Origin: Candidatus Velesiimonas alkalicola
GTDB taxonomy: Bacteria > Omnitrophota > Gorgyraeia > Velesiimonadales > Velesiimonadaceae
NCBI GenBank assembly: GCA_013626165.1
Contig: NDHX01000002.1
Coordinates: forward strand, 64,639-128,638
Reading direction: 5' to 3'
DNA: 64,000 nt
Part shown: in pieces, positions 1 through 64,000 of the stretch
Numbering within the stretch: position 1 is the stretch's first letter
Layout of the letters: every line of letters begins with the position of its first letter
Position numbers and translations under genes: made by a program
The notes under the pieces: generated by a model
Told to the model about the DNA's origin: nothing
Seen by the model: the letters and a program-made list of their open reading frames with translations, nothing else
Databases searched by the model: none

Positions 1-151
1 CATATCTTTTCTTTAGACTTTTTAAGATATACATATTCCCCCAGAGCTTTATCTAAGCAAGGATAAAACAGACAGTAGCAAAATGTACAGTCCTGTAGTC
101 TCTTATGGCAGGGAAAATACTTACAGGCAGTGTTAATTCTTTTTATACTTT

Positions 152-1267
152 TTATGTTATGTATTCTCTTTTTATCCGGTTTTTTATACTGCATACTATC
201 TCATAAGGAATTGTTTTTGCAAATCCCGCAAGTTCTTCAGCAGAAACAATGTTCTGCTTCTGGTTCCCTAAAATCACTACTTCCGTTTTTTTAGTTATAG
301 ATGGAATATCTGTAACATCAATTATCGTCTGGTCCATACATACTCTTCCGAGAACCTTACACCTTTTCCCATGTACAAGTACACTTGAAAGATTTGAAAA
401 AAGTCTGTTATATCCGTTGGCATAACCAATAGGAAGTATTGCAATCTTCATTTTCTTTGGTGTTATAAATGTATGTCCATATGAAATCCCTTTTCCTTTT
501 TCAATATCTTTTATAAACATCGGATATGTTATCCATTTCATTGCAGGATAAAAAAGATTTCTATATTTCTTATCCTTGCAGGGAGATAACCCATAAAGTG
601 TAAGACCGGGTCTTACCATATCAAATTCTGCTTCCGGAAACTTTAATATACCTGCACTGTTTAAAAGATGACAGATAGGCGGTTTCAAACCTTTCTCTTG
701 AAGAAGGCTGACAACTTGTGAAAATCTGTTTATCTGTTCTTTAGAAACCACTTTTTTTATACTATCAGCACAGGCTAAATGGCTATATATTCCCTCTAAA
801 TAAACCTTCTTGATTTTTTTTATACCTTCAACAATCTTTAATGCATCCTTATACCAGTGTCCAAGTCTTCCCATCCCGGTATCAATTTTAAGATGAAGAT
901 TTACAATGAGATTTTTATTTTTTAAGGTTTTTGCAATATCCTCTGCATCCTTTACATCACACACACTCAAAGACACACTGTTTTTTGCTGCTGTATATGA
1001 AAATTCCGGATGAACAATAGCAAATATAAGAATTGGAGTTCTTATATTATTTGTTCTTAACTGTATTGACTCATCAGCACTTGATACACCAAAAAAATCA
1101 ACCTTATTCTTTAAAAAATTAGCAAGCCCCAAAAGCCCATGCCCATATGCATTTGCTTTGATTACTGCCATAACCTTTGTGTTTTTAGAAATCCTTGATA
1201 TTAAAAAATTCAGATTTTTCTCCACTGCTGTAAGGTCTATTATTATTTTGGTTTGACAAATTTCCAT
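152..1267 (-). CDS. alr: alanine racemase
   Basis: 371 aa; PLP-site motif VIKANAYGHG near the N-terminus; length and overall pattern typical of Alr. Confidence 0.85.
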   Translation of the reverse strand: MEICQTKIIIDLTAVEKNLNFLISRISKNTKVMAVIKANAYGHGLLGLANFLKNKVDFFGVSSADESIQLRTNNIRTPILIFAIVHPEFSYTAAKNSVSLSVCDVKDAEDIAKTLKNKNLIVNLHLKIDTGMGRLGHWYKDALKIVEGIKKIKKVYLEGIYSHLACADSIKKVVSKEQINRFSQVVSLLQEKGLKPPICHLLNSAGILKFPEAEFDMVRPGLTLYGLSPCKDKKYRNLFYPAMKWITYPMFIKDIEKGKGISYGHTFITPKKMKIAILPIGYANGYNRLFSNLSSVLVHGKRCKVLGRVCMDQTIIDVTDIPSITKKTEVVILGNQKQNIVSAEELAGFAKTIPYEIVCSIKNRIKREYIT

Positions 1268-1544
1268 ACATTAATCTCAAGATGGGACCTTACCAGAACG
1301 GATTTGTTTAAGATGTGATAAAAAAACAGTTGACGGTTTCTTTAAGTTCATTAAGACTACCTGATTTTACTATTACAGTTTTTACATTATATTCTATTTC
1401 TGTGAGTGCTCATTTACACGGTCTTTTTAAGTTTTGATTATCTTCAACAATAGTTTCTGTTCCTTTTTTTAATGGTAAGAGTATAACATATTTTTTCTAA
1501 AAAAACAAGATAAAATAAAAATTTTTCAGTATATAATACTATCT

Positions 1545-2465
1545 ATGAAAAAAATAAATATTGCTGTAATAGGGCTTGGACACCTAGGTTCTGTTCATAC
1601 TGATATATATTCAAATATAAAGGATGTAAAACTTGTGGGTGTGTGCGATATAAATCCTCAAAAAGTATCGGAGTTCACAAAAAAATATAATATACAAGGG
1701 TGTACAGATATAAGATACCTGTTTGACAAAGTTGATGCGGTAAGTATTGTTGTCCCTACTGTTTGCCATTATAAGGTTGCGTATCCGTTTTTAGAAAGAG
1801 GCATTCCCGTTTTTCTTGAAAAACCTATGACAGCAACACCTGAACAGGCTTTATCTTTATTTAATATCACTAAAAAAACAAATACAATCCTGCAGATAGG
1901 ACATATTGAAAGGTTTAATCCTGCTATACAATTTATAAGAAAGGTTACAAAAAATCCCCGCTTTGTTGAATGCCACAGACTTGCCCCTTACAGACCAAGA
2001 GGCACAGATGTAAGCGTAATTCTTGACCTTATGATACATGATATTGATATTATTCTTACTCTGATAAATTCTAAAATTAGAAAAATAAATGCTGTTGGAA
2101 CCCCTGTTCTTTCTAAAGAAGAGGATATTGCAAATGTAAGGATTGAGTTTGAAAATGGTGCTGTTGCAAATCTTACAGCAAGCAGAATCTCTTCCAAGTC
2201 TATGAGAAAAATAAGACTCTTTGAACGCAATATGTATATAAGTATTGATTATAGTGCGCAAACCGCAGTCTTATACAAAAAGGTAAATAATCAGATCCTG
2301 AAAAAAGATATACCAATACAAAAAGAACAGCCACTCCAAAAAGAAATAGTGTCTTTTATAAATTGTGTAAGAAATAAGACACAGCCTGTGGTATCTGGTA
2401 AAGAGGGCTTTGAAGCAGTAAAACTTGCATTCAAAATAATAAGGAATATCAGAAGAAATGGATAA
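1545..2465 (+). CDS. Gfo/Idh/MocA-family NAD(P)-dependent oxidoreductase (possibly GnnA-like UDP-GlcNAc 3-dehydrogenase)
   Basis: N-terminal Rossmann motif IAVIGLGHLGSVH; 306 aa; overlaps lpxB start by 8 nt (operonic). Confidence 0.65.
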   Translation: MKKINIAVIGLGHLGSVHTDIYSNIKDVKLVGVCDINPQKVSEFTKKYNIQGCTDIRYLFDKVDAVSIVVPTVCHYKVAYPFLERGIPVFLEKPMTATPEQALSLFNITKKTNTILQIGHIERFNPAIQFIRKVTKNPRFVECHRLAPYRPRGTDVSVILDLMIHDIDIILTLINSKIRKINAVGTPVLSKEEDIANVRIEFENGAVANLTASRISSKSMRKIRLFERNMYISIDYSAQTAVLYKKVNNQILKKDIPIQKEQPLQKEIVSFINCVRNKTQPVVSGKEGFEAVKLAFKIIRNIRRNG

Positions 2466-3600
2466 AAAGATTTTTTTTATCTCCGGCGAGGCATCAGGGG
2501 ACCTGTTGGCAGGTTTTCTTATAAAAGAATTAATTAGTCTTGACCCATCAGTAAAAATAAGGGGGATCGGCGGGGAAAGAATGAAAAGCCAGGGGATGGA
2601 TGTTATTCTGCCGGTGGAAAAATTAGGTGTAACAGGTTTTCTTGAAGTTATAGGTAAGATAAATCTTTTGAAGTTCGCTTTTAATAAATGTATAAAAGAC
2701 TTTGAAAAAGAAAAACCTGATGCCGTTGTTCTTGTTGATTATCCTGGTTTTAATTTAAGAATTGCAAGAGAGGCAAAAAAAAGGAACATTCCGGTAATAT
2801 ATTTTATAAGCCCGCAAGTATGGGCGTGGGGCATAAAAAGAATTGGACTTATAAAAAAATATGTAGACCTTATGATAGTTGTATTCAGATTTGAAGAACA
2901 GATATACAAAAAACATAATATCCCTGTAAGATTTGTAGGTCACCCATTGCTTGATATTGTAAAACCAGAACACAACAGAACACTTTTCAGAAAGATAAAT
3001 AATATTCCGCAAGGTACAAATGTTGTGGCAATACTTCCCGGCTCTCGTTCAAATGAAATCAATAAGATCTTACCTGTATTTCTATCTTCTGCAGAGATCA
3101 TAAAAAAAGAATTTCAAGATTCTATATTTTTTATTGCCCAATCGCCGTTTCTTAAAAAAGATATATATCAGAAATACTTACAAAAACACAACCTACCGGT
3201 AATAATAAGCGGCTCAACATATGACATACTGAATGCATCGGATTTTGCACTTGTTTGTTCAGGCACAGCAACGCTTGAAACAGCAATAATCAACACCCCT
3301 ATGATTGTGGCATATAAACTGTCTTTTTTAAGTTTTCTTATTGCAAAAAACCTTGTTAAAATAAAAAATATTGCAATGGTGAATGTGGTCGCAGAGAAAA
3401 AAATAGTAGATGAGTATGTTCAAGGCCGAGCAACACAAGAAAACATAGCAAGACGGGCTATAGCAATATTAAAAGACAAAGAAATATACACAAAGATTAA
3501 AAATGATTTAAAAAATGTGAAAGATATGTTAGGCCAAGGTGGTGCCTGTAAAGAGGCTGCAAAAGAGATTGTAGATTTTCTTAACAAACAGGTATGTTAG
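2458..3600 (+). CDS. lpxB: lipid-A-disaccharide synthase
   Basis: N-terminal IFFISGEASGDLLAG motif and ~380 aa length characteristic of LpxB. Confidence 0.85.
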   Translation: MDKKIFFISGEASGDLLAGFLIKELISLDPSVKIRGIGGERMKSQGMDVILPVEKLGVTGFLEVIGKINLLKFAFNKCIKDFEKEKPDAVVLVDYPGFNLRIAREAKKRNIPVIYFISPQVWAWGIKRIGLIKKYVDLMIVVFRFEEQIYKKHNIPVRFVGHPLLDIVKPEHNRTLFRKINNIPQGTNVVAILPGSRSNEINKILPVFLSSAEIIKKEFQDSIFFIAQSPFLKKDIYQKYLQKHNLPVIISGSTYDILNASDFALVCSGTATLETAIINTPMIVAYKLSFLSFLIAKNLVKIKNIAMVNVVAEKKIVDEYVQGRATQENIARRAIAILKDKEIYTKIKNDLKNVKDMLGQGGACKEAAKEIVDFLNKQVC

Positions 3601-3602
3601 GG

Positions 3603-4511
3603 CTATAATATTTTGTCAATCTCTTCTACAAGTTTTAAATCCTCTTCAATACTTCTTCCTTTTAGTGTAAGATACCCGCCTATGAGCATACCATTTGCAC
3701 CGGACATAAATCCCAGGGCTTGAAAATCTTTTAGTATGGTTTCTCTTCCTGCTGCAATCTTTATTATTTTATCTTTTAAGATTATACGAAACATTGCAAT
3801 CGTCCTTATTGCATCAGAACAGGACAAAGGAGCCGCATCCTGTAAGGCAGTGCCCTTTATCGGAACAAGTATATTCAACGGAACAGAATCTACATCCATT
3901 TTTTTCAAAGTCAGAGCCATTGATATCCTATCTTCCCAATCTTCACCCATGCCTATTATCCCGCCACTGCAAACCTGTAATCCAACGGATTTTGCCGCTG
4001 TTATTGTATCAATCCTTTCCTGAAATGTATGTGTGCTTACAATATTTTTAAAATATCTTTCTGATGTTTCTATATTATGATGATACCTTGAAAGCCCGGC
4101 ACTTTTTAAAATTGCAAGTTCATCTTTTCTTAATTTCCCAAGAGAAGCGCATATATCTATACGGATAGATTTTTTAATCTCACATACTGCATCTACAACA
4201 TTTTTCAATTCTTGTTTTGAAAGACTGTTGCCGCTTGCGACAATATCAAATCTATGTGCTCCTATTTTTTTTGCTACCCTTGCAGACTCTAAAATCTCTT
4301 CTTTACTTTTTAAAGGATATACAGAAACACCCGTGGAATGATGGCAGGATTGAGCACAAAACTTACAATCTTCACTGCAGATACCTGACTTGGCATTCAT
4401 TATATTGCAAAGTTCTATCTTTGAATTAGAATATTTTCTTCTGATATTATCTGCAATATGCACAACCTCAGATAGAGGCAAATTTACATATTTTATAAAT
4501 TCATCATACAC
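3603..4511 (-). CDS. bioB: biotin synthase (radical SAM)
   Basis: CSEDCKFCAQS CxxxCxxC motif; RYHHNIETS motif resembling the BioB YNHNLDTS block; 302 aa. Confidence 0.8.
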   Translation of the reverse strand: MYDEFIKYVNLPLSEVVHIADNIRRKYSNSKIELCNIMNAKSGICSEDCKFCAQSCHHSTGVSVYPLKSKEEILESARVAKKIGAHRFDIVASGNSLSKQELKNVVDAVCEIKKSIRIDICASLGKLRKDELAILKSAGLSRYHHNIETSERYFKNIVSTHTFQERIDTITAAKSVGLQVCSGGIIGMGEDWEDRISMALTLKKMDVDSVPLNILVPIKGTALQDAAPLSCSDAIRTIAMFRIILKDKIIKIAAGRETILKDFQALGFMSGANGMLIGGYLTLKGRSIEEDLKLVEEIDKIL

Positions 4512-5278
4512 AGTATCTTCCCCAGTTTCTTCCTGTGTTCCTCACACAATCCAACACCCCTTTGTAATTGACATTCTAACATTTCTTTCTGCCAGTGAGC
4601 ATTGTAGAGTCTACACATTTTATCGGAACAAAAAGGCTCTCCTGTCCAATGAAAGAATATGGCCTGTAAGATATAACCAGGAATAATTTTATTTATCCTT
4701 TTATCATCAATTAACAGATAGTTTTTTTCTAAAACTTTTTCTAAACCTGCATCAAGAGCAGGACTTACTTTTGACAAGGCAAATTTTATTCTGTAATAGG
4801 AAGAAACTTTTGCAGGGCCTTCAACAAGGCCCGTGGTTGAGACAATAGCGGGATTCCCAAGAATTATTGTTCTTGCATGATACCTTCCATCCTGTCCCAT
4901 TGTGCACATCAGCCTATCAGTAATATATATAAACAAGAAAGGGTCATTATATATTTTTCTTAATATGTGTTGAAACATAAAACCATCATATAATAACCCT
5001 TTTAATACCTGTGTCTTTTTTGTTAAAATTCTGTATTCAAGACTTATCTCTGCTGGAAAAGGCTTTTGTTTGGGATTGCTCATTTTAGCAATATCCGTTA
5101 TTCTGCATAGCGCAATCCTGCATGCCAGTTCTTCTGATATAAAAGGTTTCAGGATTTCATCTTTTATCGCAAAATTAAATGATTTTAAGTATTTTTTACA
5201 TCTTTTTGTTATATCGGACAGAATTATATTCTTCCAACATCCGTCATACTGAATTATAGTTTTACTTTTTTTCTTCAT
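4493..5278 (-). CDS. hypothetical protein with C-terminal Cys-rich (zinc-ribbon-like) segment
   Basis: 261 aa ORF between thi4 and bioB; coding-like composition; no family recognised from sequence alone. Confidence 0.4.
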
Positions 5279-6095
5279 TCAGAAGTTTCAATATAACCTC
5301 TGCGGCCTTTTTCCCTGAAAGAAGCATGCCTCCGAATGTCGGCCCCATTCTGGGAAGACCGTAGGCTGTTGAAACTGCCATACCGCTTACAACAAGGCCG
5401 GGGTGAATCTCTCCAGTGTGTTCAACAATAAGATCTTCTGACATTTCAACCCACATTGCGCCATATCCTTTTGTTTTTATTATTTCTCTTTCTTCAAGTT
5501 TTTTTATAACAACTGCATCGTGTCCGCTTGCATCAAGAACCACTTTTGACTCAAGGCCAACAGGGTCTACACAGGTAATCTGTCTTGGCAAGGCCTGAAC
5601 AGGTGTCCAGTTTATAACTGCACCACACACCCTGTTATCCTGCCTGACAACCACATCTTCAAACACAGTCATATTTGCAAACTTTACACCCGCATCACAA
5701 GCTGCCGCAATTAATTTTGAACATGCATAAGGACCATCTGCAACAAAAAGCCCTTTAATTACTTCTTTGTGAGGGATTTTAAGTTCTTTAAGAACCTTCT
5801 GGGCTGGCGCTCTTACTGTAAGTTTGTTCATAAGATACCCACCTATCCAAAAGCCACCTCCTAAATAATTGTTTCTTTCTACAATAAAAACCTTTTTCTT
5901 TTTTGCGGCAAGTTCTTTTCCAGCCATAAGCCCGCTTGGGCCCGCTCCAACAATCAGGCAATCGCTTTCTATGTGCTCCTTAAACTCATCTGCAAATTCC
6001 CCAACAATTGCTCTTGTGATTTCTTTTTCACCAACCGCACTAAATAAAGCCTTTTTCACCATAACCCTCCTTTCTATAAATTTGCACCACAACAT
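5262..6095 (-). CDS. thi4: Thi4-family thiazole synthase (sulfide-dependent type)
   Basis: FAD/NAD dinucleotide-binding motif [14 protein letters not shown]; blocks [21 protein letters not shown] and SGHD typical of the Thi4 family. Confidence 0.7.
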
Positions 6096-9000
6096 TTCTT
6101 ATATTTTTTCCCGCTTCCGCAAGGGCAGGGGTCGTTCCTGCCAACCTTGGGTGTTTGTCTTTTATATTGAGAAGAACCTGCAAGGGTGATGGGAATATTC
6201 TCCGTAAGTGCTGTTCTGGTGGATTTACCAACAGCAGGGGCAAATTCTTTTTCTTTTCCAAAATGCAATGTTTGCGGATGCAAAAATTGTCTTATAAGAC
6301 TTACAGGCATTTTTTCAGATACCATAAATGATTTAAATACCCTGACTATTATTTCTAATTTCATCTGCTTTAAAAGTTCTGAAAACATAGAATGCGCCTC
6401 GTGCTTGTATTCTATAAGCGGGTCTCTCTGTCCATATGCCCTTAAACTTACTCCTTCTCTGAGTCCATCCATTGCATAAAGATGCTCTTTCCACTTCATA
6501 TCAATAACTGTAAGCATGGACATCTTCTCTATAAAACGCATGCTATCAGAACCTATGAGTTTTTCTTTTTCATCATAAGCAGAATGCGCGATATTAACAA
6601 TATGTTCAAATATGCCTTCCCTGTCTTTTTCTTTTAAGTCCTCAGATTTAAGACTTACGGGAAAATGGGCTCTTATTCTTTGCACAAGTTCTTCAATATT
6701 TTCTATTTCTTTTTCATCAGGTAAATATTCAAAAATTATTTCTTCTATTGCCTCATCTATCATATTGAGTATGTGGAGTTTTAAATTATTTTCTTCAAGT
6801 GCAATCCTTCTTTCTTCATATATAACTTCTCTTTGACGATTCATCACATTGTCATATTCAAGAAGTCTTTTTCTTATTTCAAAGTTCTGTGTTTCTACTC
6901 TTTTCTGTGCAATTCCGATCGAACGTGTAACTATACCGTGTGCAATCTGTTGTCCATCTTCCACACCCATACGGCTCATAAGACCTGATATCCTGTCAGA
7001 GCCAAAAAGTCTCATAAGGTCATCTTCCAAAGAAAGATAAAATCTTGAAGAGCCCGGATCTCCCTGTCTTCCAGAACGTCCTCTTAACTGTCTATCTATC
7101 CTTCTTGCTTCATGTCTTTCGGTTCCAACAATTGCAAGACCTAAATTATAATCCATAACTGCCTCTTGTTTTTTATTAACGCCTCTGCCAAACCTTGCAA
7201 CCATTGGTTTTTTGTTAGTATTAAAATTTACACTTATTCCATCTGGTTCTAAACTTTTAATAGCCTTTTTGAATACTCCCGTTTCAATGTCTGTCCAGAC
7301 ATTTACAGATATGTTTGTATTGTTTAAAGACTTTTTAACCTGTTCTATGACAGCACAAGAAACAGTCTCTGAAAGACGGGAATCTAACCTTATATCTGTT
7401 CCTCTTCCTGCCATATTTGTCGCTATCGTAACAGAACCAATCTGACCTGCCTTTGCAATAATATGTGCTTCTTGTTGATGATATTTTGCATTAAGAACAT
7501 TATGAGAAATACCGCGCCTTCTTAACATCCTGCTTAATGTTTCAGAGACCTCAACTGATACAGTTCCCACAAGAACAGGTCTTTTTATATTGTAAAGATA
7601 TGCAATCTCATCTATTGCCGCATTGTACTTTTCCCTTTTTGTTTTGTAAATTACATCATCATAATCCTTTCTTACCATCGGCTTGTGTGTGGGTATGACA
7701 ACAACATCAAGTTTATATATTTCCCAGAACTCCTGTGCCTCTGTTTCGGCGGTTCCTGTCATACCGGCAAGTTTTTTATACATTCTAAAATAATTCTGCA
7801 ATGTAATCGTTGCAAGTGTCTGTGTTTCTCTTTCAATTGTAACAGATTCCTTTGCTTCAAGTGCCTCATGAAGCCCGTCACTGTATCTTCTTCCCGGCAT
7901 AAGACGGCCTGTGAACTCATCAACTATTATAACCTTACCATCCTGTATCACATATTCAACATCTTTCTCAAAAAGTGTATATGCCTTTAACAATTGTGAG
8001 ATATTATGTATTCTTTCTCCTTTTACAAGAGATTCCTGTTCAAGGCTTGTTCTTTTCTGGATTTTTTGTTCAGGGGTTAAAGATTTTTCAGACTCAAGTA
8101 TAGCAATCTCTTCATGTATATCTGAAAGCACAAACATATTTGGATCGTTGGGAGAAATCTCTCTTCTTCCTTGTTCAGAAAGATCCGCACTGTGCCCTTT
8201 TTCATCTATTGCGAAAAACAGGTCCTCATCCAGGGTATGAAGTTTCTTATCTCTTATAAAATCAAGTTCTACCTTTCCCATTAAATCTATATTTTTTTTA
8301 TCCTGCAACAACTTCATAAGTTTTTTATTTTTGGGAGCACCTCTTTTTGCCTGAAGCAGTTTTATACCTGCCTCGTAATTTTTCTCCGATGATAATAATT
8401 CCTCTGCCTGTGCAATTATATTGTTCACCAGAAGAGTTTGTTTTTTTACAATTCTTTCAACAGGGCCCTTTAGTTCATGGTACTTATGCGTTGAAACCTC
8501 AACAGGACCTGAAATAATAAGAGGTGTTCTCGCCTCATCAATAAGAACAGAGTCCACCTCATCAACTATTGCAAAAATATGTCCCCTCTGGACCCTGTCC
8601 TCTATCCTGGTTGCCATATTATCTCTTAAATAATCAAAACCAAATTCATTGTTTGTTCCATATGTAATATCACAATCATATTGAACCTTTCTTTGTGATG
8701 GCTCCATCTGGTTTTGTATACACCCAACAGTCAGCCCAAGAAACTCAAATATAGGTCCCATCCATTCTCTGTCACGCATTGCTAAATAATCGTTTACTGT
8801 TATAAGATGCGCACCCTTTCCAGTAAGAGCATTTAAGTACAAAGGCATAATAGCAGCAAGCGTTTTACCCTCACCTGTTGCCATTTCTGCAATTTTTCCC
8901 TCATTAAGTACTATTGCACCAATAATCTGGACATCAAAAGGAATCATATCCCACTTTGTTCCTATACCGCAAACATCCCATTCCCTTCCAACCATTCTTT

Positions 9001-9226
9001 TGCAGGCTTCTTTTACAACAACATATACCTCACACAGGATATCATCAAGGGTCTGACCTTGCTTTAGTCTGCTCTTAAACTCATCAGTTTTTGCCCTTAA
9101 ATGTTCATCTGAAAGATTTTTAATGCTATCTTCAAAAGACTTAACATTCTCTAATTTCTGATAAAGTCGTTTTAATTCTCTTGCATTTTTACTTGCAAAA
9201 ACCTTATGCATCAACCACTGCATCAT
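6074..9226 (-). CDS. secA: preprotein translocase ATPase SecA
   Basis: 1050 aa; DEAD-like motor motifs ([32 protein letters not shown]); C-terminal zinc-binding tail [14 protein letters not shown]. Confidence 0.95.
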
Positions 9227-9257
9227 AGTCTACTTTTTCCCCTTATTTCTTACCCTG

Positions 9258-10064
9258 TTACTTTGTTTTTAACAGTTTTCCTTCCCTTGATGCTGTGATA
9301 TAATTCATACAATACTCATCTTTTCCAAGCAATGTTCCCGCTGCTTTTATTGTTGCCATCATAAGCCTATCCATAGGGTCTATAAGTGCCGATGTTAGTC
9401 CTCTGTCTATTGCCATTGCAACAAACACCGCATTTAAAAGCCCTCTTTCAGGAAGTCCAAAAGATATGTTTGAAAGACCACAGGTTGTTTTTGCTCCTAA
9501 TTTTGTAATTTCTTCAACTGCGTTCAAAAATGCAAGTGCCTGCTCTTGTTCTGTGCTAACAGGACGAACCAATGGGTCAAAGTATATTCTTTCTTTTGCT
9601 ACCTTCTGCTCTTCACACATCTTTATTATTTTTTTTGCAATCTGTATTCTTTCATCTGCTGTATGGGGCATACCTGTTTCATCCATAGTAAGCGCCACAA
9701 CATCGCAATCAAAACACTGGACAATAGGAAGAATGAGCCTTATCCTTTCCCGTTCCGCTGTAATGGAGTTTACAAGATATTTTTTTCCATTTTTTTTAAC
9801 AAGTTCAAGTCCTTTTTCAAGAGCCTTTGGATTTGGACTATCTATACAAAGAGGAACATCTGAAACCTCTTGTACAATTTTTACAAGCCACTTCATATCT
9901 TCAACCTCTCTCCCAACATTTGTTCCACAATTTATATCCAACATATCAGCTCCTGCGGAAGTTTGTTTCAGAGCAAGGTTTTTTATAAACTCTTCATCTT
10001 TTTTTTCAACCGCCTCAAATACAGACTTTCTTGAAGTGTTTATCTTTTCACCTATTACTATCAT
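9258..10064 (-). CDS. pterin-binding methyltransferase, AcsE/MeTr-like (methyltetrahydrofolate:corrinoid methyltransferase family)
   Basis: IGEKIN start motif; blocks EWLV..VQEVS..LC.DS, INS..ERE, LTM..G.P, YFDPL, GLSNISFG align with the AcsE/MeTr pterin-binding TIM barrel; 268 aa. Confidence 0.6.
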   Translation of the reverse strand: MIVIGEKINTSRKSVFEAVEKKDEEFIKNLALKQTSAGADMLDINCGTNVGREVEDMKWLVKIVQEVSDVPLCIDSPNPKALEKGLELVKKNGKKYLVNSITAERERIRLILPIVQCFDCDVVALTMDETGMPHTADERIQIAKKIIKMCEEQKVAKERIYFDPLVRPVSTEQEQALAFLNAVEEITKLGAKTTCGLSNISFGLPERGLLNAVFVAMAIDRGLTSALIDPMDRLMMATIKAAGTLLGKDEYCMNYITASREGKLLKTK

Positions 10065-10206
10065 TTCTCCTCTTTGTTTTTAAGGGTCTTTGACCCTGTC
10101 TCGTTGGGGTCATGAAATCCTTAAACGTTGCACTTCCTGGTTAAATGTAGCAATCTAAAATTTCTAATTTCTCATATTCTAATCTAAAACTTAAAATCTA
10201 AAACTT

Positions 10207-11202
10207 CTAATTTCCTTTCCCTATCCCTAAATCCGGAACCGCCGTTAAATCCATTGAGCTAAATCTACCCTGCTTAAAGTACTCCATCCCAAGTGCTGCA
10301 ATCATAACTGCATTATCCCTGCAAAGTGAAACATCGGGGAAATAGATAGGTATCCCTATTTTTTTTGTTTCCTGTTCCAAGCATTTTCTTAATCTTTCAT
10401 TTGAAACAACACCCCCTCCACACACAAGGCTTTGGACACTGTCCTGTTTAACTGCATCAATAGTTTTTTTTACAATAGCGCCCACAACCGCCTCCTGAAA
10501 AGATGCGGCAATATCTGAAATGTGTTTTTTTACAGTATTTTTTGCATAATAAAGAACAGATGTTTTAAGGCCACTAAAACTAAAATTATATTTTTTTTCT
10601 AATTTTGCTATCGGAAACTTTATAGCATCCTTCTTTCCATTTTTTGCAGCCTCCTGTAATTTGGGTCCTCCCGGATAACCTAATTTCAATATCTTTGCTA
10701 CCTTATCAAAGGTCTCACCAGCGGCATCATCTATTGTTGAACCTATAAGTTCAAATCTTTTCCATGATTTTATATGGACAAGGCTTGTGTGACCTCCTGA
10801 TACAACGAGCCCAATACCGGGTATCTTCGGAGGATTTTTAGTCAAAAAACAGACCCACAGGTGTGCTTCTAAATGGTTTATACCAATCAACGGCTTTTTT
10901 GAAGCCCAGCAAAGCCCTTTTGCAAATGATACACCAACAAGCAAAGCCCCTGCAAGTCCTGGCCCATATGTTACTGCAACCGCATCAATATCTTCAATTT
11001 TGACATTAGCCTGTCTGAGAGATTCCTGAACAACAGGCCATATACATTCAATATGTGCCCTGCAGGCAATTTCAGGAACAACCCCGCCATATTTCTCATG
11101 TAATGTATCACTGGAACTTACAATATCAGACAGTATATTTTTTTCTTCTATAACCGCAGATGCTGTATCATCACAGGATGTTTCAACCCCTAATATCTTC
11201 AT
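10207..11202 (-). CDS. tsaD: tRNA N6-adenosine threonylcarbamoyltransferase
   Basis: MKILGVETSCDDTASAVI N-terminus and HLEAH metal-binding motif typical of TsaD/Kae1. Confidence 0.9.
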   Translation of the reverse strand: MKILGVETSCDDTASAVIEEKNILSDIVSSSDTLHEKYGGVVPEIACRAHIECIWPVVQESLRQANVKIEDIDAVAVTYGPGLAGALLVGVSFAKGLCWASKKPLIGINHLEAHLWVCFLTKNPPKIPGIGLVVSGGHTSLVHIKSWKRFELIGSTIDDAAGETFDKVAKILKLGYPGGPKLQEAAKNGKKDAIKFPIAKLEKKYNFSFSGLKTSVLYYAKNTVKKHISDIAASFQEAVVGAIVKKTIDAVKQDSVQSLVCGGGVVSNERLRKCLEQETKKIGIPIYFPDVSLCRDNAVMIAALGMEYFKQGRFSSMDLTAVPDLGIGKGN

Positions 11203-11224
11203 AAAACCTTTTGTTTAGAGCCTG

Positions 11225-12073
11225 TTATTCTACCACTTCTGATGCAAACACAAACCTTACACCTTCTGATTCTATCCTTGGTGCAACCCTTAATATAGCC
11301 TTAAGTGTATCTTGTTTTGCATGTCCTATGCCCACCGCCTTACCATTTTTTTTGGCAATGTTTGCCAGATCAATAAGTCTTTGTTCTATCTCAAATTTAT
11401 TTTTTGCATCTATATCAAGAAAAAGACCCGCCCTTTTTGCCCCTCTTATGCCCATCTTCCTTCGGACACTGTCAGCAACAGATGAATCCGATGTCACACT
11501 ATCAATAAAAAAAAGCCTTCTTGATTTTACTTCATCTAAAACAAGTCTCATAACTGCTTCATCCTTTGTTGCAAAAGAACCCATATGGTTGTTCACACCC
11601 ACTGCATTAGGTATCTGTGAAAAAGAATGAGAAAATATTTTTGATACCTCATCTTTTGTCATACCGGGTCTGATACTTGTTTTCCCATCAAGGCTGAGTT
11701 TTCCACTTGCCATAGGAAGGTGTAAGATTACCTCAAGTCCTTTTTCTCTACACTTTTTAGCAATCTGTGTAGAATATGGACCATCAGGAAGAACTGCAAT
11801 AGTTATCTTCCTCTGGATACTATATAAAAGAGGAAGGTTTCGTTTGCTATGTCCCCAATCGTCAAGTATAATGGCGATTTTACCTGGTTTAACCTCAGGC
11901 AAAAGGAGCCTTAATTTCTCTTTTTCTATCTTTTTTTCTTCAGCCTTTTCATGCAAGATAGAAACAGGTTCTGTTTTCCGGTAAGAAGCAACATAATAAC
12001 CAAGGACACCCAGGACCAAACCAACAAGTATCCCGGATATAAATACGGCAACACTACTTTTTGATCTGCTCAT
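11225..12073 (-). CDS. divergent polysaccharide deacetylase family protein (YibQ-like)
   Basis: N-terminal TM; ILDDWGHS motif; conserved ctp-yibQ gene order. Confidence 0.7.
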   Translation of the reverse strand: MSRSKSSVAVFISGILVGLVLGVLGYYVASYRKTEPVSILHEKAEEKKIEKEKLRLLLPEVKPGKIAIILDDWGHSKRNLPLLYSIQRKITIAVLPDGPYSTQIAKKCREKGLEVILHLPMASGKLSLDGKTSIRPGMTKDEVSKIFSHSFSQIPNAVGVNNHMGSFATKDEAVMRLVLDEVKSRRLFFIDSVTSDSSVADSVRRKMGIRGAKRAGLFLDIDAKNKFEIEQRLIDLANIAKKNGKAVGIGHAKQDTLKAILRVAPRIESEGVRFVFASEVVE

Positions 12074-13313
12074 AAAATTTAAATCCTTTCAAAAGAAAGA
12101 CTGCCTGCTCTAACTGATAATCATAAAATTTTACATCTTCTTTTTCAAGTGTCTCATCTTCTTTTACCTTGTCATTTTCTATATCCTCAAATATCTGTTC
12201 TGCTGTTTTTTCTTTTGCTACTTCAAAGGGAGGTTTTTCTTCAATGATAATATCAGGAGTTATTCCTCCTTTGTCTATGCGATGGCCACCGGGCGTATAG
12301 TATCTACTTGTAGTAAGCCTTAAAGCATAATTGTCTTTTAGTGGAATAACTGTCTGAACGGACCCCTTGCCATATGTTTTTAAACCGACAATCAATCCTC
12401 TTTTGTTGTCCCTTATGGCACCGGCAACAATTTCAGATGCACTTGCACTTCCACCATTTACAAGAACAAGAAGGGGTATATCGGTCGTGGCATGTTTGCC
12501 AGAACTTTTTATTGCTTTTGTTGCCCCAAGTTCAGATTTTCCTGATAGACTTACAATTGTGTCACCCTCTTTTAAAAATCTTTCACTTACGGCAATTGCC
12601 GATGTTAAAAGTCCCCCGGGATTATTTCTTAAATCAAGAATAAGCCTTTTCATACCCTTGTTTTTAAGATTTTCAAGGCTCTTGTCCAGTGCACCTGCTG
12701 TATGTTCATTAAACTGCACAAGCCAGATATGTCCAATATCCTCTTTTATGATTTTTTCTTCCTGGACAGGTTTTATTTCTATTTTTTCCCTTGTAAGTGT
12801 CAGTTCTTGAAGCTTTTTATCCTTTTTTCTCCATATAACAATTTTAATCTGTGTTCCGGGTTTTCCTCTTAATTTATCAACAGCATCACCTGCCTGAATT
12901 CCTTTTGTTGATTCTCCTTCTATTCTTACAATTCTATCCCCGGACTTTATCCCTGCCCTTGATGCTGGTGTATCAGGCATAGGAGCAATAACTGTAAGAA
13001 TCTCATCTCTTATGCCGATAAACATTCCAAGCCCACCATACTCTCCCTTACTCTGTATTTGTAAATCTCTGTACTGTCTTTGATCCATAAACTCACTGCT
13101 TGGGTCAAGATTTTGGACCATTCCTTTTATTGCACCATCTATTATCTTTTTTAAAGGAACAATATCCACATAATACTGCTGAACAATAGAAAGAGCCTCA
13201 GTAAACCTTTCAAGTTCCTTATATGTCTGTTTTTTATCTATCCGTGGTTCTGAAAAAACAGAAACACTAAAAAAAATAAAAAATATTAAAACAAATTTGC
13301 AAATCCTATTCAT
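12054..13313 (-). CDS. ctp: carboxyl-terminal processing peptidase (S41)
   Basis: Signal peptide; PDZ region GLGMFIG; S41 catalytic region GGSASASEIVAGA..K; 419 aa. Confidence 0.85.
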   Translation of the reverse strand: MNRICKFVLIFFIFFSVSVFSEPRIDKKQTYKELERFTEALSIVQQYYVDIVPLKKIIDGAIKGMVQNLDPSSEFMDQRQYRDLQIQSKGEYGGLGMFIGIRDEILTVIAPMPDTPASRAGIKSGDRIVRIEGESTKGIQAGDAVDKLRGKPGTQIKIVIWRKKDKKLQELTLTREKIEIKPVQEEKIIKEDIGHIWLVQFNEHTAGALDKSLENLKNKGMKRLILDLRNNPGGLLTSAIAVSERFLKEGDTIVSLSGKSELGATKAIKSSGKHATTDIPLLVLVNGGSASASEIVAGAIRDNKRGLIVGLKTYGKGSVQTVIPLKDNYALRLTTSRYYTPGGHRIDKGGITPDIIIEEKPPFEVAKEKTAEQIFEDIENDKVKEDETLEKEDVKFYDYQLEQAVFLLKGFKFYEQIKK

Positions 13314-13496
13314 TTCCCCTCCTTTGTTTAACAGTTGTTAGTTTGTCCCGGCCTTTATGATGTGGTTACAAACTAACACTCCAGAACATCCTCTTTTATT
13401 TTATTTATTTTAACAGAATCTATGAACAAATGTCAAGGCAAGGTAACCTTTAAGCCCAAGCATTAGGGCTTTAGAGCGGTTTTGTCAAATTTATTT

Positions 13497-14000
13497 TTAG
13501 CGGCGTCTAAACCACCTTTTTATTCTTAACATTATGTCAGTTAATGTTCCGATTGGGCAAAATATCAAACACCAGAATCTATGGCTAAAAAATGAGAGTA
13601 CAAATATCAAACCGATAAGAAACCAAAAAATATAGCCACCAATAATAAATGAGAAGTATTCTCTGGTTGCCAATATAAATAAAAATACTAAACCAAAAAT
13701 GAAAAATCTGACCCAGTGGCCCCAGGAAGGTAGAATAAACTTTTTTATCTTTATCCCCCGTTGCAAATCCTGAATTGTCCCGCAAGGACACAAAGAAGAA
13801 CAATAAAACCTCCTTTTAAGATTCAATCCCAGCATCCCTAAAAGCAAGAACCACCTTAATCTTCCCCAGGGACATTTTAAATAGCAAATAGAACAGTATA
13901 GGTAAGGCAGACGGAAAGGACAAAATACGAAAGGATAAAAAAGAAGCGGCCCTAAAACTACTAACAAAATTATCTTCACAATTTTTATTTTGCTTATCAC
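13497..14000 (-). CDS. integral membrane 4Fe-4S-binding protein (NapH/Fer4_5-like CxxxCPxG repeats)
   Basis: Three CxxxCP(x)G motifs (CPWG, CPCGTIQD, CPIGTLTD) embedded in hydrophobic segments; 4-nt overlap with the amrS stop. Confidence 0.5.
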   Translation of the reverse strand: MISKIKIVKIILLVVLGPLLFYPFVFCPFRLPYLYCSICYLKCPWGRLRWFLLLGMLGLNLKRRFYCSSLCPCGTIQDLQRGIKIKKFILPSWGHWVRFFIFGLVFLFILATREYFSFIIGGYIFWFLIGLIFVLSFFSHRFWCLIFCPIGTLTDIMLRIKRWFRRR

Positions 14001-14003
14001 AAG

Positions 14004-15002
14004 TTACCTATTCCAGATGCCAGCAATTTTATATCCGCACAATCCGCACCCTCCATCTCTTATATTATTACTCAGAACTGTAAAATGAATCCGATGAATT
14101 AGTCTCTTTTGACATTGAGGGCAATAAGTACTATTACCTTTATGGCCAGGGAGATTACCGATATAGACATATTTTAGTCCTACGCTTTGAGCAATTTTTC
14201 TTGCCGCCTCCAAAGTCCTAACTGGTGTGGCTGGCAGATGCATTAGTCTATAAGCCGGGGAAAAGCGATTAAAATGTAAAGGGACATCCTCTCCTAAATT
14301 GTCTCTAATCCAGATACACATCTGTTCTATCTTATCCAGATCATCGTTCAGGGTTGGAATAATTAAATGGACAATCTCTAAATGCACACCCTCCTGCTTG
14401 ATAATTTTTAAGGTTTCCAATACAGGTTTCAATTGAGCCTGTAAAATTTCTTGATAAAATTTTTCATCAAAACCCTTAAGATCCACTGTAACCCCGTCCA
14501 TATATTTAAGGACTTGCCGCAAAGGTTCAGGAGATATTGAGCCATTAGTATGAAAAAGGTTCAAAAGTCCTTTCTTTTTAGCCAACCTTGCAACATCAAG
14601 CATATACTCGTAAAAAATTGTTGGTTCATTTATGCTGTGGGAGATAGACTTGCACCCCTTTCTTATTGCTTCCTCTACAACCTCTTCGGGAGAATAATTT
14701 TTGCTTCCTAGTTCTTCAGGACCCCGGGTGGTAATATGCCAGTTGTGGCAGTATTTGCAGCGGAAATTGCAAGAAGCGGTAAAAACACAGAGATTCTTGT
14801 GTCCGGGAAGCATATGATACATCGGCTCAAGTTCAATAGGGTCAATCTGAAGTCCCACGGGCCTGCCATAAACTAAACTGTACAATTTCCCTCCTTGATT
14901 TTCCCTTACCCGACAGAATCCACGCCCGCCTTCAGTAATAATACACTTCCGGAAACAAAGTCTACATTGGACCTTGTTATTATCTAATTTTTGATAAAAC
15001 AT
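14004..15002 (-). CDS. amrS: AmmeMemoRadiSam-system radical SAM enzyme (AmrS)
   Basis: CNFRCKYCHNW radical SAM motif; N-terminal CRLC..C Cys motif; strong resemblance to the AmrS family. The ORF track extends to 15161 (GTG start, no SD). The in-frame ATG at 15002 is preceded by AGGAGG and matches the family N-terminus (MFYQKLDNNKVQCRLC), so 15002 is taken as the start. Confidence 0.75.
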   Translation of the reverse strand: MFYQKLDNNKVQCRLCFRKCIITEGGRGFCRVRENQGGKLYSLVYGRPVGLQIDPIELEPMYHMLPGHKNLCVFTASCNFRCKYCHNWHITTRGPEELGSKNYSPEEVVEEAIRKGCKSISHSINEPTIFYEYMLDVARLAKKKGLLNLFHTNGSISPEPLRQVLKYMDGVTVDLKGFDEKFYQEILQAQLKPVLETLKIIKQEGVHLEIVHLIIPTLNDDLDKIEQMCIWIRDNLGEDVPLHFNRFSPAYRLMHLPATPVRTLEAARKIAQSVGLKYVYIGNLPGHKGNSTYCPQCQKRLIHRIHFTVLSNNIRDGGCGLCGYKIAGIWNR

Positions 15003-15144
15003 CGCCTCCTTCCCGCCTGCCAGCCTGTCCGCCGAAGCCTCTACGTAGGCGGGAGCAAAGCGGCGAACAAGCAGGCCCACCCCATTTATTTTTAAAGTGG
15101 CAGATATTAAACAAAACAAAAATATTATTAACCCTATTCTTCTC

Positions 15145-15243
15145 ATATTTAATACAAACACATTAAATTGCTTTACATAAAATAATCTCCCCTAACCCCT
15201 CTTTCGGGCACTCTCTGGATTAGGGGGAACAACGAAAGGGATG
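15145..15243 (-). repeat. dispersed GC-stem repeat element, copy C (~95 nt; second copy at 49003-49095)
   Basis: The reverse complement aligns at ~75% identity over ~95 nt with 49003-49095. Shared cores are GTGCCCGAAAGA(G/A)(G/A)GGTTAGGGG and TTTTATGTAAAG(C/T)AATTTAA..TTTGTATTAA. Confidence 0.55.
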
Positions 15244-15292
15244 ACTTTTCATTATTTATGTGAAACACAATAGGTTTATTTTATTGTTTTAA

Positions 15293-15420
15293 TATTGACC
15301 TTTGCATAAAGGGATAAATGGGGTCAACTCTATTTTCTTTTTTTAATAATACTACATTGGTTTTTTAGAGAAAATAGAGTTGACCCCATTTATCACATAT
15401 CATTATGCAAAGGTCAATAA
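15293..15420. repeat. ~128-bp imperfect palindrome (long hairpin element)
   Basis: Left arm TATTGACCTTTGCATAAAGGGATAAATGGGGTCAACTCTATTTTC. Right arm GAAAATAGAGTTGACCCCATTTATC...TTATGCAAAGGTCAATA. The outer 17-18 bp blocks are exact reverse complements. It abuts the stop of the 15422..15793 gene. Confidence 0.7.
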
Positions 15421-15421
15421 T

Positions 15422-15793
15422 TTAATACACATTTAAATCTTTTAAACGTTTATCAGATATTCCGAAATGATGGGCGATCTCATGCTGTATAACATGTTTT
15501 ATCTCCTTGTAAATATCTAATCCTTTTTTCTCACATTCCAGCTCAATATTTTGTTTATAAAGTATAATCTTATCGGGCATCACCATGCCATAATAATGAG
15601 TCCTGTCTTTCAAGGGAACACCGTAATAAAGTCCCAAGAGTCGACTTTGTGTGCCCGGCCTGAGTTTTTTTACCATGTCCACATTAAGATCTTCCTCAAT
15701 GGTGATATCTACATTTTGAAGTTTATCCTTGAATTTTTTCGGAAGCCCCTTCAAAACATCTGCAACCAATGATTCAAATTCCTTGCGAGTCAT
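15422..15793 (-). CDS. zincin-like metallopeptidase family protein (small HExxH protein, DUF1025-like)
   Basis: 123 aa; C-terminal HEIAHHFG zinc-binding motif. Confidence 0.6.
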   Translation of the reverse strand: MTRKEFESLVADVLKGLPKKFKDKLQNVDITIEEDLNVDMVKKLRPGTQSRLLGLYYGVPLKDRTHYYGMVMPDKIILYKQNIELECEKKGLDIYKEIKHVIQHEIAHHFGISDKRLKDLNVY

Positions 15794-16031
15794 ATCTTCG
15801 AGACCATTTATTATTGGCCCTCTATTCTAAAGTAATCATATAAACGGGCTCACTACTTATTAGTTATATGGACGGGTCAGGGAGTAGTTTCCCAACTTGT
15901 CATCCGTTGAGAAGCGAAGCGACAAAGGATCTCATGAGATCCTTCAGCCCCTCGTGCTTTAGGATAAGCCCTTCGGGAAAGAATAGAAAAACCCCGACTG
16001 CTTATTTATTTGACAGAGTATTATAATAATC

Positions 16032-17492
16032 TTATTCTCCAAAGACCTGAGTTGAATAGATGTAGAACTCCATATCTTTATCACGCCAGGCTCCTGGGGC
16101 AAGTCCGGCCTTGCGGCAGAGTTGTTCTAAAGTCTCTTTTCTATCCCATCCCTGCTCAAGGGGCACATGGGGGAGAAATGTTGCTCCCCGTCGGCCCTTT
16201 CGCATAATAATTCCATGCTTTCCAACTTCATATTGACTAACATTGTCTATCTTTACTAAGGGAGAAAGATACACCGAAAGTTCTATTTTAATATCTTCAA
16301 TCTCTTCTGGCCTCAATTTAGGAAATCGCCTGTCAAAAAAAGCAGCATCTATAGCAGTTTTTGCAACCTGTTTGTAAAGTGGCAGTTCCGATTCGTGTAC
16401 ACCGATACAACCCCGCAATTTTCCGTCTTTGTAAATAGTGACGAATATGCCCCGTCTTTCATTTAACACCGTATAATTTCCTGGTTCAATTTTTGGTGTT
16501 GCAGATGTTACTGCATACCCCTGAATGGCCTGACGGGCAAGTTTAAGAAGTATCTTTTGTGCCTCTTTACTTAAAGGTTCATAAGTCTCTATCCCTTGAG
16601 AGCCGGCCAAACTAGTTATGGCCATTGCCGCATAGCCCACTACCCGGGACTTGTCTCCAAAGGGCACATCCCCGGAGTTAGCATATTTTAACAGTTTGAC
16701 TTTGTTCGCACCCAACTTTTCGGCTACTAACATAGTAACTACTGTTGCTGCGCCACCACAGAGCTCATATTCATTTCTTTGCAAACCTTTAAAGAGCAGA
16801 TCACCATCTAATTTTTCCATCGCCGAAATTGTTTTTTTATCAATCTCTACTGCCTCCTGATAGGGATGGAAATGGGAAAGGTCAGTAGAAGCGATAAAGA
16901 GCACATTCCTGTCCTTGGTGTGTTTAAGAAGCGCATCGGCCAAAATTTTACAGGTCTGAAGGTTGCGCTCACCCATTATTATGGGCACAATTTTAAAATC
17001 TCCAAGCACTGTTTGTAAAAATGGTAGTTGTACCTCCAGGGAATGCTCCTTTTTATGCGCCTGAGGATGAAAACCTATTTTTTCATTTTCTTTAATTAGT
17101 TTTTTCACTAATGTTCTATCTACTGACACATCCCCTAAGGGAGTGCGATAGGCAGAGTAGTTTCCGATGGAAGCACCGGGAAACTTCATCCTATGGCTAT
17201 CCCCGATTAAAATAATGGTATCAAAATCTCTTCCTTCTAACTGTTTATAAGAATGTGCCGCCACCTGGCCTGAGAAGACAAAACCAGCGTGGGGAACAAC
17301 TAATGCAACCAACTCTCCGTCTAACTCTACCGGCTGGACTTGTTCTAAAAACCCTTTAACCATCCTCCTTAACTCTGGGACAGAAGCAGGATAAAAACTG
17401 CCTGCTACTGCTGGTTGCCGAACCTCTTCTGCTACTGCCCATTTAACCATACTAAAAACCAAAAGAGTAATTATAAGTATCCTTTCATTCAT
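16032..17492 (-). CDS. MEMO1-family (AmmeMemoSam B) + AMMECR1 fusion protein with N-terminal Sec signal peptide
   Basis: Signal peptide MNERILIITLLVFSMVKWAVA|EE with GGGGGAG SD before ATG; Memo motifs AGSFYP and VVPHAGFVFSG; C-terminal AMMECR1 domain (RGIFVTIYKDGKLRGCIG, HGIIM.KG.RGATFLP). Confidence 0.8.
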   Translation of the reverse strand: MNERILIITLLVFSMVKWAVAEEVRQPAVAGSFYPASVPELRRMVKGFLEQVQPVELDGELVALVVPHAGFVFSGQVAAHSYKQLEGRDFDTIILIGDSHRMKFPGASIGNYSAYRTPLGDVSVDRTLVKKLIKENEKIGFHPQAHKKEHSLEVQLPFLQTVLGDFKIVPIIMGERNLQTCKILADALLKHTKDRNVLFIASTDLSHFHPYQEAVEIDKKTISAMEKLDGDLLFKGLQRNEYELCGGAATVVTMLVAEKLGANKVKLLKYANSGDVPFGDKSRVVGYAAMAITSLAGSQGIETYEPLSKEAQKILLKLARQAIQGYAVTSATPKIEPGNYTVLNERRGIFVTIYKDGKLRGCIGVHESELPLYKQVAKTAIDAAFFDRRFPKLRPEEIEDIKIELSVYLSPLVKIDNVSQYEVGKHGIIMRKGRRGATFLPHVPLEQGWDRKETLEQLCRKAGLAPGAWRDKDMEFYIYSTQVFGE

Positions 17493-17506
17493 AATCTTGC
17501 TCCCCC

Positions 17507-17948
17507 CTAATATCTTCCCACTGGCATTATGTAAAGAGGCACTTCATCCTTTGCCCCGAGAATTTTCTTAACTGCTTCGTCATGGAAGGCACCGATTATC
17601 ACTGTGCCTAAACCCAATGCCTCTGCCTGCAGGTGAACATTTTGACCCGCACCTCCCACATCCATAGGGACATAGCGAACCTCGCCTCTTTTGCCATATC
17701 TTCTTGTAGTGCAAAAAATAGACCACAGTAAAGACTAAACTTACAGGAGCATTTGCTACCATCCTCTGCTCCAGAGCTGCCAACATTAACTGCTTGCAAA
17801 AATCATCTTCTTTTACGGAAACAATAATATGCTCTTGCCAGTTATAATGATAAATACCAGAGGGCAGATAGGTCTCTAACGGGTAAACCCGTTTGTTGCT
17901 TGGTAAACTATTGAGGGATTGAAATATCAAGTAAGCGAACCTCACCAA
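17507..17948 (-). pseudogene. SagB-type dehydrogenase / nitroreductase-fold gene remnant (N-terminally truncated and frameshifted)
   Basis: 5' part reads ...RVYPLETYLPSGIYHYNWQEH...APVSLVFTVVYF (ORF 17580..17948). The continuation YGKRGEVRYVPMDVGGAGQNVHLQAEALGLGTVIIGAFHDE...PVGRY* lies in another frame ending at TAG 17507-17509. The frame switch maps to an A6 run (17713-17718). The FMN-binding N-terminal ~80 aa (RRSxR block) is missing. Confidence 0.55.
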
Positions 17949-19362
17949 GGCTTGAAAGAGGCTTATCGAAAAACTCAGGGTTACCCACTACAAGTATGGT
18001 CAGTTTGTCCGGTTTTAGATGAGCCCGGGCAACCCTTAAAATATCATTTTTTGTTACCTCTTTTATACCCTCAATGAGCCTCTTTATATAATCAAGGGGA
18101 TACCCATAGTATTCATAACGCATAAGCCTTTCAATTATTTCATCTTTTGTATCAAACCAGAAGACAGCTGCATTTAAAATACTTTCTTTGCCGACTTTAA
18201 GTTCTTCATAACTTACTTCTTTCTGCCGTATTAGTTCAATCTCTCTTTTCATCAGAGTTATTGCCTCAATAGTGCGACCTAAAGAAGTCTGGGCAGTAGC
18301 AATAAACAACCCTGGATAATCAAACTCAGCCGTTTGCCATGCCCAAACCTCATAAGCGAGCCCCTCTTCTGTCCGCAGACGACGGCCAAATCTTGAATGC
18401 CAGCCTGCTCCTAATATTTTACTCAACACTATGGAAGCAAAATAATCAGGATGATCACGCCTTATACCTAAATGGCCCATTCTTATCGCAGACTGGGTGG
18501 CCTCTTTTCGGATAACTAAATTAAATGAGGCAATGGGCTCCTGCTCAATTATGGGCTTCTCAGGAAATTGAATCTCTCTTGGTTCCCAATCTCCGAATAT
18601 ACTTTCTACCTTTTTAAGCATCTCTTCGCTCTCAAAATCTCCCCACAAACCCAGAACAATATTGTTAGGATGAAAAAAATTATTATAAAATAACACTAAA
18701 TCATTCCTGGTAATCTTCTCTATTGTTTTATACTCTACAATCCTCGCATAGGGATTATCTCTCCCATAAATAAGCCTTCTAAATTCTCTGTTGGCAAGCT
18801 CCTCTATATTGTCATTTCTGCGGGCAATTAATCCCCTTATTTTAATTTTGGCAAGTTCTATTTTAGCCTGGTCAAAGAGAGGGTTCCTTAAAATATCACC
18901 GAATACAGAGAAGATTTCATTGAAATTATCTTTAAGAGAAAAACCACAAACCCAACCCATATCTCTATCAGCGCCTGCCTCTATCTGAGCTCCTACCCTC
19001 TCAAGTTTCATATCTATCTCGTTTCCTGTCCTCTGTCCACCCCCTCCTGTTCTGATAACTTCAAATGTTATATCACAAAGTCCAGCCTTATCCTGGGGAT
19101 CCCAAATAGAGCCCGTCTTTATAAGAGCCTTGAAATGGATAAGGGGTAATGTTCTGTCCTCCATAAGATAAACAATCATTCCGTTTTTAAGCTCTCTTCT
19201 TGTATATTCCGGAACTTCAATAGGCTCTAATTCAACAAACTCCAATCTCTGAAAATCCCTTGTCGTATCTCTTTTTGGAAAGCAGCCTATCAGAAAAACA
19301 GGGACTAACAAAAAAATAATTCCTTTTTTAATCTTTTTAAGTTCTCTCTTCATCTTACTCAC
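17908..19362 (-). CDS. M16-family peptidase-like lipoprotein (probable non-catalytic partner subunit)
   Basis: Lipobox LIGC after N-terminal signal; M16 fold blocks; no HxxEH motif seen; 4-nt overlap with upstream M16 gene. Confidence 0.7.
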   Translation of the reverse strand: MSKMKRELKKIKKGIIFLLVPVFLIGCFPKRDTTRDFQRLEFVELEPIEVPEYTRRELKNGMIVYLMEDRTLPLIHFKALIKTGSIWDPQDKAGLCDITFEVIRTGGGGQRTGNEIDMKLERVGAQIEAGADRDMGWVCGFSLKDNFNEIFSVFGDILRNPLFDQAKIELAKIKIRGLIARRNDNIEELANREFRRLIYGRDNPYARIVEYKTIEKITRNDLVLFYNNFFHPNNIVLGLWGDFESEEMLKKVESIFGDWEPREIQFPEKPIIEQEPIASFNLVIRKEATQSAIRMGHLGIRRDHPDYFASIVLSKILGAGWHSRFGRRLRTEEGLAYEVWAWQTAEFDYPGLFIATAQTSLGRTIEAITLMKREIELIRQKEVSYEELKVGKESILNAAVFWFDTKDEIIERLMRYEYYGYPLDYIKRLIEGIKEVTKNDILRVARAHLKPDKLTILVVGNPEFFDKPLSSLGEVRLLDISIPQ

Positions 19363-20912
19363 AGTTTAGGCTCAACCATTCCCACAACTCTATTCTGTGA
19401 AAAAAAGTAGTTATTTACTACCCTCTTTATATCTTCTTCGCTCACTTTCTCAACCTTTTCTAATTCTTTAAACATATTCCTCCAGTCGCCTGTCACCGCT
19501 TCATACCAGGCAAGCTCCCTGGCTATCCCTCTTCTGGACTTAAGCCCTCTGATGAACTCGGTCCTCACCCTGGCCTTCGCTCCTTCTAATTCTGTGACAT
19601 TTACAAGTTCCTTCTTTAATCTCTCAATCTCCTCGTAAATTAACCTTTCCACTTCTTGGTTTGTATGGCCCTTTGATGCCATTCCCCACAAATAAAACAT
19701 CCCGGGATATTTTGGAGCCCAGGACCAAGAACCCACATCTATGGCAACCTTTTCTTTTTTTACGAGACGCTCATATAACCGAGAGGTTCTTCCCCCACCC
19801 AAGATCTCTGCAACTATCCTCAGCATTGGTCGGTCGGGATGAGTAGCCTTAAATGTATGATAGCCTATTATTAAAATTGGTTCTGCCTTTATTTCCACGG
19901 TAACTTTTCTTTCAGAAGCCTGAACCGGTTCAACTGTTATTACTGAAGGTGGTCTGTCTTTAACCGGAAATCTTCCAAAGTACTTCTCCATCTTGGGGAT
20001 AAGTCTTTCTGGCTCTACATCGCCCACAATGGCCACTATTATATTACAAGGGGTATAGTGTTTTTCATAAAAACTCCTTATCTTATCTCGTGTCATATTT
20101 TCAAGATCGCTCATGTGCCCAATTATAGGATTCCCGTAGGGATGTGCTTTATAAGCAATTGCCCTGAATTCCTCCCAGAGCCTTCCCCACGGTGAGTTGT
20201 CAACGAGCATCCTTCTCTCTTCTTTGACAACTTTCAATTCTTGATAAAACCCACGCGCTACTGAATTCAGTAACCGGTCAGACTCCAAGAGCGCCCACAA
20301 CTGGACCTTATTAGAAGGAAGCTCAACCCAGTAACAGGTAAAATCATAACTGATATAGGCACCAGGGCCAATTGCTCCAGCTCGCTCGAGAATCTGACCA
20401 AACTCATTAGTTCTGGTAAACCTATCTGCAGCAAGTCTAGCTTCTTCAAACTCTTCCTCAAGCCTCTGTGTATTTTCTCCTTCTGCTTTAGCCATTAACA
20501 ATTTTTTGTGAATACGGTCAAGTTTGGCCAAAGCCTTTTTCTCATCTTTCCAATTTTTGGTTCCAATAACCTGGGTTCCATTAAAGGCTAAATGCTCCAG
20601 TAGATGGGCTATCCCTGTCTCCCCTACTCTTTCATTTACCGCGCCAACATCCACATGCACTTGAAAGGAAACAACCGGAGCAGAATGGTCGGACAGAATT
20701 ATAAGTCGTATGCCATTTTTGAGCGTATGCTCGGTAACCCTTTCCTGGTAATCTTTATAAGCCAAGCAATGGTCTGCAAGAGCTATAAATATTATGAAAA
20801 CTACACAGATAAACCCTGTTAGAAATCTTTCGGCCTTAGCCATAACTTGTTTATTATAAGCAACAGGTTTCAATAATAATCCCATCATCTTCTCAGCCAC
20901 CAGAATCCCCAC
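19359..20912 (-). CDS. M16-family zinc peptidase (HxxEH, pitrilysin-like), exported
   Basis: HLLEHLAFNGT inverted zinc-binding motif; hydrophobic N-terminal segment; 517 aa. Confidence 0.8.
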   Translation of the reverse strand: MGILVAEKMMGLLLKPVAYNKQVMAKAERFLTGFICVVFIIFIALADHCLAYKDYQERVTEHTLKNGIRLIILSDHSAPVVSFQVHVDVGAVNERVGETGIAHLLEHLAFNGTQVIGTKNWKDEKKALAKLDRIHKKLLMAKAEGENTQRLEEEFEEARLAADRFTRTNEFGQILERAGAIGPGAYISYDFTCYWVELPSNKVQLWALLESDRLLNSVARGFYQELKVVKEERRMLVDNSPWGRLWEEFRAIAYKAHPYGNPIIGHMSDLENMTRDKIRSFYEKHYTPCNIIVAIVGDVEPERLIPKMEKYFGRFPVKDRPPSVITVEPVQASERKVTVEIKAEPILIIGYHTFKATHPDRPMLRIVAEILGGGRTSRLYERLVKKEKVAIDVGSWSWAPKYPGMFYLWGMASKGHTNQEVERLIYEEIERLKKELVNVTELEGAKARVRTEFIRGLKSRRGIARELAWYEAVTGDWRNMFKELEKVEKVSEEDIKRVVNNYFFSQNRVVGMVEPKL

Positions 20913-22018
20913 CCAGTATCAAGATTTGTAAGCCCCAGTTCTTTTGCACGGTCAACAACTTTTTTATATTCCTCATCGGTTATCCTCCTGGATATTTGCG
21001 GATAATCAAATGCTTTATATCTCGGGTTATACTGCGCCATAATATTGATATATGTGTCTTTTGGCAGATTTTCCGCTATCCACTCCATAATCTTTTCTGA
21101 ACCAGCAACATTATTTGGCATAACCAGATGGCGAATCATCAGCCCCCTGTACACAAGACCATCTTTTTCTGGTTTTGCCACACCGACCTGGCGGTGCATC
21201 TCAAGGATTGCTTCTTTTGTCACCTCCGGATAACTCTTTGCTCCGGCTGAATATTTTGCTGACATTTCACTATCCCAGTATTTGAAATCAGGCAGGTAAA
21301 TATCAACAATACCATCAAGAATCTTGATTATCTCAAGCGGTTCCCAGCCAGAAGTGTTGTATATAATTGGCAGCCGAAGTCCCCTGCTTGCGGCTATATC
21401 AAGTGCTTTAAGAATATGCGCAGAGTAATGTGTTGGGGTTACAAGATTTATATTATGAGCGCCCCTTTTTTGCAGTTGAAGCATCATATCAGCCAATTCC
21501 TCAATACTTTTTGCAAAGCCCCTGCCAAGATGACTTATTTCATAGTTCTGGCAAAATACACATCTTAAATTGCAATGGGTAAAAAAGATCGTCCCTGAAC
21601 CACCTCTGCCAACAAGTGGCCTTTCCTCGCCAAAATGCGCATGAAAGGATGAAACAAAAAGCCTTGTACCCGGGGCACGACAGAATCCGGTCCCACCCCT
21701 GAGACGATTGATGCCACATCTTCTCGGACAGAGTGAACATTTTTCCATCATTGCCCACAATTTTTCCGCCCGTTTTTTTAATTCACCTGATCTGTGAAGT
21801 TTTAAGTAAACAGGTTCAAAATCAGTGTCTATAGCAGCAAATTTTTTAACCACATTCCCCCCATCTTTCCCTTGGAAAGTTTGCCTGCCAAGGGCTTCTT
21901 GGCTGCCCATCTCCCTGTATCCGATATACAACGCTACAAAAACAACAACAATAAGCCCTAATACCATCTTTAAAAACAATTTATCTTTCATATTAAATCT
22001 CCCGAGTCGTTTATTCAT
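20885..22018 (-). CDS. PflX-like radical SAM protein (COG1313, PFL-activase homologue)
   Basis: CSLCPRRCGINR..GFC N-terminal Cys motif followed by CNLRCVFCQNYEISH radical SAM motif; N-terminal hydrophobic stretch may be spurious or an anchor. Confidence 0.7.
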   Translation of the reverse strand: MNKRLGRFNMKDKLFLKMVLGLIVVVFVALYIGYREMGSQEALGRQTFQGKDGGNVVKKFAAIDTDFEPVYLKLHRSGELKKRAEKLWAMMEKCSLCPRRCGINRLRGGTGFCRAPGTRLFVSSFHAHFGEERPLVGRGGSGTIFFTHCNLRCVFCQNYEISHLGRGFAKSIEELADMMLQLQKRGAHNINLVTPTHYSAHILKALDIAASRGLRLPIIYNTSGWEPLEIIKILDGIVDIYLPDFKYWDSEMSAKYSAGAKSYPEVTKEAILEMHRQVGVAKPEKDGLVYRGLMIRHLVMPNNVAGSEKIMEWIAENLPKDTYINIMAQYNPRYKAFDYPQISRRITDEEYKKVVDRAKELGLTNLDTGWGFWWLRR

Positions 22019-22059
22019 AATGTCAAAATCTTACCACTGAAGACACTGATGACACTGAA

Positions 22060-22461
22060 TTACAAAATTACTCTCTTTATGTCAATTTTTGTTTTAGCAA
22101 AATTTATTAAAAGCCCAATTCTCTTTTTGGCTGCCTTCAAATAAGACAAAATCTGGGCTTGATGAATGACATCAAATTCTTTAACTGTTTTATTTTCAAC
22201 GATTATCTCTCCTTCAACAAGAAGATCCAAACGGTGTTCACCGATGATATTCCCTTTATAAACCACTGATATTATTTTTTGCTTTTCAATTTTTAATCCC
22301 TGGTGTTCCAATTCATAAATCATCGCATTTTCATAAATACTTTCCAAAAATCCATTGCCAAGGGTCCTGTGAACCTCAATGGCGCATTTGATAATCTTAT
22401 CAGTTATCTCAGAAAAAGGATAATTATTTTCAGTGAATTCAGTGTTTTCAGTGGTTTTCAT
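22060..22461 (-). CDS. GxxExxY family protein
   Basis: GFLESIY motif in a 133-aa protein. Confidence 0.55.
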   Translation of the reverse strand: MKTTENTEFTENNYPFSEITDKIIKCAIEVHRTLGNGFLESIYENAMIYELEHQGLKIEKQKIISVVYKGNIIGEHRLDLLVEGEIIVENKTVKEFDVIHQAQILSYLKAAKKRIGLLINFAKTKIDIKRVIL

Positions 22462-22509
22462 TTATTTTTTGACAGTACCCTATTCTCTACTCCTTATAAG
22501 GTTCCGTGG

Positions 22510-23673
22510 TTAACAATATTCCATTGTAACCCGTTTCCCCTTCTCTCTTAATAATGATGCAATAGATTCAACAATCTTTCGTTTAATGACTAATTCAGAT
22601 GGCATATTGGGGTTTTGATGGGCAGGATTTATTGTCTGCCCAACAACGAAGTTGATGCTGTCTGCAGAAAGCAAGACCTTTGCCAGCCGTGAAGCACCAT
22701 CTCTCCTGTCCACCAGCTCATCACTAACAACCCCTCCCTTAATCTGTTCTAATGCACCAGAGAGAGTTAAAATGCCTTCAGTAACGAGATCTATCCCTTT
22801 AAGGATACCAGTAGGCGGTATCCCATTGCACATTGAGGATATATCTACGATTAGCTCCTCTTTCAATATTCTGGCAACGATATTGGTTGTAGAACCACCA
22901 CACACCACTTTTATACCATCAAAATTAACCAGTTCATTAACCACATTTTCATCATCTTTTACATCAAGCGGTGGACCGATCATCGCGATGAGTCGCTGGA
23001 ATAGACGAGAATTAATCACTACACAAGTGGCGTCATCCCCGGGCATCTCCTCATAAAAACTATTTGCTGTATCAAGAAGTGACCTGGTTAAGGAAGAAGC
23101 TGATGGTAAAGACCCTGCTTTCTCCTCTAAAAACTTCCCTACTCTCTCCCTTTGCCACCCCATACTCCATACCTTTCCCAGGCCAGCATGAACAATACCA
23201 TCACTTACTATTACCAGATAATCATTCCTATCCATAGGAAAATAAGATTCTGATATTTTTATCCCTCCTACTGGATACTCATTTCCTGAAATAGTGTTAA
23301 GTCTACCCTGATGGATAAAAAAAGGCTCTGGATTGCCATATTCAAACGCAACTACCTCTCCCCTGGAAGATATCCGTAGGATGGTAAATGTTGAATAAGC
23401 CAATTTTCGCACCTGACAGACGGGTAGGGTTTCAGCAAGGGTTTCTACCACTTCCTTCAAGTTAACCCCTTTTTCTAACATAGTTGCAATAATCCTGGTA
23501 GTCAGCGTTGCCAGAATTGATGCCTTGATGCCGCTACCCAATCCATCAGACATAACCACAATTGTTGAACCATCATCTACTCTTTTTACCATTACATTAT
23601 CGCCACAGACCTCTTCATTGTGTTTGGTTAGAGAACCATGAGATACCTCCACAAAAATCTCCCGGGGGTTCAT
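22510..23673 (-). CDS. PP2C/SpoIIE-type protein phosphatase (hydrogenase-associated)
   Basis: N-terminal PP2C-like block VCGDNVMV...VVMSDGLGSGIKAS; 4-nt overlap with hydS. Confidence 0.65.
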   Translation of the reverse strand: MNPREIFVEVSHGSLTKHNEEVCGDNVMVKRVDDGSTIVVMSDGLGSGIKASILATLTTRIIATMLEKGVNLKEVVETLAETLPVCQVRKLAYSTFTILRISSRGEVVAFEYGNPEPFFIHQGRLNTISGNEYPVGGIKISESYFPMDRNDYLVIVSDGIVHAGLGKVWSMGWQRERVGKFLEEKAGSLPSASSLTRSLLDTANSFYEEMPGDDATCVVINSRLFQRLIAMIGPPLDVKDDENVVNELVNFDGIKVVCGGSTTNIVARILKEELIVDISSMCNGIPPTGILKGIDLVTEGILTLSGALEQIKGGVVSDELVDRRDGASRLAKVLLSADSINFVVGQTINPAHQNPNMPSELVIKRKIVESIASLLREKGKRVTMEYC

Positions 23674-25361
23674 TTTCCCTCCATCAACTTTAACAGTTCA
23701 AGAAGAGATGCCTTGGTCTCAGCCGTGGTTTCCCCCAGGAGACCAGCGATCTCCTGAGCAACCCGCATCTGCTTGTTAATAACAGTATGAGCCCTGGAAA
23801 AACTTTCCTTGCGCCTCTCTTCTTCTTTAATATGTCTTTGCTGCTTGGTAATATCAATAAAAATACCTACGGCTATATTATGCTTAGGCACAAAGAGTAT
23901 CGTCTGTTGAAATATAAGCTCATACCCTGGATAGGAAACCTCACCGGAGATAACATTCTGCTCAGAGAAGGCTTTCCTGAAATAATTGTCATCAATTATC
24001 GTATTGAGTTTATTTCCAATCAACTTTCTCTTTTGACAGGAAAAGAGTTCTCTGGCTGCCGCGTTTATATCAAGGATGGTCATATCTTCTGCTACGACAA
24101 TCACTCCACTGGGTATTGATTCAGTAATTATCTCGCTCATAGACTCTGCTTTTGTCCGCATATAGGGGATACACATCTCTATCTCAGCCATACCCTGATA
24201 TACTGCAACCGCCTTTTCACGACAGGAATCATATCCGCAAGCACCACAGTTGGTTTCATCCTCAGGGGTAAATTTACCAATACTGGAAAGCAGTCCTCCA
24301 ATATCCTCATCCGTAGGAATGAGAGGAGTTATTCTGCGGTCAGCGTAGCTCCTGCTCAAATCTACTTCCTTAAACTTCTTGATCGGTATAGAGATACCCT
24401 CATTATCTTTTGAAAAACCGAGTATCTTCTGTCTGCGAGCAAGAAGAGAATATTCGGTTTTTATCCCGGGCCCATTGATACAACCCTCTGGACAGGCAAG
24501 CATCTCAATGATATTTACCTTTTGCGGAATATTCTTGCCAAAATCTTTTAGAAATTCTTTGCACTCCTCTACCCCTGAGATAACAAGCACCTCTCGCGAT
24601 AACATATCAGGATTTATGGAAGCTGTTTTTAATAGTCCTCCTTCCAGGGGAAAAAGTCTTGCCCATTTGGGACTTTCATTGGCAAATTCTTCCTCTGCCA
24701 AAGACCCAATATTGATATGTTCTTCTTCAAACCATTCTTTTAATTCCACAAAGGTTAGAACCCCATCAATTGCTCCGGGCACATCAACCATCTCTTTCTT
24801 TTTGGCGATACAGGGTCCAATAAATACAACTCGCATATCTTCGGTATGATCTGCCTTAAGCATTCTTCCATGGGCAATCATTGGTGAGACAACCCTGGCA
24901 AGATGAGGAATCAGTTCAGGATAATATATCTCTACCAGACCGACAATTGCCGGGCAAGAGCTTGTTAGAACAGGTTTTGGAAGAGTCTCAAGCATCTTAA
25001 TATGTTCTGTGGCAACCATCTCTGCTGCCCAGGCAGTCTCCTCTACCTCGGCAAAACCTAATTTATGCAGTGCAGAAACCATCTGCCCGGGATGCTTGAG
25101 ATCAAACAGTCCGGCAAAAGACGGGGCAAGACTGACTATGACTTTGAACTTAGAGGCAAGAAGTTCCTTTATCCTATTCAGACCATCCTCTATCTCCTTG
25201 GCATTATGGGGACAAACTGCCACACATTTGCCATCAAGGATGCACCGTTCTTCAACCACCTCGGCATGCTGTTTTTTAATTCTAATTGCCTTCAATGGAC
25301 AGCTTCTCACACACTTATAGCAATTCTCACAGTCTACTTTTTTTATGTTAATTATATTCAT
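23670..25361 (-). CDS. hydS: sensory [FeFe]-hydrogenase-like protein with C-terminal PAS domain (HydS type)
   Basis: Two N-terminal 4Fe-4S ferredoxin motifs; H-cluster motifs TSSCPA (variant L1), GPCIAKKKE (L2), EMLACPEGCINGPG (L3); extra Cys cluster CGACGYDSC; PAS-like GVIVVAEDMTILDINAAARELF. Confidence 0.75.
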   Translation of the reverse strand: MNIINIKKVDCENCYKCVRSCPLKAIRIKKQHAEVVEERCILDGKCVAVCPHNAKEIEDGLNRIKELLASKFKVIVSLAPSFAGLFDLKHPGQMVSALHKLGFAEVEETAWAAEMVATEHIKMLETLPKPVLTSSCPAIVGLVEIYYPELIPHLARVVSPMIAHGRMLKADHTEDMRVVFIGPCIAKKKEMVDVPGAIDGVLTFVELKEWFEEEHINIGSLAEEEFANESPKWARLFPLEGGLLKTASINPDMLSREVLVISGVEECKEFLKDFGKNIPQKVNIIEMLACPEGCINGPGIKTEYSLLARRQKILGFSKDNEGISIPIKKFKEVDLSRSYADRRITPLIPTDEDIGGLLSSIGKFTPEDETNCGACGYDSCREKAVAVYQGMAEIEMCIPYMRTKAESMSEIITESIPSGVIVVAEDMTILDINAAARELFSCQKRKLIGNKLNTIIDDNYFRKAFSEQNVISGEVSYPGYELIFQQTILFVPKHNIAVGIFIDITKQQRHIKEEERRKESFSRAHTVINKQMRVAQEIAGLLGETTAETKASLLELLKLMEGK

Positions 25362-25362
25362 A

Positions 25363-25617
25363 TTATTCCAATCTCCTCAAAACCTTATCCCTAAAGATCT
25401 GCTCACAGTTTTCTCTGGTTACCTCAGTAATAATCTCTTCCTCAATCATTACTGCAACCCCAGAAGAACAATTTTTCAGACAGAAAGCACCTTTTAGCTG
25501 GACTCTATCTTCCAAAGAAGATTCTTTTATCAGGAGAGAATATTTATCTGCAATTTCACCGCCACCCTTAAGATAGCACGAACTCCCTACACAGATATGC
25601 ACCGTGACCATTTTCAT
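25363..25617 (-). CDS. small thioredoxin-like [2Fe-2S] ferredoxin (NuoE/HydC-like)
   Basis: 84 aa; Cys spacing CVGSSCY...CLKNC. Confidence 0.6.
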   Translation of the reverse strand: MKMVTVHICVGSSCYLKGGGEIADKYSLLIKESSLEDRVQLKGAFCLKNCSSGVAVMIEEEIITEVTRENCEQIFRDKVLRRLE

Positions 25618-25623
25618 CCCTGT

Positions 25624-27426
25624 CTATGCCTCCAGTTCTATGGCATCAAAAGGACAATCAGAAAGACAGAGACCACATCTGGTACAGAGACTATCATCTA
25701 TTACATGAACTTTCCGAGCCTCTCCTGAAATAGCTCCTGTAGGACACGATTTAAGACAACGGGTGCATCCCTTGCATTTTTCTGCTAAAATATAGTAGTG
25801 TTTTAAGGCTGGGCATCTCCCTACAGGACATCTTTTCTCTTCTACATGAGCGATATACTCATCCCGAAAATACTTTAATGTTGTTAAGACGGGATTGGGC
25901 ACTGATTGTCCCAATCCACAGAGTGAACTGTCCCTGATGACAAGAGCAAGTTCCTCCAGCAGTTCAAGATCATCACGGCTGGCTTCACCTTGAACAATCT
26001 TTTTTAAGATGCGGAACATCTGTTTACTACCCTCTCTACAGGGCAGGCATTTCCCACAGGATTCATTCTTGGTGAATTGCAGAAAATACATGGCTACATC
26101 AACCATGCAATCCTCTTCATTCAGAATCACCATTCCCCCTGACCCCATCATTGCCCCGACATTTTTCAGGGAATCAAAATCAACCGGAAGATGAAGCAGG
26201 TCAAAAGGCAAACAGCCACCAGATGGCCCACCAATCTGAACCGCCTTGAAGTTTTTACCATCAGGAATTCCTCCACCAATATCATAGATAATCTCTCTCA
26301 GGGTTATACCCATTGGCACCTCTATCAATCCGCAGTTTGTAATGTTTCCTGTCAGGGAAAAGACTGCTGTTCCAGGGCTTTCGGTGGTGCCCATTCTTCT
26401 AAACCATTCGCTCCCATTGATGATAATTCGCGGAATGGTGGCAAAGGTCTTCACATTATTGAGTAAGGTAGGTTTTCCCCATAGCCCTTCCTCAGTAGTG
26501 CGGGGACGGGGGAGAGGCTTCGGCATCCCTCTTTTGCCTTCAATAGAGAGAACTAGGGCCGTAGACTCACCGCAAATAAAAGCCCCGGGCCCCTGGAAAA
26601 TCTCTATGTCAAAATCGAATCCGCTCCCTAAAACATTTTTGCCGAGGAATCCCTTCTCTCTTGCCTGAGCAGTAGCAATCTTTAACCGTTTCACGGCTAA
26701 GGGATACTCGGCTCTAACATAGATGTATCCCTTTTTAGCGCCTACGGCATAACCGGCAATAGCCATTCCTTCAATCACTGATTGTGGATCTCCCTCTAAA
26801 ACTGAGCGATCCATAAATGCCCCGGGATCACCTTCATCGGCATTACAGATCACATATTTAATCTCATCCTGAACTTTCTGACATGACTCCCATTTTCTTC
26901 CTGTAGGAAACCCACCGCCACCACGCCCTCTGAGTCCAGAGCAATTCACCATATCAATAACTTTTAGTGGTGTAAGAGAAGATAAGGCTTTTTTCAGACC
27001 ATTGTAACCATCTTTACTCAAATAGTCATCTATCTGTTCTGGATTTATCTGTCCACAATTTGAGAGGACAACACGTCGCTGATGTTTATAGAAGGGAATA
27101 TCTTGATAACGGGGTATATGTTTCTGGGTTTGGGAACAGAGATAGCACAATCGTTCCACTATTATCCCCTTCTTTATGTGCGAATCCACAATTTCGGGGA
27201 CATCTTCGGTCTTAACTCTTCCGTAAAAGGTGTCCCCAGGTCTTATTATCACAACCGGGCCGAGCTGACACAGTCCATGACAGCCGGTGAAATCAACGGT
27301 TACCCTGTCGAGATTCAGGACCGATAGCTCTCTCTCAAAGGCCTCCTTGATAATGTGGGAGCCCATTGCTTCGCAACTGGTCCCCTGACAAATATGGATT
27401 GTTTTTTCCATCAGGTTTTTCCGCAA
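25624..27426 (-). CDS. hydB: [FeFe]-hydrogenase NADH-binding subunit HydB (NuoF-like with N-terminal NuoE-like domain)
   Basis: GRGGGGFPTGRKW FMN/NADH motif; N-terminal CQGTSCE..C 2Fe-2S; C-terminal two 4Fe-4S motifs (CKGCTRCLKSCP, CTRCGLCLSDCP); 600 aa. Confidence 0.85.
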   Translation of the reverse strand: MRKNLMEKTIHICQGTSCEAMGSHIIKEAFERELSVLNLDRVTVDFTGCHGLCQLGPVVIIRPGDTFYGRVKTEDVPEIVDSHIKKGIIVERLCYLCSQTQKHIPRYQDIPFYKHQRRVVLSNCGQINPEQIDDYLSKDGYNGLKKALSSLTPLKVIDMVNCSGLRGRGGGGFPTGRKWESCQKVQDEIKYVICNADEGDPGAFMDRSVLEGDPQSVIEGMAIAGYAVGAKKGYIYVRAEYPLAVKRLKIATAQAREKGFLGKNVLGSGFDFDIEIFQGPGAFICGESTALVLSIEGKRGMPKPLPRPRTTEEGLWGKPTLLNNVKTFATIPRIIINGSEWFRRMGTTESPGTAVFSLTGNITNCGLIEVPMGITLREIIYDIGGGIPDGKNFKAVQIGGPSGGCLPFDLLHLPVDFDSLKNVGAMMGSGGMVILNEEDCMVDVAMYFLQFTKNESCGKCLPCREGSKQMFRILKKIVQGEASRDDLELLEELALVIRDSSLCGLGQSVPNPVLTTLKYFRDEYIAHVEEKRCPVGRCPALKHYYILAEKCKGCTRCLKSCPTGAISGEARKVHVIDDSLCTRCGLCLSDCPFDAIELEA

Positions 27427-29930
27427 GATCCAAGAATTGTATCAACAAGTTCTGTCATCTTTTCCGGTGTTAGATGTCCATATACCTTGCCATCGATCAC
27501 CGCAACTGGAGCAAGGGCACAGGCACCCAGACAGCCCACCTTCTCCAATGTGATCAACATATCGTTCGTTGTGGACATATCTTCTGACAGACCGGTTCTC
27601 TTATAGATGACCTCAATGATATCATCAGCATTCTTCACATGACAGGCAGTTCCATCGCATACCCTAATCAGGTGTTTTCCCTTGGGAATCAAGGAAAATT
27701 GGGCATAGAAAGTGGCCAATCCGTAGATTGAAGAGACTGGAATATCAAGACAGTTAGCGATATAAATCATAGTCTCTTTCGGGAGATAACGGTATTCCTC
27801 CTGTGTCTCCTGCAAAATAGGAATGAGGTTAGCCGAACTGTTTTTATATTTGACAATAATTTCGTTTACTCTCTGGAACTTTCTATCCAGAGGAAGGATT
27901 CGCTCTTGACTTACTCTTTCCCCTTTTACTATTGGCACGATAAGATTGCTCACAATATCTTCCACCTTATCAGGGTTGATGTTGGTAATAATATCATTAT
28001 CTACTCTAATTGTTGGTCCTTTATTACACTTTTCCATGCAGAAGGTAGCCTTAACATCAATATGCTCGGTTAGTCCTAAAGATTTTATTTTTTGGGTCAG
28101 CAATTGAATCAGATCGTAAGAGCCTTTGAGATAACAACTTGTTCCAACACACACCTCTATAACTGTCTTCTCCTCTTCTTTACCTTTCCATAATGAAATT
28201 GCCTCAGCAGATATCCGACGTCGGGGTGTATAATGCGTATGAAGGGTTTCAAGACGACATTTTTCAGACCTGAGCCATCTTTCGTATATTGCCCTAACAT
28301 CAGGATTTGATAAGGATGTTCTAACTGTCAGGGACTCATCTATCTTGTAGAGTCCTTCTCCGCGGAGCATCGGCGTCTCAAAGGTATCCTTGGGTATCGG
28401 CTGGCCACCACCACCCACACAACCACCTGGGCAGACTATCACCTCGGCCAGGTGATAATCCACTTTCCCATCACTAATCTCCTTGAACAATCTCTTTGCC
28501 TCTTTTAAGGTATGAACAATGACAATCTTTATCTCCTTTCCGTTTAATCTGATAGAGGTCTCTCTACGAAATTCATTACCACGCACCTCGTTGAAGGCTA
28601 TTTTTTGACGGCGACTGTCTGTCTTCTCATAAAGAGTGCGAAGAATAGCCTCTACCACCCCTCCGGTAACTCCAAAAATAATACCTGCCCCACTAGGATT
28701 TCCAAGTGGGTTATCAAGTTGGGTAGATGGCAATCTTGCCAGATCTATCCCTGCCTGCCTTAACATACTGATAAGTTCCCTGGTTGAAAGAACAACATCC
28801 ACATCTGGAATGCCATTATTTGATAACTCCTGCCTCTCTGACTCACTTCTTTTAGCCGTGCACGGCATTAGAGAGATAACCGCCATATTCTTTGGTGAAA
28901 TATTCTTCTCCCTGCAATAGAATCTTTTGATAATGGAACCCAATATTTGTTGTGGTGACCGCACGGTAGAAAGGTTAGGGATGAGATTAGAAAAATATTG
29001 CTCTATAAATCTAACTCTCACCGGACAACATGAAGTGATTAAGGGTAGATGTTCATTGCTTTTTAGCCGATTAGAGAACTCTTTGGATTCCTCTAATATA
29101 TGTATATCAGCACCAACGCAGGTGTCAAAGACATAATCAAAACCGAGTTGCTTCAGGGCTGTTGATAGCTGTCCAAGCACATTAGTCCCTGATGTAATAC
29201 CGAATACCTCGCCAAGAGAAGTTCTGATAGCCGGGGCGATCTGGGCAACCACAGTTATCTGGGGATTGTGGAGCAAGGACCAGACCTTATCTATATTGGA
29301 TTTTATGGTTAAGGCTGCGGTCGGGCAAACCAGTGTGCATTGTCCACATTCAACGCAATCAACATCGGCAAGACTTTTATTAAATGGTGGCTCTACTCTC
29401 GTCTCGGCGGCGCGGCCTGTAAAACCGATTACGCCGATACTCTGAACCTCCTGGCACATCCGGACACAGTCACCACATAAGATGCACTTGTTGGGATTTC
29501 GGACAATAGAAGCGGCATTTTCAGGCTTTATCTCTCGTTCAGGGGAACTGTCGAACCTAATATTGGTAATTCCAAGGGCATTGGATAGTTCTTGCAATTT
29601 GCAGTTGCCGCTTCTTTCGCAGGTGGTGCAATCACGATCATGATTAGCTAATAGAAGTTCTATGAGCATCCGACGCAACCTGAAGATACGATCAGTATTG
29701 GTCTTGATAATCATCCCATCACGGGGTGGAGTGGCGCAAGCGATTTGAAAACCTTTTCCTTCCACCTCTACGGTGCATATCCGACAGGCCCCATAGACGC
29801 TCAGCGAAGAGTGGTAACAAAAAGTAGGGATAATTATCCCTGCCTTCTTTGCCACCTCTATGATATTCCTTTCGTGTTCAAAAGTGATGGTTTGTCCATT
29901 CATTATCAGCTTCTTTCCTCTATCAGCCAT
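27411..29930 (-). CDS. hydA: [FeFe]-hydrogenase catalytic subunit HydA fused to C-terminal HydC/NuoE-like 2Fe-2S domains
   Basis: N-terminal 2Fe-2S (CRIC); H-cluster motifs TSCCPVR, MPCTAKRSE, EVIVCPGGCVGGGGQP; two C-terminal thioredoxin-like 2Fe-2S domains (CVGTSCY..; CDGTACH..CLGACALAP); 839 aa. Confidence 0.85.
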   Translation of the reverse strand: MADRGKKLIMNGQTITFEHERNIIEVAKKAGIIIPTFCYHSSLSVYGACRICTVEVEGKGFQIACATPPRDGMIIKTNTDRIFRLRRMLIELLLANHDRDCTTCERSGNCKLQELSNALGITNIRFDSSPEREIKPENAASIVRNPNKCILCGDCVRMCQEVQSIGVIGFTGRAAETRVEPPFNKSLADVDCVECGQCTLVCPTAALTIKSNIDKVWSLLHNPQITVVAQIAPAIRTSLGEVFGITSGTNVLGQLSTALKQLGFDYVFDTCVGADIHILEESKEFSNRLKSNEHLPLITSCCPVRVRFIEQYFSNLIPNLSTVRSPQQILGSIIKRFYCREKNISPKNMAVISLMPCTAKRSESERQELSNNGIPDVDVVLSTRELISMLRQAGIDLARLPSTQLDNPLGNPSGAGIIFGVTGGVVEAILRTLYEKTDSRRQKIAFNEVRGNEFRRETSIRLNGKEIKIVIVHTLKEAKRLFKEISDGKVDYHLAEVIVCPGGCVGGGGQPIPKDTFETPMLRGEGLYKIDESLTVRTSLSNPDVRAIYERWLRSEKCRLETLHTHYTPRRRISAEAISLWKGKEEEKTVIEVCVGTSCYLKGSYDLIQLLTQKIKSLGLTEHIDVKATFCMEKCNKGPTIRVDNDIITNINPDKVEDIVSNLIVPIVKGERVSQERILPLDRKFQRVNEIIVKYKNSSANLIPILQETQEEYRYLPKETMIYIANCLDIPVSSIYGLATFYAQFSLIPKGKHLIRVCDGTACHVKNADDIIEVIYKRTGLSEDMSTTNDMLITLEKVGCLGACALAPVAVIDGKVYGHLTPEKMTELVDTILGSCGKT

Positions 29931-29932
29931 TT

Positions 29933-38532: not shown

Positions 38533-39816
38533 TTAAAAGGTTGGGCAAATATATTCTATTTCCCCATCCGCTATGGTAAGAATAATCTTACCCTTCAGTG
38601 TCCAGCCAAGCCAGGGAGAGTTTATGGATTTTGAAAATATTGTGCTTCTTTTAACTTCCCATACATCATCAGGGTCAAATACAACAATATCTGCCCTTGA
38701 GCCAATACTCAAATGACCGGCATCTATACAAAGTATCTTTGCAGGACCAAGACTCATCAGTTCAACAAGCCTCCTGTAATCTATCAGTTTTGTATGAACC
38801 ATATAAGTATAGATAACACTTAACGCTGTTTCAAGCCCTATTATTCCAAAAGGTGCATTATCAAATTCAACCTCTTTCTCCTCTTGCGTATGAGGTGCAT
38901 GGTCGGTCGCAATGGCATCAATTGTGCCATCAATAACTGCTTTTCTTAACTGTTCTCTATTTTTTATATTTCCTATCGGAGGATTGACCTTAAGGTTTGT
39001 ATTATAATCAAATAAATCCTCATCGGTAAATGCAATATAATGCGGGGATGTTTCGCAGGTCAGGGACAACGATTTTGCCTTCGCCATTTTTATAAGTTCT
39101 ATTGAAATGCTCTTACTTATATGACATAGATGAAGCCTGCATCCTGTTTTTCTTAAAAGTTCTATATCCCTTGCAACCATTATACTTTCGCTTTCTGCAG
39201 GAATCCCTTTCAGTCCAATTTTTGTGCTGATGTATCCCTCACTCATTACACCATCTGCAGACAAGGTTCTATCCTCACAATGTTCAAATATCGGAACATC
39301 AAACATCCTTGCATATTCCATTGCTCTTCTGGCAAGAGATGCATTCTGGATACAATTCCCATCGTCTGATAGCGCTGATATGCCTGCCTGTCTTAAAAGA
39401 CCTATCTCACTTAATAGCATACCTTCTCTTTTTTGGGTTATACAACCTGCAACACAGAGCCTTATGTTGCTTTTGTGTTTTGCCTCCTCTATTATTGACC
39501 GGACAATTTCCTGCTCATCAATGGGAGGATTTGTGTTCGGCATACAGGTTATTGTTGTCCAACCTCCGTGTGCCGCTGCTTTTAAACCGCTTTCTATTGT
39601 CTCCTCATCTTCCCTCCCCGGCTGTCTTAAATGTGCGTGTAGATCAATAAGCCCTGGAAACACAATCTTGCCTTTTGCATTTATCACTTTTGCATCATCA
39701 CAGGTAATGCCTTTCTTGACAGACGCTATCACACCATCTTTTACAAGAATATCCAGTGTGTTGTCTATATTATTTTTTGGATCTATAACCCTGCCGTTTC
39801 TTATCAGTATCTTCAT
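38533..39816 (-). CDS. pyrC: dihydroorotase
   Basis: DLHAHLRQPG metal-binding motif; HAPH motif; 427 aa. Confidence 0.85.
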   Translation of the reverse strand: MKILIRNGRVIDPKNNIDNTLDILVKDGVIASVKKGITCDDAKVINAKGKIVFPGLIDLHAHLRQPGREDEETIESGLKAAAHGGWTTITCMPNTNPPIDEQEIVRSIIEEAKHKSNIRLCVAGCITQKREGMLLSEIGLLRQAGISALSDDGNCIQNASLARRAMEYARMFDVPIFEHCEDRTLSADGVMSEGYISTKIGLKGIPAESESIMVARDIELLRKTGCRLHLCHISKSISIELIKMAKAKSLSLTCETSPHYIAFTDEDLFDYNTNLKVNPPIGNIKNREQLRKAVIDGTIDAIATDHAPHTQEEKEVEFDNAPFGIIGLETALSVIYTYMVHTKLIDYRRLVELMSLGPAKILCIDAGHLSIGSRADIVVFDPDDVWEVKRSTIFSKSINSPWLGWTLKGKIILTIADGEIEYICPTF

Positions 39817-39903
39817 ATCTTTCCCATTTAAGTTGTCTTAATGCTATCTAATGTTCACACCGGAGTTAATTTCAGAAGTTATGTGTAGGGTTGTGCAAGG
39901 TGC

Positions 39904-40785
39904 TTAGGTTATAATAAACTGAAGTTTTTTCTGTCGCAAAGCATTCTGATGCCTTTTTTTAGGACTATATCTTCCTGTAAATTCACCCTTCTCTTTTCTT
40001 TCTTTGAAAGTTTTTATTACAATATGTTTGGACATCTCTTCTTTAACAAATTTTAACTCGCTTTCATAATTCTTTAACCTATTTTCTATAAATTTAATAT
40101 ATTCTTCAGAGATTTCTATACCAATATAATCGCACCTCAATATTTTTGCTGCTATTAAAGTTGTTCCGCTTCCGCAATAAGGATCAAGCACTACTCCTTT
40201 TTTTTCATCCATTGTTGAAGAAATTGCTCTAATAGGTAATGCTAAAGGGAAAGGAGCAGGATGAGGATTTTTTCGTTCAGGGGAAAATCGCCAGATTGAT
40301 GTTAATAATGCATGTTTAGGTTTTAATTCTTCACCTATTAATTTCTTTTCTTTCGGTTTGTAAAGCCAGTATATTCTTTCTTCTACCTGCCAGAATCTCC
40401 ATCCCCTGATATTAGCCGCAATCATTCTATCCCAAATTATTTCTTGCCTGATTAGCCATTTTGTTTTTCTCAACCAATCTACAGGATGAAACATCTCACC
40501 CCTTTCCCACCTTATTTTATGATTGTAGAAAAATGACCCACCAGGTTTAGTAATTCTAAAAATTTCATTCAATACCACTATTTGATTTTTTTGGTATTCA
40601 TCTTCGGGCAATTTATCAGTCACTCCTGAATACTTTACATTTTTTACCAACCAACCTTTCTTGTTTTCGCCTTTATTGTATGGTGGTGATGTTACTCCAA
40701 CATCAACAACTTCATCAGGTAGACTCTTTAAAACAGTTAAAGCATCCCCTTGAATTATTTTATTTAAATATTCTTTTGGGTTCAT
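39904..40785 (-). CDS. DNA methyltransferase, beta-class amino-MTase (N4-C or N6-A)
   Basis: Motif IV SPPY precedes motif I DPYCGSGTT (beta permutation); 4-nt overlap with upstream putative endonuclease gene. Confidence 0.8.
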   Translation of the reverse strand: MNPKEYLNKIIQGDALTVLKSLPDEVVDVGVTSPPYNKGENKKGWLVKNVKYSGVTDKLPEDEYQKNQIVVLNEIFRITKPGGSFFYNHKIRWERGEMFHPVDWLRKTKWLIRQEIIWDRMIAANIRGWRFWQVEERIYWLYKPKEKKLIGEELKPKHALLTSIWRFSPERKNPHPAPFPLALPIRAISSTMDEKKGVVLDPYCGSGTTLIAAKILRCDYIGIEISEEYIKFIENRLKNYESELKFVKEEMSKHIVIKTFKERKEKGEFTGRYSPKKRHQNALRQKKLQFIIT

Positions 40786-41492
40786 TTTGTCATTCCCTCT
40801 AAAAACTCGTAAAAACCCTTAGAAATACATGGTTCATATTTTGCTAATTCAGTTTTATTTAAAAGATGGACAATTTTTAAATTTGGGCTTTTGATAAAAT
40901 CTTTGTAATCAAAGTCAGCACTTCTTAAAAATTGCCCTTTCGTGCTTTTACTTCCTTTTAATTTCCTCTGCCATTTCTGTATTTTTATTTCCAAGTTTTT
41001 CACAAAATCAGGAGAGTTAAACAGAAATTCAATAATATAAATCAGTTTGCCGTCTACAAATCCACTTACTAACAAATTTAAATCTTTTTCCTTTTTATCC
41101 CTTTCTAATCTTGCTGGTGTATAATCAGTAAAATTCCCCCCACCATTTAATTTTGCTGGACTTGTTTTCCTTTCTCCTTTCTTATATTTTTCAAACTCCT
41201 CGGTATCAAAATTTTTAGGTTTTGCTTCGCACTTGACTGTCTTCCCTGCTGTATAGGAATCTTGCTTAAATCCGTTATATCCAATTTTACCTTCTTTGTG
41301 TTTATATCCTGCCAAACTCACTGTTATAAATTCCCTAATTGTTGAAGAATTTTTATCATTTATATACATTGTTAATAAATCAAGTAGTATTCCAATGAGG
41401 GTGTCTTTAGATTTGCCTATCAAGTAATTGTTTAATTCTTGATGAGTTCCTGTGGAATAGATTTTTATAATATTGACAAGCTCCTGATTCAT
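40782..41492 (-). CDS. putative type II restriction endonuclease (cognate of adjacent MTase)
   Basis: 236 aa; candidate PD-(D/E)xK signature (QD...CEAKPK); translationally coupled to the MTase. Confidence 0.4.
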   Translation of the reverse strand: MNQELVNIIKIYSTGTHQELNNYLIGKSKDTLIGILLDLLTMYINDKNSSTIREFITVSLAGYKHKEGKIGYNGFKQDSYTAGKTVKCEAKPKNFDTEEFEKYKKGERKTSPAKLNGGGNFTDYTPARLERDKKEKDLNLLVSGFVDGKLIYIIEFLFNSPDFVKNLEIKIQKWQRKLKGSKSTKGQFLRSADFDYKDFIKSPNLKIVHLLNKTELAKYEPCISKGFYEFLEGMTK

Positions 41493-41581
41493 TTTATTCC
41501 ATACTCATTTTTTAATACTAACCAGTTTGTGCTTTAAAGATCCCCTTCTACACTTTCCCCTGCCCGCCGCCTACTATTTTT

Positions 41582-42508
41582 TTATCTTACTCCTGCTATC
41601 AGAAAAAGAACAGCCATCCTTACCGCAACACCGTTTGTTACCTGTTCAAGTATAACAGAATACTTTCCATCCACAACATCAGATGTCAGTTCAATTCCTC
41701 TATTGACAGGGCCCGGATGCATTATAAGAATATCAGGTTTTGCCCATTTCTGAAGTTTTTCAGTATCTAGACCAAAAAACCTCTGATACTCTCTTATAGA
41801 TGGGAACAGCCCCATACCTTGTCTTTCCGTCTGTATTCTTAACATATTCACAACATCTGCATTGCGAACCGCCTGCTCAAGAGAGTTTGTCAAACAGACA
41901 CCCATCTTTTGTATGTCACAAGGAATAAGTGTTGAAGGTCCACACACTGTTACATTTGCACCCAATTTTGTAAGCCCCCATATGTTAGACCTTGCAACTC
42001 TTGAATGTTCTATATCACCCACAATGCTTATATTTAGTCCTTTTACCCTTCCTTTTTTCTCTTTTATTGTATAAATATCAAGAAGTCCTTGTGTCGGATG
42101 TTCATGCGAACCATCTCCTGCATTTATCACCCCTTGTTTAAGTACACTTGCAACCATCTTTGCCGAACCACAGGATGGATGTCTTATTACAATAAGGTCT
42201 ATTTTCATAGCCTCAATATTTTTTACGGTATCTATGAGTGTTTCACCCTTATTTACACTTGATGTTGAGGAAAAAAAATTTATTGTATCTGCGCTTAACC
42301 TTTTTTCTGCAAGTTCAAATGATATTCTTGTTCTTGTGCTTGATTCAAAAAAAAGATTTACAATTGTCAATCCTTTCAAGGCTGGAACTTTTTTAATCTG
42401 TCTTAGTGAAACCTCTTTGAAGGAATCTGCTGCCTGTAAAATAAGTTCTATCTCATCAGGACTTAATTCTTCAAGCCCCAGAAGGTCTTTCCTTCTCCAT
42501 TTTGCCAT
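41582..42508 (-). CDS. pyrB: aspartate carbamoyltransferase catalytic subunit
   Basis: STRTR carbamoyl-phosphate motif ([13 protein letters not shown]); HPxQ and HPGP blocks. Confidence 0.9.
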
Positions 42509-42511
42509 GCT

Positions 42512-43081
42512 TTATTCTCCTTCAAGCAACACCTCATCAACACCATCAATCTCTTTAAGTTTTACCTGAATAACCTGACCGATTTTTGTTTGTATTTTTT
42601 TACCCATATAATCAGCCTGTATGGGAAGTTCTCTTAACCCCCTGTCTATAAGAACGGCAAGCTGAATAGTTTTGGGTCTTCCAAAATCCATAATCGCGTC
42701 CATAGCGCTTTTTATTGTTCTACCGGTAAAAAGAACATCATCAACCAGTATAATGTTTTTGTTGTATGTATCAAAATCTATCTCGGTTTTTTTTACTACG
42801 GGCCGGTTTATTTCGTATAACGAAACCGTGCTTTTTGGGACAAGTGTAAGGTCGTCCCTGTAAAGCGTTATATCAAGTCCACCGACAGGAATTTTAAATT
42901 CTGTCTTCTTAAAAGTTACATCGGCAAGCCTTTGGGCAAAAGGGAGTCCTCTTGTTTTTATACCAACAAGAGCAACTTTTTGAATATCCTTGTTTTTATA
43001 AATAATCTGGTCTGATATATCCAGAATCCTATTTTTTATATCCTGCTCATCCATTATTTTCATATACTCCCACTCTAACAT
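42512..43081 (-). CDS. pyrR: bifunctional pyrimidine operon regulator / uracil phosphoribosyltransferase
   Basis: 189 aa; PRTase motif ILVDDVLFTGRT; conserved position upstream of pyrB. Confidence 0.85.
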   Translation of the reverse strand: MLEWEYMKIMDEQDIKNRILDISDQIIYKNKDIQKVALVGIKTRGLPFAQRLADVTFKKTEFKIPVGGLDITLYRDDLTLVPKSTVSLYEINRPVVKKTEIDFDTYNKNIILVDDVLFTGRTIKSAMDAIMDFGRPKTIQLAVLIDRGLRELPIQADYMGKKIQTKIGQVIQVKLKEIDGVDEVLLEGE

Positions 43082-43100
43082 GCCCGCAATATTTTGTCAA

Positions 43101-44534
43101 TTAAATATAAAAAGGTATCGCTGTTATTTTTTTACACCATTCTAACGCATGTTTTCTTGTTTTTATTTTTCCCTGTATCTGCATATCCTGTATCTTCTTT
43201 AATACCTGCCCTATTACAGGTCCTTGTTTCAGCCCCATACTTAAAATATCCCTTCCTCTTAAAAACGGCTCTATCATCTTTTTTTCTGTATCATAATAAC
43301 CCGAAACAACTCTTTGTAAAAATTTCAAAACTTTTTTTGCCTGTAGCGGTTTTATACTTCCTAAATCAGAAACAGAGACAAGGCATAAGCCTATTATATC
43401 CGGTCCTGCATCTTTGAAAAATCTTCTTATTCCTTTTTTTGGAAAATTCAGTTCGGCAAGATGACCGGCCCTCATATGCATTTTAACAAGCATCTTTAAA
43501 AGATACCTTTCATCATTAGATAGTTTAAATCTTTTGCTTATAATCTGACAGTATTTTTCACCCGTGGATTCATGCCCATAAAATGTGTATCCTTTGCCTT
43601 TCCTGTACTTTCTGGTATCCGGCTTTCCTATATCATGAATAAGGATTGCAAATCTTAAAATCCAGCCTTTTTTTTCAAGATATACATCAATTTTTTTTTT
43701 AAGAGTTCCTTTTAATGATAAGACAAGATTATCAAAATATTTTAATGCTTCTATAGAATGCTTCCATACAGATAGTCTGTGAAATCTTCCCCCTTTTATC
43801 TTTCTTAATTTTATAGATTCAGGAAGTAAAACATTCCAGGCGCCCATCTCTGTCATATCATTCATAGTTGAGTAGGTCTGTTTTGAGCCAAACAGCCTTA
43901 ACAATTCCTGACGGATCCTTTCTGCCGGAATATCCTTAATTTTGTTTAGCGCTCTTTTTGCAAGAATTTTTGTTTTTTTATCTATCAAAAGACACTGACT
44001 TGAACCTATTGAAAAAAGCCTTATGATTCTTACAGGGTCTTTCAAGAACGCATCCTCACGAGGAACTTTTAACAAGCCCTTTTTTATATCCTGTAGCCCA
44101 CCGGTTGTATCAATAATATTACAGGAAGGAAATTCAACGGCAATTGCATCTACCGTAAAGTCTCTTCTTTTTAAGTCCTGTTCAATACTTTCTTGATATT
44201 CTGTAACATCAATACAAAAATTGTTCATCCAGCCTTTTCTTAAAAGGTTAGAAGGGGCAGGGCCCGGAGGCGGAAAAGGAATGCGGTATGTGGTTGGATT
44301 TTTCCCAAGATAAACAATATGTGAGTTTAAAATTTTGGAAAGGTTTTTTGAAAAAAGACACGCATTTATATTTACCACAATATCTACATCAAGTATAGGT
44401 ATTTTTTTTAAGAGCATATCACGAACTGCTCCGCCTACAATATACACAGAATCTACACCTGAGGTTTTTTTTGCTTTTTTAAGGGCTTGGAAAACTTTGC
44501 GGGGGAGAAACTTATTCAAATCCAAAAAATGCAT
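43101..44534 (-). CDS. cca: CCA tRNA nucleotidyltransferase with C-terminal HD domain
   Basis: Pol-beta NTase head GGAVRDMLL...DVD; HD motif region HDIGK; 477 aa. Confidence 0.8.
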   Translation of the reverse strand: MHFLDLNKFLPRKVFQALKKAKKTSGVDSVYIVGGAVRDMLLKKIPILDVDIVVNINACLFSKNLSKILNSHIVYLGKNPTTYRIPFPPPGPAPSNLLRKGWMNNFCIDVTEYQESIEQDLKRRDFTVDAIAVEFPSCNIIDTTGGLQDIKKGLLKVPREDAFLKDPVRIIRLFSIGSSQCLLIDKKTKILAKRALNKIKDIPAERIRQELLRLFGSKQTYSTMNDMTEMGAWNVLLPESIKLRKIKGGRFHRLSVWKHSIEALKYFDNLVLSLKGTLKKKIDVYLEKKGWILRFAILIHDIGKPDTRKYRKGKGYTFYGHESTGEKYCQIISKRFKLSNDERYLLKMLVKMHMRAGHLAELNFPKKGIRRFFKDAGPDIIGLCLVSVSDLGSIKPLQAKKVLKFLQRVVSGYYDTEKKMIEPFLRGRDILSMGLKQGPVIGQVLKKIQDMQIQGKIKTRKHALEWCKKITAIPFYI

Positions 44535-44540
44535 TGTACC

Positions 44541-44939
44541 TCATACCTCTAGGGAGTTTTGAAGCACATATTCTTCTGCAAATATAGGAGATTTCATACG
44601 AAGAGCAATGGCAAGTCCGTCACTGGGCCTTGTATCAATTACCACTTCTACATCTTCTTTATTTTTAAATACAAGTTTTGCATGGAAGGTTCCGTTTTCA
44701 ATCTTATCAATAATAAGCTTTTCTAATTTTATTTTAAATTTTTCTATCATAGATTTTATCAAATCATGTGTCATAGGTCTCTGGTACTGCACATCATAGA
44801 TGTTATCGTATATAGCCCTTGCTTCATTTATACCTATTACTATTGGTAATATCTTTGTGCCGGATTTCTCTTTCAGGACAACCACCTGCTCCAACCTTGT
44901 TTCATCTATCTGTATTTGAAGAAGTTTCATCTCAATCAT
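44541..44939 (-). CDS. bifunctional nuclease family protein (DUF151)
   Basis: 132 aa; characteristic PIVIG..EA.AI...YQRP.THDL block. Confidence 0.6.
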   Translation of the reverse strand: MIEMKLLQIQIDETRLEQVVVLKEKSGTKILPIVIGINEARAIYDNIYDVQYQRPMTHDLIKSMIEKFKIKLEKLIIDKIENGTFHAKLVFKNKEDVEVVIDTRPSDGLAIALRMKSPIFAEEYVLQNSLEV

Positions 44940-45031
44940 ATTACCTTCTTCTGTACACGAGCCCGCCCTACAACCCCATTTTATCTTATCAAAATTTAAT
45001 CCACACCAGATAGTCTATGGAGGAAGGAAAG

Positions 45032-46288
45032 TTATGTTCCCCTCTCCCATGATATAAGATACTTTTCCTGTTCTATGGTTAGTCTATCGCATTCTATGCC
45101 CATAGTTTTTAATTTTAATTGTGCAATTATTTTGTCTGTGGATTCCGGAACATTGTAAACTTTTTTTTCAAGTTTGTTTTTATTTTTAACAAGATATTCA
45201 ACCGCAAGCGCCTGGTTTGCAAATGACATATCCATAACACAAGCAGGATGTCCTTCCGCAGAAGTAAGGTTTATGAGTCTTCCTTCTCCGAGGACAAATA
45301 TTCTTTTCCCACCTTTAAGTTTGTATTCTCTTACCATATCTCTAACATCTGTTTTTGAAACAGCAATTTTTGAAAGTCTGTCAAGGTCTATCTCAACATT
45401 AAAATGTCCCGAATTAGCAAGTATTGCCCCATCCTTCATAACCTTAAAATGTTTTTCTCTTAAAACACTTATATTGCCTGTAACGGTTACAAATATATCT
45501 CCTATCTTTGCTGCATTTATAGATGGCATAACATTAAAGCCATCCATAACCGCCTCTAATGCTTTTAATGGATCAGTCTCCGTTATAATCACATTTGCAC
45601 CCATTCCCCTGGCGCGCATTGCAACCCCTCTTCCGCACCATCCATATCCACATATGACAAACTGACATCCGGCAAGAAGCCGGTTTGTTGCTCTTAATAT
45701 ACCATCTATTGTGGACTGCCCTGTTCCGTATCTGTTGTCAAACAAGTGTTTTGTATTTGCATCGTTAATCGCAATAATAGGAAATAAAAGTAGGTTCTGA
45801 TTTTGAAGGTTCTTTAGTCTTATAACTCCTGTCGTTGTCTCTTCTGTGCTTCCTATAACATGCCTGGCAAGGTCTTTTCTTTTTGTATGTATTGTACTAA
45901 CTAAATCTGCACCATCATCCATTGTTATATTCGGATTTAATTCAAGTGCCTGTTCTATATGTTTATAATATGTTTCATTGTCCTCACCATTTATTGCAAA
46001 TACAGGTATGTTTTCATCTTTTACAAGTGTAGATGCTATATCATCCTGTGTGCTTAATGGATTTGATGCACACAGAACAGTTTGCGCTCCCCCATTTTTA
46101 AGCGTCTGCATAAGGTTTGCAGTTTCACTTGTTACATGAAGGCAGGCTGCAATTTTAATTCCTTTAAGCGGCTTCTCTTTTTGAAATCTCTCTTTTATCA
46201 TTTTAAGAACAGGCATATCAATGGAAGCCCACTCTGTTCTGTTTTTCCCTTTTTGTGCAAGTTTAATGTCTTTTATATGATATCTCAT
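45032..46288 (-). CDS. ahcY: adenosylhomocysteinase
   Basis: NAD-binding and SAHH signature blocks. The ORF track extends to 46372 and overlaps metK by 52 nt. The family N-terminus ([11 protein letters not shown]...DMPVL) places the likely start at the internal Met near 46288. Confidence 0.85.
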
Positions 46289-46320
46289 TGCATTTTCCTT
46301 AAAGTTTATTAATGTATCTA

Positions 46321-47478
46321 TTATAGTCCAGCACGCTTTTTCAACATATCTGCCTTGTCGGTTTTTTCCCATGTAAAATCGGGATCATTTCTTCCAAAGT
46401 GTCCGTAAGCAGCAGTCTTTTTATAGATAGGCCTTTTTAATTTAAGGTGCTCTATAATTCCAGCGGGTGTAAGAGAAAAGTTTTCAATTATTAGTTCAAT
46501 TATTTTGCTATCCAAAATTTTACCTGTCCCAAAAGTATCCACAGAAACACTTACAGGTTTTGCAACACCTATAGAATATGCAATCTGCACCTCGCATTTG
46601 TAGGCAAGCCCTGCTGCAACAACATTTTTGGCAATATACCGTGCCATGTAACTCCCGGACCTGTCAACCTTTGAAGGATCTTTGCCCGAAAAACAACCAC
46701 CGCCATGATGGCCCATTCCACCATAGGTATCAACAATAATTTTTCTTCCTGTTAAACCTGAATCAGCCTCAGGGCCTCCAATTGCAAATATACCTGTGGC
46801 ATTTATAAATATCCTTGTATTCTTATCCATCCATCTGCCGCAGACAGGCTTTATTACCTTTTTCATAATATCTGAAACCATTTGTTTCCTACCGACCTTG
46901 GGGTCATGATGGGCTGCAATAACAATTGCATCTATCCTTTTTGGTCTATCATCTTCATATTCTACTGTAACCTGCGACTTTCCATCAGGTCTCATCCAGG
47001 GAATAACCTTTTTCTTTCTTACCTCTGCCATCTTAAATGTAAGTCCATGAGCAAGGGTAATGGGAAGCGGCATAAGATGAGGAGTTTCTTTTACTGCGAA
47101 ACCAAACATCATTCCCTGATCCCCGGCTCCTTGCTCATGTGTCTTTGTTTGTGTAACACCTACTGATATGTTTTTACTCTGTTCATGGATACTTGTTAAA
47201 ACACCACAATCGTGACAATCAAGCCCATATTCCGGATTGGTATATCCAATCTCCTTTAATGTATTTCTTACAATCGCAGGAATATCTACATAACAGGATG
47301 TTGTAATCTCTCCTGCAACCATTATAAAACCTGTTGAAGTAAGACATTCACATGCAACCCTTGCATCAGAATCTTTTTCAAGTATAGCATCTAAAATAGC
47401 ATCGGCAACCTTATCGCATATCTTGTCCGGATGTCCTTCTGTTACAGACTCTGATGTGAACAAATATTTTTTAAGCAC
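46321..47478 (-). CDS. metK: S-adenosylmethionine synthetase
   Basis: [18 protein letters not shown]-terminus; GGGAFSGKD signature. Confidence 0.95.
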
Positions 47479-47491
47479 TTATCCTCTTGTT

Positions 47492-48655
47492 TTAAGACAA
47501 TCCAAAAATAGAGGTGCAAAATAAAGGTTGTGACACAGCCTCAATGACAGGATGAGATTTGGTTTCACCTCGTAATGACAAACCGGATTTATAAGTAGTA
47601 ATATTTACCCCAAGAAGAGCAGCAATATGAGCGGAAACTGACATTGATAACCCTTCCAAATTATAGCCCCCTTCCAATACCGAAACTATACGGCCGTTAC
47701 AGATATTCTCTGCCAGTTCTTTCAATATGGCGGTCATCTGCGCAAATCCTTCCGGTGTAAGTTGCATATCACCCAAAGGGTCATCCTTATGGGCATCAAA
47801 CCCGGCAGAAATAAAGATAAAATCCGGTTTGAATTTAATAATTTCTGGTTTCAGAATATTTTGAAAGACCTTCTGGTATGCTTCATCGCCACTGCCTGCC
47901 GGAAGTGGTACATTAAAAGTATAACCGTATCCATCCCCTGTCCCTTTCTCTTCACTTCTGCCGGAACCGGGGTAGAAAGGATATTGGTGGACCGAAAAGA
48001 AAAAGACGGTGGGGTCATCGTAAAAAGCATCCTGTGTTCCGTTGCCATGATGTACATCCCAGTCCACAATAAATACTTTTTTAAGGTTGTATTTTTTCTG
48101 TAAGTATCGTGCCCCGATAGCCACATTGTTGAACAGGCAAAACCCCATTGCTTTATCTTTAATCGCATGGTGTCCGGGGGGACGCACGGCGCAGAATGCA
48201 CTTCTTATTTTCCCACTCATAACCGCATCTATTGCTTTTAACACTCCGCCAAGAGCCAGAAGCGCCACATTAAAAGATTCCTCTGAAATGCCTGTATCTG
48301 GTGAATGCAGGTACTTTTGACCGGACTGTGAGACTTTCATTACCTCTCTGACATAGTCCGGGGAATGAATCTGGGTGATCCATTCTACATTCGCCGGCAA
48401 GGGTTTAATATGTAAAAGCTGGTGAAACAGGTTCTTCTTCCTCAATCCTTTCAGGATAGCATTAAGTCTTACCGGCTGTTCCGGATGGGTCTTTCCCGGA
48501 TTATGTGCCAGATAAAAGTCATCATAGACAAATCCTGTAGTAGGAGAGTTTTTCTCTTTCTTGAAAATAATTTCCTTCAGGGCAACAGACCAGTTTTCTG
48601 CCATCAGTTCATACCCTTTTTCATTCGGGTGTATGCCATCTTCAAGATACTCCAC
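47492..48655 (-). CDS. histone deacetylase-family (AcuC/HDAC-like) protein; first ~30 codons derive from the 3' end of a decayed SGNH-hydrolase gene
   Basis: HDAC blocks HHGDG..., VDWDVHHGNGTQ, SAGFDAH. The ORF begins with an alternative start (GTG). The HDAC family N-terminus (TGFVYDDFYLAH) has no start codon of its own in frame. Confidence 0.7.
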   Translation of the reverse strand: MEYLEDGIHPNEKGYELMAENWSVALKEIIFKKEKNSPTTGFVYDDFYLAHNPGKTHPEQPVRLNAILKGLRKKNLFHQLLHIKPLPANVEWITQIHSPDYVREVMKVSQSGQKYLHSPDTGISEESFNVALLALGGVLKAIDAVMSGKIRSAFCAVRPPGHHAIKDKAMGFCLFNNVAIGARYLQKKYNLKKVFIVDWDVHHGNGTQDAFYDDPTVFFFSVHQYPFYPGSGRSEEKGTGDGYGYTFNVPLPAGSGDEAYQKVFQNILKPEIIKFKPDFIFISAGFDAHKDDPLGDMQLTPEGFAQMTAILKELAENICNGRIVSVLEGGYNLEGLSMSVSAHIAALLGVNITTYKSGLSLRGETKSHPVIEAVSQPLFCTSIFGLS

Positions 48656-48867
48656 GTTGTCCTTAAAAGTGTATAGTTGTCCACAAGGGGAATGGATAAT
48701 TTCTTGTTTATTCCCCTTATTTCCGGATTAATTATGTCCTTAACCCTTTTCGCTATTGATTCGGGAATACCTAAGTCCGCTTTAAGAGGAGGCACTGTAG
48801 CCAGCAGAATTTTGGGCGGTTTTGCTCGGCATAATTTATTATTAATAAACAGAATCAACTTTTCCAT
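48604..48867 (-). pseudogene. SGNH/GDSL hydrolase gene remnant (lacks N-terminal GDSL block; frameshifted at an A4/T4 run near 48666-48669)
   Basis: ORF encodes only the middle blocks (ILLATVPP...VDNYT). The C-terminal block YLEDGIHPNEKGYELMAENW continues in another frame that runs without a stop into the HDAC ORF. An in-frame TAA lies 19 codons upstream of the ATG, and no GDSL block is found upstream. Confidence 0.5.
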
Positions 48868-49002
48868 ATTTACCCTGAATGACGCATCTTCTTCTTTTGA
48901 TATTACTCAATTACCTAATACAAACGTAATAAGTAAAATTACAAAAGTAAAATGACACAATTAAAAAAAATCCCCCTTCATCCCCCCTTTTTCAAAGGGG
49001 GA

Positions 49003-49095
49003 GATCCCTCACATTCCCCTCTCACCAAGAGGGTGCCCGAAAGAAAGGTTAGGGGAAATTTTATGTAAAGTAATTTAACACATTTGTATTAATAC
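49003..49095 (+). repeat. dispersed GC-stem repeat element, copy A
   Basis: Aligns (~75%) with the reverse complement of 15145-15243. Preceded by the hairpin TCCCCCCTTTTTCAAAGGGGGAG (48975-49000). Confidence 0.55.
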
Positions 49096-49874
49096 TTAAT
49101 ACCTGTTGCCAGTGCCTTGTTTTTATATATCTCACCAGCTTTTTTATATTCATTTTTATCGCCTATATCTAACCATTCACCCTCAAACTTATATCCATAT
49201 GTATTTTCCACTTTATATAACCAGGAAATATAATGACCTGGTTGATCTGGGTTATTTCCTTCCTCTATGTATCTGTTTACTAGTTTAAGTGTATGCGAAG
49301 GAAAAAAGTAAAGACATATGGCAACAAGATTTGAACGCGGTTGTTTTGGCTTTTCTTCAAAGTGTATTATATGGTTTTTTTTATCAATTTCAACTGCACT
49401 GTATCTTTTTACCGCAGATATATCCTGCACCTTATACAATCCTATTGTAGAATATGGAATATGTTTTTTTGCAAAAGAATAAAATTTCATCATATCAAAA
49501 TCAAAAAGGTTATCGCCTGCAACAACCAGTGTATCATCCTTTATCTTTTTTTCTTCAAAAACAAACCTCATATCGCCTACAGCACCTCTTTTATCAACAT
49601 CACTCAATGTGCCGTCATCAATTATTTTTATAGAAACATCGGTTTGATATGTATTTGCCCAGATTTTAAATTTTTCTGCAAATTTATGGTTTGTAACAAT
49701 TATACATTCTGATATATCAGGAATTACAAAAAGGTTTTTCAAGATATGTTCAAGTATAGGCTTGTTGGCAACATGCAACAACGGCTTTGGTTTATCAAGT
49801 GTAAGCGGGTACAACCTTGTTGCATATCCTGCTGCAAGAATAAGTATTTTCATACTTCTTTTATGGAATAACAA
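49089..49874 (-). CDS. sugar-phosphate nucleotidyltransferase (NTP_transferase family)
   Basis: N-terminal ILAAGYATRLYPLT..KP motif; 261 aa. Confidence 0.7.
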   Translation of the reverse strand: MLFHKRSMKILILAAGYATRLYPLTLDKPKPLLHVANKPILEHILKNLFVIPDISECIIVTNHKFAEKFKIWANTYQTDVSIKIIDDGTLSDVDKRGAVGDMRFVFEEKKIKDDTLVVAGDNLFDFDMMKFYSFAKKHIPYSTIGLYKVQDISAVKRYSAVEIDKKNHIIHFEEKPKQPRSNLVAICLYFFPSHTLKLVNRYIEEGNNPDQPGHYISWLYKVENTYGYKFEGEWLDIGDKNEYKKAGEIYKNKALATGIKY

Positions 49875-50643
49875 ATGTTTGAAATCCCATCTGTCTTAAT
49901 TTTTCTGCAAAATCTTTTGCTTCTGCCCTTGTCTGAAATTTACCTGCTCTTACCTTAAAAAGAGGTTTTCTATTTTTTTCAGCCTCTACAATCTCTGCCT
50001 GTATAGCTTTTTTGGAAAGGTCTCGGACAAGGCCGTCTGCGCTTGACCTTTTACTGTACGCACCAACCTGAACACGAAAATATGGAACCTCCGTTCTGAG
50101 AATTTCCTCTGCCATTGCAGCCTCAGGGCTTAAGGGATAATTTTCTATCAACCCCTTTAAAATCCTTCTTGAATCTTCCCATCTTGAAATATACTGAAAA
50201 CACCTTGCCAATTTGAACTTAACAGTGGGTATGTTATCAAGATTTGGATTTTCCTGAATAAATTCTTCATACCCCAAAGATGCCTCCATATACTTACCTG
50301 CAACAAAATCACAATCAATAAGTGCTAATTTTATTTGTTTAATTAGATTTTTATCAGAGGTTATACCGAGAAGTTTATTAAACTCTGCTTTTGCATTGTC
50401 TGTGTCCTGTTTTTGTAAAAAAGATAGTCCTTTAAGATAATAAACAGATTCGGGTTTCAAAAAATGAAACCTTTTTAAGATGTCATCACATACCCTAATA
50501 CAGGAAATATAATCAGACCTCAGATATAATTCATCCGCAAGAGCCTTCATCTGAACAAATCTCCTTGGCTTTTGCCTTGCGTCACAAACAAAGCAGGAAC
50601 CGATAACAACTATAAATACTAATACAGATTTAAACATATTCAT
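49861..50643 (-). CDS. exported TPR-like protein with C-terminal SPOR domain
   Basis: Signal peptide; C-terminal VQVGAYS....A..L...L repeat pattern of SPOR domains. Confidence 0.65.
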   Translation of the reverse strand: MNMFKSVLVFIVVIGSCFVCDARQKPRRFVQMKALADELYLRSDYISCIRVCDDILKRFHFLKPESVYYLKGLSFLQKQDTDNAKAEFNKLLGITSDKNLIKQIKLALIDCDFVAGKYMEASLGYEEFIQENPNLDNIPTVKFKLARCFQYISRWEDSRRILKGLIENYPLSPEAAMAEEILRTEVPYFRVQVGAYSKRSSADGLVRDLSKKAIQAEIVEAEKNRKPLFKVRAGKFQTRAEAKDFAEKLRQMGFQTFVIP

Positions 50644-50722
50644 CTTTTATTTTTTTGCTTTGTTTAAATTAAAAATTTTTAATTTTTGAACTTTTATCAA
50701 ATATAAAATTGAAGATATTATT

Positions 50723-51541
50723 TTATGCCCTTGTTTTTCCGCCGGAAATATTTATACAGGTTCCTGCAATATAACCTGCAAGGTCTGATGCAAGAAAACA
50801 GACCGTATCTGCCACTTCTTCAAGTTTTCCAACCCTTCCAAGCGGAATAGAAACTTTCTCATAAGATTTTCTTAATTCTTCTACGCTTATGCCTCTTGTA
50901 TATGCAAGGGCCCTTTCATACTCAGGTGTTCTTAAGGCTGTTGCCTCTAATATGCCAGGTGTTACACCTGCAACCCTTATATTATATTTCCCAAGTTCTT
51001 TTGCCCACGACCTCGTATACGAATAAAGGGCAGCCTTTGTTGCCGCATACATACTCTGCCCCTGTGAACCTTCAAGCCCGCTTTCGGAAGAAACATTTAT
51101 TATGACGCCTTTTTTTTGTTTTATCATAATCCTTGCAACCCCTTGCGCACAGAAAAATGCACCCTTCTGGTTTATTAAAACTGTTTTATCCCATATGGCT
51201 TCCGTTGCATCTTCTTTTCCGGCAGGATCAACAAGAAGCCTGGGTATAAGTATCCCTGCATTATTTACAAGTATGTCTATCCTTTTATGTTTCTCAAATA
51301 TGGTGTTCACCATATCGTCTATACTTTTCTTGTTGCCCACATCGCACTGCACAAACATAACCTTGCAACCATTTATTGTATTCTTAAAATCAGTTATGGT
51401 TTTTTCCGCAACATCCCCGTTTATATCAACAATAACAACAGAGGAGCCGGCAGAAAGAAATTTTCCTGATATTGCCTTTCCTATGCCAGATGCTCCACCG
51501 GTTATAATAGAAACTTTGCCACTTAAATCTATATTTATCAT
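50723..51541 (-). CDS. SDR-family short-chain dehydrogenase/reductase
   Basis: TGGASGIGKA cofactor motif; YxxxK (YAATKAAL) catalytic motif. Confidence 0.8.
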   Translation of the reverse strand: MINIDLSGKVSIITGGASGIGKAISGKFLSAGSSVVIVDINGDVAEKTITDFKNTINGCKVMFVQCDVGNKKSIDDMVNTIFEKHKRIDILVNNAGILIPRLLVDPAGKEDATEAIWDKTVLINQKGAFFCAQGVARIMIKQKKGVIINVSSESGLEGSQGQSMYAATKAALYSYTRSWAKELGKYNIRVAGVTPGILEATALRTPEYERALAYTRGISVEELRKSYEKVSIPLGRVGKLEEVADTVCFLASDLAGYIAGTCINISGGKTRA

Positions 51542-51567
51542 ATTTTTTAGGTTTAGTTTGTATTAGG

Positions 51568-52206
51568 CTATCTGACTATCCTTTTTATTTTTCTTGCAAC
51601 TCTTTCTGCCAGTATTCTGTACCCCTGACTATTGGGATAATATAAGCCACTTCTGTACCGTGGGTTTGTCATTACCCCATCAAGCCAGTTTGGTATATAT
51701 ATACAGCCAAACTCTTCAGCTAGCTTTTTATAGCGGTAGGAATACTCATCCTTTTTCATTCCCATTTTAAGTCCTAATATTACACATACAGCCCCTTTTT
51801 TTTGAATTTCTAATATAATTTTTTCAAGGTTTTGAAAGGTCTGGTCAACAGGAATTCTTTTAAAAAAATCCTGCCTGCCAAGTTCAATAATTACTATTTG
51901 TGGATTCTGTGTTAGAACATCTCTTTTCAATACATCAATCGCAGATTCCGTCGTTCTACCTTCCGCAGAGACATTAACAACCACAACCTTGTTTAACATC
52001 TTTGCAAGCTGGCTTGGATAATCCTCACCCAAGGGCACTCCCCTGCCTGCTGTTAAATCCTCTCCAAAACATACAATAAGCGTGTCTTTACGCCCATTAG
52101 TCAAAGAAGATATATTTACGATTTTTTGCCCTGATAAAAAACCTAAAAGAAAGATTATACAGATAATAACAGATACAACAAGGAAAAAAAGAATAAATTT
52201 TCGCAT
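51568..52206 (-). CDS. SGNH/GDSL-like hydrolase (exported)
   Basis: N-terminal TM/signal; degenerate block I (CFGEDLTAG); 212 aa. Confidence 0.5.
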   Translation of the reverse strand: MRKFILFFLVVSVIICIIFLLGFLSGQKIVNISSLTNGRKDTLIVCFGEDLTAGRGVPLGEDYPSQLAKMLNKVVVVNVSAEGRTTESAIDVLKRDVLTQNPQIVIIELGRQDFFKRIPVDQTFQNLEKIILEIQKKGAVCVILGLKMGMKKDEYSYRYKKLAEEFGCIYIPNWLDGVMTNPRYRSGLYYPNSQGYRILAERVARKIKRIVR

Positions 52207-52209
52207 ATC

Positions 52210-52713
52210 TTACAGTTTATAGCCTATACTCCTTAAAAAACTTTTTCTCCATTTTATATCTTCTTCCTTTTCCGTTCCTTTCGGCGAAAAACCGTCAATA
52301 ACACCCATTACACCCCTTCCCTGCGAAGTCCGGGCAATTACAACCTGAATGGGATTTGCGCTGGCACAGTATATATTGCACACCTCAGATACATTTTTTA
52401 AATTCTGCATACAGTTTATCGGAAACGCTCCCTTGATAAGCAGGACAAAACAGTGCCCGGCACCGATTCTTTCTGCTATTTCAATTGAATATTTTTTTAA
52501 TTCCTCATCATTTGCTTCTGACCTTATAAGACACTTGCCCGAAGATTCACAGAATGAAACTGCAATCTTTATACCCGGGACACTTCCGATTATAGCCTCA
52601 TATATATCCTCAACGGTTTTTATAAAATGCGCCTGCCCTAATATGATGTTTATATTCTCGTAAGGGCTTATTTCAACAACCTCAAGATTTATATCCATTT
52701 TTCTACCCTTCAA
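52210..52713 (-). CDS. conserved hypothetical protein (possibly adenosine-specific kinase-family fold)
   Basis: 167 aa ORF with coding-like composition; family assignment from memory only, low certainty. Confidence 0.3.
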   Translation of the reverse strand: MKGRKMDINLEVVEISPYENINIILGQAHFIKTVEDIYEAIIGSVPGIKIAVSFCESSGKCLIRSEANDEELKKYSIEIAERIGAGHCFVLLIKGAFPINCMQNLKNVSEVCNIYCASANPIQVVIARTSQGRGVMGVIDGFSPKGTEKEEDIKWRKSFLRSIGYKL

Positions 52714-52841
52714 CTAATTTAAAATTCTGAATTATGGTGAAGAAACACCCCGTTCCCTCCCCCACTTTTCCATGCCCGTGATTTGCCCCCGACACAAGTT
52801 AATGGCAAGTGCTGTGGCGGTGGGCAGATAATTATGATAAA

Positions 52842-53549
52842 TCAGGAAATCTCAACATCTTTTATATAAAAACATATATCCTGAACAATTTCTTTTATAA
52901 AATCTTGACTGTAAGGTTTTATATTAAGATATGTTGGATCAAGTGTGTCCCTTGGAACAAACTGTTGAAGGATAATCTTTTTTATACCGAGATAAAATAG
53001 TTCCCTGGCAAAACCTTTGAAGTCTTCTCCGTCAAATATTGTCGGAACAAGGGTTGTTCTAAAATCCGAGTCTATGTTGTTTTCTATGATAATCTTTACG
53101 GACTTAACAATATTATCTACTGAAACATCCCCACCTGTTGCAACCCTATATTTTTCAGAATTCAAAGGAGCTTTTATATCTATTGAAAACGAATCAGCAA
53201 GACCTGAATCAATAAGATACCTTATTATATCGGGATCTGTTCCGTTTGTGAATATCTTTGTTTTTAGATTCATCTGTTTTATATTTTTTAAAAGAAGGGG
53301 TAATCCTTTATCTGTGGTAGGCTCCCCTCCCGATACGACGACCGCATCGATCCATCCCTTTTTCTCTTTTAAATATCTTTCTATGCTTTCCCATTTTACT
53401 TCAGGCTGGCTTTCAGGATTGGTCACAAGAGCACTCGAATGGCAGAAAGGACATCTTAAATTACACCCTCCCAAAAATACAACAGAACATATTTTTCCTT
53501 TCCATTCAATTAAACTTACGGGTAAAAATCCCTTTATCTTTGGCATCAT
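52842..53549 (-). CDS. NrdG-like radical SAM activating protein (anaerobic RNR activase family)
   Basis: GGCNLRCPFCHS motif near N-terminus; VVSGGEPT SAM block; 235 aa; no nrdD in window. Confidence 0.55.
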   Translation of the reverse strand: MMPKIKGFLPVSLIEWKGKICSVVFLGGCNLRCPFCHSSALVTNPESQPEVKWESIERYLKEKKGWIDAVVVSGGEPTTDKGLPLLLKNIKQMNLKTKIFTNGTDPDIIRYLIDSGLADSFSIDIKAPLNSEKYRVATGGDVSVDNIVKSVKIIIENNIDSDFRTTLVPTIFDGEDFKGFARELFYLGIKKIILQQFVPRDTLDPTYLNIKPYSQDFIKEIVQDICFYIKDVEIS

Positions 53550-53629
53550 ATCTACATATAAGGTTAAGAAGGACTGTGCACTCTTTTTGTATCTTATGTG
53601 TGTTATTGTCGTATAAAGATACCAGAAAA

Positions 53630-54463
53630 CTATTCACTTACCTTGAAAATATTACAGGAATGTTTTTCTTTTTCTACAAACCTTGATTGTCTGGTGGAAA
53701 GTTCTTTAAAATCAACCAGGTGAGCATCAAAATCCGGGCCATCCACGCAGGTAAAAAGTGTTTTACCTCCCACACTTACCCTGCAAGAACCGCACATACC
53801 TGTTCCGTCCACCATTATTGAATTTAAGGACACTATGGTTTTTATACCCAATACTCTTGTGGTTTCAGACACAGCCTGCATCATTGGTATTGGTCCTACT
53901 GCAAAAATTATATCAATTTTTTCTTTTTGTATAACTTGTTTTAAAATATCTGTTACAAGTCCTTTTTTACCGTAAGAACCGTCGTCGGTTGTAATCTTAA
54001 GCATATCACTTGTAAAGTGCATCTGCTGTTCAAGTACTGCAAGATTTTTTGTCCTGAAACCAATGATTGATATAACCCTGTTGCCTGCTGTTTTAAGTGC
54101 AACCGCTATGGGATAAACCTCTGCAACACCAACCCCTCCTCCTACACAAACAGAGGTCCCAAACTTTTCAATATGCGTTGGTGTCCCCAGAGGACCTGCA
54201 ATATCTTCTATATATTCTCCTTGCTGAAGACTGCCGAGCCATTTAGTGCTTTTTCCTACTTCTTGAAATATAATTGTTATTGTTCCTTTTTCAAGATTTG
54301 TTCCGGCAATTGTAAGCGGAAATCTTTCTCCTTTTTCTTGTATTTTAATTATTATAAACTGACCTGGTTTTGCTCCCTGTACAATCCTCGGTGCTTCTAT
54401 AACCATCTGAACTGTCACTTCATTTAATCTTTTTCTTTCTACTATTTTATTCATATCATTCAT
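53630..54463 (-). CDS. PyrK/NfnA-like FAD/NAD(P)-binding oxidoreductase with C-terminal 2Fe-2S motif
   Basis: FNR-like fold blocks; C-terminal GTGMCGSCRV...C cluster. Confidence 0.6.
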   Translation of the reverse strand: MNDMNKIVERKRLNEVTVQMVIEAPRIVQGAKPGQFIIIKIQEKGERFPLTIAGTNLEKGTITIIFQEVGKSTKWLGSLQQGEYIEDIAGPLGTPTHIEKFGTSVCVGGGVGVAEVYPIAVALKTAGNRVISIIGFRTKNLAVLEQQMHFTSDMLKITTDDGSYGKKGLVTDILKQVIQKEKIDIIFAVGPIPMMQAVSETTRVLGIKTIVSLNSIMVDGTGMCGSCRVSVGGKTLFTCVDGPDFDAHLVDFKELSTRQSRFVEKEKHSCNIFKVSE

Positions 54464-55242
54464 ACCTGTATTATTAAATGGACTCTTTCTATTGAAAATG
54501 CCTTTCCAGTTTTTTCATTTATATCTGCTATTATACCCTGAATCTGCATATCACCTTTTGCAACCTCACACTTTACAGGCACCTGTTTAATAAATCTTTC
54601 TATTATCTGTTCAGGTTTTCTTCCAAGTATTGAATTCAAAGGGCCTGTCATACCTATATCCGTTATATATGCTGTGCCTTCTGGGAATATTCTTTCATCT
54701 GCGGTCGGTATGTGTGTATGTGTGCCAAATATTACACTTACTTTCCCTTTAAGAAAATATGCGAGGGCAAGTTTTTCAGACGTTGCCTCCGCGTGCACAT
54801 CTACACATATGATATTTGTTTCTTTTCTTAACTGCCCTACTATCTTTTCGGCAAAGCTAAAAGGGTTTTCAAGAGGTTTCATAAAGACCCTTCCCTGTAG
54901 CTGTAAAACCCCTATTTTGAGGTTGTGTTTTTCAATAATTACACTTCCAACACCCGGGGTAAAGAGAGGATAATTTACAGGTCTTAAAAAATTTTTTATT
55001 GTACCTATCACAGATATCATCTGTTTTTGGTCCCATATATGGTCACCTGTTGTGATAATATCCGCGCCACTTTGAAAAATTTCCTGTGCAGTTTCTTCGG
55101 TTATGCCTGCCCCTCCTGCTGCATTTTCTGCATTTGCAATTATAACATCCAGAGGTTTTGATTGTTTAATTATCTTAAGTCCTGCCTTAAATGCTTTTCT
55201 TCCCGGTTCACCAACAATATCTCCTACGCAAAGCACCTTCAT
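54460..55242 (-). CDS. ymdB: YmdB-family metallophosphoesterase (2',3'-cyclic-nucleotide phosphodiesterase)
   Basis: [16 protein letters not shown]-terminus; conserved ymdB-rny adjacency with 4-nt overlap. Confidence 0.8.
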
Positions 55243-56795
55243 TTTGCAATCTCCACTGCTCTTAATTCTCTTATAACAACAACCTTAATTTGACCAGGAT
55301 ACCCAAGTTCAGCCTCTATCTTCTTTCTTATATCTTTTGCAAGTATAAACACATCTGCATCACTTATCTTTTCAGGTATAACTATAACCCTTATCTCACG
55401 ACCCGCATGTATTGCAAATGTGTTCTGGACACCCTTAAACACATTTGCAATCTCTTCCAATTTCTTTATTCTTTTTAAGTATGCTTCTACTGTTTCTCTT
55501 CTTGCGCCAGGGCGGGAAGCACTTATTGCATCAGCAGCCTGTACAAGAGCAGCATAAAGTCCCTTAGGTTCAATTTCTTCGTGATGGGATTCTATTGCCT
55601 GTGCAACCTCTGCTGATTCCCCATACTTTCTTGCAATATCCGCTCCTATATTAGCATGCGTGCCTTCGGTATTGTGGTCTAATGCCTTTCCGATATCGTG
55701 GAGTATTCCTATTCTTCTTGCAAGAGAAAAATCCGCTTTTAATTCGCTCGCAAGAACACCCATCAAAAACGTTGTTTCTTTTGAATGTTGGAGAACATTT
55801 TGTCCATAACTTGTCCTGTACTTTAATCTGCCAATAAGTTTTACCAGCTCTGGATGAAGATTATGTACCCCAACTTCAAATATCGCCCTTTCACCTTCTT
55901 CACAGATTGTATTGTCAACCTCTTTTTTTACTTTTTCAACTACATCTTCAATCCTTCCTGGATGAATCCTGCCATCTGCCATAAGACACTCTAATGAAAT
56001 TCTTGCAACCTCCCGCCTTACAGGATCAAAAGATGACAGAGTTACAGAGCCGGGCGTATCATCAATAATAAGTTCAACACCCGTGAGTTCTTCAAGCGCC
56101 CTTATGTTCCTTCCCTCTCTTCCGATAATCCGTCCTTTCATATCATCATTGGAAAGATTAACCACTGTAACGGTTGCACCCGCTGTATGGTCTGCTGCAC
56201 ACCTCTGTATTGCAAGGCTTATGATTTCTTTTGCATTTTTTTCTGCATTTTCTTTCGCCTCATTTTCAATCCTTTTTATAATAAGGCTCGCCTCCTGCTG
56301 TGCCTCATCCTTCATTCTTTCAAGAAGAAGTCTTTTTGCCTGTTCGGAGTTCATGCCTGATATAGACTGTAGTTTGCATTTTTCTTCCTGAATAAGATTT
56401 AACAATTCATTAGAATGTACCCGGATGTTTTTTTCCTTATCCGCAATTTCTCTTTCTCTTGTCTGAACATTGCTTTCTTTTTTCTCTAAGATATCAACCT
56501 TTCTTTCAAGATTTTCCTCTCTTTGTATGAGCCTTTTTTCAAGGCTTAATATGTCCTGTCGTCTTTCTTTTATTTCTTTTTCAAAATCTGACCTTGAGCG
56601 GTACAATATTTCTTTTGCTTCTATCTGTGCATTTTTTATTTTATCCTGTACATTTTTTTTTGCATCTTCAAGTATCTGTTTTGCTTCTCTATAAGATTTT
56701 TTCTTAAAACCTAAAAATATAGTTGCCGTAAAAATTACACCTATGGATATACCTATAACAAATGCAATTATTAAAAACAAAGAAATGTTCTCCAT
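55239..56795 (-). CDS. rny: ribonuclease Y
   Basis: N-terminal TM, long coiled-coil, KH domain ([11 protein letters not shown]), HD domain (HDIGK); 518 aa. Confidence 0.9.
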
Positions 56796-56842
56796 CTTAC
56801 CTCCTCCACTTTATACCTGTCTGCCCAAAAGGTATGTTAGTA

Positions 56843-57451
56843 TTATGAGGTGATAAGATGCGTGAGTGGAATATCGTGGGACTCTATTGGAAGATTCTGA
56901 ACGATCTGGAACTTAAAACCAATCCCTACCTTTGGCACATCCGGTGAAAGTGTGCTTAAAAAACGGTCATAATAGCCGCCTCCTCTGCCCAACCTTCTTT
57001 TACTTTTATCAAAGGCAACACCAGGGACAACCACAAGATCAATCTGCGATAAGTCCACAGGTCTAAAATTAGAAGGGATTGGTTCTGGAATGCCATATTT
57101 ACCTTTTTTTTGAAGTTCCTTTTCAGGATTTAATAGTTCAGAAGCCATAAGAAAATTATCCTTTACAAGTGGAACAACTACTTTTTTCCCAATCTTCAGA
57201 GCCTCAGATATCATTCGCATCGTCTCAACCTCTCCATTAAATGAAACAAAAAACATCACTACTTTTGCCAACTTAAATTCTTTTAAAGAAAATAATTTTT
57301 TATAAATAAGCAGACTTCTCAAATGCCTTAAAAATATATTCTGTGAAGATATTTTTAAAAGTATTTTCTTCCTTATATCTTTCTTTAACAGTTTGACCTT
57401 TATTTTATCCGGAATCTTTTCCATTGTCAAGCTTTTTTTAACCCATGTCAT
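56843..57451 (-). CDS. 5-formyltetrahydrofolate cyclo-ligase
   Basis: LGRGGGYYDRFL signature. Confidence 0.8.
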   Translation of the reverse strand: MTWVKKSLTMEKIPDKIKVKLLKKDIRKKILLKISSQNIFLRHLRSLLIYKKLFSLKEFKLAKVVMFFVSFNGEVETMRMISEALKIGKKVVVPLVKDNFLMASELLNPEKELQKKGKYGIPEPIPSNFRPVDLSQIDLVVVPGVAFDKSKRRLGRGGGYYDRFLSTLSPDVPKVGIGFKFQIVQNLPIESHDIPLTHLITS

Positions 57452-57560
57452 TTAAGAATTAAAAGTGGACAGGTTTTTTGTTGAACTCCAATGATAAGAT
57501 TTACCACGCTTGAAACGTTTTCGGAGTCAGGTGCAGCGATTGGTTAAGCCATTACTGCGG

Positions 57561-57794
57561 TCAACGGTTTTCATTTTGAATGATAATTTTAGAATCTGGA
57601 TTCTTAGGAAGAACCGGAAGTTTTTGTTCTTTCAGCAAATCAATATGCTCTTTTATTTTCCACTTAGCCTTATACAAACAATCTTCTACAGAATGTCCTA
57701 TGCCTGAAAAGCCTTCCAAGTCAAGGGAATAAAAACCGAAATAATCTGGTTCTTCAGTAGATTCAATCACTAATGAGTATGGCAATTCAATCAT
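57561..57794 (-). CDS. hicB: type II toxin-antitoxin system HicB-family antitoxin
   Basis: 77 aa; HicB-like N-terminal fold block (YSLVIESTEEPDYFGFYSLDLEGFSGIGHSVEDCLYKAKWKIKEHI). Confidence 0.6.
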   Translation of the reverse strand: MIELPYSLVIESTEEPDYFGFYSLDLEGFSGIGHSVEDCLYKAKWKIKEHIDLLKEQKLPVLPKNPDSKIIIQNENR

Positions 57795-57798
57795 ATCA

Positions 57799-57966
57799 TC
57801 ATCCTCCCTCTTGTAACCGCTTGATTCCTGCGGCCTTTAGAATATTATGGCAAGTGCCTGTGGGAACTTCCTTTGACCCATGGTAATCAACCCGAATCAA
57901 TTTATCCCGTTCAGACTTTTCATAGTATCTTATTGAACCTTTCTGTTTCACAACTCTAAAACCCAT
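57799..57966 (-). CDS. hicA: type II toxin-antitoxin system HicA-family toxin (not in supplied ORF track, 55 aa)
   Basis: Manual translation gives MGFRVVKQKGSIRYYEKSERDKLIRVDYHGSKEVPTGTCHNILKAAGIKRLQEGG*. It has the HicA hallmarks QKGSH-like and ...H.G.E...GT...ILK.AGI. The stop lies 5 nt from the hicB ATG. Confidence 0.65.
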   Translation of the reverse strand: MGFRVVKQKGSIRYYEKSERDKLIRVDYHGSKEVPTGTCHNILKAAGIKRLQEGG

Positions 57967-58500
57967 TTTCTTCTAACAGTCTAGCCAGTTCACTGAACTT
58001 TATATAGTTCTCCAGGTATTATTTGATGGTCTAACAAGTAATTAGACAGTTTATTAGTCCGTTATTAGTCAGTTACAAAAAGTATAGCAAAAAGGCTTGA
58101 TTCTGTCAATGGCATGCAAATACCTTTTTTAATTTTGCCATAAGCAATTTTATTCCTACAGTTTTTACTTTTAGAATATTTTCTTAGGCTGTCCACCATT
58201 CTAACCATCTCCTTATTGAGGCTTATTCTACTATAAATTGGGTGTAATTGTATAAAATAGCCTATCTTATTCTTTCTATGGTGATTACTGTTTCTTTCAG
58301 TCTTCGATTATTACTTAATTTATGTAAATAAATTAACCAAGAACCAGAAAAAACCCTGACCTTCAATGTTGCATATGTATCTTAACTTTTTCAGTGGCTA
58401 TAGAATATCAAATATAAAACAAATAAAAAGAACTTAAAATGCTTTCTCATTGCTTTTTATAAATATTTTGATAAAATGAAAATATATTCAGGAGGAGAGA

Positions 58501-60129
58501 ATGGAGGATATAAAATATAATTTTTTAAAGTACCAGGATGAATTTAAGTATTTAGTGGAGCAATGGAAAGCAAAGGGTGATACACAAAAATTTTTTGATA
58601 AAGACCCTACATTGTGGAAAACAGAGCCTGAACATAAAAAAATTATAGAAAACAGATTAGGATGGCTTAATGCTCCCGAAGAATTTAAAAGCAGGATACA
58701 GGAGATAACAGGTTTTGTAAAAGAAATAAAAGCAGGCGGGTTTAAAGATATTGTGCTTCTCGGTATGGGAGGCTCAATCTTGTGTTCAGAAGTATTAAGA
58801 AAAACTTACCCTCACAAAAAATCTTTCCCCCGTCTTTATGTTCTTGATTCAACCGACCCTGAAACCATACTGAATATAGAAAAATCCGTTGATTTAAGAC
58901 ATACACTCTTTGTTGTAGCAAGCAAATCAGGGACAACCATTGAAGCGCTCTCTTATTTTAAGTATTTTTATAAAAAAATTTCATTTATAACCAGATGTGG
59001 ATTTAAAAATTTTTGTGCAATAACTGACCAGGGCACACCTCTTGAAAAAGATGCACAAAGGATTGGTTTTTGCAAGATATTTATAAACCCATCTGATATA
59101 GGAGGCAGGTACTCGGCACTTTCATTTTTTGGGCTTGTTCCAGCCGCACTTGCTGGTATTGATATTAAGAAAATGCTTGATGATGCAACAAATTTATTAG
59201 AGAAAAGCAAAAAAGAGCCGCTATACACACCTTTTGGATTAGGAATCTGTATCGGACTTTTTGCAACAAAAGGAAAAAACAAGATTACGATTATAACAGA
59301 CCCCAAAATAAAACATTTTGGTTTATGGCTTGAACAACTTATTGCAGAAAGTACAGGAAAAGAAGGAAAAGGTGTACTTCCGATTACTGATGAGCCTGTT
59401 ATGAAAACATATTCAGATGATAGGCTGTTCGTATACTTAAAGTGCGGAAAGTCTTGTATGAGAACAAAAGACTTAATTAAAAACCTTGTCCAACAAAAAA
59501 AACCGGTTATAGAAATTCAGACAAAAGACATAAAAAACATAGGAAGTGACATCATGGGCTGGGAAATCGCAACAGCAGTATGTGCCTCGGTAATGAACAT
59601 AAATCCCTTTGACGAACCTAATGTCCAAGAGAGCAAGGAAAATACAAAGATGCTTCTTGAAAATCCCAAACAAATGAAAGCACTGCACAAACCATTACTA
59701 AAACTGGATGAAGCCCAGATAAAAGAATTTCTAAAAGATTTAAAACCGCCTGAATATGTTGCAATATTATTTTATGGAGAGCCCCAACAGTATGCCTTTA
59801 AAAACTATGTCCAAAAGATAAGACAGGCAATATCTAAAAGTTATGCCGTTGCAACCATAGTAGGAATAGGTCCAAGATATCTTCATTCAACAGGCCAGAT
59901 ATTCAAAGGAGGACCAAAAGACTCAAGATTCATATTTATAACTACAAAAAGTAAGACAGACTGCAAAATTCCATCTTCTTCTTATACATTTAAAAAACTT
60001 CAAAGTGCCCAGGCAATAGGCGATATACAAGCAATCCTTAACAGAAAAAGAAAATGTATCTGGATTGAAATATCTGAGGAAGACGAATTAAAAAATTTTC
60101 TCAGCCTCATTAAAAACAGGGTAAGATAA
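58501..60129 (+). CDS. pgi: glucose-6-phosphate isomerase
   Basis: LLGMGGS and SDIGGRYSALS PGI signature blocks; 542 aa. Confidence 0.8.
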   Translation: MEDIKYNFLKYQDEFKYLVEQWKAKGDTQKFFDKDPTLWKTEPEHKKIIENRLGWLNAPEEFKSRIQEITGFVKEIKAGGFKDIVLLGMGGSILCSEVLRKTYPHKKSFPRLYVLDSTDPETILNIEKSVDLRHTLFVVASKSGTTIEALSYFKYFYKKISFITRCGFKNFCAITDQGTPLEKDAQRIGFCKIFINPSDIGGRYSALSFFGLVPAALAGIDIKKMLDDATNLLEKSKKEPLYTPFGLGICIGLFATKGKNKITIITDPKIKHFGLWLEQLIAESTGKEGKGVLPITDEPVMKTYSDDRLFVYLKCGKSCMRTKDLIKNLVQQKKPVIEIQTKDIKNIGSDIMGWEIATAVCASVMNINPFDEPNVQESKENTKMLLENPKQMKALHKPLLKLDEAQIKEFLKDLKPPEYVAILFYGEPQQYAFKNYVQKIRQAISKSYAVATIVGIGPRYLHSTGQIFKGGPKDSRFIFITTKSKTDCKIPSSSYTFKKLQSAQAIGDIQAILNRKRKCIWIEISEEDELKNFLSLIKNRVR

Positions 60130-61475
60130 TGTATTCTGCAATAAATTCTGGCATATTTTTTATTTTAACATATCTTGTTTTACCCATCTCCACAATACAA
60201 ACTCTATGGCTTAAAAAAACAATAAAATTCCCCTTTCCAAATTTATTTTTAAGAACCGCCCTTGTTAACTATTCAGGGTATTTATTAACATTTCTCGTAT
60301 TATCGGCAATACCGCAAGGAATAATGGAATATAAATACTATGAGGCCTGGTCTGTTGCAGGACTTGTAGTGTGTGTCCCGCTTCTTGTCTTTTTAAGCAC
60401 ACCTGCAATTTTATTGTTATTTCCTTCTGCAAAACCTGTAAGGCAAAAATGGTTATATGCTTTGCAGATATCAATAAAAACCCAGCCCGTTTTTTGTATT
60501 ATCTGTGGTATCTTATTCCTGATATTTTTGTATGTGCTTTCCCCAAAATATCATCAGTCGTCTATAACTTTGGATTTAAACAAAATAATTATACATTCAA
60601 CTGATAAACAAAAAAAGGGCCTGGATTTTAGATTTTTATCATTAAAAGACAGAGGATTAAACATTGCTGATGAGCCTCATCTTATTGTATTGACACAAAA
60701 TCCTGATTTAATACAAAAACAGTCAATTATTGAAAACTTTAAAAAAGTGTTTTCAAAAGAGATTGAAAAGAAATGGTCAATAACCGACCTGTATCTTTCA
60801 GATGATGGAATAATGCTTGCGGTTATCCGTTCGCAGTATTATGATTCTATTGCATACATAGATATTATAAACTCATATGTTCTTTCGGTACATCATTCAA
60901 AAAATAACGAAAGGATATTTTACCCAAGATTATCTGATGATAAAGAAAGCATTGCATTTATCCAGGCAGATGAGACTTCAAAAAAAGGCATAATATATGT
61001 AATAAGAAGAGGAACAGGCGGAAAAAAATTAAAGGTATATGGAAAACCTGTTTCACTGCAGGGACTTTATTTTGGGCCTGAGAAAGAACAGATTACATTT
61101 GTAGACCTGCAGAACAGAATAAGAACAGTAAGATTTTTTGCAAAAAAATCAGAAATACTTTTTGAGGGTAGGTATCCGCTCTGGTCAAAAGATTATCAAC
61201 ATATTTTATTTTGTGGGACAGATAATAAACCATATATTCATAATATGGGAAAAAATAAAAAAACAAGAATAAACCTACCAGGGTATACAGGTGGAGTATT
61301 CATAGCCCTGACAGATGGCTACATAATGTATAGGGGATATTCTTCTTATATTGCAAAAAAATATAACAATGTAAGTCTTTTCCACCCGCGGCAAAAAAAG
61401 ATGTTCTTCCTTGCCTCTGATACAACCCTGCCCTTGAGTTTCTGGGGCGGTAAAATATCTCCAAAAGAAAAGTAA
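60129..61475 (+). CDS. hypothetical polytopic membrane protein with large C-terminal beta-rich domain
   Basis: Four to five N-terminal hydrophobic helices; overlaps pgi stop by 1 nt; no recognisable family. Confidence 0.4.
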   Translation: MYSAINSGIFFILTYLVLPISTIQTLWLKKTIKFPFPNLFLRTALVNYSGYLLTFLVLSAIPQGIMEYKYYEAWSVAGLVVCVPLLVFLSTPAILLLFPSAKPVRQKWLYALQISIKTQPVFCIICGILFLIFLYVLSPKYHQSSITLDLNKIIIHSTDKQKKGLDFRFLSLKDRGLNIADEPHLIVLTQNPDLIQKQSIIENFKKVFSKEIEKKWSITDLYLSDDGIMLAVIRSQYYDSIAYIDIINSYVLSVHHSKNNERIFYPRLSDDKESIAFIQADETSKKGIIYVIRRGTGGKKLKVYGKPVSLQGLYFGPEKEQITFVDLQNRIRTVRFFAKKSEILFEGRYPLWSKDYQHILFCGTDNKPYIHNMGKNKKTRINLPGYTGGVFIALTDGYIMYRGYSSYIAKKYNNVSLFHPRQKKMFFLASDTTLPLSFWGGKISPKEK

Positions 61476-61649
61476 AAAATATTATCTGTTATTATATAAT
61501 TATCCTGTTGACACCCAATAACAAATGTGCAGATATTTTACTAAAAAGGTATCAACCCCATTAGAGATAAAAAACTTCTACACAGGGTAAGACATCTCTA
61601 TCCTGCTTAAACCTTGAAACCTTAAACTAAAATCCATTGCTCAAAGATA

Positions 61650-63023
61650 CTACAACTGACAAATATATTTATGTATGGATAATGCCGCTTTTTTACCCGC
61701 ACCCATTGCCTCAATAACTGTTGCGGCACCTGTAACAATATCTCCGCCTGCAAATATGTCCATAACAGATGACCGCTGGTCAGAATCTGTTTCTATATAA
61801 CCATTCTTGTTAAGTTTCAATCCTTCTATTGTTTCTAAAAGAAGCGGATTTGGCCCCTGCCCTATTGCAACAATCGCCAGGTCAACAGGCAATTCAAACT
61901 CAGAATCTTTTACAGGGACAGGCCTTCTCCTTCCACTTGAATCCGGTTCTCCAAGTCTATTCTTGATGCATAGCATAGACTTTATAGTACCTTTTTCGCT
62001 CCCTGTAAATTTAACAGGGTTTGTTAAAAATATAAATTTAATCCCCTCTTCTTTTGCATTAGCCACTTCTTCTTTCCTTGCAGGAAGCTCTTCATCTCCT
62101 CTTCTGTAGACTATTGCGACCTGTTTTGCACCCAACCGTAAGGCAGACCTTGCGCTGTCTACTGCAACATTCCCTCCACCTATAACTGCAACCTTTTCCC
62201 CTATTTCAACCGGTGTATCATATTCAGGGAATTTGTAGGCTTTCATAAGATTAACTCGGGTAAGAAATTCATTTGCAGAATATACACCATTTAAATTTTC
62301 GCCCTCTACACCTAAAAAATACGGAAGCCCTGCTCCTGCTCCTATAAAAAATGCCTTAAAACCCTCTTTTCTTAACTCTTCAATACTAACAGTTTTCCCT
62401 ACAATAACATTGACCTCTATTTGGACACCCAAACTTTGGACATAGTCTACCTCTTTCTCCACAATTGCCTTAGGCAATCTGAATTCAGGTATACCATACT
62501 GAAGAACTCCTCCTACTTTGTGAAGAGACTCAAAAATTGTAACATTATAACCCATTTTTGCAAGGTCTGCCGCGCAGGTAAGCCCTGCAGGACCTGAGCC
62601 GATTATTCCAATCTTTATATTATTTTTTTCCCCTTGATTTTGGACATCTTCACTGTTTTCTTCTCCATAATCTGCTGCTGCACGCTCTAAGGTTCCTATA
62701 TCAATGGGTTCGCTTTTCTTGGCCAGCACACAAAGAGCCTCACACTGGGTCTCCTGCGGACACACCCTTCCGCACGCTGCAGGAAGGTTATTCTTTTCTC
62801 TTATTTTATCTAAAGCTTCTTTAAATTTTCCTTCTTTTATCAATTGAATAAAAGACGGAATATCTATAAATACAGGACATCCTTCTACACATTTAGGCTT
62901 TGGACAATTAAGACATCTTTTTGCTTCCTTTATTGCATCTTCTACCGAGTACCCAAGCGCAACTTCTTCAAAGTTTTTTATACGCCTGTCTGCTTCTTGT
63001 TTCCTGATTTGAATCCCCTCCAT
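61650..63023 (-). CDS. GltD/NfnB/SudA-family NAD(P)H-dependent FAD oxidoreductase (glutamate synthase small-subunit-like)
   Basis: N-terminal Cys clusters (C..C...C; CP) then IGIIGSGPAGLTCA and second dinucleotide fold VAVIGGGNVAVD; 457 aa. Confidence 0.75.
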   Translation of the reverse strand: MEGIQIRKQEADRRIKNFEEVALGYSVEDAIKEAKRCLNCPKPKCVEGCPVFIDIPSFIQLIKEGKFKEALDKIREKNNLPAACGRVCPQETQCEALCVLAKKSEPIDIGTLERAAADYGEENSEDVQNQGEKNNIKIGIIGSGPAGLTCAADLAKMGYNVTIFESLHKVGGVLQYGIPEFRLPKAIVEKEVDYVQSLGVQIEVNVIVGKTVSIEELRKEGFKAFFIGAGAGLPYFLGVEGENLNGVYSANEFLTRVNLMKAYKFPEYDTPVEIGEKVAVIGGGNVAVDSARSALRLGAKQVAIVYRRGDEELPARKEEVANAKEEGIKFIFLTNPVKFTGSEKGTIKSMLCIKNRLGEPDSSGRRRPVPVKDSEFELPVDLAIVAIGQGPNPLLLETIEGLKLNKNGYIETDSDQRSSVMDIFAGGDIVTGAATVIEAMGAGKKAALSIHKYICQL

Positions 63024-63033
63024 ACCAAGTATC

Positions 63034-64000
63034 CTAATACCCTACCACTGCACTCATATGAGGACCACCTGATACCTCAAGCATCTTTTGAAGTGAACGA
63101 AGCGCTTTAATTCTTATATCTTCTGGAACTTTCACCTCATACACCATATATTCAAGTGAATGGGCAATCCATCCTAATGTTATAAGTTTCATACTTGGAC
63201 ACAAGAGATTTTCTGTTGCAACAAAAAATTCCTTATCAGGATTTTCCTTTTTCAAACGATAAAGCATGCCTATCTCGGTACCTATAATAAATTTTTTACT
63301 GTTTGATACTTTAACATATTTAAACATACCACCTGTTGAACATATATGGTCAGCAAGGATAGTTACCTGAGGCGAACATTCCGGATGCACAACAACCTCA
63401 GCACCGGGATGGACCTTCTTCATTTCAACTATATCATCTTCCTGTACTCTTATATGCGTAGGGCAAAACCCTTTCCACAGTATTATCTGTTTTTCTGGAA
63501 CCTGTGCTTGAACATATCTTCCAAGATTCCTATCGGGAATAAATATTATTTTTTCCTCCTTTAATGACCTCACAACTTCAATTGCGTTGCTGGATGTGCA
63601 ACATATATCGCTTTCTGCTTTTACCCTTGCAGAAGAGTTAACATAGCATGCAACTGCTGCATCTGGATATTGTTGTCTATAATTTTTAAGTTTCTCAACG
63701 GTTACCATATCTGCCAGAGGACACCCTGCTTCTTTTACAGGAAGAAGAACCACCCTTTTAGGATTTAAAATAGATGCGGTCTCTGCCATAAAGTTAACCC
63801 CACAGAATACAATCGCATCTGCATCTGTTCTAATAGCAGCCTTGCTAAGTTCAAGGCTATCCCCGCTGATATCGGCAATATCCTGAACCTCTTCTCTTTG
63901 ATAATTATGAACTATTATAACGGCATTTCTTTTTTTTTTAAGCTCATTTATTTTCTTTTTAAGTTGTTCAATATAAACTATATCATTCTTAATCTCACTG
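63034..64000 (-). CDS. nadA: quinolinate synthase (5' end beyond window)
   Basis: Blocks HNYQ, ISGDSLELSK, FCGVNFMAETA, CP.M and CSTGGM. The reading frame stays open to the window edge; the ORF track shows only the part from an internal Met. Confidence 0.8.
   Translation of the reverse strand, partial: SEIKNDIVYIEQLKKKINELKKKRNAVIIVHNYQREEVQDIADISGDSLELSKAAIRTDADAIVFCGVNFMAETASILNPKRVVLLPVKEAGCPLADMVTVEKLKNYRQQYPDAAVACYVNSSARVKAESDICCTSSNAIEVVRSLKEEKIIFIPDRNLGRYVQAQVPEKQIILWKGFCPTHIRVQEDDIVEMKKVHPGAEVVVHPECSPQVTILADHICSTGGMFKYVKVSNSKKFIIGTEIGMLYRLKKENPDKEFFVATENLLCPSMKLITLGWIAHSLEYMVYEVKVPEDIRIKALRSLQKMLEVSGGPHMSAVVGY

What the first reader, a model, noticed from the sequence alone, without database searches (positions are those of the whole stretch)
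13497..22018. Exported variant of the AmmeMemoRadiSam system embedded in a peptidase / second radical-SAM cluster
The AMMECR1 + MEMO1 + AmrS trio is a widespread module of unknown function. Here Memo and AMMECR1 are fused into one 486-aa protein that carries a canonical Sec signal peptide. They sit in a same-strand run of the following genes: PflX-like radical SAM, HxxEH M16 peptidase, M16 lipoprotein partner, a decayed SagB-type dehydrogenase (stop 14 nt before the fusion ATG), and the Memo-AMMECR1 fusion. After a structured intergenic region come a zincin-like HExxH protein, then AmrS overlapping a CxxxCPxG iron-sulfur membrane protein. Two PFL-activase-type radical SAM enzymes, a protease pair and a dehydrogenase resemble a protein or peptide maturation pathway. 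An extracytoplasmic Memo/AMMECR1 is unexpected because AmrS is cytoplasmic.
Basis: partly seen in the sequence, partly recalled or inferred. Interest (0 to 1): 0.75.

Follow-up and report, generated by a model that had tools for sequence, protein, structure and literature searches.

The report
Exported Memo-AMMECR1 and radical SAM system
This locus holds a rearranged, partly decayed copy of a widespread bacterial variant of the enigmatic AMMECR1/Memo/radical-SAM trio in which both the Memo-AMMECR1 fusion and its iron-sulfur radical SAM partner carry export signals, which suggests that radical SAM chemistry may happen outside the cytoplasm.

Summary
The gene calls are confirmed. 16032-17492 is a Memo+AMMECR1 fusion (TIGR04336 295 bits, TIGR04335 167 bits) with a signal peptide. 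14004-15161 is AmrS (TIGR04337 351 bits). It is followed by a Fer4_5 membrane Fe-S protein. Upstream lie a frameshifted SagB-type remnant, an M16 pair and a second radical SAM gene.

The interpretation needs two corrections.

1. AmrS is probably not cytoplasmic. It has a 53-aa N-terminal hydrophobic extension. About 100 of its 120 closest homologues carry either canonical twin-arginine (RRxFLK) or Sec-like signals. Across species, signals on the fusion and on the adjacent AmrS co-vary (36 both, 4 neither, 3 discordant). The second radical SAM family is also signal-bearing (88/120 have a twin-arginine motif).

2. There is no conserved peptide-maturation cluster. The M16 pair recurs in only one close relative. 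The zincin gene recurs in none. The SagB gene is dead here. No precursor ORF exists. The same-strand run spans about 55 kb of housekeeping genes.

The partner that is conserved in the exported variant is a roughly 750-aa spermidine-synthase-like membrane protein. It is absent from this window.

Verdict: a real, apparently undescribed extracytoplasmic variant of a known system. This window is an eroded example.

The parts
16032..17492 (-). Memo (AmrB) + AMMECR1 (AmrA) fusion, 486 aa. The predicted cleavable Sec signal peptide is residues 1-21 (window 17430-17492).
   Evidence: TIGR04336 scores 295 bits over residues 25-292. TIGR04335 scores 167 bits over residues 314-484. The predicted active-site residues are invariant across 29 homologues: H68, H100, E149/H150, D204, H207 and C245 in Memo, and G361-C362-x-G364 in AMMECR1. 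The signal is conserved in at least 101 of 119 homologues. The closest solved structures are PH0010 (1vaj) and human MEMO1 (3bcz).
14004..15161 (-). AmrS, the AmmeMemoRadiSam radical SAM enzyme. It has a 53-aa N-terminal extension (window 15003-15161) containing MRRIGLIIFLFCLISATLK.
   Evidence: TIGR04337 scores 351 bits, and the model begins at residue 54. The CNFRCKYC cluster motif is present. NCBI calls the same protein with the start MRRIGL (MBA2123586.1). 101 of 120 closest homologues carry a signal: 55 twin-arginine type and 46 RR-less hydrophobic. The closest solved structure is PFL-AE 3c8f, at only 46 bits.
13497..14000 (-). Small polytopic membrane protein with three CxxxCPxG motifs (Fer4_5, NapH-like), 3 nt downstream of AmrS. 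Proposed electron feed.
   Evidence: PF12801 scores 42.5 bits. TIGR02163 (NapH/MauN) scores only 18.7 bits against a cutoff of 213. Orthologues follow AmrS in L086 and follow the fusion in L084. One also lies beside the fusion in L023.
17507..17948 (-). Pseudogene remnant of a SagB-family nitroreductase. The intact gene sits directly upstream of the fusion in relatives.
   Evidence: There are two frames: 17580-17948 and 17507-17665. tblastn with the intact L084 protein covers its residues 90-235 only, so the N-terminal TM segment and the start of the domain are missing. The intact orthologue scores 136 bits on TIGR03605. The 5' end is overlapped by the end of the M16 gene.
20885..22018 (-). 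Second PFL-activase-like radical SAM enzyme (JGI: 'putative pyruvate formate lyase activating enzyme') with an N-terminal TM-like segment. It probably belongs to the extended exported system.
   Evidence: PF04055 scores 54 bits. No NCBIfam family is above its cutoff. There is no PDB relative. 88 of 120 closest homologues have a twin-arginine motif, typically TRRDFLKK. 18 are of the window type, MK(D/H)KLFLK plus a very hydrophobic helix. Homologues lie directly downstream of the spermidine-synthase-like membrane protein in all four loci read (L082, L088, L089, L090).
19359..20912 (-). M16 zinc peptidase with HLLEH and a signal peptide. A neighbour, not a conserved part of the system.
   Evidence: PF00675 and PF05193 match. 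It lies next to the fusion only in the window and in L085.
17908..19362 (-). M16 partner without HxxEH, a lipoprotein (lipobox LIGC). A neighbour, not a conserved part of the system.
   Evidence: PF05193 scores 115 bits. Same distribution as the other M16 gene.
15422..15793 (-). Zincin_1 (HEIAHH) small protein without a signal. It is inserted between the fusion and AmrS and is not linked to the system elsewhere.
   Evidence: PF06262 scores 85 bits. There is no homologue in any of the 85 related loci.
15269..15443 (.). Long hairpin between the zincin gene and AmrS. The perfect 26-nt arms are at 15313-15338 and 15369-15394.
   Evidence: the repeat finder. The fold has MFE -90.6 kcal/mol and z -10. 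It is unique in the window.

Best explanation
The window carries a rearranged and partly eroded copy of an extracytoplasmic variant of the AmmeMemoRadiSam system.

Proposed mechanism:
1. The Memo-AMMECR1 fusion is exported by Sec and its signal peptide is cleaved after AVA.
2. The radical SAM partner AmrS carries its own N-terminal export or anchor signal, so it is delivered to the same side of the membrane. In most other phyla this signal is a canonical twin-arginine peptide, the route used for proteins that fold and receive Fe-S clusters before export. In the window lineage, Omnitrophota and Planctomycetota it is an RR-less, much more hydrophobic Sec/anchor-type segment.
3. Once there, AmrS uses SAM and an electron to make a 5'-deoxyadenosyl radical. 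AmrS is a relative of the protein-directed glycyl-radical activases. The radical acts on Memo-AMMECR1, or on a substrate held by it. This step is inferred.
4. The NapH-like Fer4_5 membrane protein encoded 3 nt downstream is proposed to pass electrons from the membrane or cytoplasm. This step is inferred.

The second radical SAM gene belongs to another signal-bearing family. That family, like exported AmrS, is genomically tied to a large spermidine-synthase-like membrane protein, which is missing from this window.

The M16 pair and the zincin gene are unrelated neighbours brought in by rearrangement. The same rearrangement probably truncated the SagB-type gene.
For: Family membership:
- All three family models score far above their cutoffs.
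- The Memo and AMMECR1 active-site residues are invariant.

The fusion is exported:
- At least 101 of 119 homologues have a signal, 17 of them with lipoboxes such as LAGC.
- 64 of 81 species-level loci have a signal-bearing fusion.

AmrS is exported or anchored:
- Ten AmrS proteins encoded in fusion loci score 347-387 bits on TIGR04337 and carry 47-100 aa extensions. One hits TIGR01409 above its cutoff.
- Of 120 closest AmrS homologues, 55 have RRx[FLIVM] motifs with h-region hydrophobicity 1.83, and 46 are RR-less with hydrophobicity 3.04. This is the bimodality expected of Tat versus Sec signals.
- RRxF[LIVM] is expected by chance in about 0.2% of such stretches.
- Two 'short' database AmrS entries have in-frame upstream signal peptides, so their starts were mis-called.

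The two proteins travel together:
- Signals on the fusion and on AmrS in the same locus co-vary: 36 both, 4 neither, 3 discordant (Fisher p 6e-4). Both states occur within Bacteroidota.
- A triple fusion AmrS-Memo-AMMECR1 without a signal exists (L074).

Extended system:
- The spermidine-synthase-like membrane protein lies next to 31 of 64 signal-bearing fusions and 0 of 17 signal-less fusions (p 1e-4).
- Close relatives add CcdA/DsbD_TM, YdjY and Fer4_5 genes.

What is not conserved:
- The M16 and zincin genes.
Against: - No localisation experiment exists.
- No signal-peptide predictor (SignalP or TatP) was available, so the calls rest on motif and hydrophobicity heuristics.
- SAM is not known to be available outside the cytoplasm.
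- No periplasmic Fe-S assembly is known. Sec-type signals on AmrS, as in the window lineage, are therefore hard to reconcile with an active exported enzyme.
- The window AmrS has RR but not the F-L-K part of the Tat motif (MRRIGLI).
- An internal Met54 preceded by GGAAGGAGG could be an alternative start giving a cytoplasmic form.
- AmrS is separated from the fusion by 870 nt containing an unrelated gene and a large hairpin.
- The usually linked spermidine-synthase-like gene, CcdA and YdjY are absent from the 64-kb window, and the SagB-type gene is dead. The system here may be decaying.
- Signal co-variation was not corrected for phylogeny.
- The electron-feed role of Fer4_5 is inference only.
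Confidence: 0.6

Rival explanations
1. The N-terminal hydrophobic segments are membrane anchors rather than export signals. At least in the window lineage, AmrS, the second radical SAM enzyme and the SagB-type protein stay on the cytoplasmic face, where SAM, reductant and Fe-S assembly are available. They would work at the membrane, and only Memo-AMMECR1 is truly exported.
For: - In the window lineage the RR motif is lost or atypical.
- The h-regions are long and very hydrophobic (hmax about 3.0-3.5), like TM helices.
- Radical SAM enzymes need SAM and low-potential electrons (established knowledge).
- The relatives' SagB-type flavoprotein also has such a helix.
Against: - Positive charges lie on the N-terminal side of the helices (MRR..., MNKRLGRFNMKDK...). 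This predicts N-in/C-out topology.
- Orthologues in many phyla have canonical Tat motifs, which export the whole folded domain.
- Omnitrophota and Planctomycetota AmrS have AxA-type cleavage sites (VSA|D, IGA|D).
- Signals co-vary with those of the clearly exported fusion.
Confidence: 0.2
2. The run rSAM - M16 - M16 - SagB - Memo/AMMECR1 - zincin - AmrS - Fer4_5 is one RiPP-like or protein-maturation pathway. Two radical SAM enzymes, a dehydrogenase and proteases would process a peptide or protein substrate.
For: - All genes are co-directional and several are tightly spaced. The rSAM and M16 ORFs overlap, the two M16 ORFs overlap by 4 nt, and the SagB remnant ends 14 nt before the fusion.
- SagB-family and M16 enzymes occur in known RiPP clusters (established knowledge).
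- The M16 pair also lies next to the fusion in L085.
Against: - The M16 pair is absent from 80 species-level loci and from four of five close relatives.
- The zincin gene is absent from all of them.
- The second rSAM's conserved neighbour is the spermidine-synthase-like membrane protein, not M16.
- The SagB gene is truncated and frameshifted here and is also decayed in L082.
- No YcaO or cyclodehydratase was found among the neighbours annotated.
- There is no precursor-like small ORF.
- About 55 kb of the window, including SecA, TsaD and CtpA, is on the same strand.
Confidence: 0.1
3. The signals are start-codon artefacts. The true starts lie downstream (Met54 in AmrS, Met15 or later in the fusion), and the system is the ordinary cytoplasmic one.
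For: - A strong Shine-Dalgarno-like GGAAGGAGG lies just before Met54 of AmrS.
- Gene callers chose the equivalent internal Met in P0130 and P0154.
Against: - The SD-like string is simply the codons of the conserved K-E-A motif.
- Many orthologues have no Met at that position, so they must start upstream (for example L009, L032).
- The hydrophobic, Tat and lipobox features are conserved in frame across phyla and in two unrelated protein families.
- The 'short' calls have intact in-frame signal peptides upstream.
Confidence: 0.05

Closest known systems
Canonical AmmeMemoRadiSam system (TIGR04335 AmrA/AMMECR1, TIGR04336 AmrB/Memo, TIGR04337 AmrS). The Memo-AMMECR1 fusions and the radical SAM linkage were noted by Balaji & Aravind 2007 (PMC2034487).
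   Same: - All three families are present above their cutoffs.
- The Memo metal-site residues and the AMMECR1 RGCIG cysteine are conserved.
- AmrS has the CxxxCxxC motif and the N-terminal Cys motif.
- AmrS is adjacent to the fusion in about 45 of 80 related loci.
   Different: - Here, and in most close homologues, the fusion carries a Sec or lipoprotein signal, and AmrS carries a Tat or Sec-type signal.
- The variant is linked to a polytopic spermidine-synthase-like membrane protein. In the window's clade it is also linked to Fer4_5, CcdA/DsbD_TM, YdjY and a TM-anchored SagB-type nitroreductase.
- The literature I could read proposes a cytoplasmic RNA-base modification role.
Pyruvate formate-lyase activating enzyme and other glycyl-radical activases (PDB 3c8f; TIGR02493/02494/02495)
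   Same: - Closest characterised relatives of AmrS (46 bits to 3c8f; 71 bits to TIGR02493).
- These are small radical SAM enzymes that act on a protein partner.
   Different: - The scores are far below those families' cutoffs, so AmrS is not a member.
- Activases are cytoplasmic and have no signal.
- No glycyl-radical enzyme is encoded here.
Tat-exported Fe-S redox enzymes fed by NapH/NosR/MauN-type membrane Fe-S proteins (for example the periplasmic nitrate reductase accessory proteins NapG and NapH)
   Same: - A twin-arginine signal on an Fe-S protein (in orthologues).
- An adjacent membrane protein with CxxxCP motifs.
- CcdA-type reductant export in relatives.
   Different: - The exported enzyme would be a radical SAM enzyme needing SAM.
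- The Fer4_5 protein is only 167 aa and fails the NapH/MauN model (18.7 bits against a cutoff of 213).
RiPP clusters with a SagB-type dehydrogenase and M16 proteases (TOMM; PqqF/PqqL-type peptidases)
   Same: A SagB-family domain in relatives, an active/inactive M16 pair, and radical SAM enzymes.
   Different: - There is no cyclodehydratase and no precursor.
- The SagB gene is a pseudogene.
- The M16 linkage is not conserved.

Membership tests
AmmeMemoRadiSam system | Protein A: an AMMECR1-family domain above the TIGR04335 cutoff | tested here: met
   166.8 bits against a cutoff of 99, over residues 314-484 of the fusion. PF01871 scores 171 bits.
AmmeMemoRadiSam system | Protein B: a Memo-family domain above the TIGR04336 cutoff | tested here: met
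   294.9 bits against a cutoff of 26, over residues 25-292. PF01875 scores 233 bits.
AmmeMemoRadiSam system | A radical SAM enzyme of the AmrS family (TIGR04337) with a CxxxCxxC motif | tested here: met
   350.8 bits against a cutoff of 220. The CNFRCKYC motif is present in the sequence.
AmmeMemoRadiSam system | The three components are encoded together, and the linkage is conserved in relatives | tested here: met
   All three lie within 3.5 kb on one strand, although a Zincin_1 gene and two intergenic gaps of 238 and 260 nt interrupt them. AmrS lies next to the fusion in about 45 of 80 species-level loci.
Sec (SPase I) signal peptide on the fusion | An n-region, a hydrophobic h-region of about 10-15 aa, and small residues at -3/-1 | tested here: met
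   The sequence is MNER / ILIITLLVFSMV / KWAVA|EE. This rests on a heuristic only, because SignalP was not available. The signal is conserved in at least 101 of 119 homologues, 17 of them with lipoboxes.
Twin-arginine (Tat) signal on AmrS | An S/T-R-R-x-F-L-K motif followed by a weakly hydrophobic h-region | tested here: inconclusive
   The window has MRRIGLIIFLFCLISA. RR is present, F-L-K is absent, and the h-region is very hydrophobic (3.3). The feature is met in orthologues: 19 loci have RRx[FL] motifs and 5 have KRxFLK. 55 of 120 homologues have the motif. TIGR01409 scores 22.4 against a cutoff of 16.7 for L027.
Twin-arginine (Tat) signal on the second radical SAM family | An RRxFLK motif | tested here: not met
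   The window protein has MKDKLFLK plus a TM-like helix, with the RR lost. 88 of 120 homologues have an RRx[FLIVM] motif, typically TRRDFLKK. TIGR01409 matches 13 of 58 N-termini at E<=0.05.
Glycyl-radical enzyme activase (PflA/NrdG) | A score above the TIGR02493/02494/02495 cutoffs | tested here: not met
   AmrS scores 71.4 against 231.75, 42.6 against 174, and 66.3 against 131. The second rSAM scores 30.7 against 131. They are related but not members.
NapH/MauN ferredoxin-type membrane protein | A score above the TIGR02163 cutoff | tested here: not met
   18.7 bits against 213. Only the Fer4_5 CxxxCP repeats are shared (PF12801, 42.5 bits).
TOMM/RiPP maturation cluster | An intact SagB-type dehydrogenase | tested here: not met
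   The window copy lacks about 89 N-terminal residues and is frameshifted. It scores 20.5 bits against a cutoff of 78.4.
TOMM/RiPP maturation cluster | A precursor peptide ORF and a cyclodehydratase nearby | tested here: not met
   There is no Cys/Gly-rich small ORF in 15162-16031. The 22.0-kb gap is only 41 nt. No YcaO-like domain was found among the genes annotated from 6 to 27 kb.
M16 pair as a component of the system | Conserved co-occurrence with Memo-AMMECR1 | tested here: not met
   Found only in the window and in L085, out of 86 loci.

The most novel reading that the evidence does not exclude
Radical SAM chemistry takes place outside the cytoplasm. Two PFL-activase-like radical SAM families (AmrS and the PflX-like family) would be exported, by Tat in most phyla, to work with Sec-exported Memo-AMMECR1 on a cell-envelope substrate. 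A dedicated polytopic spermidine-synthase-like membrane protein would supply SAM or a SAM-derived group. NapH-like Fer4_5 proteins, CcdA, or in some lineages a CxxCH module fused to AmrS would supply electrons. This would relocate the long-unknown function of AMMECR1/Memo in bacteria from RNA modification to the envelope.
Probability: 0.35. Interest if true: 0.9.

Novelty: new variant of a known kind. Interest (0 to 1): 0.68.

Why it matters
AMMECR1 and MEMO1 are conserved from archaea to humans and are linked to disease, yet they have no established biochemical function. The bacterial three-gene system is the main handle on that function.

Most fused bacterial versions, their radical SAM partner and a second radical SAM family carry export signals that co-vary. 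A specific membrane protein accompanies only the exported form. Together these observations give concrete, testable predictions:
- localisation outside the cytoplasm;
- Tat dependence of the RR-type forms;
- direct interaction between AmrS and Memo-AMMECR1;
- an envelope substrate.

It would also challenge the working assumption that radical SAM enzymes act only in the cytoplasm, where SAM, reductants and Fe-S assembly are available. I found no description of this in the papers I could search. Burroughs et al. 2019 (J Biol Chem), the paper most likely to mention it, could not be read.

Tried and rejected
- Rfam on the whole window found only one tRNA, far from the locus.
- The small-ORF search in the gaps found nothing precursor-like.
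- The 'structured' gap after the fusion is not significant.
- The promoter and terminator scan found no more sites than expected by chance.
- Literature searches for AmmeMemoRadiSam, AMMECR1 + radical SAM, 'periplasmic radical SAM' and radical SAM + Tat signal gave no description of exported forms.
- Burroughs et al. 2019 could not be retrieved by DOI, PMC id or PubMed id.
- The exact-match contig look-up for the 100%-identical fusion P0001 failed.
- 'bacterium Unc6' is not in the taxonomy copy, and no paper was found for it.
- tblastn for remnants of the spermidine-synthase-like, YdjY and DsbD_TM genes in the window found nothing.
- Pfam on the CxxCH module gave only sub-threshold hints, so the haem-c reading is unproven.
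- TIGR01409 and PF10518 are too short to confirm most Tat motifs at library-wide E-values.
- A crude TM count could not orient the spermidine-synthase-like protein.

Full report
**What is in the sequence**

All genes of the finding lie on the - strand.

| Coordinates | Call | Evidence |
|---|---|---|
| 16032-17492 | Memo + AMMECR1 fusion | TIGR04336 295 bits over residues 25-292; TIGR04335 167 bits over residues 314-484 |
| 14004-15161 | AmrS | TIGR04337 351 bits against a cutoff of 220 |
| 13497-14000 | 167-aa membrane protein with three CxxxCPxG motifs | Fer4_5; far below the NapH/MauN cutoff |
| 15422-15793 | Zincin_1 protein | PF06262 |
| 19359-20912 | M16 peptidase, active | HLLEH motif, signal peptide |
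| 17908-19362 | M16 peptidase, inactive | Lipobox LIGC |
| 20885-22018 | Radical SAM enzyme | No named family; JGI calls close homologues 'putative pyruvate formate lyase activating enzyme' |

The 'decayed SagB' is real. In close relatives an intact 236-241 aa gene sits directly upstream of the fusion (L081, L084). It scores 136 bits on the SagB model TIGR03605. In the window only its residues ~90-235 survive, in two frames. The 5' end is overlapped by the end of the M16 gene.

Three small corrections apply:
- AmrS and the Fer4_5 gene are 3 nt apart, not overlapping.
- The gap after the fusion is not significantly structured (z -1.6).
- The gap between the zincin gene and AmrS contains a ~130-nt hairpin with perfect 26-nt arms (z -10).

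The window matches NCBI records of 'bacterium Unc6'. There the fusion is annotated as a hypothetical protein, and AmrS starts at MRRIGL.

**The fusion and its signal are common**

More than 7,900 homologues were found. JGI already names the fusions 'protein B/protein A'. Of the 119 closest full-length homologues, at least 101 have an N-terminal signal. Seventeen have lipoboxes such as LAGC. Several of the 'signal-less' entries look like mis-called starts of signal-bearing relatives. The Memo metal-site residues and the AMMECR1 G-C-x-G cysteine are invariant in a 29-sequence alignment. The exported fusion is therefore real, conserved and apparently catalytically intact. It is not rare.

**AmrS is not a plain cytoplasmic enzyme here**

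The TIGR04337 model begins at residue 54 of the window protein. The preceding 53 residues contain MRRIGLIIFLFCLISATLK.

I fetched 80 loci from different species across many phyla, using the fusion as query. In them, AmrS genes next to signal-bearing fusions carry one of two kinds of N-terminus:
- Canonical twin-arginine motifs (LDRRSFLQCALASGAALG, ITRREFIKKAAVVGAG, NNRRDFIKKGMIG and others) in Acidobacteriota, Bacteroidota, Latescibacterota, Desulfobacterota and others.
- Sec-like signal peptides with AxA sites (MRILFLVVSMLLTGTFAPVSA|D) in Omnitrophota and Planctomycetota.

Ten such proteins are bona fide AmrS (347-387 bits) with 47-100 aa extensions.

Of the 120 closest homologues of the window AmrS, 55 have an RRx[FLIVM] motif with a weakly hydrophobic h-region (median 1.83). 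Another 46 lack RR but have a strongly hydrophobic segment (median 3.04). This is the bimodality expected of Tat versus Sec targeting.

Two 'short' database entries (P0130, P0154) have intact in-frame signal peptides upstream of the called start. The callers were misled by the K-E-A-M codons, which read AAGGAGGCNATG. The same pseudo-Shine-Dalgarno string precedes Met54 in the window. Many orthologues have no Met at that position, so the long form must be the translated one.

**Signals co-vary**

In 43 loci both proteins could be scored:

| Fusion signal | AmrS signal | Loci |
|---|---|---|
| Yes | Yes | 36 |
| No | No | 4 |
| Discordant | Discordant | 3 |

Fisher's exact test gives p = 6e-4, not corrected for phylogeny. 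At least one discordant locus is probably an over-extended ORF. Both states occur within Bacteroidota.

One complete genome encodes a signal-less triple fusion AmrS-Memo-AMMECR1 (L074). These observations argue that the three domains must meet in one compartment. They also argue that in most fused bacterial versions that compartment is not the cytoplasm.

**The wider 'cluster' is not conserved, but something else is**

Unbiased clustering of neighbours and targeted searches give this picture:
- The M16 pair lies next to the fusion only in the window and in one close relative (L085).
- Zincin_1 appears nowhere else.
- The same-strand run is uninformative, because about 55 kb of the window is co-directional, including SecA, TsaD and CtpA.

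The best-conserved neighbour after AmrS is a 750-825 aa polytopic membrane protein with a central spermidine-synthase-like domain (NF037959/PRK03612-like). It lies next to 31 of 64 signal-bearing fusions and 0 of 17 signal-less ones (p = 1e-4).

The window's second radical SAM enzyme belongs to a family in which 88 of 120 close homologues have a twin-arginine motif, typically TRRDFLKK. Another 18, including the window protein, have MK(D/H)KLFLK followed by a very hydrophobic helix. In all four loci read, homologues lie directly downstream of that same spermidine-synthase-like gene (L082, L088, L089, L090).

Close relatives of the window show two arrangements:
- L084: AmrS paralogue - SpeE-like - YdjY - CcdA/DsbD_TM - AmrS - SagB-type (TM-anchored) - fusion - Fer4_5.
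- L086: AmrS paralogue - SpeE-like - AmrS - Fer4_5.

The window lacks the SpeE-like, YdjY and DsbD_TM genes entirely, and its SagB-type gene is dead. It is therefore a rearranged, eroded example.

**How it most likely works**

Shown by sequence comparison:
- A Sec or lipoprotein signal on Memo-AMMECR1.
- Tat or Sec-type signals on AmrS and on the PflX-like enzyme.
- Co-variation of the signals.
- Linkage to membrane redox proteins.

Inferred:
- AmrS is delivered with its clusters where a Tat signal is present. It meets Memo-AMMECR1 on the outer face of the membrane.
- Its closest characterised relatives are the glycyl-radical activases (PFL-AE 3c8f). Like them, it would perform a protein-directed radical step, possibly at the invariant RGCIG loop of AMMECR1. 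Balaji & Aravind suggested a radical on that cysteine (PMC2034487).
- Electrons would come through the Fer4_5 protein encoded 3 nt downstream. In other lineages they would come through CcdA, or through a conserved CxxCH...H insertion found in six Tat-type AmrS (unproven).

Unexplained:
- The source of SAM outside the cytoplasm. Co-export of bound SAM and supply through the SpeE-like membrane protein are both speculation.
- How Sec-routed AmrS, as in the window lineage, would acquire Fe-S clusters.

The main rival is therefore that, at least in RR-less lineages, the helices are anchors and the catalytic domains stay cytoplasmic.

**Novelty**

The trio and the fusion are known. In the literature available to me I found no description of the signal-bearing radical SAM partners, the co-variation, or the linkage to the SpeE-like membrane protein. 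One key paper (Burroughs et al. 2019) could not be read.

I rate the finding a new variant of a known kind. Interest is fairly high because of the implication of extracytoplasmic radical SAM chemistry.

Noticed in passing
window 15269-15443: A ~130-nt hairpin with perfect 26-nt arms (15313-15338 and 15369-15394) between the zincin gene and AmrS. MFE is -90.6 kcal/mol and z is -10. It is unique in the window. It could be a terminator, an insulator or a MITE-like insertion scar.
   Followed up: partly
window 15000-15013 (AmrS Met54): The conserved K-E-A-M codons read GGAAGGAGGCGATG, a pseudo-Shine-Dalgarno plus ATG at the start of the catalytic domain. Gene callers chose the equivalent internal start in P0130 (L086) and P0154 (L087), which hides the signal peptides in databases. 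A dual-start, dual-localisation reading is not excluded.
   Followed up: partly
L007, L035, L060, L084, L086-L090 and others (not in the window): A 750-825 aa membrane protein with about 7 TM helices, a central spermidine-synthase-like domain and about 6 more TM helices. It is the most conserved neighbour of exported Memo-AMMECR1 (31/64 against 0/17 signal-less loci). It lies directly upstream of all four PflX-like rSAM homologues examined.
   Followed up: partly
L029, L033, L049, L060, L063, L069 (AmrS N-termini): Six Tat-type AmrS from different phyla share an inserted module, AP.ARYW.S...C..CH...H, before the first Cys cluster. It may be a haem-c site. Pfam gives only sub-threshold cytochrome-like hints.
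   Followed up: partly
L074 8984-11389: A single 801-aa ORF fuses AmrS, Memo and AMMECR1, without any signal, in a complete 2.95-Mb MAG chromosome.
   Followed up: no
L001 2623-5840: Two tandem Memo-AMMECR1 fusion genes sit side by side.
   Followed up: no
window 22510-27426: A SpoIIE-type phosphatase (22510-23673) lies next to a [FeFe]-hydrogenase-like protein with a PAS domain (23670-25361), a thioredoxin-like 2Fe-2S protein and a NuoF-like protein. This looks like a sensory hydrogenase module and suggests an anaerobe.
   Followed up: no
window ~3600-57500: Almost every gene over about 55 kb is on the - strand, with steadily negative GC skew. Co-directionality cannot be used as operon evidence in this genome.
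   Followed up: partly
window 22060-22461: A GxxExxY / PD-(D/E)XK_3 gene sits where relatives have the spermidine-synthase-like gene upstream of the PflX-like rSAM. It may mark the rearrangement point.
   Followed up: no
L027 (record labelled Candidatus Altiarchaeota archaeon): This locus has a bacterial-style lipobox fusion and a Tat-signal AmrS (TIGR01409 above its cutoff) in a MAG labelled archaeal. This may be mis-binning or horizontal transfer.
   Followed up: no
L081, L084, L086, L087: The window's clade usually has two AmrS paralogues, both with N-terminal hydrophobic signals, flanking the spermidine-synthase-like gene. The window has only one AmrS plus the PflX-like enzyme.
   Followed up: partly

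Follow-up and report, generated by a model that had tools for sequence, protein, structure and literature searches.

Memo and AMMECR1 are protein families conserved from bacteria to humans and tied to human disease, and we know of no agreed biochemical function for either. The best available handle on their function is a bacterial three-gene system, AmmeMemoRadiSam, comprising the AMMECR1 protein (protein A, TIGR04335), the Memo protein (protein B, TIGR04336), and a radical-SAM enzyme (rSAM, TIGR04337). The system, like the Memo and AMMECR1 families themselves, is treated as cytoplasmic. The Memo–AMMECR1–rSAM gene contexts were reportedly described by Burroughs et al. 2019 (JBC), where Memo contexts are said to be tied to isoprenoid modification. 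In the literature that we searched, which does not extend to that paper and its possible mention of leaders, export of AmmeMemoRadiSam proteins is not mentioned.

Here, we describe a Memo–AMMECR1 (B–A) fusion encoded in a stretch of 64,000 nucleotides from Candidatus Velesiimonas alkalicola (Omnitrophota; contig NDHX01000002.1), hereafter the window, along with orthologous loci from 80 genomes. Predicted, conserved export signals on the fusion and on its rSAM partner suggest that, in many bacteria, this poorly understood three-gene system is active beyond the cytoplasm.

A Memo–AMMECR1 fusion with a predicted signal peptide

The open reading frame at 16032..17492 on the minus strand (486 aa; stop codon at 16032-16034), with the N-terminal sequence MNERILIITLLVFSMVKWAVAEEVRQPAVAGSFYP, encodes a product identical to GenBank MBA2123588.1, which is annotated as ‘hypothetical protein [bacterium Unc6]’. 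Pfam and TIGRFAMs profiles bear out the initial annotation of this protein as a Memo–AMMECR1 fusion and identify it as an AmmeMemoRadiSam B–A fusion, with the Memo domain at residues 25-293 (16614..17420, minus strand) and the AMMECR1 domain at residues 314-486 (16035..16553, minus strand). The Memo domain matched PF01875 (4e-69, 233 bits) and TIGR04336 (294.9 bits against a curated cutoff of 26, covering profile positions 1-270 of 270), and the AMMECR1 domain matched PF01871 (2e-50, 171 bits) and TIGR04335 (166.8 bits against a curated cutoff of 99). Foldseek comparisons matched the Memo domain to the fold of human MEMO1 (E 1e-23, TM-score 0.80 normalised to target) and the AMMECR1 domain to that of PH0010 (1vaj; E 9e-21). 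The Memo metal-site residues H68, H100, D204, H207, and C245 are invariant across 30 aligned sequences, as are G361, C362, and G364 within the R-G-C-I-G motif of the AMMECR1 domain. In the PDB alignment, H68, H100, D204/H207, and C245 correspond to the MEMO1 segments PHAGY, GPSHH, SSDFCHW, and TICG, with the metal-site residues of MEMO1 being H49, H81, D189/H192, and C244. Both domains are presumably active, as the His/His/Asp-His/Cys metal site of Memo and the RGCIG motif of AMMECR1 are intact.

Ahead of these domains, residues 1-21, MNERILIITLLVFSMVKWAVA (17430..17492, minus strand), have the tripartite anatomy of a Sec signal peptide, with the n-region MNER (17481-17492), the h-region I5-V16, ILIITLLVFSMV (17445-17480), and the c-region K17-A21, KWAVA (17430-17444), all on the minus strand. 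The AVA cleavage motif proposed previously is in place, with A-V-A at positions -3 to -1 and signal peptidase I (SPase I) predicted to cut between A21 and E22, after which the chain continues with EE. Two details of the initial annotation had to be revised: the n-region, thought to be positively charged, contains one Arg and one Glu (MNER) and so has a net side-chain charge of 0 (close homologs, with MNKR, MSKT, or MINK, are net positive), and the h-region, given as 17 residues long, is broken by Lys17 and so comprises 12 residues. As originally noted, the Memo domain follows directly on the predicted cleavage site: the Pfam Memo match starts at residue 26 and that of TIGR04336 at residue 25, with which residues 4-5 of human MEMO1 align. 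In the AlphaFold model of the fusion, residues 1-20 lie outside the fold at pLDDT 51-60, with a helix at residues 3-15, and pLDDT is at least 90 from residue 21. Of the 53 window proteins, 12 have an N-terminal hydropathy peak of at least 2.6, among them the fusion (3.04 over 10 residues), the S41 protease, the polysaccharide deacetylase, an M16 lipoprotein, and RNase Y; all recognized cytoplasmic enzymes of the window stay at or below 2.0. A lipoprotein (SPase II) reading of this particular leader was rejected for want of any Cys in residues 1-24 and of an L-x-[GAS]-C lipobox, and a Tat reading for want of RR.

A Shine-Dalgarno-like run, GGGGGGAG (17500..17507, minus strand), precedes the ATG as claimed, at a distance of 7 nt (spacer CAAGATT) rather than the 8 nt given before; its first G is also the final base of the TAG that ends an upstream nitroreductase remnant. 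In the sequence upstream of the internal Met15, TTTTTAGT, no Shine-Dalgarno run is present. Measured by hydropathy rank, by conservation among orthologs, and by the missing Shine-Dalgarno run at Met15, the leader exceeds chance.

Leaders recur across orthologous loci

Orthologs were surveyed as stop-to-stop reading frames in 80 species-level genomes which, together with the window, gave 81 loci, with leaders recognized by hydropathy and by rule-based criteria. Orthologs do not start uniformly at the internal Met or the Memo domain: an in-frame start followed by a hydrophobic leader precedes Memo in 59 of the 81 loci, which belong to Omnitrophota, Acidobacteriota, Desulfobacterota, WOR-3, Latescibacterota, and Bacteroidota, with one Altiarchaeota MAG. 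Among full-length database homologs, 91 of 116 have a leader. The leader changes more quickly than the mature domain: compared with close homologs, it is 11-75% identical and has accumulated indels while keeping its hydrophobicity, against 59-82% identity for the Memo domain. A neighbor-joining tree infers an ancestral leader that has undergone no fewer than 8 changes, most of them losses. Fused B–A genes have leaders in 59 of 76 cases and unfused B and A genes in 0 of 5 (Fisher p = 0.001, loci treated as independent). The 22 of 81 loci that lack any leader indicate that export is not obligatory in the family.

In 17 of the 59 leader-bearing loci the leader contains a lipobox (L-x-[GAS]-C), and a homolog 71% identical to the window protein (P0010) has a lipobox in place of the SPase I-type leader. 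Export is the sole sensible context for a lipoprotein signal, so that these conversions speak for export of the fusion. Taken together, the tripartite n/h/c anatomy, the conservation among orthologs, the lipobox variants, the position of the leader outside the fold, and the leaders on rSAM partners in the same loci (see below) support the prediction of an AxA-type Sec signal peptide made in the initial annotation.

The same survey bears on the simplest objection, that the start codon is an artifact and that the true translation start is Met15 or lies close to the Memo domain, yielding an ordinary cytosolic Memo–AMMECR1 protein. Some near-identical database entries do start later (480 aa, MVTLLVF...), and 16 of 116 homolog entries begin at the domain. 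Nevertheless, we regard this explanation as very improbable, given the strong Shine-Dalgarno run 7 nt ahead of Met1 with none ahead of Met15, the fact that in 59 of 81 loci the upstream frame encodes a hydrophobic leader, conserved at the amino acid level and showing lipobox conversions, and the existence of longer relatives that do have a leader for short entries (P0054 for P0053/P0113, for example). At least some of the ‘leaderless’ B–A database entries are clearly internal-Met gene calls of leader-bearing genes.

Many database entries for B–A and rSAM proteins are cut at internal Met codons, which hides their leaders.

A second possibility concerns the fate of the leader rather than its existence. 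If it were an uncleaved signal anchor with N-in/C-out topology, Memo–AMMECR1 would still be periplasmic but tethered to the cytoplasmic membrane, beside NapH-like and spermidine-synthase-like (SpeE-like) partners. The canonical A-x-A at the right distance after the h-region, the shortness of the 12-residue h-region for a bilayer-spanning helix, and the AxA-type leader ends of orthologs, which include AFA|EE, VWA|AD, and VSA|DP, all favor cleavage, and we consider an anchor unlikely, while granting it some weight: the h-region is strongly hydrophobic (3.04), many orthologs are lipoproteins and thus likewise membrane-tethered, its conserved partners are polytopic and reside in the membrane, and there are just 3 residues between the predicted cut and the point at which the conserved fold begins.

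Radical-SAM partners carry leaders of their own

All three AmmeMemoRadiSam components are present in the window, each far over its curated cutoff. The partner rSAM enzyme (TIGR04337, 350.8 bits against a cutoff of 220; Fe-S motif CX3CX2C, CNFRCKYC) is encoded at 14004..15161 on the minus strand, the same strand as the B–A gene, from which it is separated by one gene within a co-directional gene string. A TIGR04337 gene adjoins the B–A gene in 39 of the 81 loci. The next-best NCBIfam matches of the window rSAM are glycyl-radical activases.

The window rSAM has a 53-residue N-terminal extension with a very hydrophobic segment (sequence from Met6 on, MRRIGLIIFLFCLISATL...; h-region hydropathy 3.26), which by prediction is a Sec-like leader or a signal anchor. 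A Tat signal was considered in view of the RR at Met6+1 and rejected, since TIGR01409 does not match and the hydrophobicity of the h-region is too high. In the 36 evaluable adjacent pairs with a leader-bearing B–A protein, the rSAM leader is of the Tat type in 20 and Sec-like in 11, and 5 rSAM proteins have none; 6 of the 10 Tat-type leaders tested pass the curated TIGR01409 cutoff. Both rSAM genes that adjoin leaderless Memo genes are leaderless, as opposed to 31 leader-bearing proteins out of 35 (p = 0.02, Fisher test with loci treated as independent and with the rSAM of locus L075 reassigned to the second, leaderless Memo of that locus). Three ‘leaderless’ rSAM database entries are truncated gene calls.

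In several rSAM leaders of the window lineage, Arg/Lys flank the hydrophobic segment at either end (...ATLKINGVGLLVRRF in the window; ...FICRRERSFR in locus L025). Such flanks could fit a reading in which the hydrophobic N-terminus tethers the protein to the cytoplasmic face of the membrane (N-out/C-in), with the system acting from inside on a membrane lipid, an arrangement in which the supply of SAM and Fe-S clusters would pose no problem and which would suit the link of Memo contexts to isoprenoid modification reportedly drawn by Burroughs et al. 2019. We judge it improbable: the lipobox variants and canonical Tat signals of orthologous systems are export signals by definition, most leaders have a positive N-flank and an acidic C-flank (here EE at +1 and +2), which predicts a C-out topology, and neighboring CcdA/DsbD_TM genes indicate a demand for reductant outside.

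Membrane redox genes in the neighborhood

Four nt downstream of the rSAM gene, a gene at 13497..14000 (minus strand) encodes a small, polytopic, NapH/MauN-like membrane protein (Fer4_5; PF12801, 6e-11) that contains CX3CP motifs. The same gene also follows rSAM in an Atribacteria locus (L083), and related proteins are encoded in L081, L028, and five Acidobacteria loci. We infer that this NapH-like CX3CP protein is a candidate trans-membrane electron donor. CcdA-like (CcdA/DsbD_TM) and NapH-like genes recur near related loci.

A polytopic SpeE-like gene is adjacent to the fusion gene in 28 of the 59 leader-bearing loci and in none of the 22 leaderless ones (p = 1.4e-5, Fisher test, loci treated as independent). 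Hydropathy and positive-inside counts for 28 of these proteins place 4-7 helices ahead of a large loop, with an inconsistent charge bias. In L083, L084, L086, and L088, the SpeE-like gene is preceded by rSAM genes that encode TIGR04337-type paralogs with an EAMFY...C.LC...C motif and are not PflX-like. No SpeE-like gene was found in the window. Directly upstream of the B–A gene, the window has a nitroreductase remnant (17507..17987, minus strand; profile matches and comparison with the closest relatives) that lacks about 93 N-terminal residues and contains a frameshift at about 17711-17718; in the closest relatives, the nitroreductase in this position is intact and N-terminally anchored. Given this flanking pseudogene and the lack of a SpeE-like gene in the window, the local system may have undergone rearrangement or partial decay. 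At 20885..22018 (minus strand), the window encodes a second rSAM protein of another type, which has CSLCPRRC as its N-terminal motif as well as an N-terminal transmembrane segment; in L082, its ortholog (613 bits) sits next to both the SpeE-like gene and the gene for the B–A fusion.

The M16 peptidases, the S41 protease, the deacetylase, and the zincin gene of the window were dismissed as system members since none recurs in the 80 related loci, and we regard their presence as incidental. An Rfam scan of the intergenic gaps for riboswitches or other RNAs gave one tRNA only, and a scan for promoters and terminators performed no better than on shuffled sequences.

A probable extracytoplasmic system

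The sequence comparisons establish the identities of the domains, the anatomy and conservation of the leader, its interchange with lipoboxes, its co-occurrence with rSAM leaders, and a gene neighborhood specific to leader-bearing loci. The model that we infer from them, with its export, cleavage site, electron route, and extracellular activity, is as follows. The fusion would be made as a pre-protein in which residues 1-21 serve as a Sec-type (SPase I) signal peptide cut at AVA|EE, releasing a mature Memo–AMMECR1 protein of 465 residues into the periplasm or extracytoplasmic space. Fusion of the B and A domains would allow a single signal peptide to carry both. There, the mature protein would work with a leader-bearing rSAM enzyme, exported via Tat in many lineages and equipped with a Sec-like leader or anchor here, with electrons plausibly crossing the membrane through redox proteins encoded nearby, that is, the NapH-like CX3CP protein here and, in relatives, CcdA/DsbD_TM and the polytopic SpeE-like protein. 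We assign a probability of roughly three in four to the core of this model, namely, that the B–A fusion is Sec-exported, cleaved after Ala21, and acts in the periplasm with its leader-bearing rSAM partner.

A broader and distinctly more tentative proposal, to which we give less than even odds, is that the full rSAM system is extracytoplasmic in many phyla and performs periplasmic Fe-S/SAM radical chemistry on an envelope substrate, with electrons and possibly SAM provided via the NapH-like CX3CP, CcdA, and SpeE-like partners; or else that a Tat-exported, SAM-loaded rSAM acts as a single-turnover activase of Memo–AMMECR1. Radical-SAM chemistry requires SAM and a low-potential reductant, neither of which, to our knowledge, has been found in the periplasm. 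The Sec-like rSAM leader of the window lineage would, furthermore, require the Fe-S cluster to be inserted after export, and we know of no machinery for such insertion.

If a large ancestral clade of the family is extracytoplasmic, the search for the substrate narrows to envelope or periplasmic molecules, and the recurring partners (polytopic SpeE-like proteins, CX3CP membrane Fe-S proteins, and CcdA) offer concrete hypotheses. The model, if true, would also call into question the working view of radical-SAM enzymes as confined to the cytoplasm, and it would raise testable questions about how SAM, reductant, and Fe-S clusters are supplied past the inner membrane.

Comparison with known systems

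Among solved structures, the pyruvate formate-lyase activating enzyme PflA (PDB 3C8F; E 4e-11) comes closest to the rSAM partner. PflA is cytoplasmic and has no N-terminal extension, whereas the window rSAM has, in addition, a leader and an extra Cys motif (CxxCxxxC) near its N-terminus; a glycyl-radical enzyme that could serve as its substrate is not evident. Tat-exported Fe-S proteins with their membrane donors (NapG/NapH, NosZ/NosR, hydrogenase small subunits) serve as a working analogy only. As in the NapG/NapH-type pairs, a cofactor protein with a Tat signal (the rSAM, in 20 loci) is combined with a polytopic CX3CP membrane Fe-S protein; unlike in those pairs, the putative exported protein is a radical-SAM enzyme, and the leader in the window lineage is Sec-like, not Tat. 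For an exported radical-SAM enzyme, we know of no precedent.

The Memo domain shares its fold and metal-site residues with human MEMO1 (PDB 3BCZ, 7KQ8, 7L5C) and its fold with yeast Mho1. MEMO1, however, is a stand-alone cytosolic protein that begins 3-4 residues ahead of the fold, compared with which the window fusion has 24 extra N-terminal residues, containing the predicted signal peptide, and a C-terminal AMMECR1 domain. Archaeal AMMECR1 homologs (PH0010, 1VAJ; MM0484, 1ZQ7; ST0229, 1WSC) have the same fold and RGCIG motif but are stand-alone and leaderless, whereas the AMMECR1 domain of the window is the C-terminal half of a predicted exported fusion. Within AmmeMemoRadiSam, the B–A fusion of the window resembles thousands of database proteins; it departs from the described system in the predicted Sec signal peptide of the fusion and the N-terminal leader of its rSAM partner.

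The Memo–AMMECR1 fusion and its N-terminal leader

The open reading frame at 16032..17492 (minus strand) encodes a 486-residue protein, identical to GenBank entry MBA2123588.1 (a "hypothetical protein" of "bacterium Unc6"), in which a Memo domain (AmmeMemoRadiSam protein B; residues 25-293; PF01875, 4e-69; TIGR04336, 295 bits, cutoff 26) is joined to an AMMECR1 domain (protein A; residues 314-486; PF01871, 2e-50; TIGR04335, 167 bits, cutoff 99), hereafter the B–A fusion. The initial annotation had assigned an AxA-type Sec signal peptide to its N-terminus, MNERILIITLLVFSMVKWAVA/EEVRQPAVAGSFYP (the slash marks the predicted cleavage site); the observation was confirmed, and its interpretation is supported, at the level of sequence, by conservation of the leader. 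Three details required revision: in the supposedly positively charged n-region the side chains of one Glu and one Arg cancel to a net charge of zero, the h-region is 12 residues long rather than 17 because Lys17 interrupts the stretch and opens a c-region, KWAVA, and the spacer between the Shine-Dalgarno sequence GGGGGGAG and the ATG is 7 nt (CAAGATT), not 8 nt. The first G of GGGGGGAG is the last base of the TAG stop codon of an upstream gene remnant. On the other side of the gene, a perfect 20-nt palindrome, AAGGATCTCATGAGATCCTT, lies at 15925-15944 within the 238-nt gap 3' of the stop codon, with no match in Rfam.

Because residues 4-5 of human MEMO1 align with residue 25 of the fusion, residues 1-24 are an addition to the fold. 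In the AlphaFold2 model (input alignment of 30 sequences; mean pLDDT 92.9), residues 3-15 form a detached helix with pLDDT 51-60, and the confident globular part begins at about residue 21. Foldseek matched one half of the model to MEMO1 (E 1e-23) and the other to PH0010/AMMECR1 (E 9e-21). Invariance of the metal site in the Memo domain and of the RGCIG motif in the AMMECR1 domain suggests that both domains are active.

Conservation of the leader across loci

Three lines of evidence, namely hydropathy, the lack of a Shine-Dalgarno sequence at Met15 and conservation, indicate that the leader is more than a chance hydrophobic stretch or a mis-called start. N-terminal hydropathy is bimodal among 53 window proteins: the peak is 2.6 or higher in 12, a group that takes in recognizable envelope proteins (S41 protease, polysaccharide deacetylase, M16 lipoprotein, RNase Y), and 2.0 or lower in all recognizable cytoplasmic enzymes; the B–A fusion reaches 3.04. 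No Shine-Dalgarno sequence was found upstream of the internal Met15. Almost all of the best 120 database homologues are B–A fusions; of the 116 full-length entries, 91 have a hydrophobic leader, and 19 of these 91 leaders carry a lipobox (L-x-[GAS]-C).

Because gene callers often choose internal Met codons, the comparison was repeated on DNA, using stop-to-stop frames around the profile match. Scanning one genome per species yielded 80 loci (designated L0xx; 81 with the window) from Omnitrophota, Acidobacteriota, Desulfobacterota, Zixibacteria, WOR-3, Latescibacterota, Bacteroidota/Ignavibacteria, and one Altiarchaeota metagenome-assembled genome. An in-frame start codon and a hydrophobic segment precede the Memo domain in 59/81 loci, including the window, and in 17 of these 59 a lipobox is followed by a linker rich in Ser, Thr, Asn, and Glu; among the 22 loci lacking a leader, L049 has what resembles a leader minus its start codon. 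Since the leader is conserved across loci, the pattern that had been named as counter-evidence, orthologues uniformly starting at the internal Met or at the Memo domain, was not observed. Public gene calls of the fusion and of its radical-SAM partner often start too late, from an internal Met on the domain boundary (L083, L084, L085, the database proteins P0047, P0053, P0113, and P0204, and others), which hides these leaders in protein databases.

In the closest homologues, Memo domain identity is 59-82% and leader identity only 11-75%; insertions are tolerated, hydrophobicity is kept, and in one homologue (P0010) the leader has turned into a lipoprotein signal. Such fast divergence with retained hydrophobicity is the usual course of signal-peptide evolution. 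A neighbor-joining tree of 77 full-length mature domains places a leader-bearing form at the inferred root, with at least 8 changes, and the leaderless forms fall in a few subclades (Zixibacteria/Ignavibacteria and Bacteroidales).

The radical-SAM partner and co-occurrence of leaders

One gene downstream of the fusion, at 14004..15161 (minus strand), lies the TIGR04337 radical-SAM enzyme of the system (351 bits, cutoff 220), with the CX3CX2C motif and a 53-residue N-terminal extension containing the very hydrophobic segment MRRIGLIIFLFCLISATL. Its best 120 homologues comprise 46 with a twin-arginine (Tat)-type leader (for example, SSRREFLKRG, ITRRDFIKGLGG, and LNRRSFLKKSLL), 45 with a Sec-like hydrophobic leader, 10 starting at the domain, 16 with a non-hydrophobic extension, and 3 fragments; in all three "leaderless" entries examined on DNA, an in-frame upstream leader had been missed by the gene caller. 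The curated cutoff of the Tat-signal model TIGR01409 was passed by 6/10 Tat-type leaders tested, and the window leader gave no match to this model. Leader type can switch (Tat-like versus Sec-like) while the mature enzymes are still about 75% identical (homologue P0128 versus the window protein), and leaders in Omnitrophota and the window lineage resemble classical Sec signals, such as MKKSLLLLILLLSVLFPAIGA/DQ. In one Tat-type subclade (L036, L043, L045, L059, L066, L072, and L076; for example, ARYWISANSEGVRCLSCH), CxxCH replaces the N-terminal CxxCxxxC. CxxCH is the attachment motif of c-type heme, which is attached only outside the cytoplasm; from the motif, the replacement could reflect heme attachment or, equally, an altered metal site.

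The two leaders tend to occur together. Of 36 leader-bearing B–A loci with an evaluable radical-SAM gene in the flank, 20 encode a Tat-type, 11 a Sec-like, and 5 a leaderless enzyme; the last five include one case at a contig edge and L075, where the enzyme adjoins a second, leaderless Memo gene. At the single leaderless B–A locus with an adjacent radical-SAM gene (L071), the enzyme is leaderless too. With L075 reassigned, leaders are present on 31/35 versus 0/2 enzymes (Fisher p = 0.02, ignoring kinship between loci). Adjacency itself differs, 38/59 leader-bearing versus 1/22 leaderless loci having the enzyme next to B–A (Fisher p = 6.5e-7, kinship ignored), as does fusion, with leaders in 59/76 fused versus 0/5 unfused pairs (Fisher p = 0.001, kinship ignored), which suggests a link between fusion and export; fusing B and A would save on targeting signals. 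At L013, L017, L051, L054, and L071, Memo and AMMECR1 are separate neighboring genes, neither with a leader.

Accessory genes and genomic neighborhood

When every ORF of the 80 loci was clustered without bias, one more family proved recurrent. Its members are polytopic membrane proteins, some 750 residues long, whose central domain resembles spermidine synthase (PF01564) and scores under the cutoff set for true SpeE; the gene is adjacent in 28/59 leader-bearing versus 0/22 leaderless loci (p = 1.4e-5). The SpeE-like gene also lies beside the closest relatives of the window genes (L081, L082, L083, L084, L086, and L088), often with two leader-bearing TIGR04337-type paralogues as flanking genes. 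CcdA/DsbD_TM genes occur in seven loci and in L081 and L082. Because neither a SpeE-like nor a CcdA gene was found within the 64-kb window, the arrangement here appears to be a rearranged one.

Four nucleotides 3' of the radical-SAM gene, at 13497..14000 (minus strand), a 167-aa CX3CP (Fer4_5, NapH/MauN-like) membrane Fe-S protein is encoded; proteins of this kind occupy the same position in an Atribacteria locus (L083) and are also encoded at L081, L028, and five Acidobacteria loci. Directly 5' of B–A, the closest relatives carry a nitroreductase gene, whose product has an N-terminal anchor in L081 and L082; the window retains a SagB-like pseudogene (17507-17987, minus strand), truncated and with a frameshift at about 17711-17718, that is missing some 93 residues at the N-terminus, among them the membrane anchor and the RRSxRxY motif of the L081 orthologue, and is 91% identical to L081 over its last 66 residues. 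The window encodes one more radical-SAM protein, different in type (20885-22018, minus strand; motif CSLCPRRC), which has an N-terminal transmembrane segment and no NCBIfam equivalog; its L082 orthologue, with an RG-type Tat-like N-terminus, adjoins the SpeE-like gene and the B–A fusion.

An N-terminal hydrophobic segment is present in 8/9 intact consecutive genes at 11225-22018 (minus strand), encoding the deacetylase, S41 protease, Fer4_5 protein, radical-SAM enzyme, B–A fusion, two M16 peptidases (of which the first has an LIGC lipobox), and second radical-SAM protein; the exception is a zincin gene (15422-15793). None of the genes for the M16 peptidases, S41 protease, deacetylase, and zincin recurs in the related loci. 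Further window content, at 22510-29930, 33647-34672, and 45032-47478 (all minus strand) and elsewhere, includes a HydABC-type [FeFe] hydrogenase and an IS110 transposase, along with a PAS-containing hydrogenase-like sensor with SpoIIE phosphatase, SAM synthetase (MetK) adjoining SAH hydrolase, SecA (6074-9226), and one tRNA (38414-38486).

A predicted extracytoplasmic system

In the best-supported account, the B–A pre-protein would be exported via Sec, cleaved behind Ala21 by signal peptidase I or, in many relatives, lipidated at the lipobox Cys instead, and would act outside the cytoplasm with the likewise leader-bearing radical-SAM partner. Radical-SAM chemistry requires SAM and a low-potential reductant, neither of which, to our knowledge, is known outside the inner membrane, and the leaders of the enzyme in Omnitrophota and the window lineage, which resemble classical Sec signals, would require Fe-S insertion after export. 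This paradox of SAM, reductant, and Fe-S would vanish if the leader were a membrane tether and the protein faced the cytoplasm, but the lipoboxes in relatives contradict such a topology, as do canonical Tat signals and the distribution of charge around most leaders. For an exported system, electrons and, conceivably, SAM could plausibly pass through the NapH-like, CcdA, and SpeE-like membrane partners. Burroughs and co-workers are said to have tied Memo contexts to nucleotide-base and isoprenoid modification.

Comparison with known systems

A literature search in which subscription journals were thinly covered returned nothing on AmmeMemoRadiSam export or on any exported radical-SAM enzyme, and we know of no precedent for the latter. 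The wider picture drawn from sequence, of a radical-SAM system predicted to work outside the cytoplasm and accompanied by a membrane partner specific to leader-bearing loci, is of more interest than the signal peptide on its own. The window protein belongs in full to the AmmeMemoRadiSam families B and A as well as to the three-gene system; unlike all characterized relatives (human MEMO1, the archaeal AMMECR1 homologues, and PflA-like activases), it carries a predicted export signal.

Follow-up and report, generated by a model that had tools for sequence, protein, structure and literature searches.

A horizontally acquired gene pair between pyrB and pyrC, probably a compact Type II restriction-modification system

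Locus and gene content

The analysed stretch of DNA (64 kb, called here the window) carries on its minus strand the genes pyrR, pyrB, a 236-aa ORF, a 293-aa methyltransferase and pyrC, in this order. What are the two middle genes, and how did they come to stand between two genes of the pyrimidine pathway? The answer that we consider quite probable is that they form a compact Type II restriction-modification (R-M) cassette, horizontally transferred, lodged in the pyr operon and expressed by read-through. A preliminary description of this DNA had already proposed a Type II R-M pair here. All its coordinates and gene calls agreed with our ORF check, and the identities of PyrR, aspartate carbamoyltransferase and dihydroorotase are backed by both Pfam and NCBIfam. 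The features, in minus-strand order, are:

42512..43081, minus strand: pyrR (PyrR / uracil phosphoribosyltransferase), a host gene lying upstream of the inserted pair; E 2e-61 with NCBIfam NF003549, above cut-off
41582..42508, minus strand: pyrB (aspartate carbamoyltransferase catalytic subunit), a host gene flanking the inserted pair on its 5' side; NCBIfam NF002032, E 1.2e-121
41493..41581, minus strand: pyrB-R spacer of 89 nt, G-rich on the coding strand
40782..41492, minus strand: R gene, 236-aa PvuII-fold PD-(D/E)XK protein, putative restriction endonuclease; AlphaFold2, Foldseek, hhalign and conservation
40782..40785, minus strand: ATGA overlap of R stop and M start, seen in the sequence, suggesting translational coupling
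39904..40785, minus strand: M gene, 293-aa beta-class amino-methyltransferase; PF01555, PADLOC MTase_II, PDB 8s9n and REBASE
39817..39903, minus strand: M-pyrC spacer of 87 nt, no terminator predicted
38533..39816, minus strand: pyrC (dihydroorotase), 3' side of the insertion; TIGR00857, E 5.5e-127, above cut-off

Only 3 nt separate pyrR from pyrB. The pair had been described as translationally coupled, and the ATGA overlap is indeed there, with a GAGG ca. 9 nt upstream of the M-gene ATG; through this overlap the translation of M is probably coupled to that of R. The G+C content of the cassette (0.315) is the lowest in the whole window (0.8th percentile, in 1.6-kb windows). The segment 41540-41581 had been called unusually C-rich; the enrichment is real (19 C in 42 nt, versus 22% overall) but only mildly unusual, as 29 regions of the window equal it.

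Insertion and spread of the pair

Of 80 related genomes, 72 have the three pyr genes contiguous; there, 9-103 bp separate pyrB from pyrC, versus 1765 bp at the window locus. The R/M pair was present at none of the 80 related pyr loci. Since pyrB and pyrC adjoin in the relatives and none of these has the pair, the pair is an insertion between pyrB and pyrC, as had been proposed. The closest pyrB homologues (70% identity) come from Omnitrophota MAGs. Alternatively, R and M could be ancestral core genes of the pyr operon of this lineage, given that their GC3 (0.25) is like that of the host genes and that all four assemblies of the source organism carry them. We regard this as extremely improbable. 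Conserved core genes at this position are what the adjacency comparison could have revealed, and it did not; moreover, the pair is 72-89% identical in unrelated contexts and phyla, whereas the flanking pyrB reaches at most 70% identity to any other genome.

The same R-M pair was found in at least 55 other genomic contexts, in both bacterial and archaeal phyla. The R homologues that are 72-89% identical belong to WOR-3, Firestonebacteria, Elusimicrobiota, Patescibacteria, WS2, Euryarchaeota and Pacearchaeota, and the G+C of the hosts carrying R homologues goes from 0.25 to 0.51. In 75 of 80 metagenome loci the gene directly after R is an M homologue, the other five ending at a contig edge, and most other copies also have the 4-nt overlap. 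R and M are thus distinct neighbouring genes that move as a unit, as in Type II systems. A more distant R homologue (55% identity) is found in a Persephonella relative, directly upstream of the REBASE-type M and with overlapping codons; this context was read from a sister contig, the P. marina contig beginning at the M gene. Purifying selection acts on the pair: dN/dS is ca. 0.1 (R, 0.07-0.12; M, 0.08-0.14), the synonymous sites being saturated. The pair was acquired horizontally and has spread horizontally. We suggest that it would have entered an Omnitrophota-like genome and landed in the short pyrB-pyrC spacer in the orientation of the operon. As to nomenclature, the R family, for which we found 889 relatives, is not named in Pfam, NCBIfam or PADLOC.

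Neither direct repeats of at least 30 bp nor inverted repeats bracketing the cassette had copies in both 39817-39903 and 41493-41581, no target duplication was found flanking it, and no integrase, transposase or other mobility gene was found with it. Tandem phosphoglucomutase genes flank one of the other copies (L092), and they are not a target duplication. The non-coding flanks of the copies cannot be aligned because synonymous sites are saturated (pS ~0.7), so that DNA alignment of the copies gave no boundaries and these were set only by tight junctions; for lack of an empty site in a close relative, the exact junctions at the window locus are not resolvable. Bare R-M units have been described before. 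Like the mobile units of Furuta, Abe and Kobayashi 2010 (PMC2853133), the window cassette is a cargo-free R-M pair absent from the site in relatives, but it differs from them in having no long target duplication, inverted repeats, integrase or transposase. The family pattern makes a clean data set on how bare R-M units spread without mobility genes.

The methyltransferase

The M protein matches PF01555 (N6_N4_Mtase) with an E-value of 5.7e-34 (118.4 bits against a cut-off of 26.7) and PADLOC MTase_II with 6e-41. The SPPY motif occupies residues 32-35 and DPYCGSGTT residues 210-218; motif IV hence precedes motif I, which makes the protein beta-class. Its closest solved relative is N4CMT of a bdelloid rotifer (PDB 8s9m/8s9n; E 4.7e-46 and 42% identity to 8s9n, across 238 aligned catalytic-domain residues), SPPY being common to both. 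The beta-class SPPY amino-methyltransferase that had been read in the downstream gene is well backed by these three matches. N4CMT, which is of bacterial origin, has been shown experimentally to be an N4-cytosine methyltransferase (PMC10406627, PMC8885841). Unlike the window M, it is eukaryotic, fused to a chromodomain, devoid of a nuclease partner and loose in its sequence specificity. The M family is among the closest prokaryotic relatives of the rotifer enzyme found so far.

Five REBASE putative methyltransferases, all labelled TCGA, are 56-67% identical to the M protein: M.PmaEXORF210P (Persephonella marina), the best match with 67%, M.HciORF741P, M.Hwi430ORFCP, M.Tru12173ORF8030P and M.TbaTF1ORF1101P. 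All have SPPY, and the identity is nearly full-length, including the motif VIII-X target recognition region; they are putative entries in which N4 or N6 is left open, and none is known in a pyr operon. The target of M is thus most likely TCGA, an assignment drawn solely from the REBASE labels of putative enzymes. We also considered palindrome avoidance as evidence for the target site and rejected it as not diagnostic: TCGA has an observed/expected ratio (O/E) of 0.44 in the window, where all the 4-bp palindromes are depleted too. When cassette-bearing contigs were compared with controls, TCGA was the most differentially depleted 4-mer (O/E 0.47 versus 1.08). The modified base is probably the N4 of cytosine, judging by the SPPY motif and by the N4C enzyme that is the closest solved relative. 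Both modifications of this site exist in nature, with TCGA being m4C in Thermoplasma and m6A in Helicobacter pylori, where the adenine is methylated by the beta-class enzyme M.HpyAX (PMC3936762).

The putative nuclease

The sequence of the R protein gave nothing usable against Pfam, NCBIfam, PADLOC and the plasmid collection, nor in searches of the PDB with the single sequence or with a 70-sequence profile. R had no match to the Pfam family Endonuc-PvuII (PF09225) at E-values up to 0.1, and among 70 members of its family just one did (best E 0.081). The AlphaFold2 model of R (pLDDT 95.3) has an alpha-beta-beta-beta-alpha-beta core similar to that of PvuII, and the best 12 Foldseek matches were all PvuII (E down to 2.4e-6, probability 1.0), followed by DpnI, EcoRV, SwaI and Hjc; the TM-score to PvuII was moderate (0.57-0.60 on PvuII length, by Foldseek). 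R thus has the core fold of the EcoRV/PvuII branch of the PD-(D/E)XK superfamily, with PvuII (PDB 1pvu/1pvi) as the best structural match. Like PvuII, it is small, has N-terminal helices before the nuclease core and is partnered with a beta-class SPPY/F-type amino-methyltransferase. Unlike PvuII, it is 80 residues longer and shows no detectable sequence homology (Pfam, phmmer), and its system has no controller (C) protein, places R before M with overlapping codons and has TCGA, instead of CAGCTG, as predicted site.

In a weak hhalign match (E 0.0026, probability 11%), residues D58, E68 and K70 of PvuII fall on R positions 73, 89 and 91. The (D/E)-x-K of the third core strand is conserved: E89 and K91, in the strand 84-95, show little or no variation among 201 family members, and D46, E54 and D123 are also near-invariant. 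The metal-binding aspartate, which opens the second core strand, is another matter, as the equivalent of PvuII D58 in R is Asn73, and it is Asn in 120 of 120 close relatives; among 81 distant family members the position is Asp in 50 and Asn in 29. No consistent acidic residue that could compensate for Asn73 was found across the family. Among the characterised PD-(D/E)XK nucleases that we are aware of, none has Asn where PvuII has Asp58. The PD-(D/E)xK signature that had been seen in the 236-aa protein is then a PvuII-type fold with a conserved ExK and Asn at the first catalytic position, and the structure prediction, the check on whether this protein is a nuclease at all, came out in favour of the original reading.

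There are two ways to understand this protein. One would be that R is a PvuII-fold DNA-binding protein that is inactive or does not restrict, and that it serves an epigenetic methyltransferase as its specificity or regulatory partner. The lack of the first catalytic Asp in the window copy and in all its close relatives would fit this, as would the location of the cassette in housekeeping operons rather than in defence islands. Besides, in two of ca. 68 copies (L091 and L109) a frameshifted M stands beside an intact R, which, unless these are assembly errors, argues against a lethal nuclease. However, E89-x-K91, E54, D46 and D123 are retained, and purifying selection is equally strong on R and on M. 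R and M have stayed strictly linked through many independent transfers, the hallmark of a restriction system, and the interchange of Asp and Asn at position 73 within one family suggests that both residues fit one function. We consider an inactive R quite unlikely. The other alternative, which we prefer, is that R is likely to be active as a nuclease, as the modelled fold and the conserved ExK suggest. M would mark a short palindrome, most likely TCGA and most likely at the cytosine N4, and R, as a PvuII-fold PD-(D/E)XK endonuclease, would cut TCGA when it is unmethylated. The alternation of Asp and Asn at a canonical catalytic position is open to simple mutagenesis. The family adds a widespread group of putative PvuII-like nucleases and offers a testable prediction of specificity for TCGA, probably through N4-methylcytosine.

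Orientation and expression

The pair usually lies in the same orientation as tightly packed housekeeping genes, e.g., gap|pgk, gcvH|gcvP and kdsB|kdsA. Of 39 contexts, 34 have the upstream neighbour in the orientation of the pair (p = 2e-6). Contexts in which both flanks share this orientation number 19, against 2 with both flanks opposed (p = 2e-4). The tightest gaps between pair and host genes are overlaps of up to 17 nt and spacers of 1-11 nt. At the window locus, terminator prediction on the minus strand gave none from pyrR to pyrC; promoter-like matches occurred at chance level overall, with one weak match (9/12) at 39939-39911, at the end of M. The region upstream of R in 38 copies had nothing in common beyond the ATG. 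Neither of the two spacers that flank the pair contains an ORF, and thus no small helix-turn-helix controller gene. A 42-aa ORF appears at equal offset upstream of R in two loci, by coincidence, since the products are unrelated.

With no recognisable promoter, terminator, controller or mobility gene, the cassette probably depends for its transcription on read-through from co-directional genes upstream, and transcripts reaching pyrC would now run through the cassette. It could also be that this is a normal R-M system transcribed on its own, which happens to lie between pyrB and pyrC and is not functionally coupled to the operon. A promoter could be hidden in the 89-nt AT-rich spacer, as our scan used the sigma-70 consensus, which may not be that of this phylum, and insertion of R-M systems at many different sites is on record (PMC2853133). 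Yet the co-orientation bias over 55 contexts is strong, and a conserved upstream leader is absent. At many junctions the pair overlaps host genes or is separated from them by just 1-25 nt, too little to accommodate a promoter or terminator of its own. We find autonomous transcription unlikely, though less so than an inactive R. As for the earlier suggestion that expression of the pair is coupled to pyrimidine biosynthesis, the part that stands is read-through from the upstream genes in general, rather than control specific to pyrimidines. pyrR itself belongs to a long series of co-directional genes and follows its predecessor after just 19-37 nt. When 37500-45000 was scanned with Rfam (E up to 1) for a PyrR-binding RNA element, only a tRNA was recovered, and coupling of the cassette to pyrimidine regulation is only something that we infer.

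The pair in the window is a real but fairly ordinary selfish defence module in a housekeeping operon. A bolder proposal, which we put forward tentatively and think rather doubtful, is that the whole family consists of promoter-less two-ORF R-M units that hitchhike in operons, borrowing the transcription of the host and making excision costly for the essential gene downstream, with a nuclease that works with Asn. The same family data set bears on the stabilisation of R-M units by embedding in essential operons. Lodging sites that would exemplify such hitchhiking are pyrB|pyrC, gap|pgk, gcvH|gcvP and kdsB|kdsA.

The gene pair between pyrB and pyrC

Between pyrB and pyrC lies what is, with good probability, a Type II restriction-modification cassette (39904-41492), made up of a gene (R) for a 236-aa putative endonuclease and a gene (M) for a 293-aa beta-class methyltransferase. 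The preliminary description had proposed such a pair within the pyr operon, and the interpretation is supported here with two caveats, one on residue Asn73 of R and the other on pyrimidine control. Its coordinates and gene calls were confirmed by the ORF list and the sequence:

42512-43081, minus strand, pyrR (ORF list; Pfam and NCBIfam PyrR, scores exceeding curated cut-offs)
41582-42508, minus strand, pyrB (ORF list; Pfam and NCBIfam aspartate carbamoyltransferase, exceeding curated cut-offs)
40782-41492, minus strand, R, 236-aa ORF (ORF list and sequence)
39904-40785, minus strand, M, 293-aa ORF (ORF list and sequence)
38533-39816, minus strand, pyrC (ORF list; Pfam and NCBIfam dihydroorotase, exceeding curated cut-offs)
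38413-38486, minus strand, tRNA-Met (CAT), 46 nt past pyrC in the same co-directional array

The array runs metK, ahcY, a BFN-domain gene, a PolyA_pol gene (poly(A) polymerase/CCA-adding-enzyme family, Pfam), pyrR, pyrB, the cassette, pyrC, tRNA-Met, pdxA, rsmA and thiI; these are housekeeping surroundings and not a defence island. The stop codon of R and the start codon of M share the sequence ATGA, with GAGG ca. 9 nt 5' of the M start ATG, and the overlap makes the translational coupling described at first reading plausible. The C-rich tract at 41540-41581 does exist (19 C in 42 nt), but it is unremarkable rather than unusual as then described, with 29 regions of the window equally C-rich. 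The cassette is the window's lowest-G+C 1.6 kb (G+C 0.315, 0.8th percentile). At third codon positions its G+C is 0.25, similar to that of the host genes, and the cassette is therefore no very recent arrival from a donor of differing composition.

The R sequence agrees at every residue with a hypothetical protein of "bacterium Unc6", four assemblies of which carry the same arrangement. When each species is represented by one genome, the pyrB homologues most similar to that of the window (70% identity) come from Omnitrophota MAGs. In 72 of 80 related loci pyrR, pyrB and pyrC directly follow one another, and 9-103 bp separate pyrB from pyrC vs. 1765 bp in the window; homologues of R or M are absent from all 80. 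The cassette is thus almost certainly an insertion, as had been claimed, and it is very unlikely that the two genes are conserved core genes at this position. In another MAG (L032, 1489-3796) a 2.3-kb insertion of other content interrupts the pyrB-pyrC junction, and therefore this spacer has been struck more than once; the insertion contains a 131-aa ORF and a 594-aa ORF, the translation of the latter being rich in hydrophobic stretches and possibly a membrane protein. Two assemblies of the window's organism (L001 16873-19749 and L002 16820-17845) differ past thiI, with an IS110-family transposase gene in one and a GH38 alpha-mannosidase gene in the other, which indicates a strain-level rearrangement ca. 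6 kb from the cassette.

The methyltransferase

There is very little doubt that M is a DNA methyltransferase. It matches PF01555 with 118 bits (Pfam) and the PADLOC Type II methyltransferase models with E 6e-41, and SPPY (residues 32-35) precedes DPYCGSGTT (210-218), the beta-class order, in agreement with the amino-methyltransferase first noted. Among proteins of solved structure, the one closest to M is N4CMT of bdelloid rotifers (E 4.7e-46, 42% identity over 238 residues), which has the catalytic motif SPPY and produces N4-methylcytosine (PMC8885841, PMC10406627). The aligned 238 residues fall within the N4CMT catalytic domain. Since the best bacterial identities to N4CMT were given as below ca. 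40% in the structural paper (PMC10406627), the M family may be closely related to the prokaryotic lineage that donated the rotifer gene.

By its sequence M belongs to a group already listed in REBASE: among the entries in the supplementary sequence file of PMC8885841, it shares 67% identity with M.PmaEXORF210P (Persephonella marina) and 56-63% with four more putative enzymes. All five relatives are putative and labelled TCGA, the modified base being given as N4 or N6. In beta-class methyltransferases the target recognition domain is located between motifs VIII and X, and the identity to the REBASE relatives continues through this region. For these reasons TCGA is the best prediction for the target site, one towards which we lean slightly, and N4-cytosine is the more likely product. 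In H. pylori TCGA carries m6A, made by a beta-class enzyme (PMC3936762), and elsewhere both m6A and m4C have been recorded at this site with no gene assignment.

The nuclease-fold protein

Searches of Pfam, NCBIfam, PADLOC and PDB gave no sequence match to R, not even when a profile of 70 sequences was used, and its match to PHROG 3210 is to a function-unknown family. It represents a family of known fold that is without a name in Pfam and NCBIfam, with 889 relatives in a 90%-clustered database (252 clusters when grouped at 50% identity). Near-invariant positions in an alignment of 70 diverse members are D46, N48, S49, S50, R53, E54, K69, G71, E89, K91, P92, G117, G119, D123 and F145. The AlphaFold2 model built from this alignment (pLDDT 95.3, pTM 0.89) had PvuII endonuclease as all of its 12 best Foldseek matches in PDB (E 2.4e-6 to 1e-4, probability 1.0, TM 0.57-0.60 on PvuII length), followed by DpnI, EcoRV, SwaI and Hjc resolvase, so that the proposed nuclease identity held up under structure prediction. 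A weak profile-sequence alignment (E 0.0026), using a PvuII sequence that matches PDB exactly, places G-N-D58...E68-L-K70 of PvuII onto G-Y-(D/N)73...E89-x-K91 of the R family. It agrees with the modelled secondary structure, in which position 73 directly precedes strand 74-78 and E89 and K91 are inside strand 84-95. As modelled, the fold and the ExK half-motif are those of a PvuII-type restriction endonuclease, which bears out the PD-(D/E)xK-like signature noted before, with Asn73 in place of its first acid. A distant homologue (32% identity) is found in Synechococcus phage ACG-2014d (NC_026923.1 29568-30164; L170 2908-3504), with Asp at the Asn73 position and the ExK retained. It is solitary, after a helicase gene and with no adjacent methyltransferase, in 48 cyanophage records.

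The residue aligned to the metal-binding Asp58 of PvuII is Asn73 in the window R and in all 120 closest relatives, while the 81 more distant representatives include 50 with Asp and 29 with Asn. No consistent compensating acidic residue was found nearby in the Asn73 group. Asn can still ligate metal through its side-chain oxygen. R is nonetheless under strong purifying selection, its dN/dS being as low as that of M (0.07-0.12 for R and 0.08-0.14 for M, with synonymous sites saturated). We infer that Asn at this position is compatible with function, and it is mainly because of this step that we regard R as probably, and not more firmly, an active endonuclease. Some copies are disrupted: M is frameshifted beside an intact R in L091 (5708-6524) and L109 (5693-6513), R is frameshifted in L161 (5001-5692) and truncated in L144 (1527-2123), and both genes are frameshifted in L154 (5001-6548). 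Such defects may reflect genuine decay or faulty assembly; if genuine, the presence of an intact R next to a broken M would inform on the toxicity of R.

Linkage, spread and insertion contexts

In 75 of 80 metagenome loci retrieved with the R protein as query, an M homologue (60-88% identical) directly follows R, usually with a 4-nt overlap, and the other five loci are truncated by contig ends. Among the named hosts with close R homologues are WOR-3, Firestonebacteria, WS2, Elusimicrobiota, Patescibacteria, Euryarchaeota and Pacearchaeota, and host G+C spans 0.25-0.51. One Persephonella genome has, directly after ychF, an R homologue of 219 aa (55% identical, also with GYNG) that overlaps the start of a methyltransferase sharing 81% identity with M.PmaEXORF210P from REBASE.

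Once duplicates were merged, the copies occupied 55 distinct contexts. The flanking genes are housekeeping genes, and several pairs are classic operon partners.

Genes flanking cassette copies in other sequences (upstream; downstream)
L009 (Firestonebacteria): gap; pgk
L133: gcvH; gcvP
L098: kdsB; kdsA-like
L109: dapB; folK
L145: aminotransferase; homoserine dehydrogenase
L135: ribE; radical-SAM gene
L124: leuS; proC
L100: gene without assigned name; tmk
L106: holB; contig end
L093 (23-2556): a second pyrB; contig end after 190 nt

In 34 of 39 contexts the gene upstream points the same way as the cassette (binomial p = 2e-6 vs. 0.5), and both neighbours are co-oriented in 19 contexts vs. both opposed in two (p = 2e-4). 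Between the cassette and a co-oriented neighbour the median gap is 77 nt on the upstream side and 79 nt on the downstream side. A good many gaps are much shorter, with upstream values including -17, -11, -4, 1, 3, 6 and 11 nt, and M overlaps the following host gene by 4-14 nt in five contexts; thus the unit is two ORFs at most. The last ca. 20 residues of M (window 39904-39990 and equivalents) vary between copies, and because of these overlaps the tail seems context-derived or free to vary. The sequences upstream of R in 38 copies have only the start codon in common, which, given the saturated synonymous sites, tells little of the original ends.

In L093, from an unrelated organism, the cassette begins 6 nt past the pyrB stop codon (R 85% and M 67% identical to those of the window). 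No pyrC start follows M in the 190 nt to the contig end, where the sequence is unlike pyrC. As its pyrB is only 62% identical to that of the window, the insertion is to be regarded as independent. Mobile restriction-modification units without mobility genes, inserted into chromosomal gene clusters, have been documented in forms that bear long duplications of the target or inverted repeats (PMC2853133), whereas the window cassette has neither, no flanking direct or inverted repeats having been found. Two features are modestly novel at the family level: across phyla the pair consistently lies in housekeeping operons in the orientation of the host genes, and a canonical catalytic position alternates between Asp and Asn.

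Expression and maintenance

Between pyrR and pyrC no minus-strand terminator was predicted in the window, and promoter-like matches were no more than expected by chance. The bias in orientation, the very short junctions and this lack of transcription signals make it reasonably likely that the cassette is transcribed by host read-through. The expression coupling to pyrimidine biosynthesis initially proposed is not supported as a specific link, and no PyrR-binding RNA was found in an Rfam scan of 37500-45000. Type II systems resist loss through post-segregational killing. In the mechanism that we propose, read-through from the host array would transcribe the cassette, the ATGA overlap would couple synthesis of M to that of R, M would protect the predicted TCGA sites of the host, and an R homodimer, as fold, linkage and selection suggest, would cut unmodified sites in incoming DNA. 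Loss would be opposed by post-segregational killing and also by the risk of imprecise deletion harming pyrB or pyrC.

All 4-bp palindromes in the window are below Markov expectation (CTAG 0.18, GATC 0.33, ACGT 0.38, TCGA 0.44, AGCT 0.55, CATG 0.55), and this avoidance is much weaker in cassette-free Omnitrophota relatives. The depletion suggests long exposure to several restriction systems. Inside the cassette copies (L090-L169, 84.7 kb pooled) GGCC was observed 23 times vs. 119 expected (O/E 0.19), the value for the flanks being 0.47.
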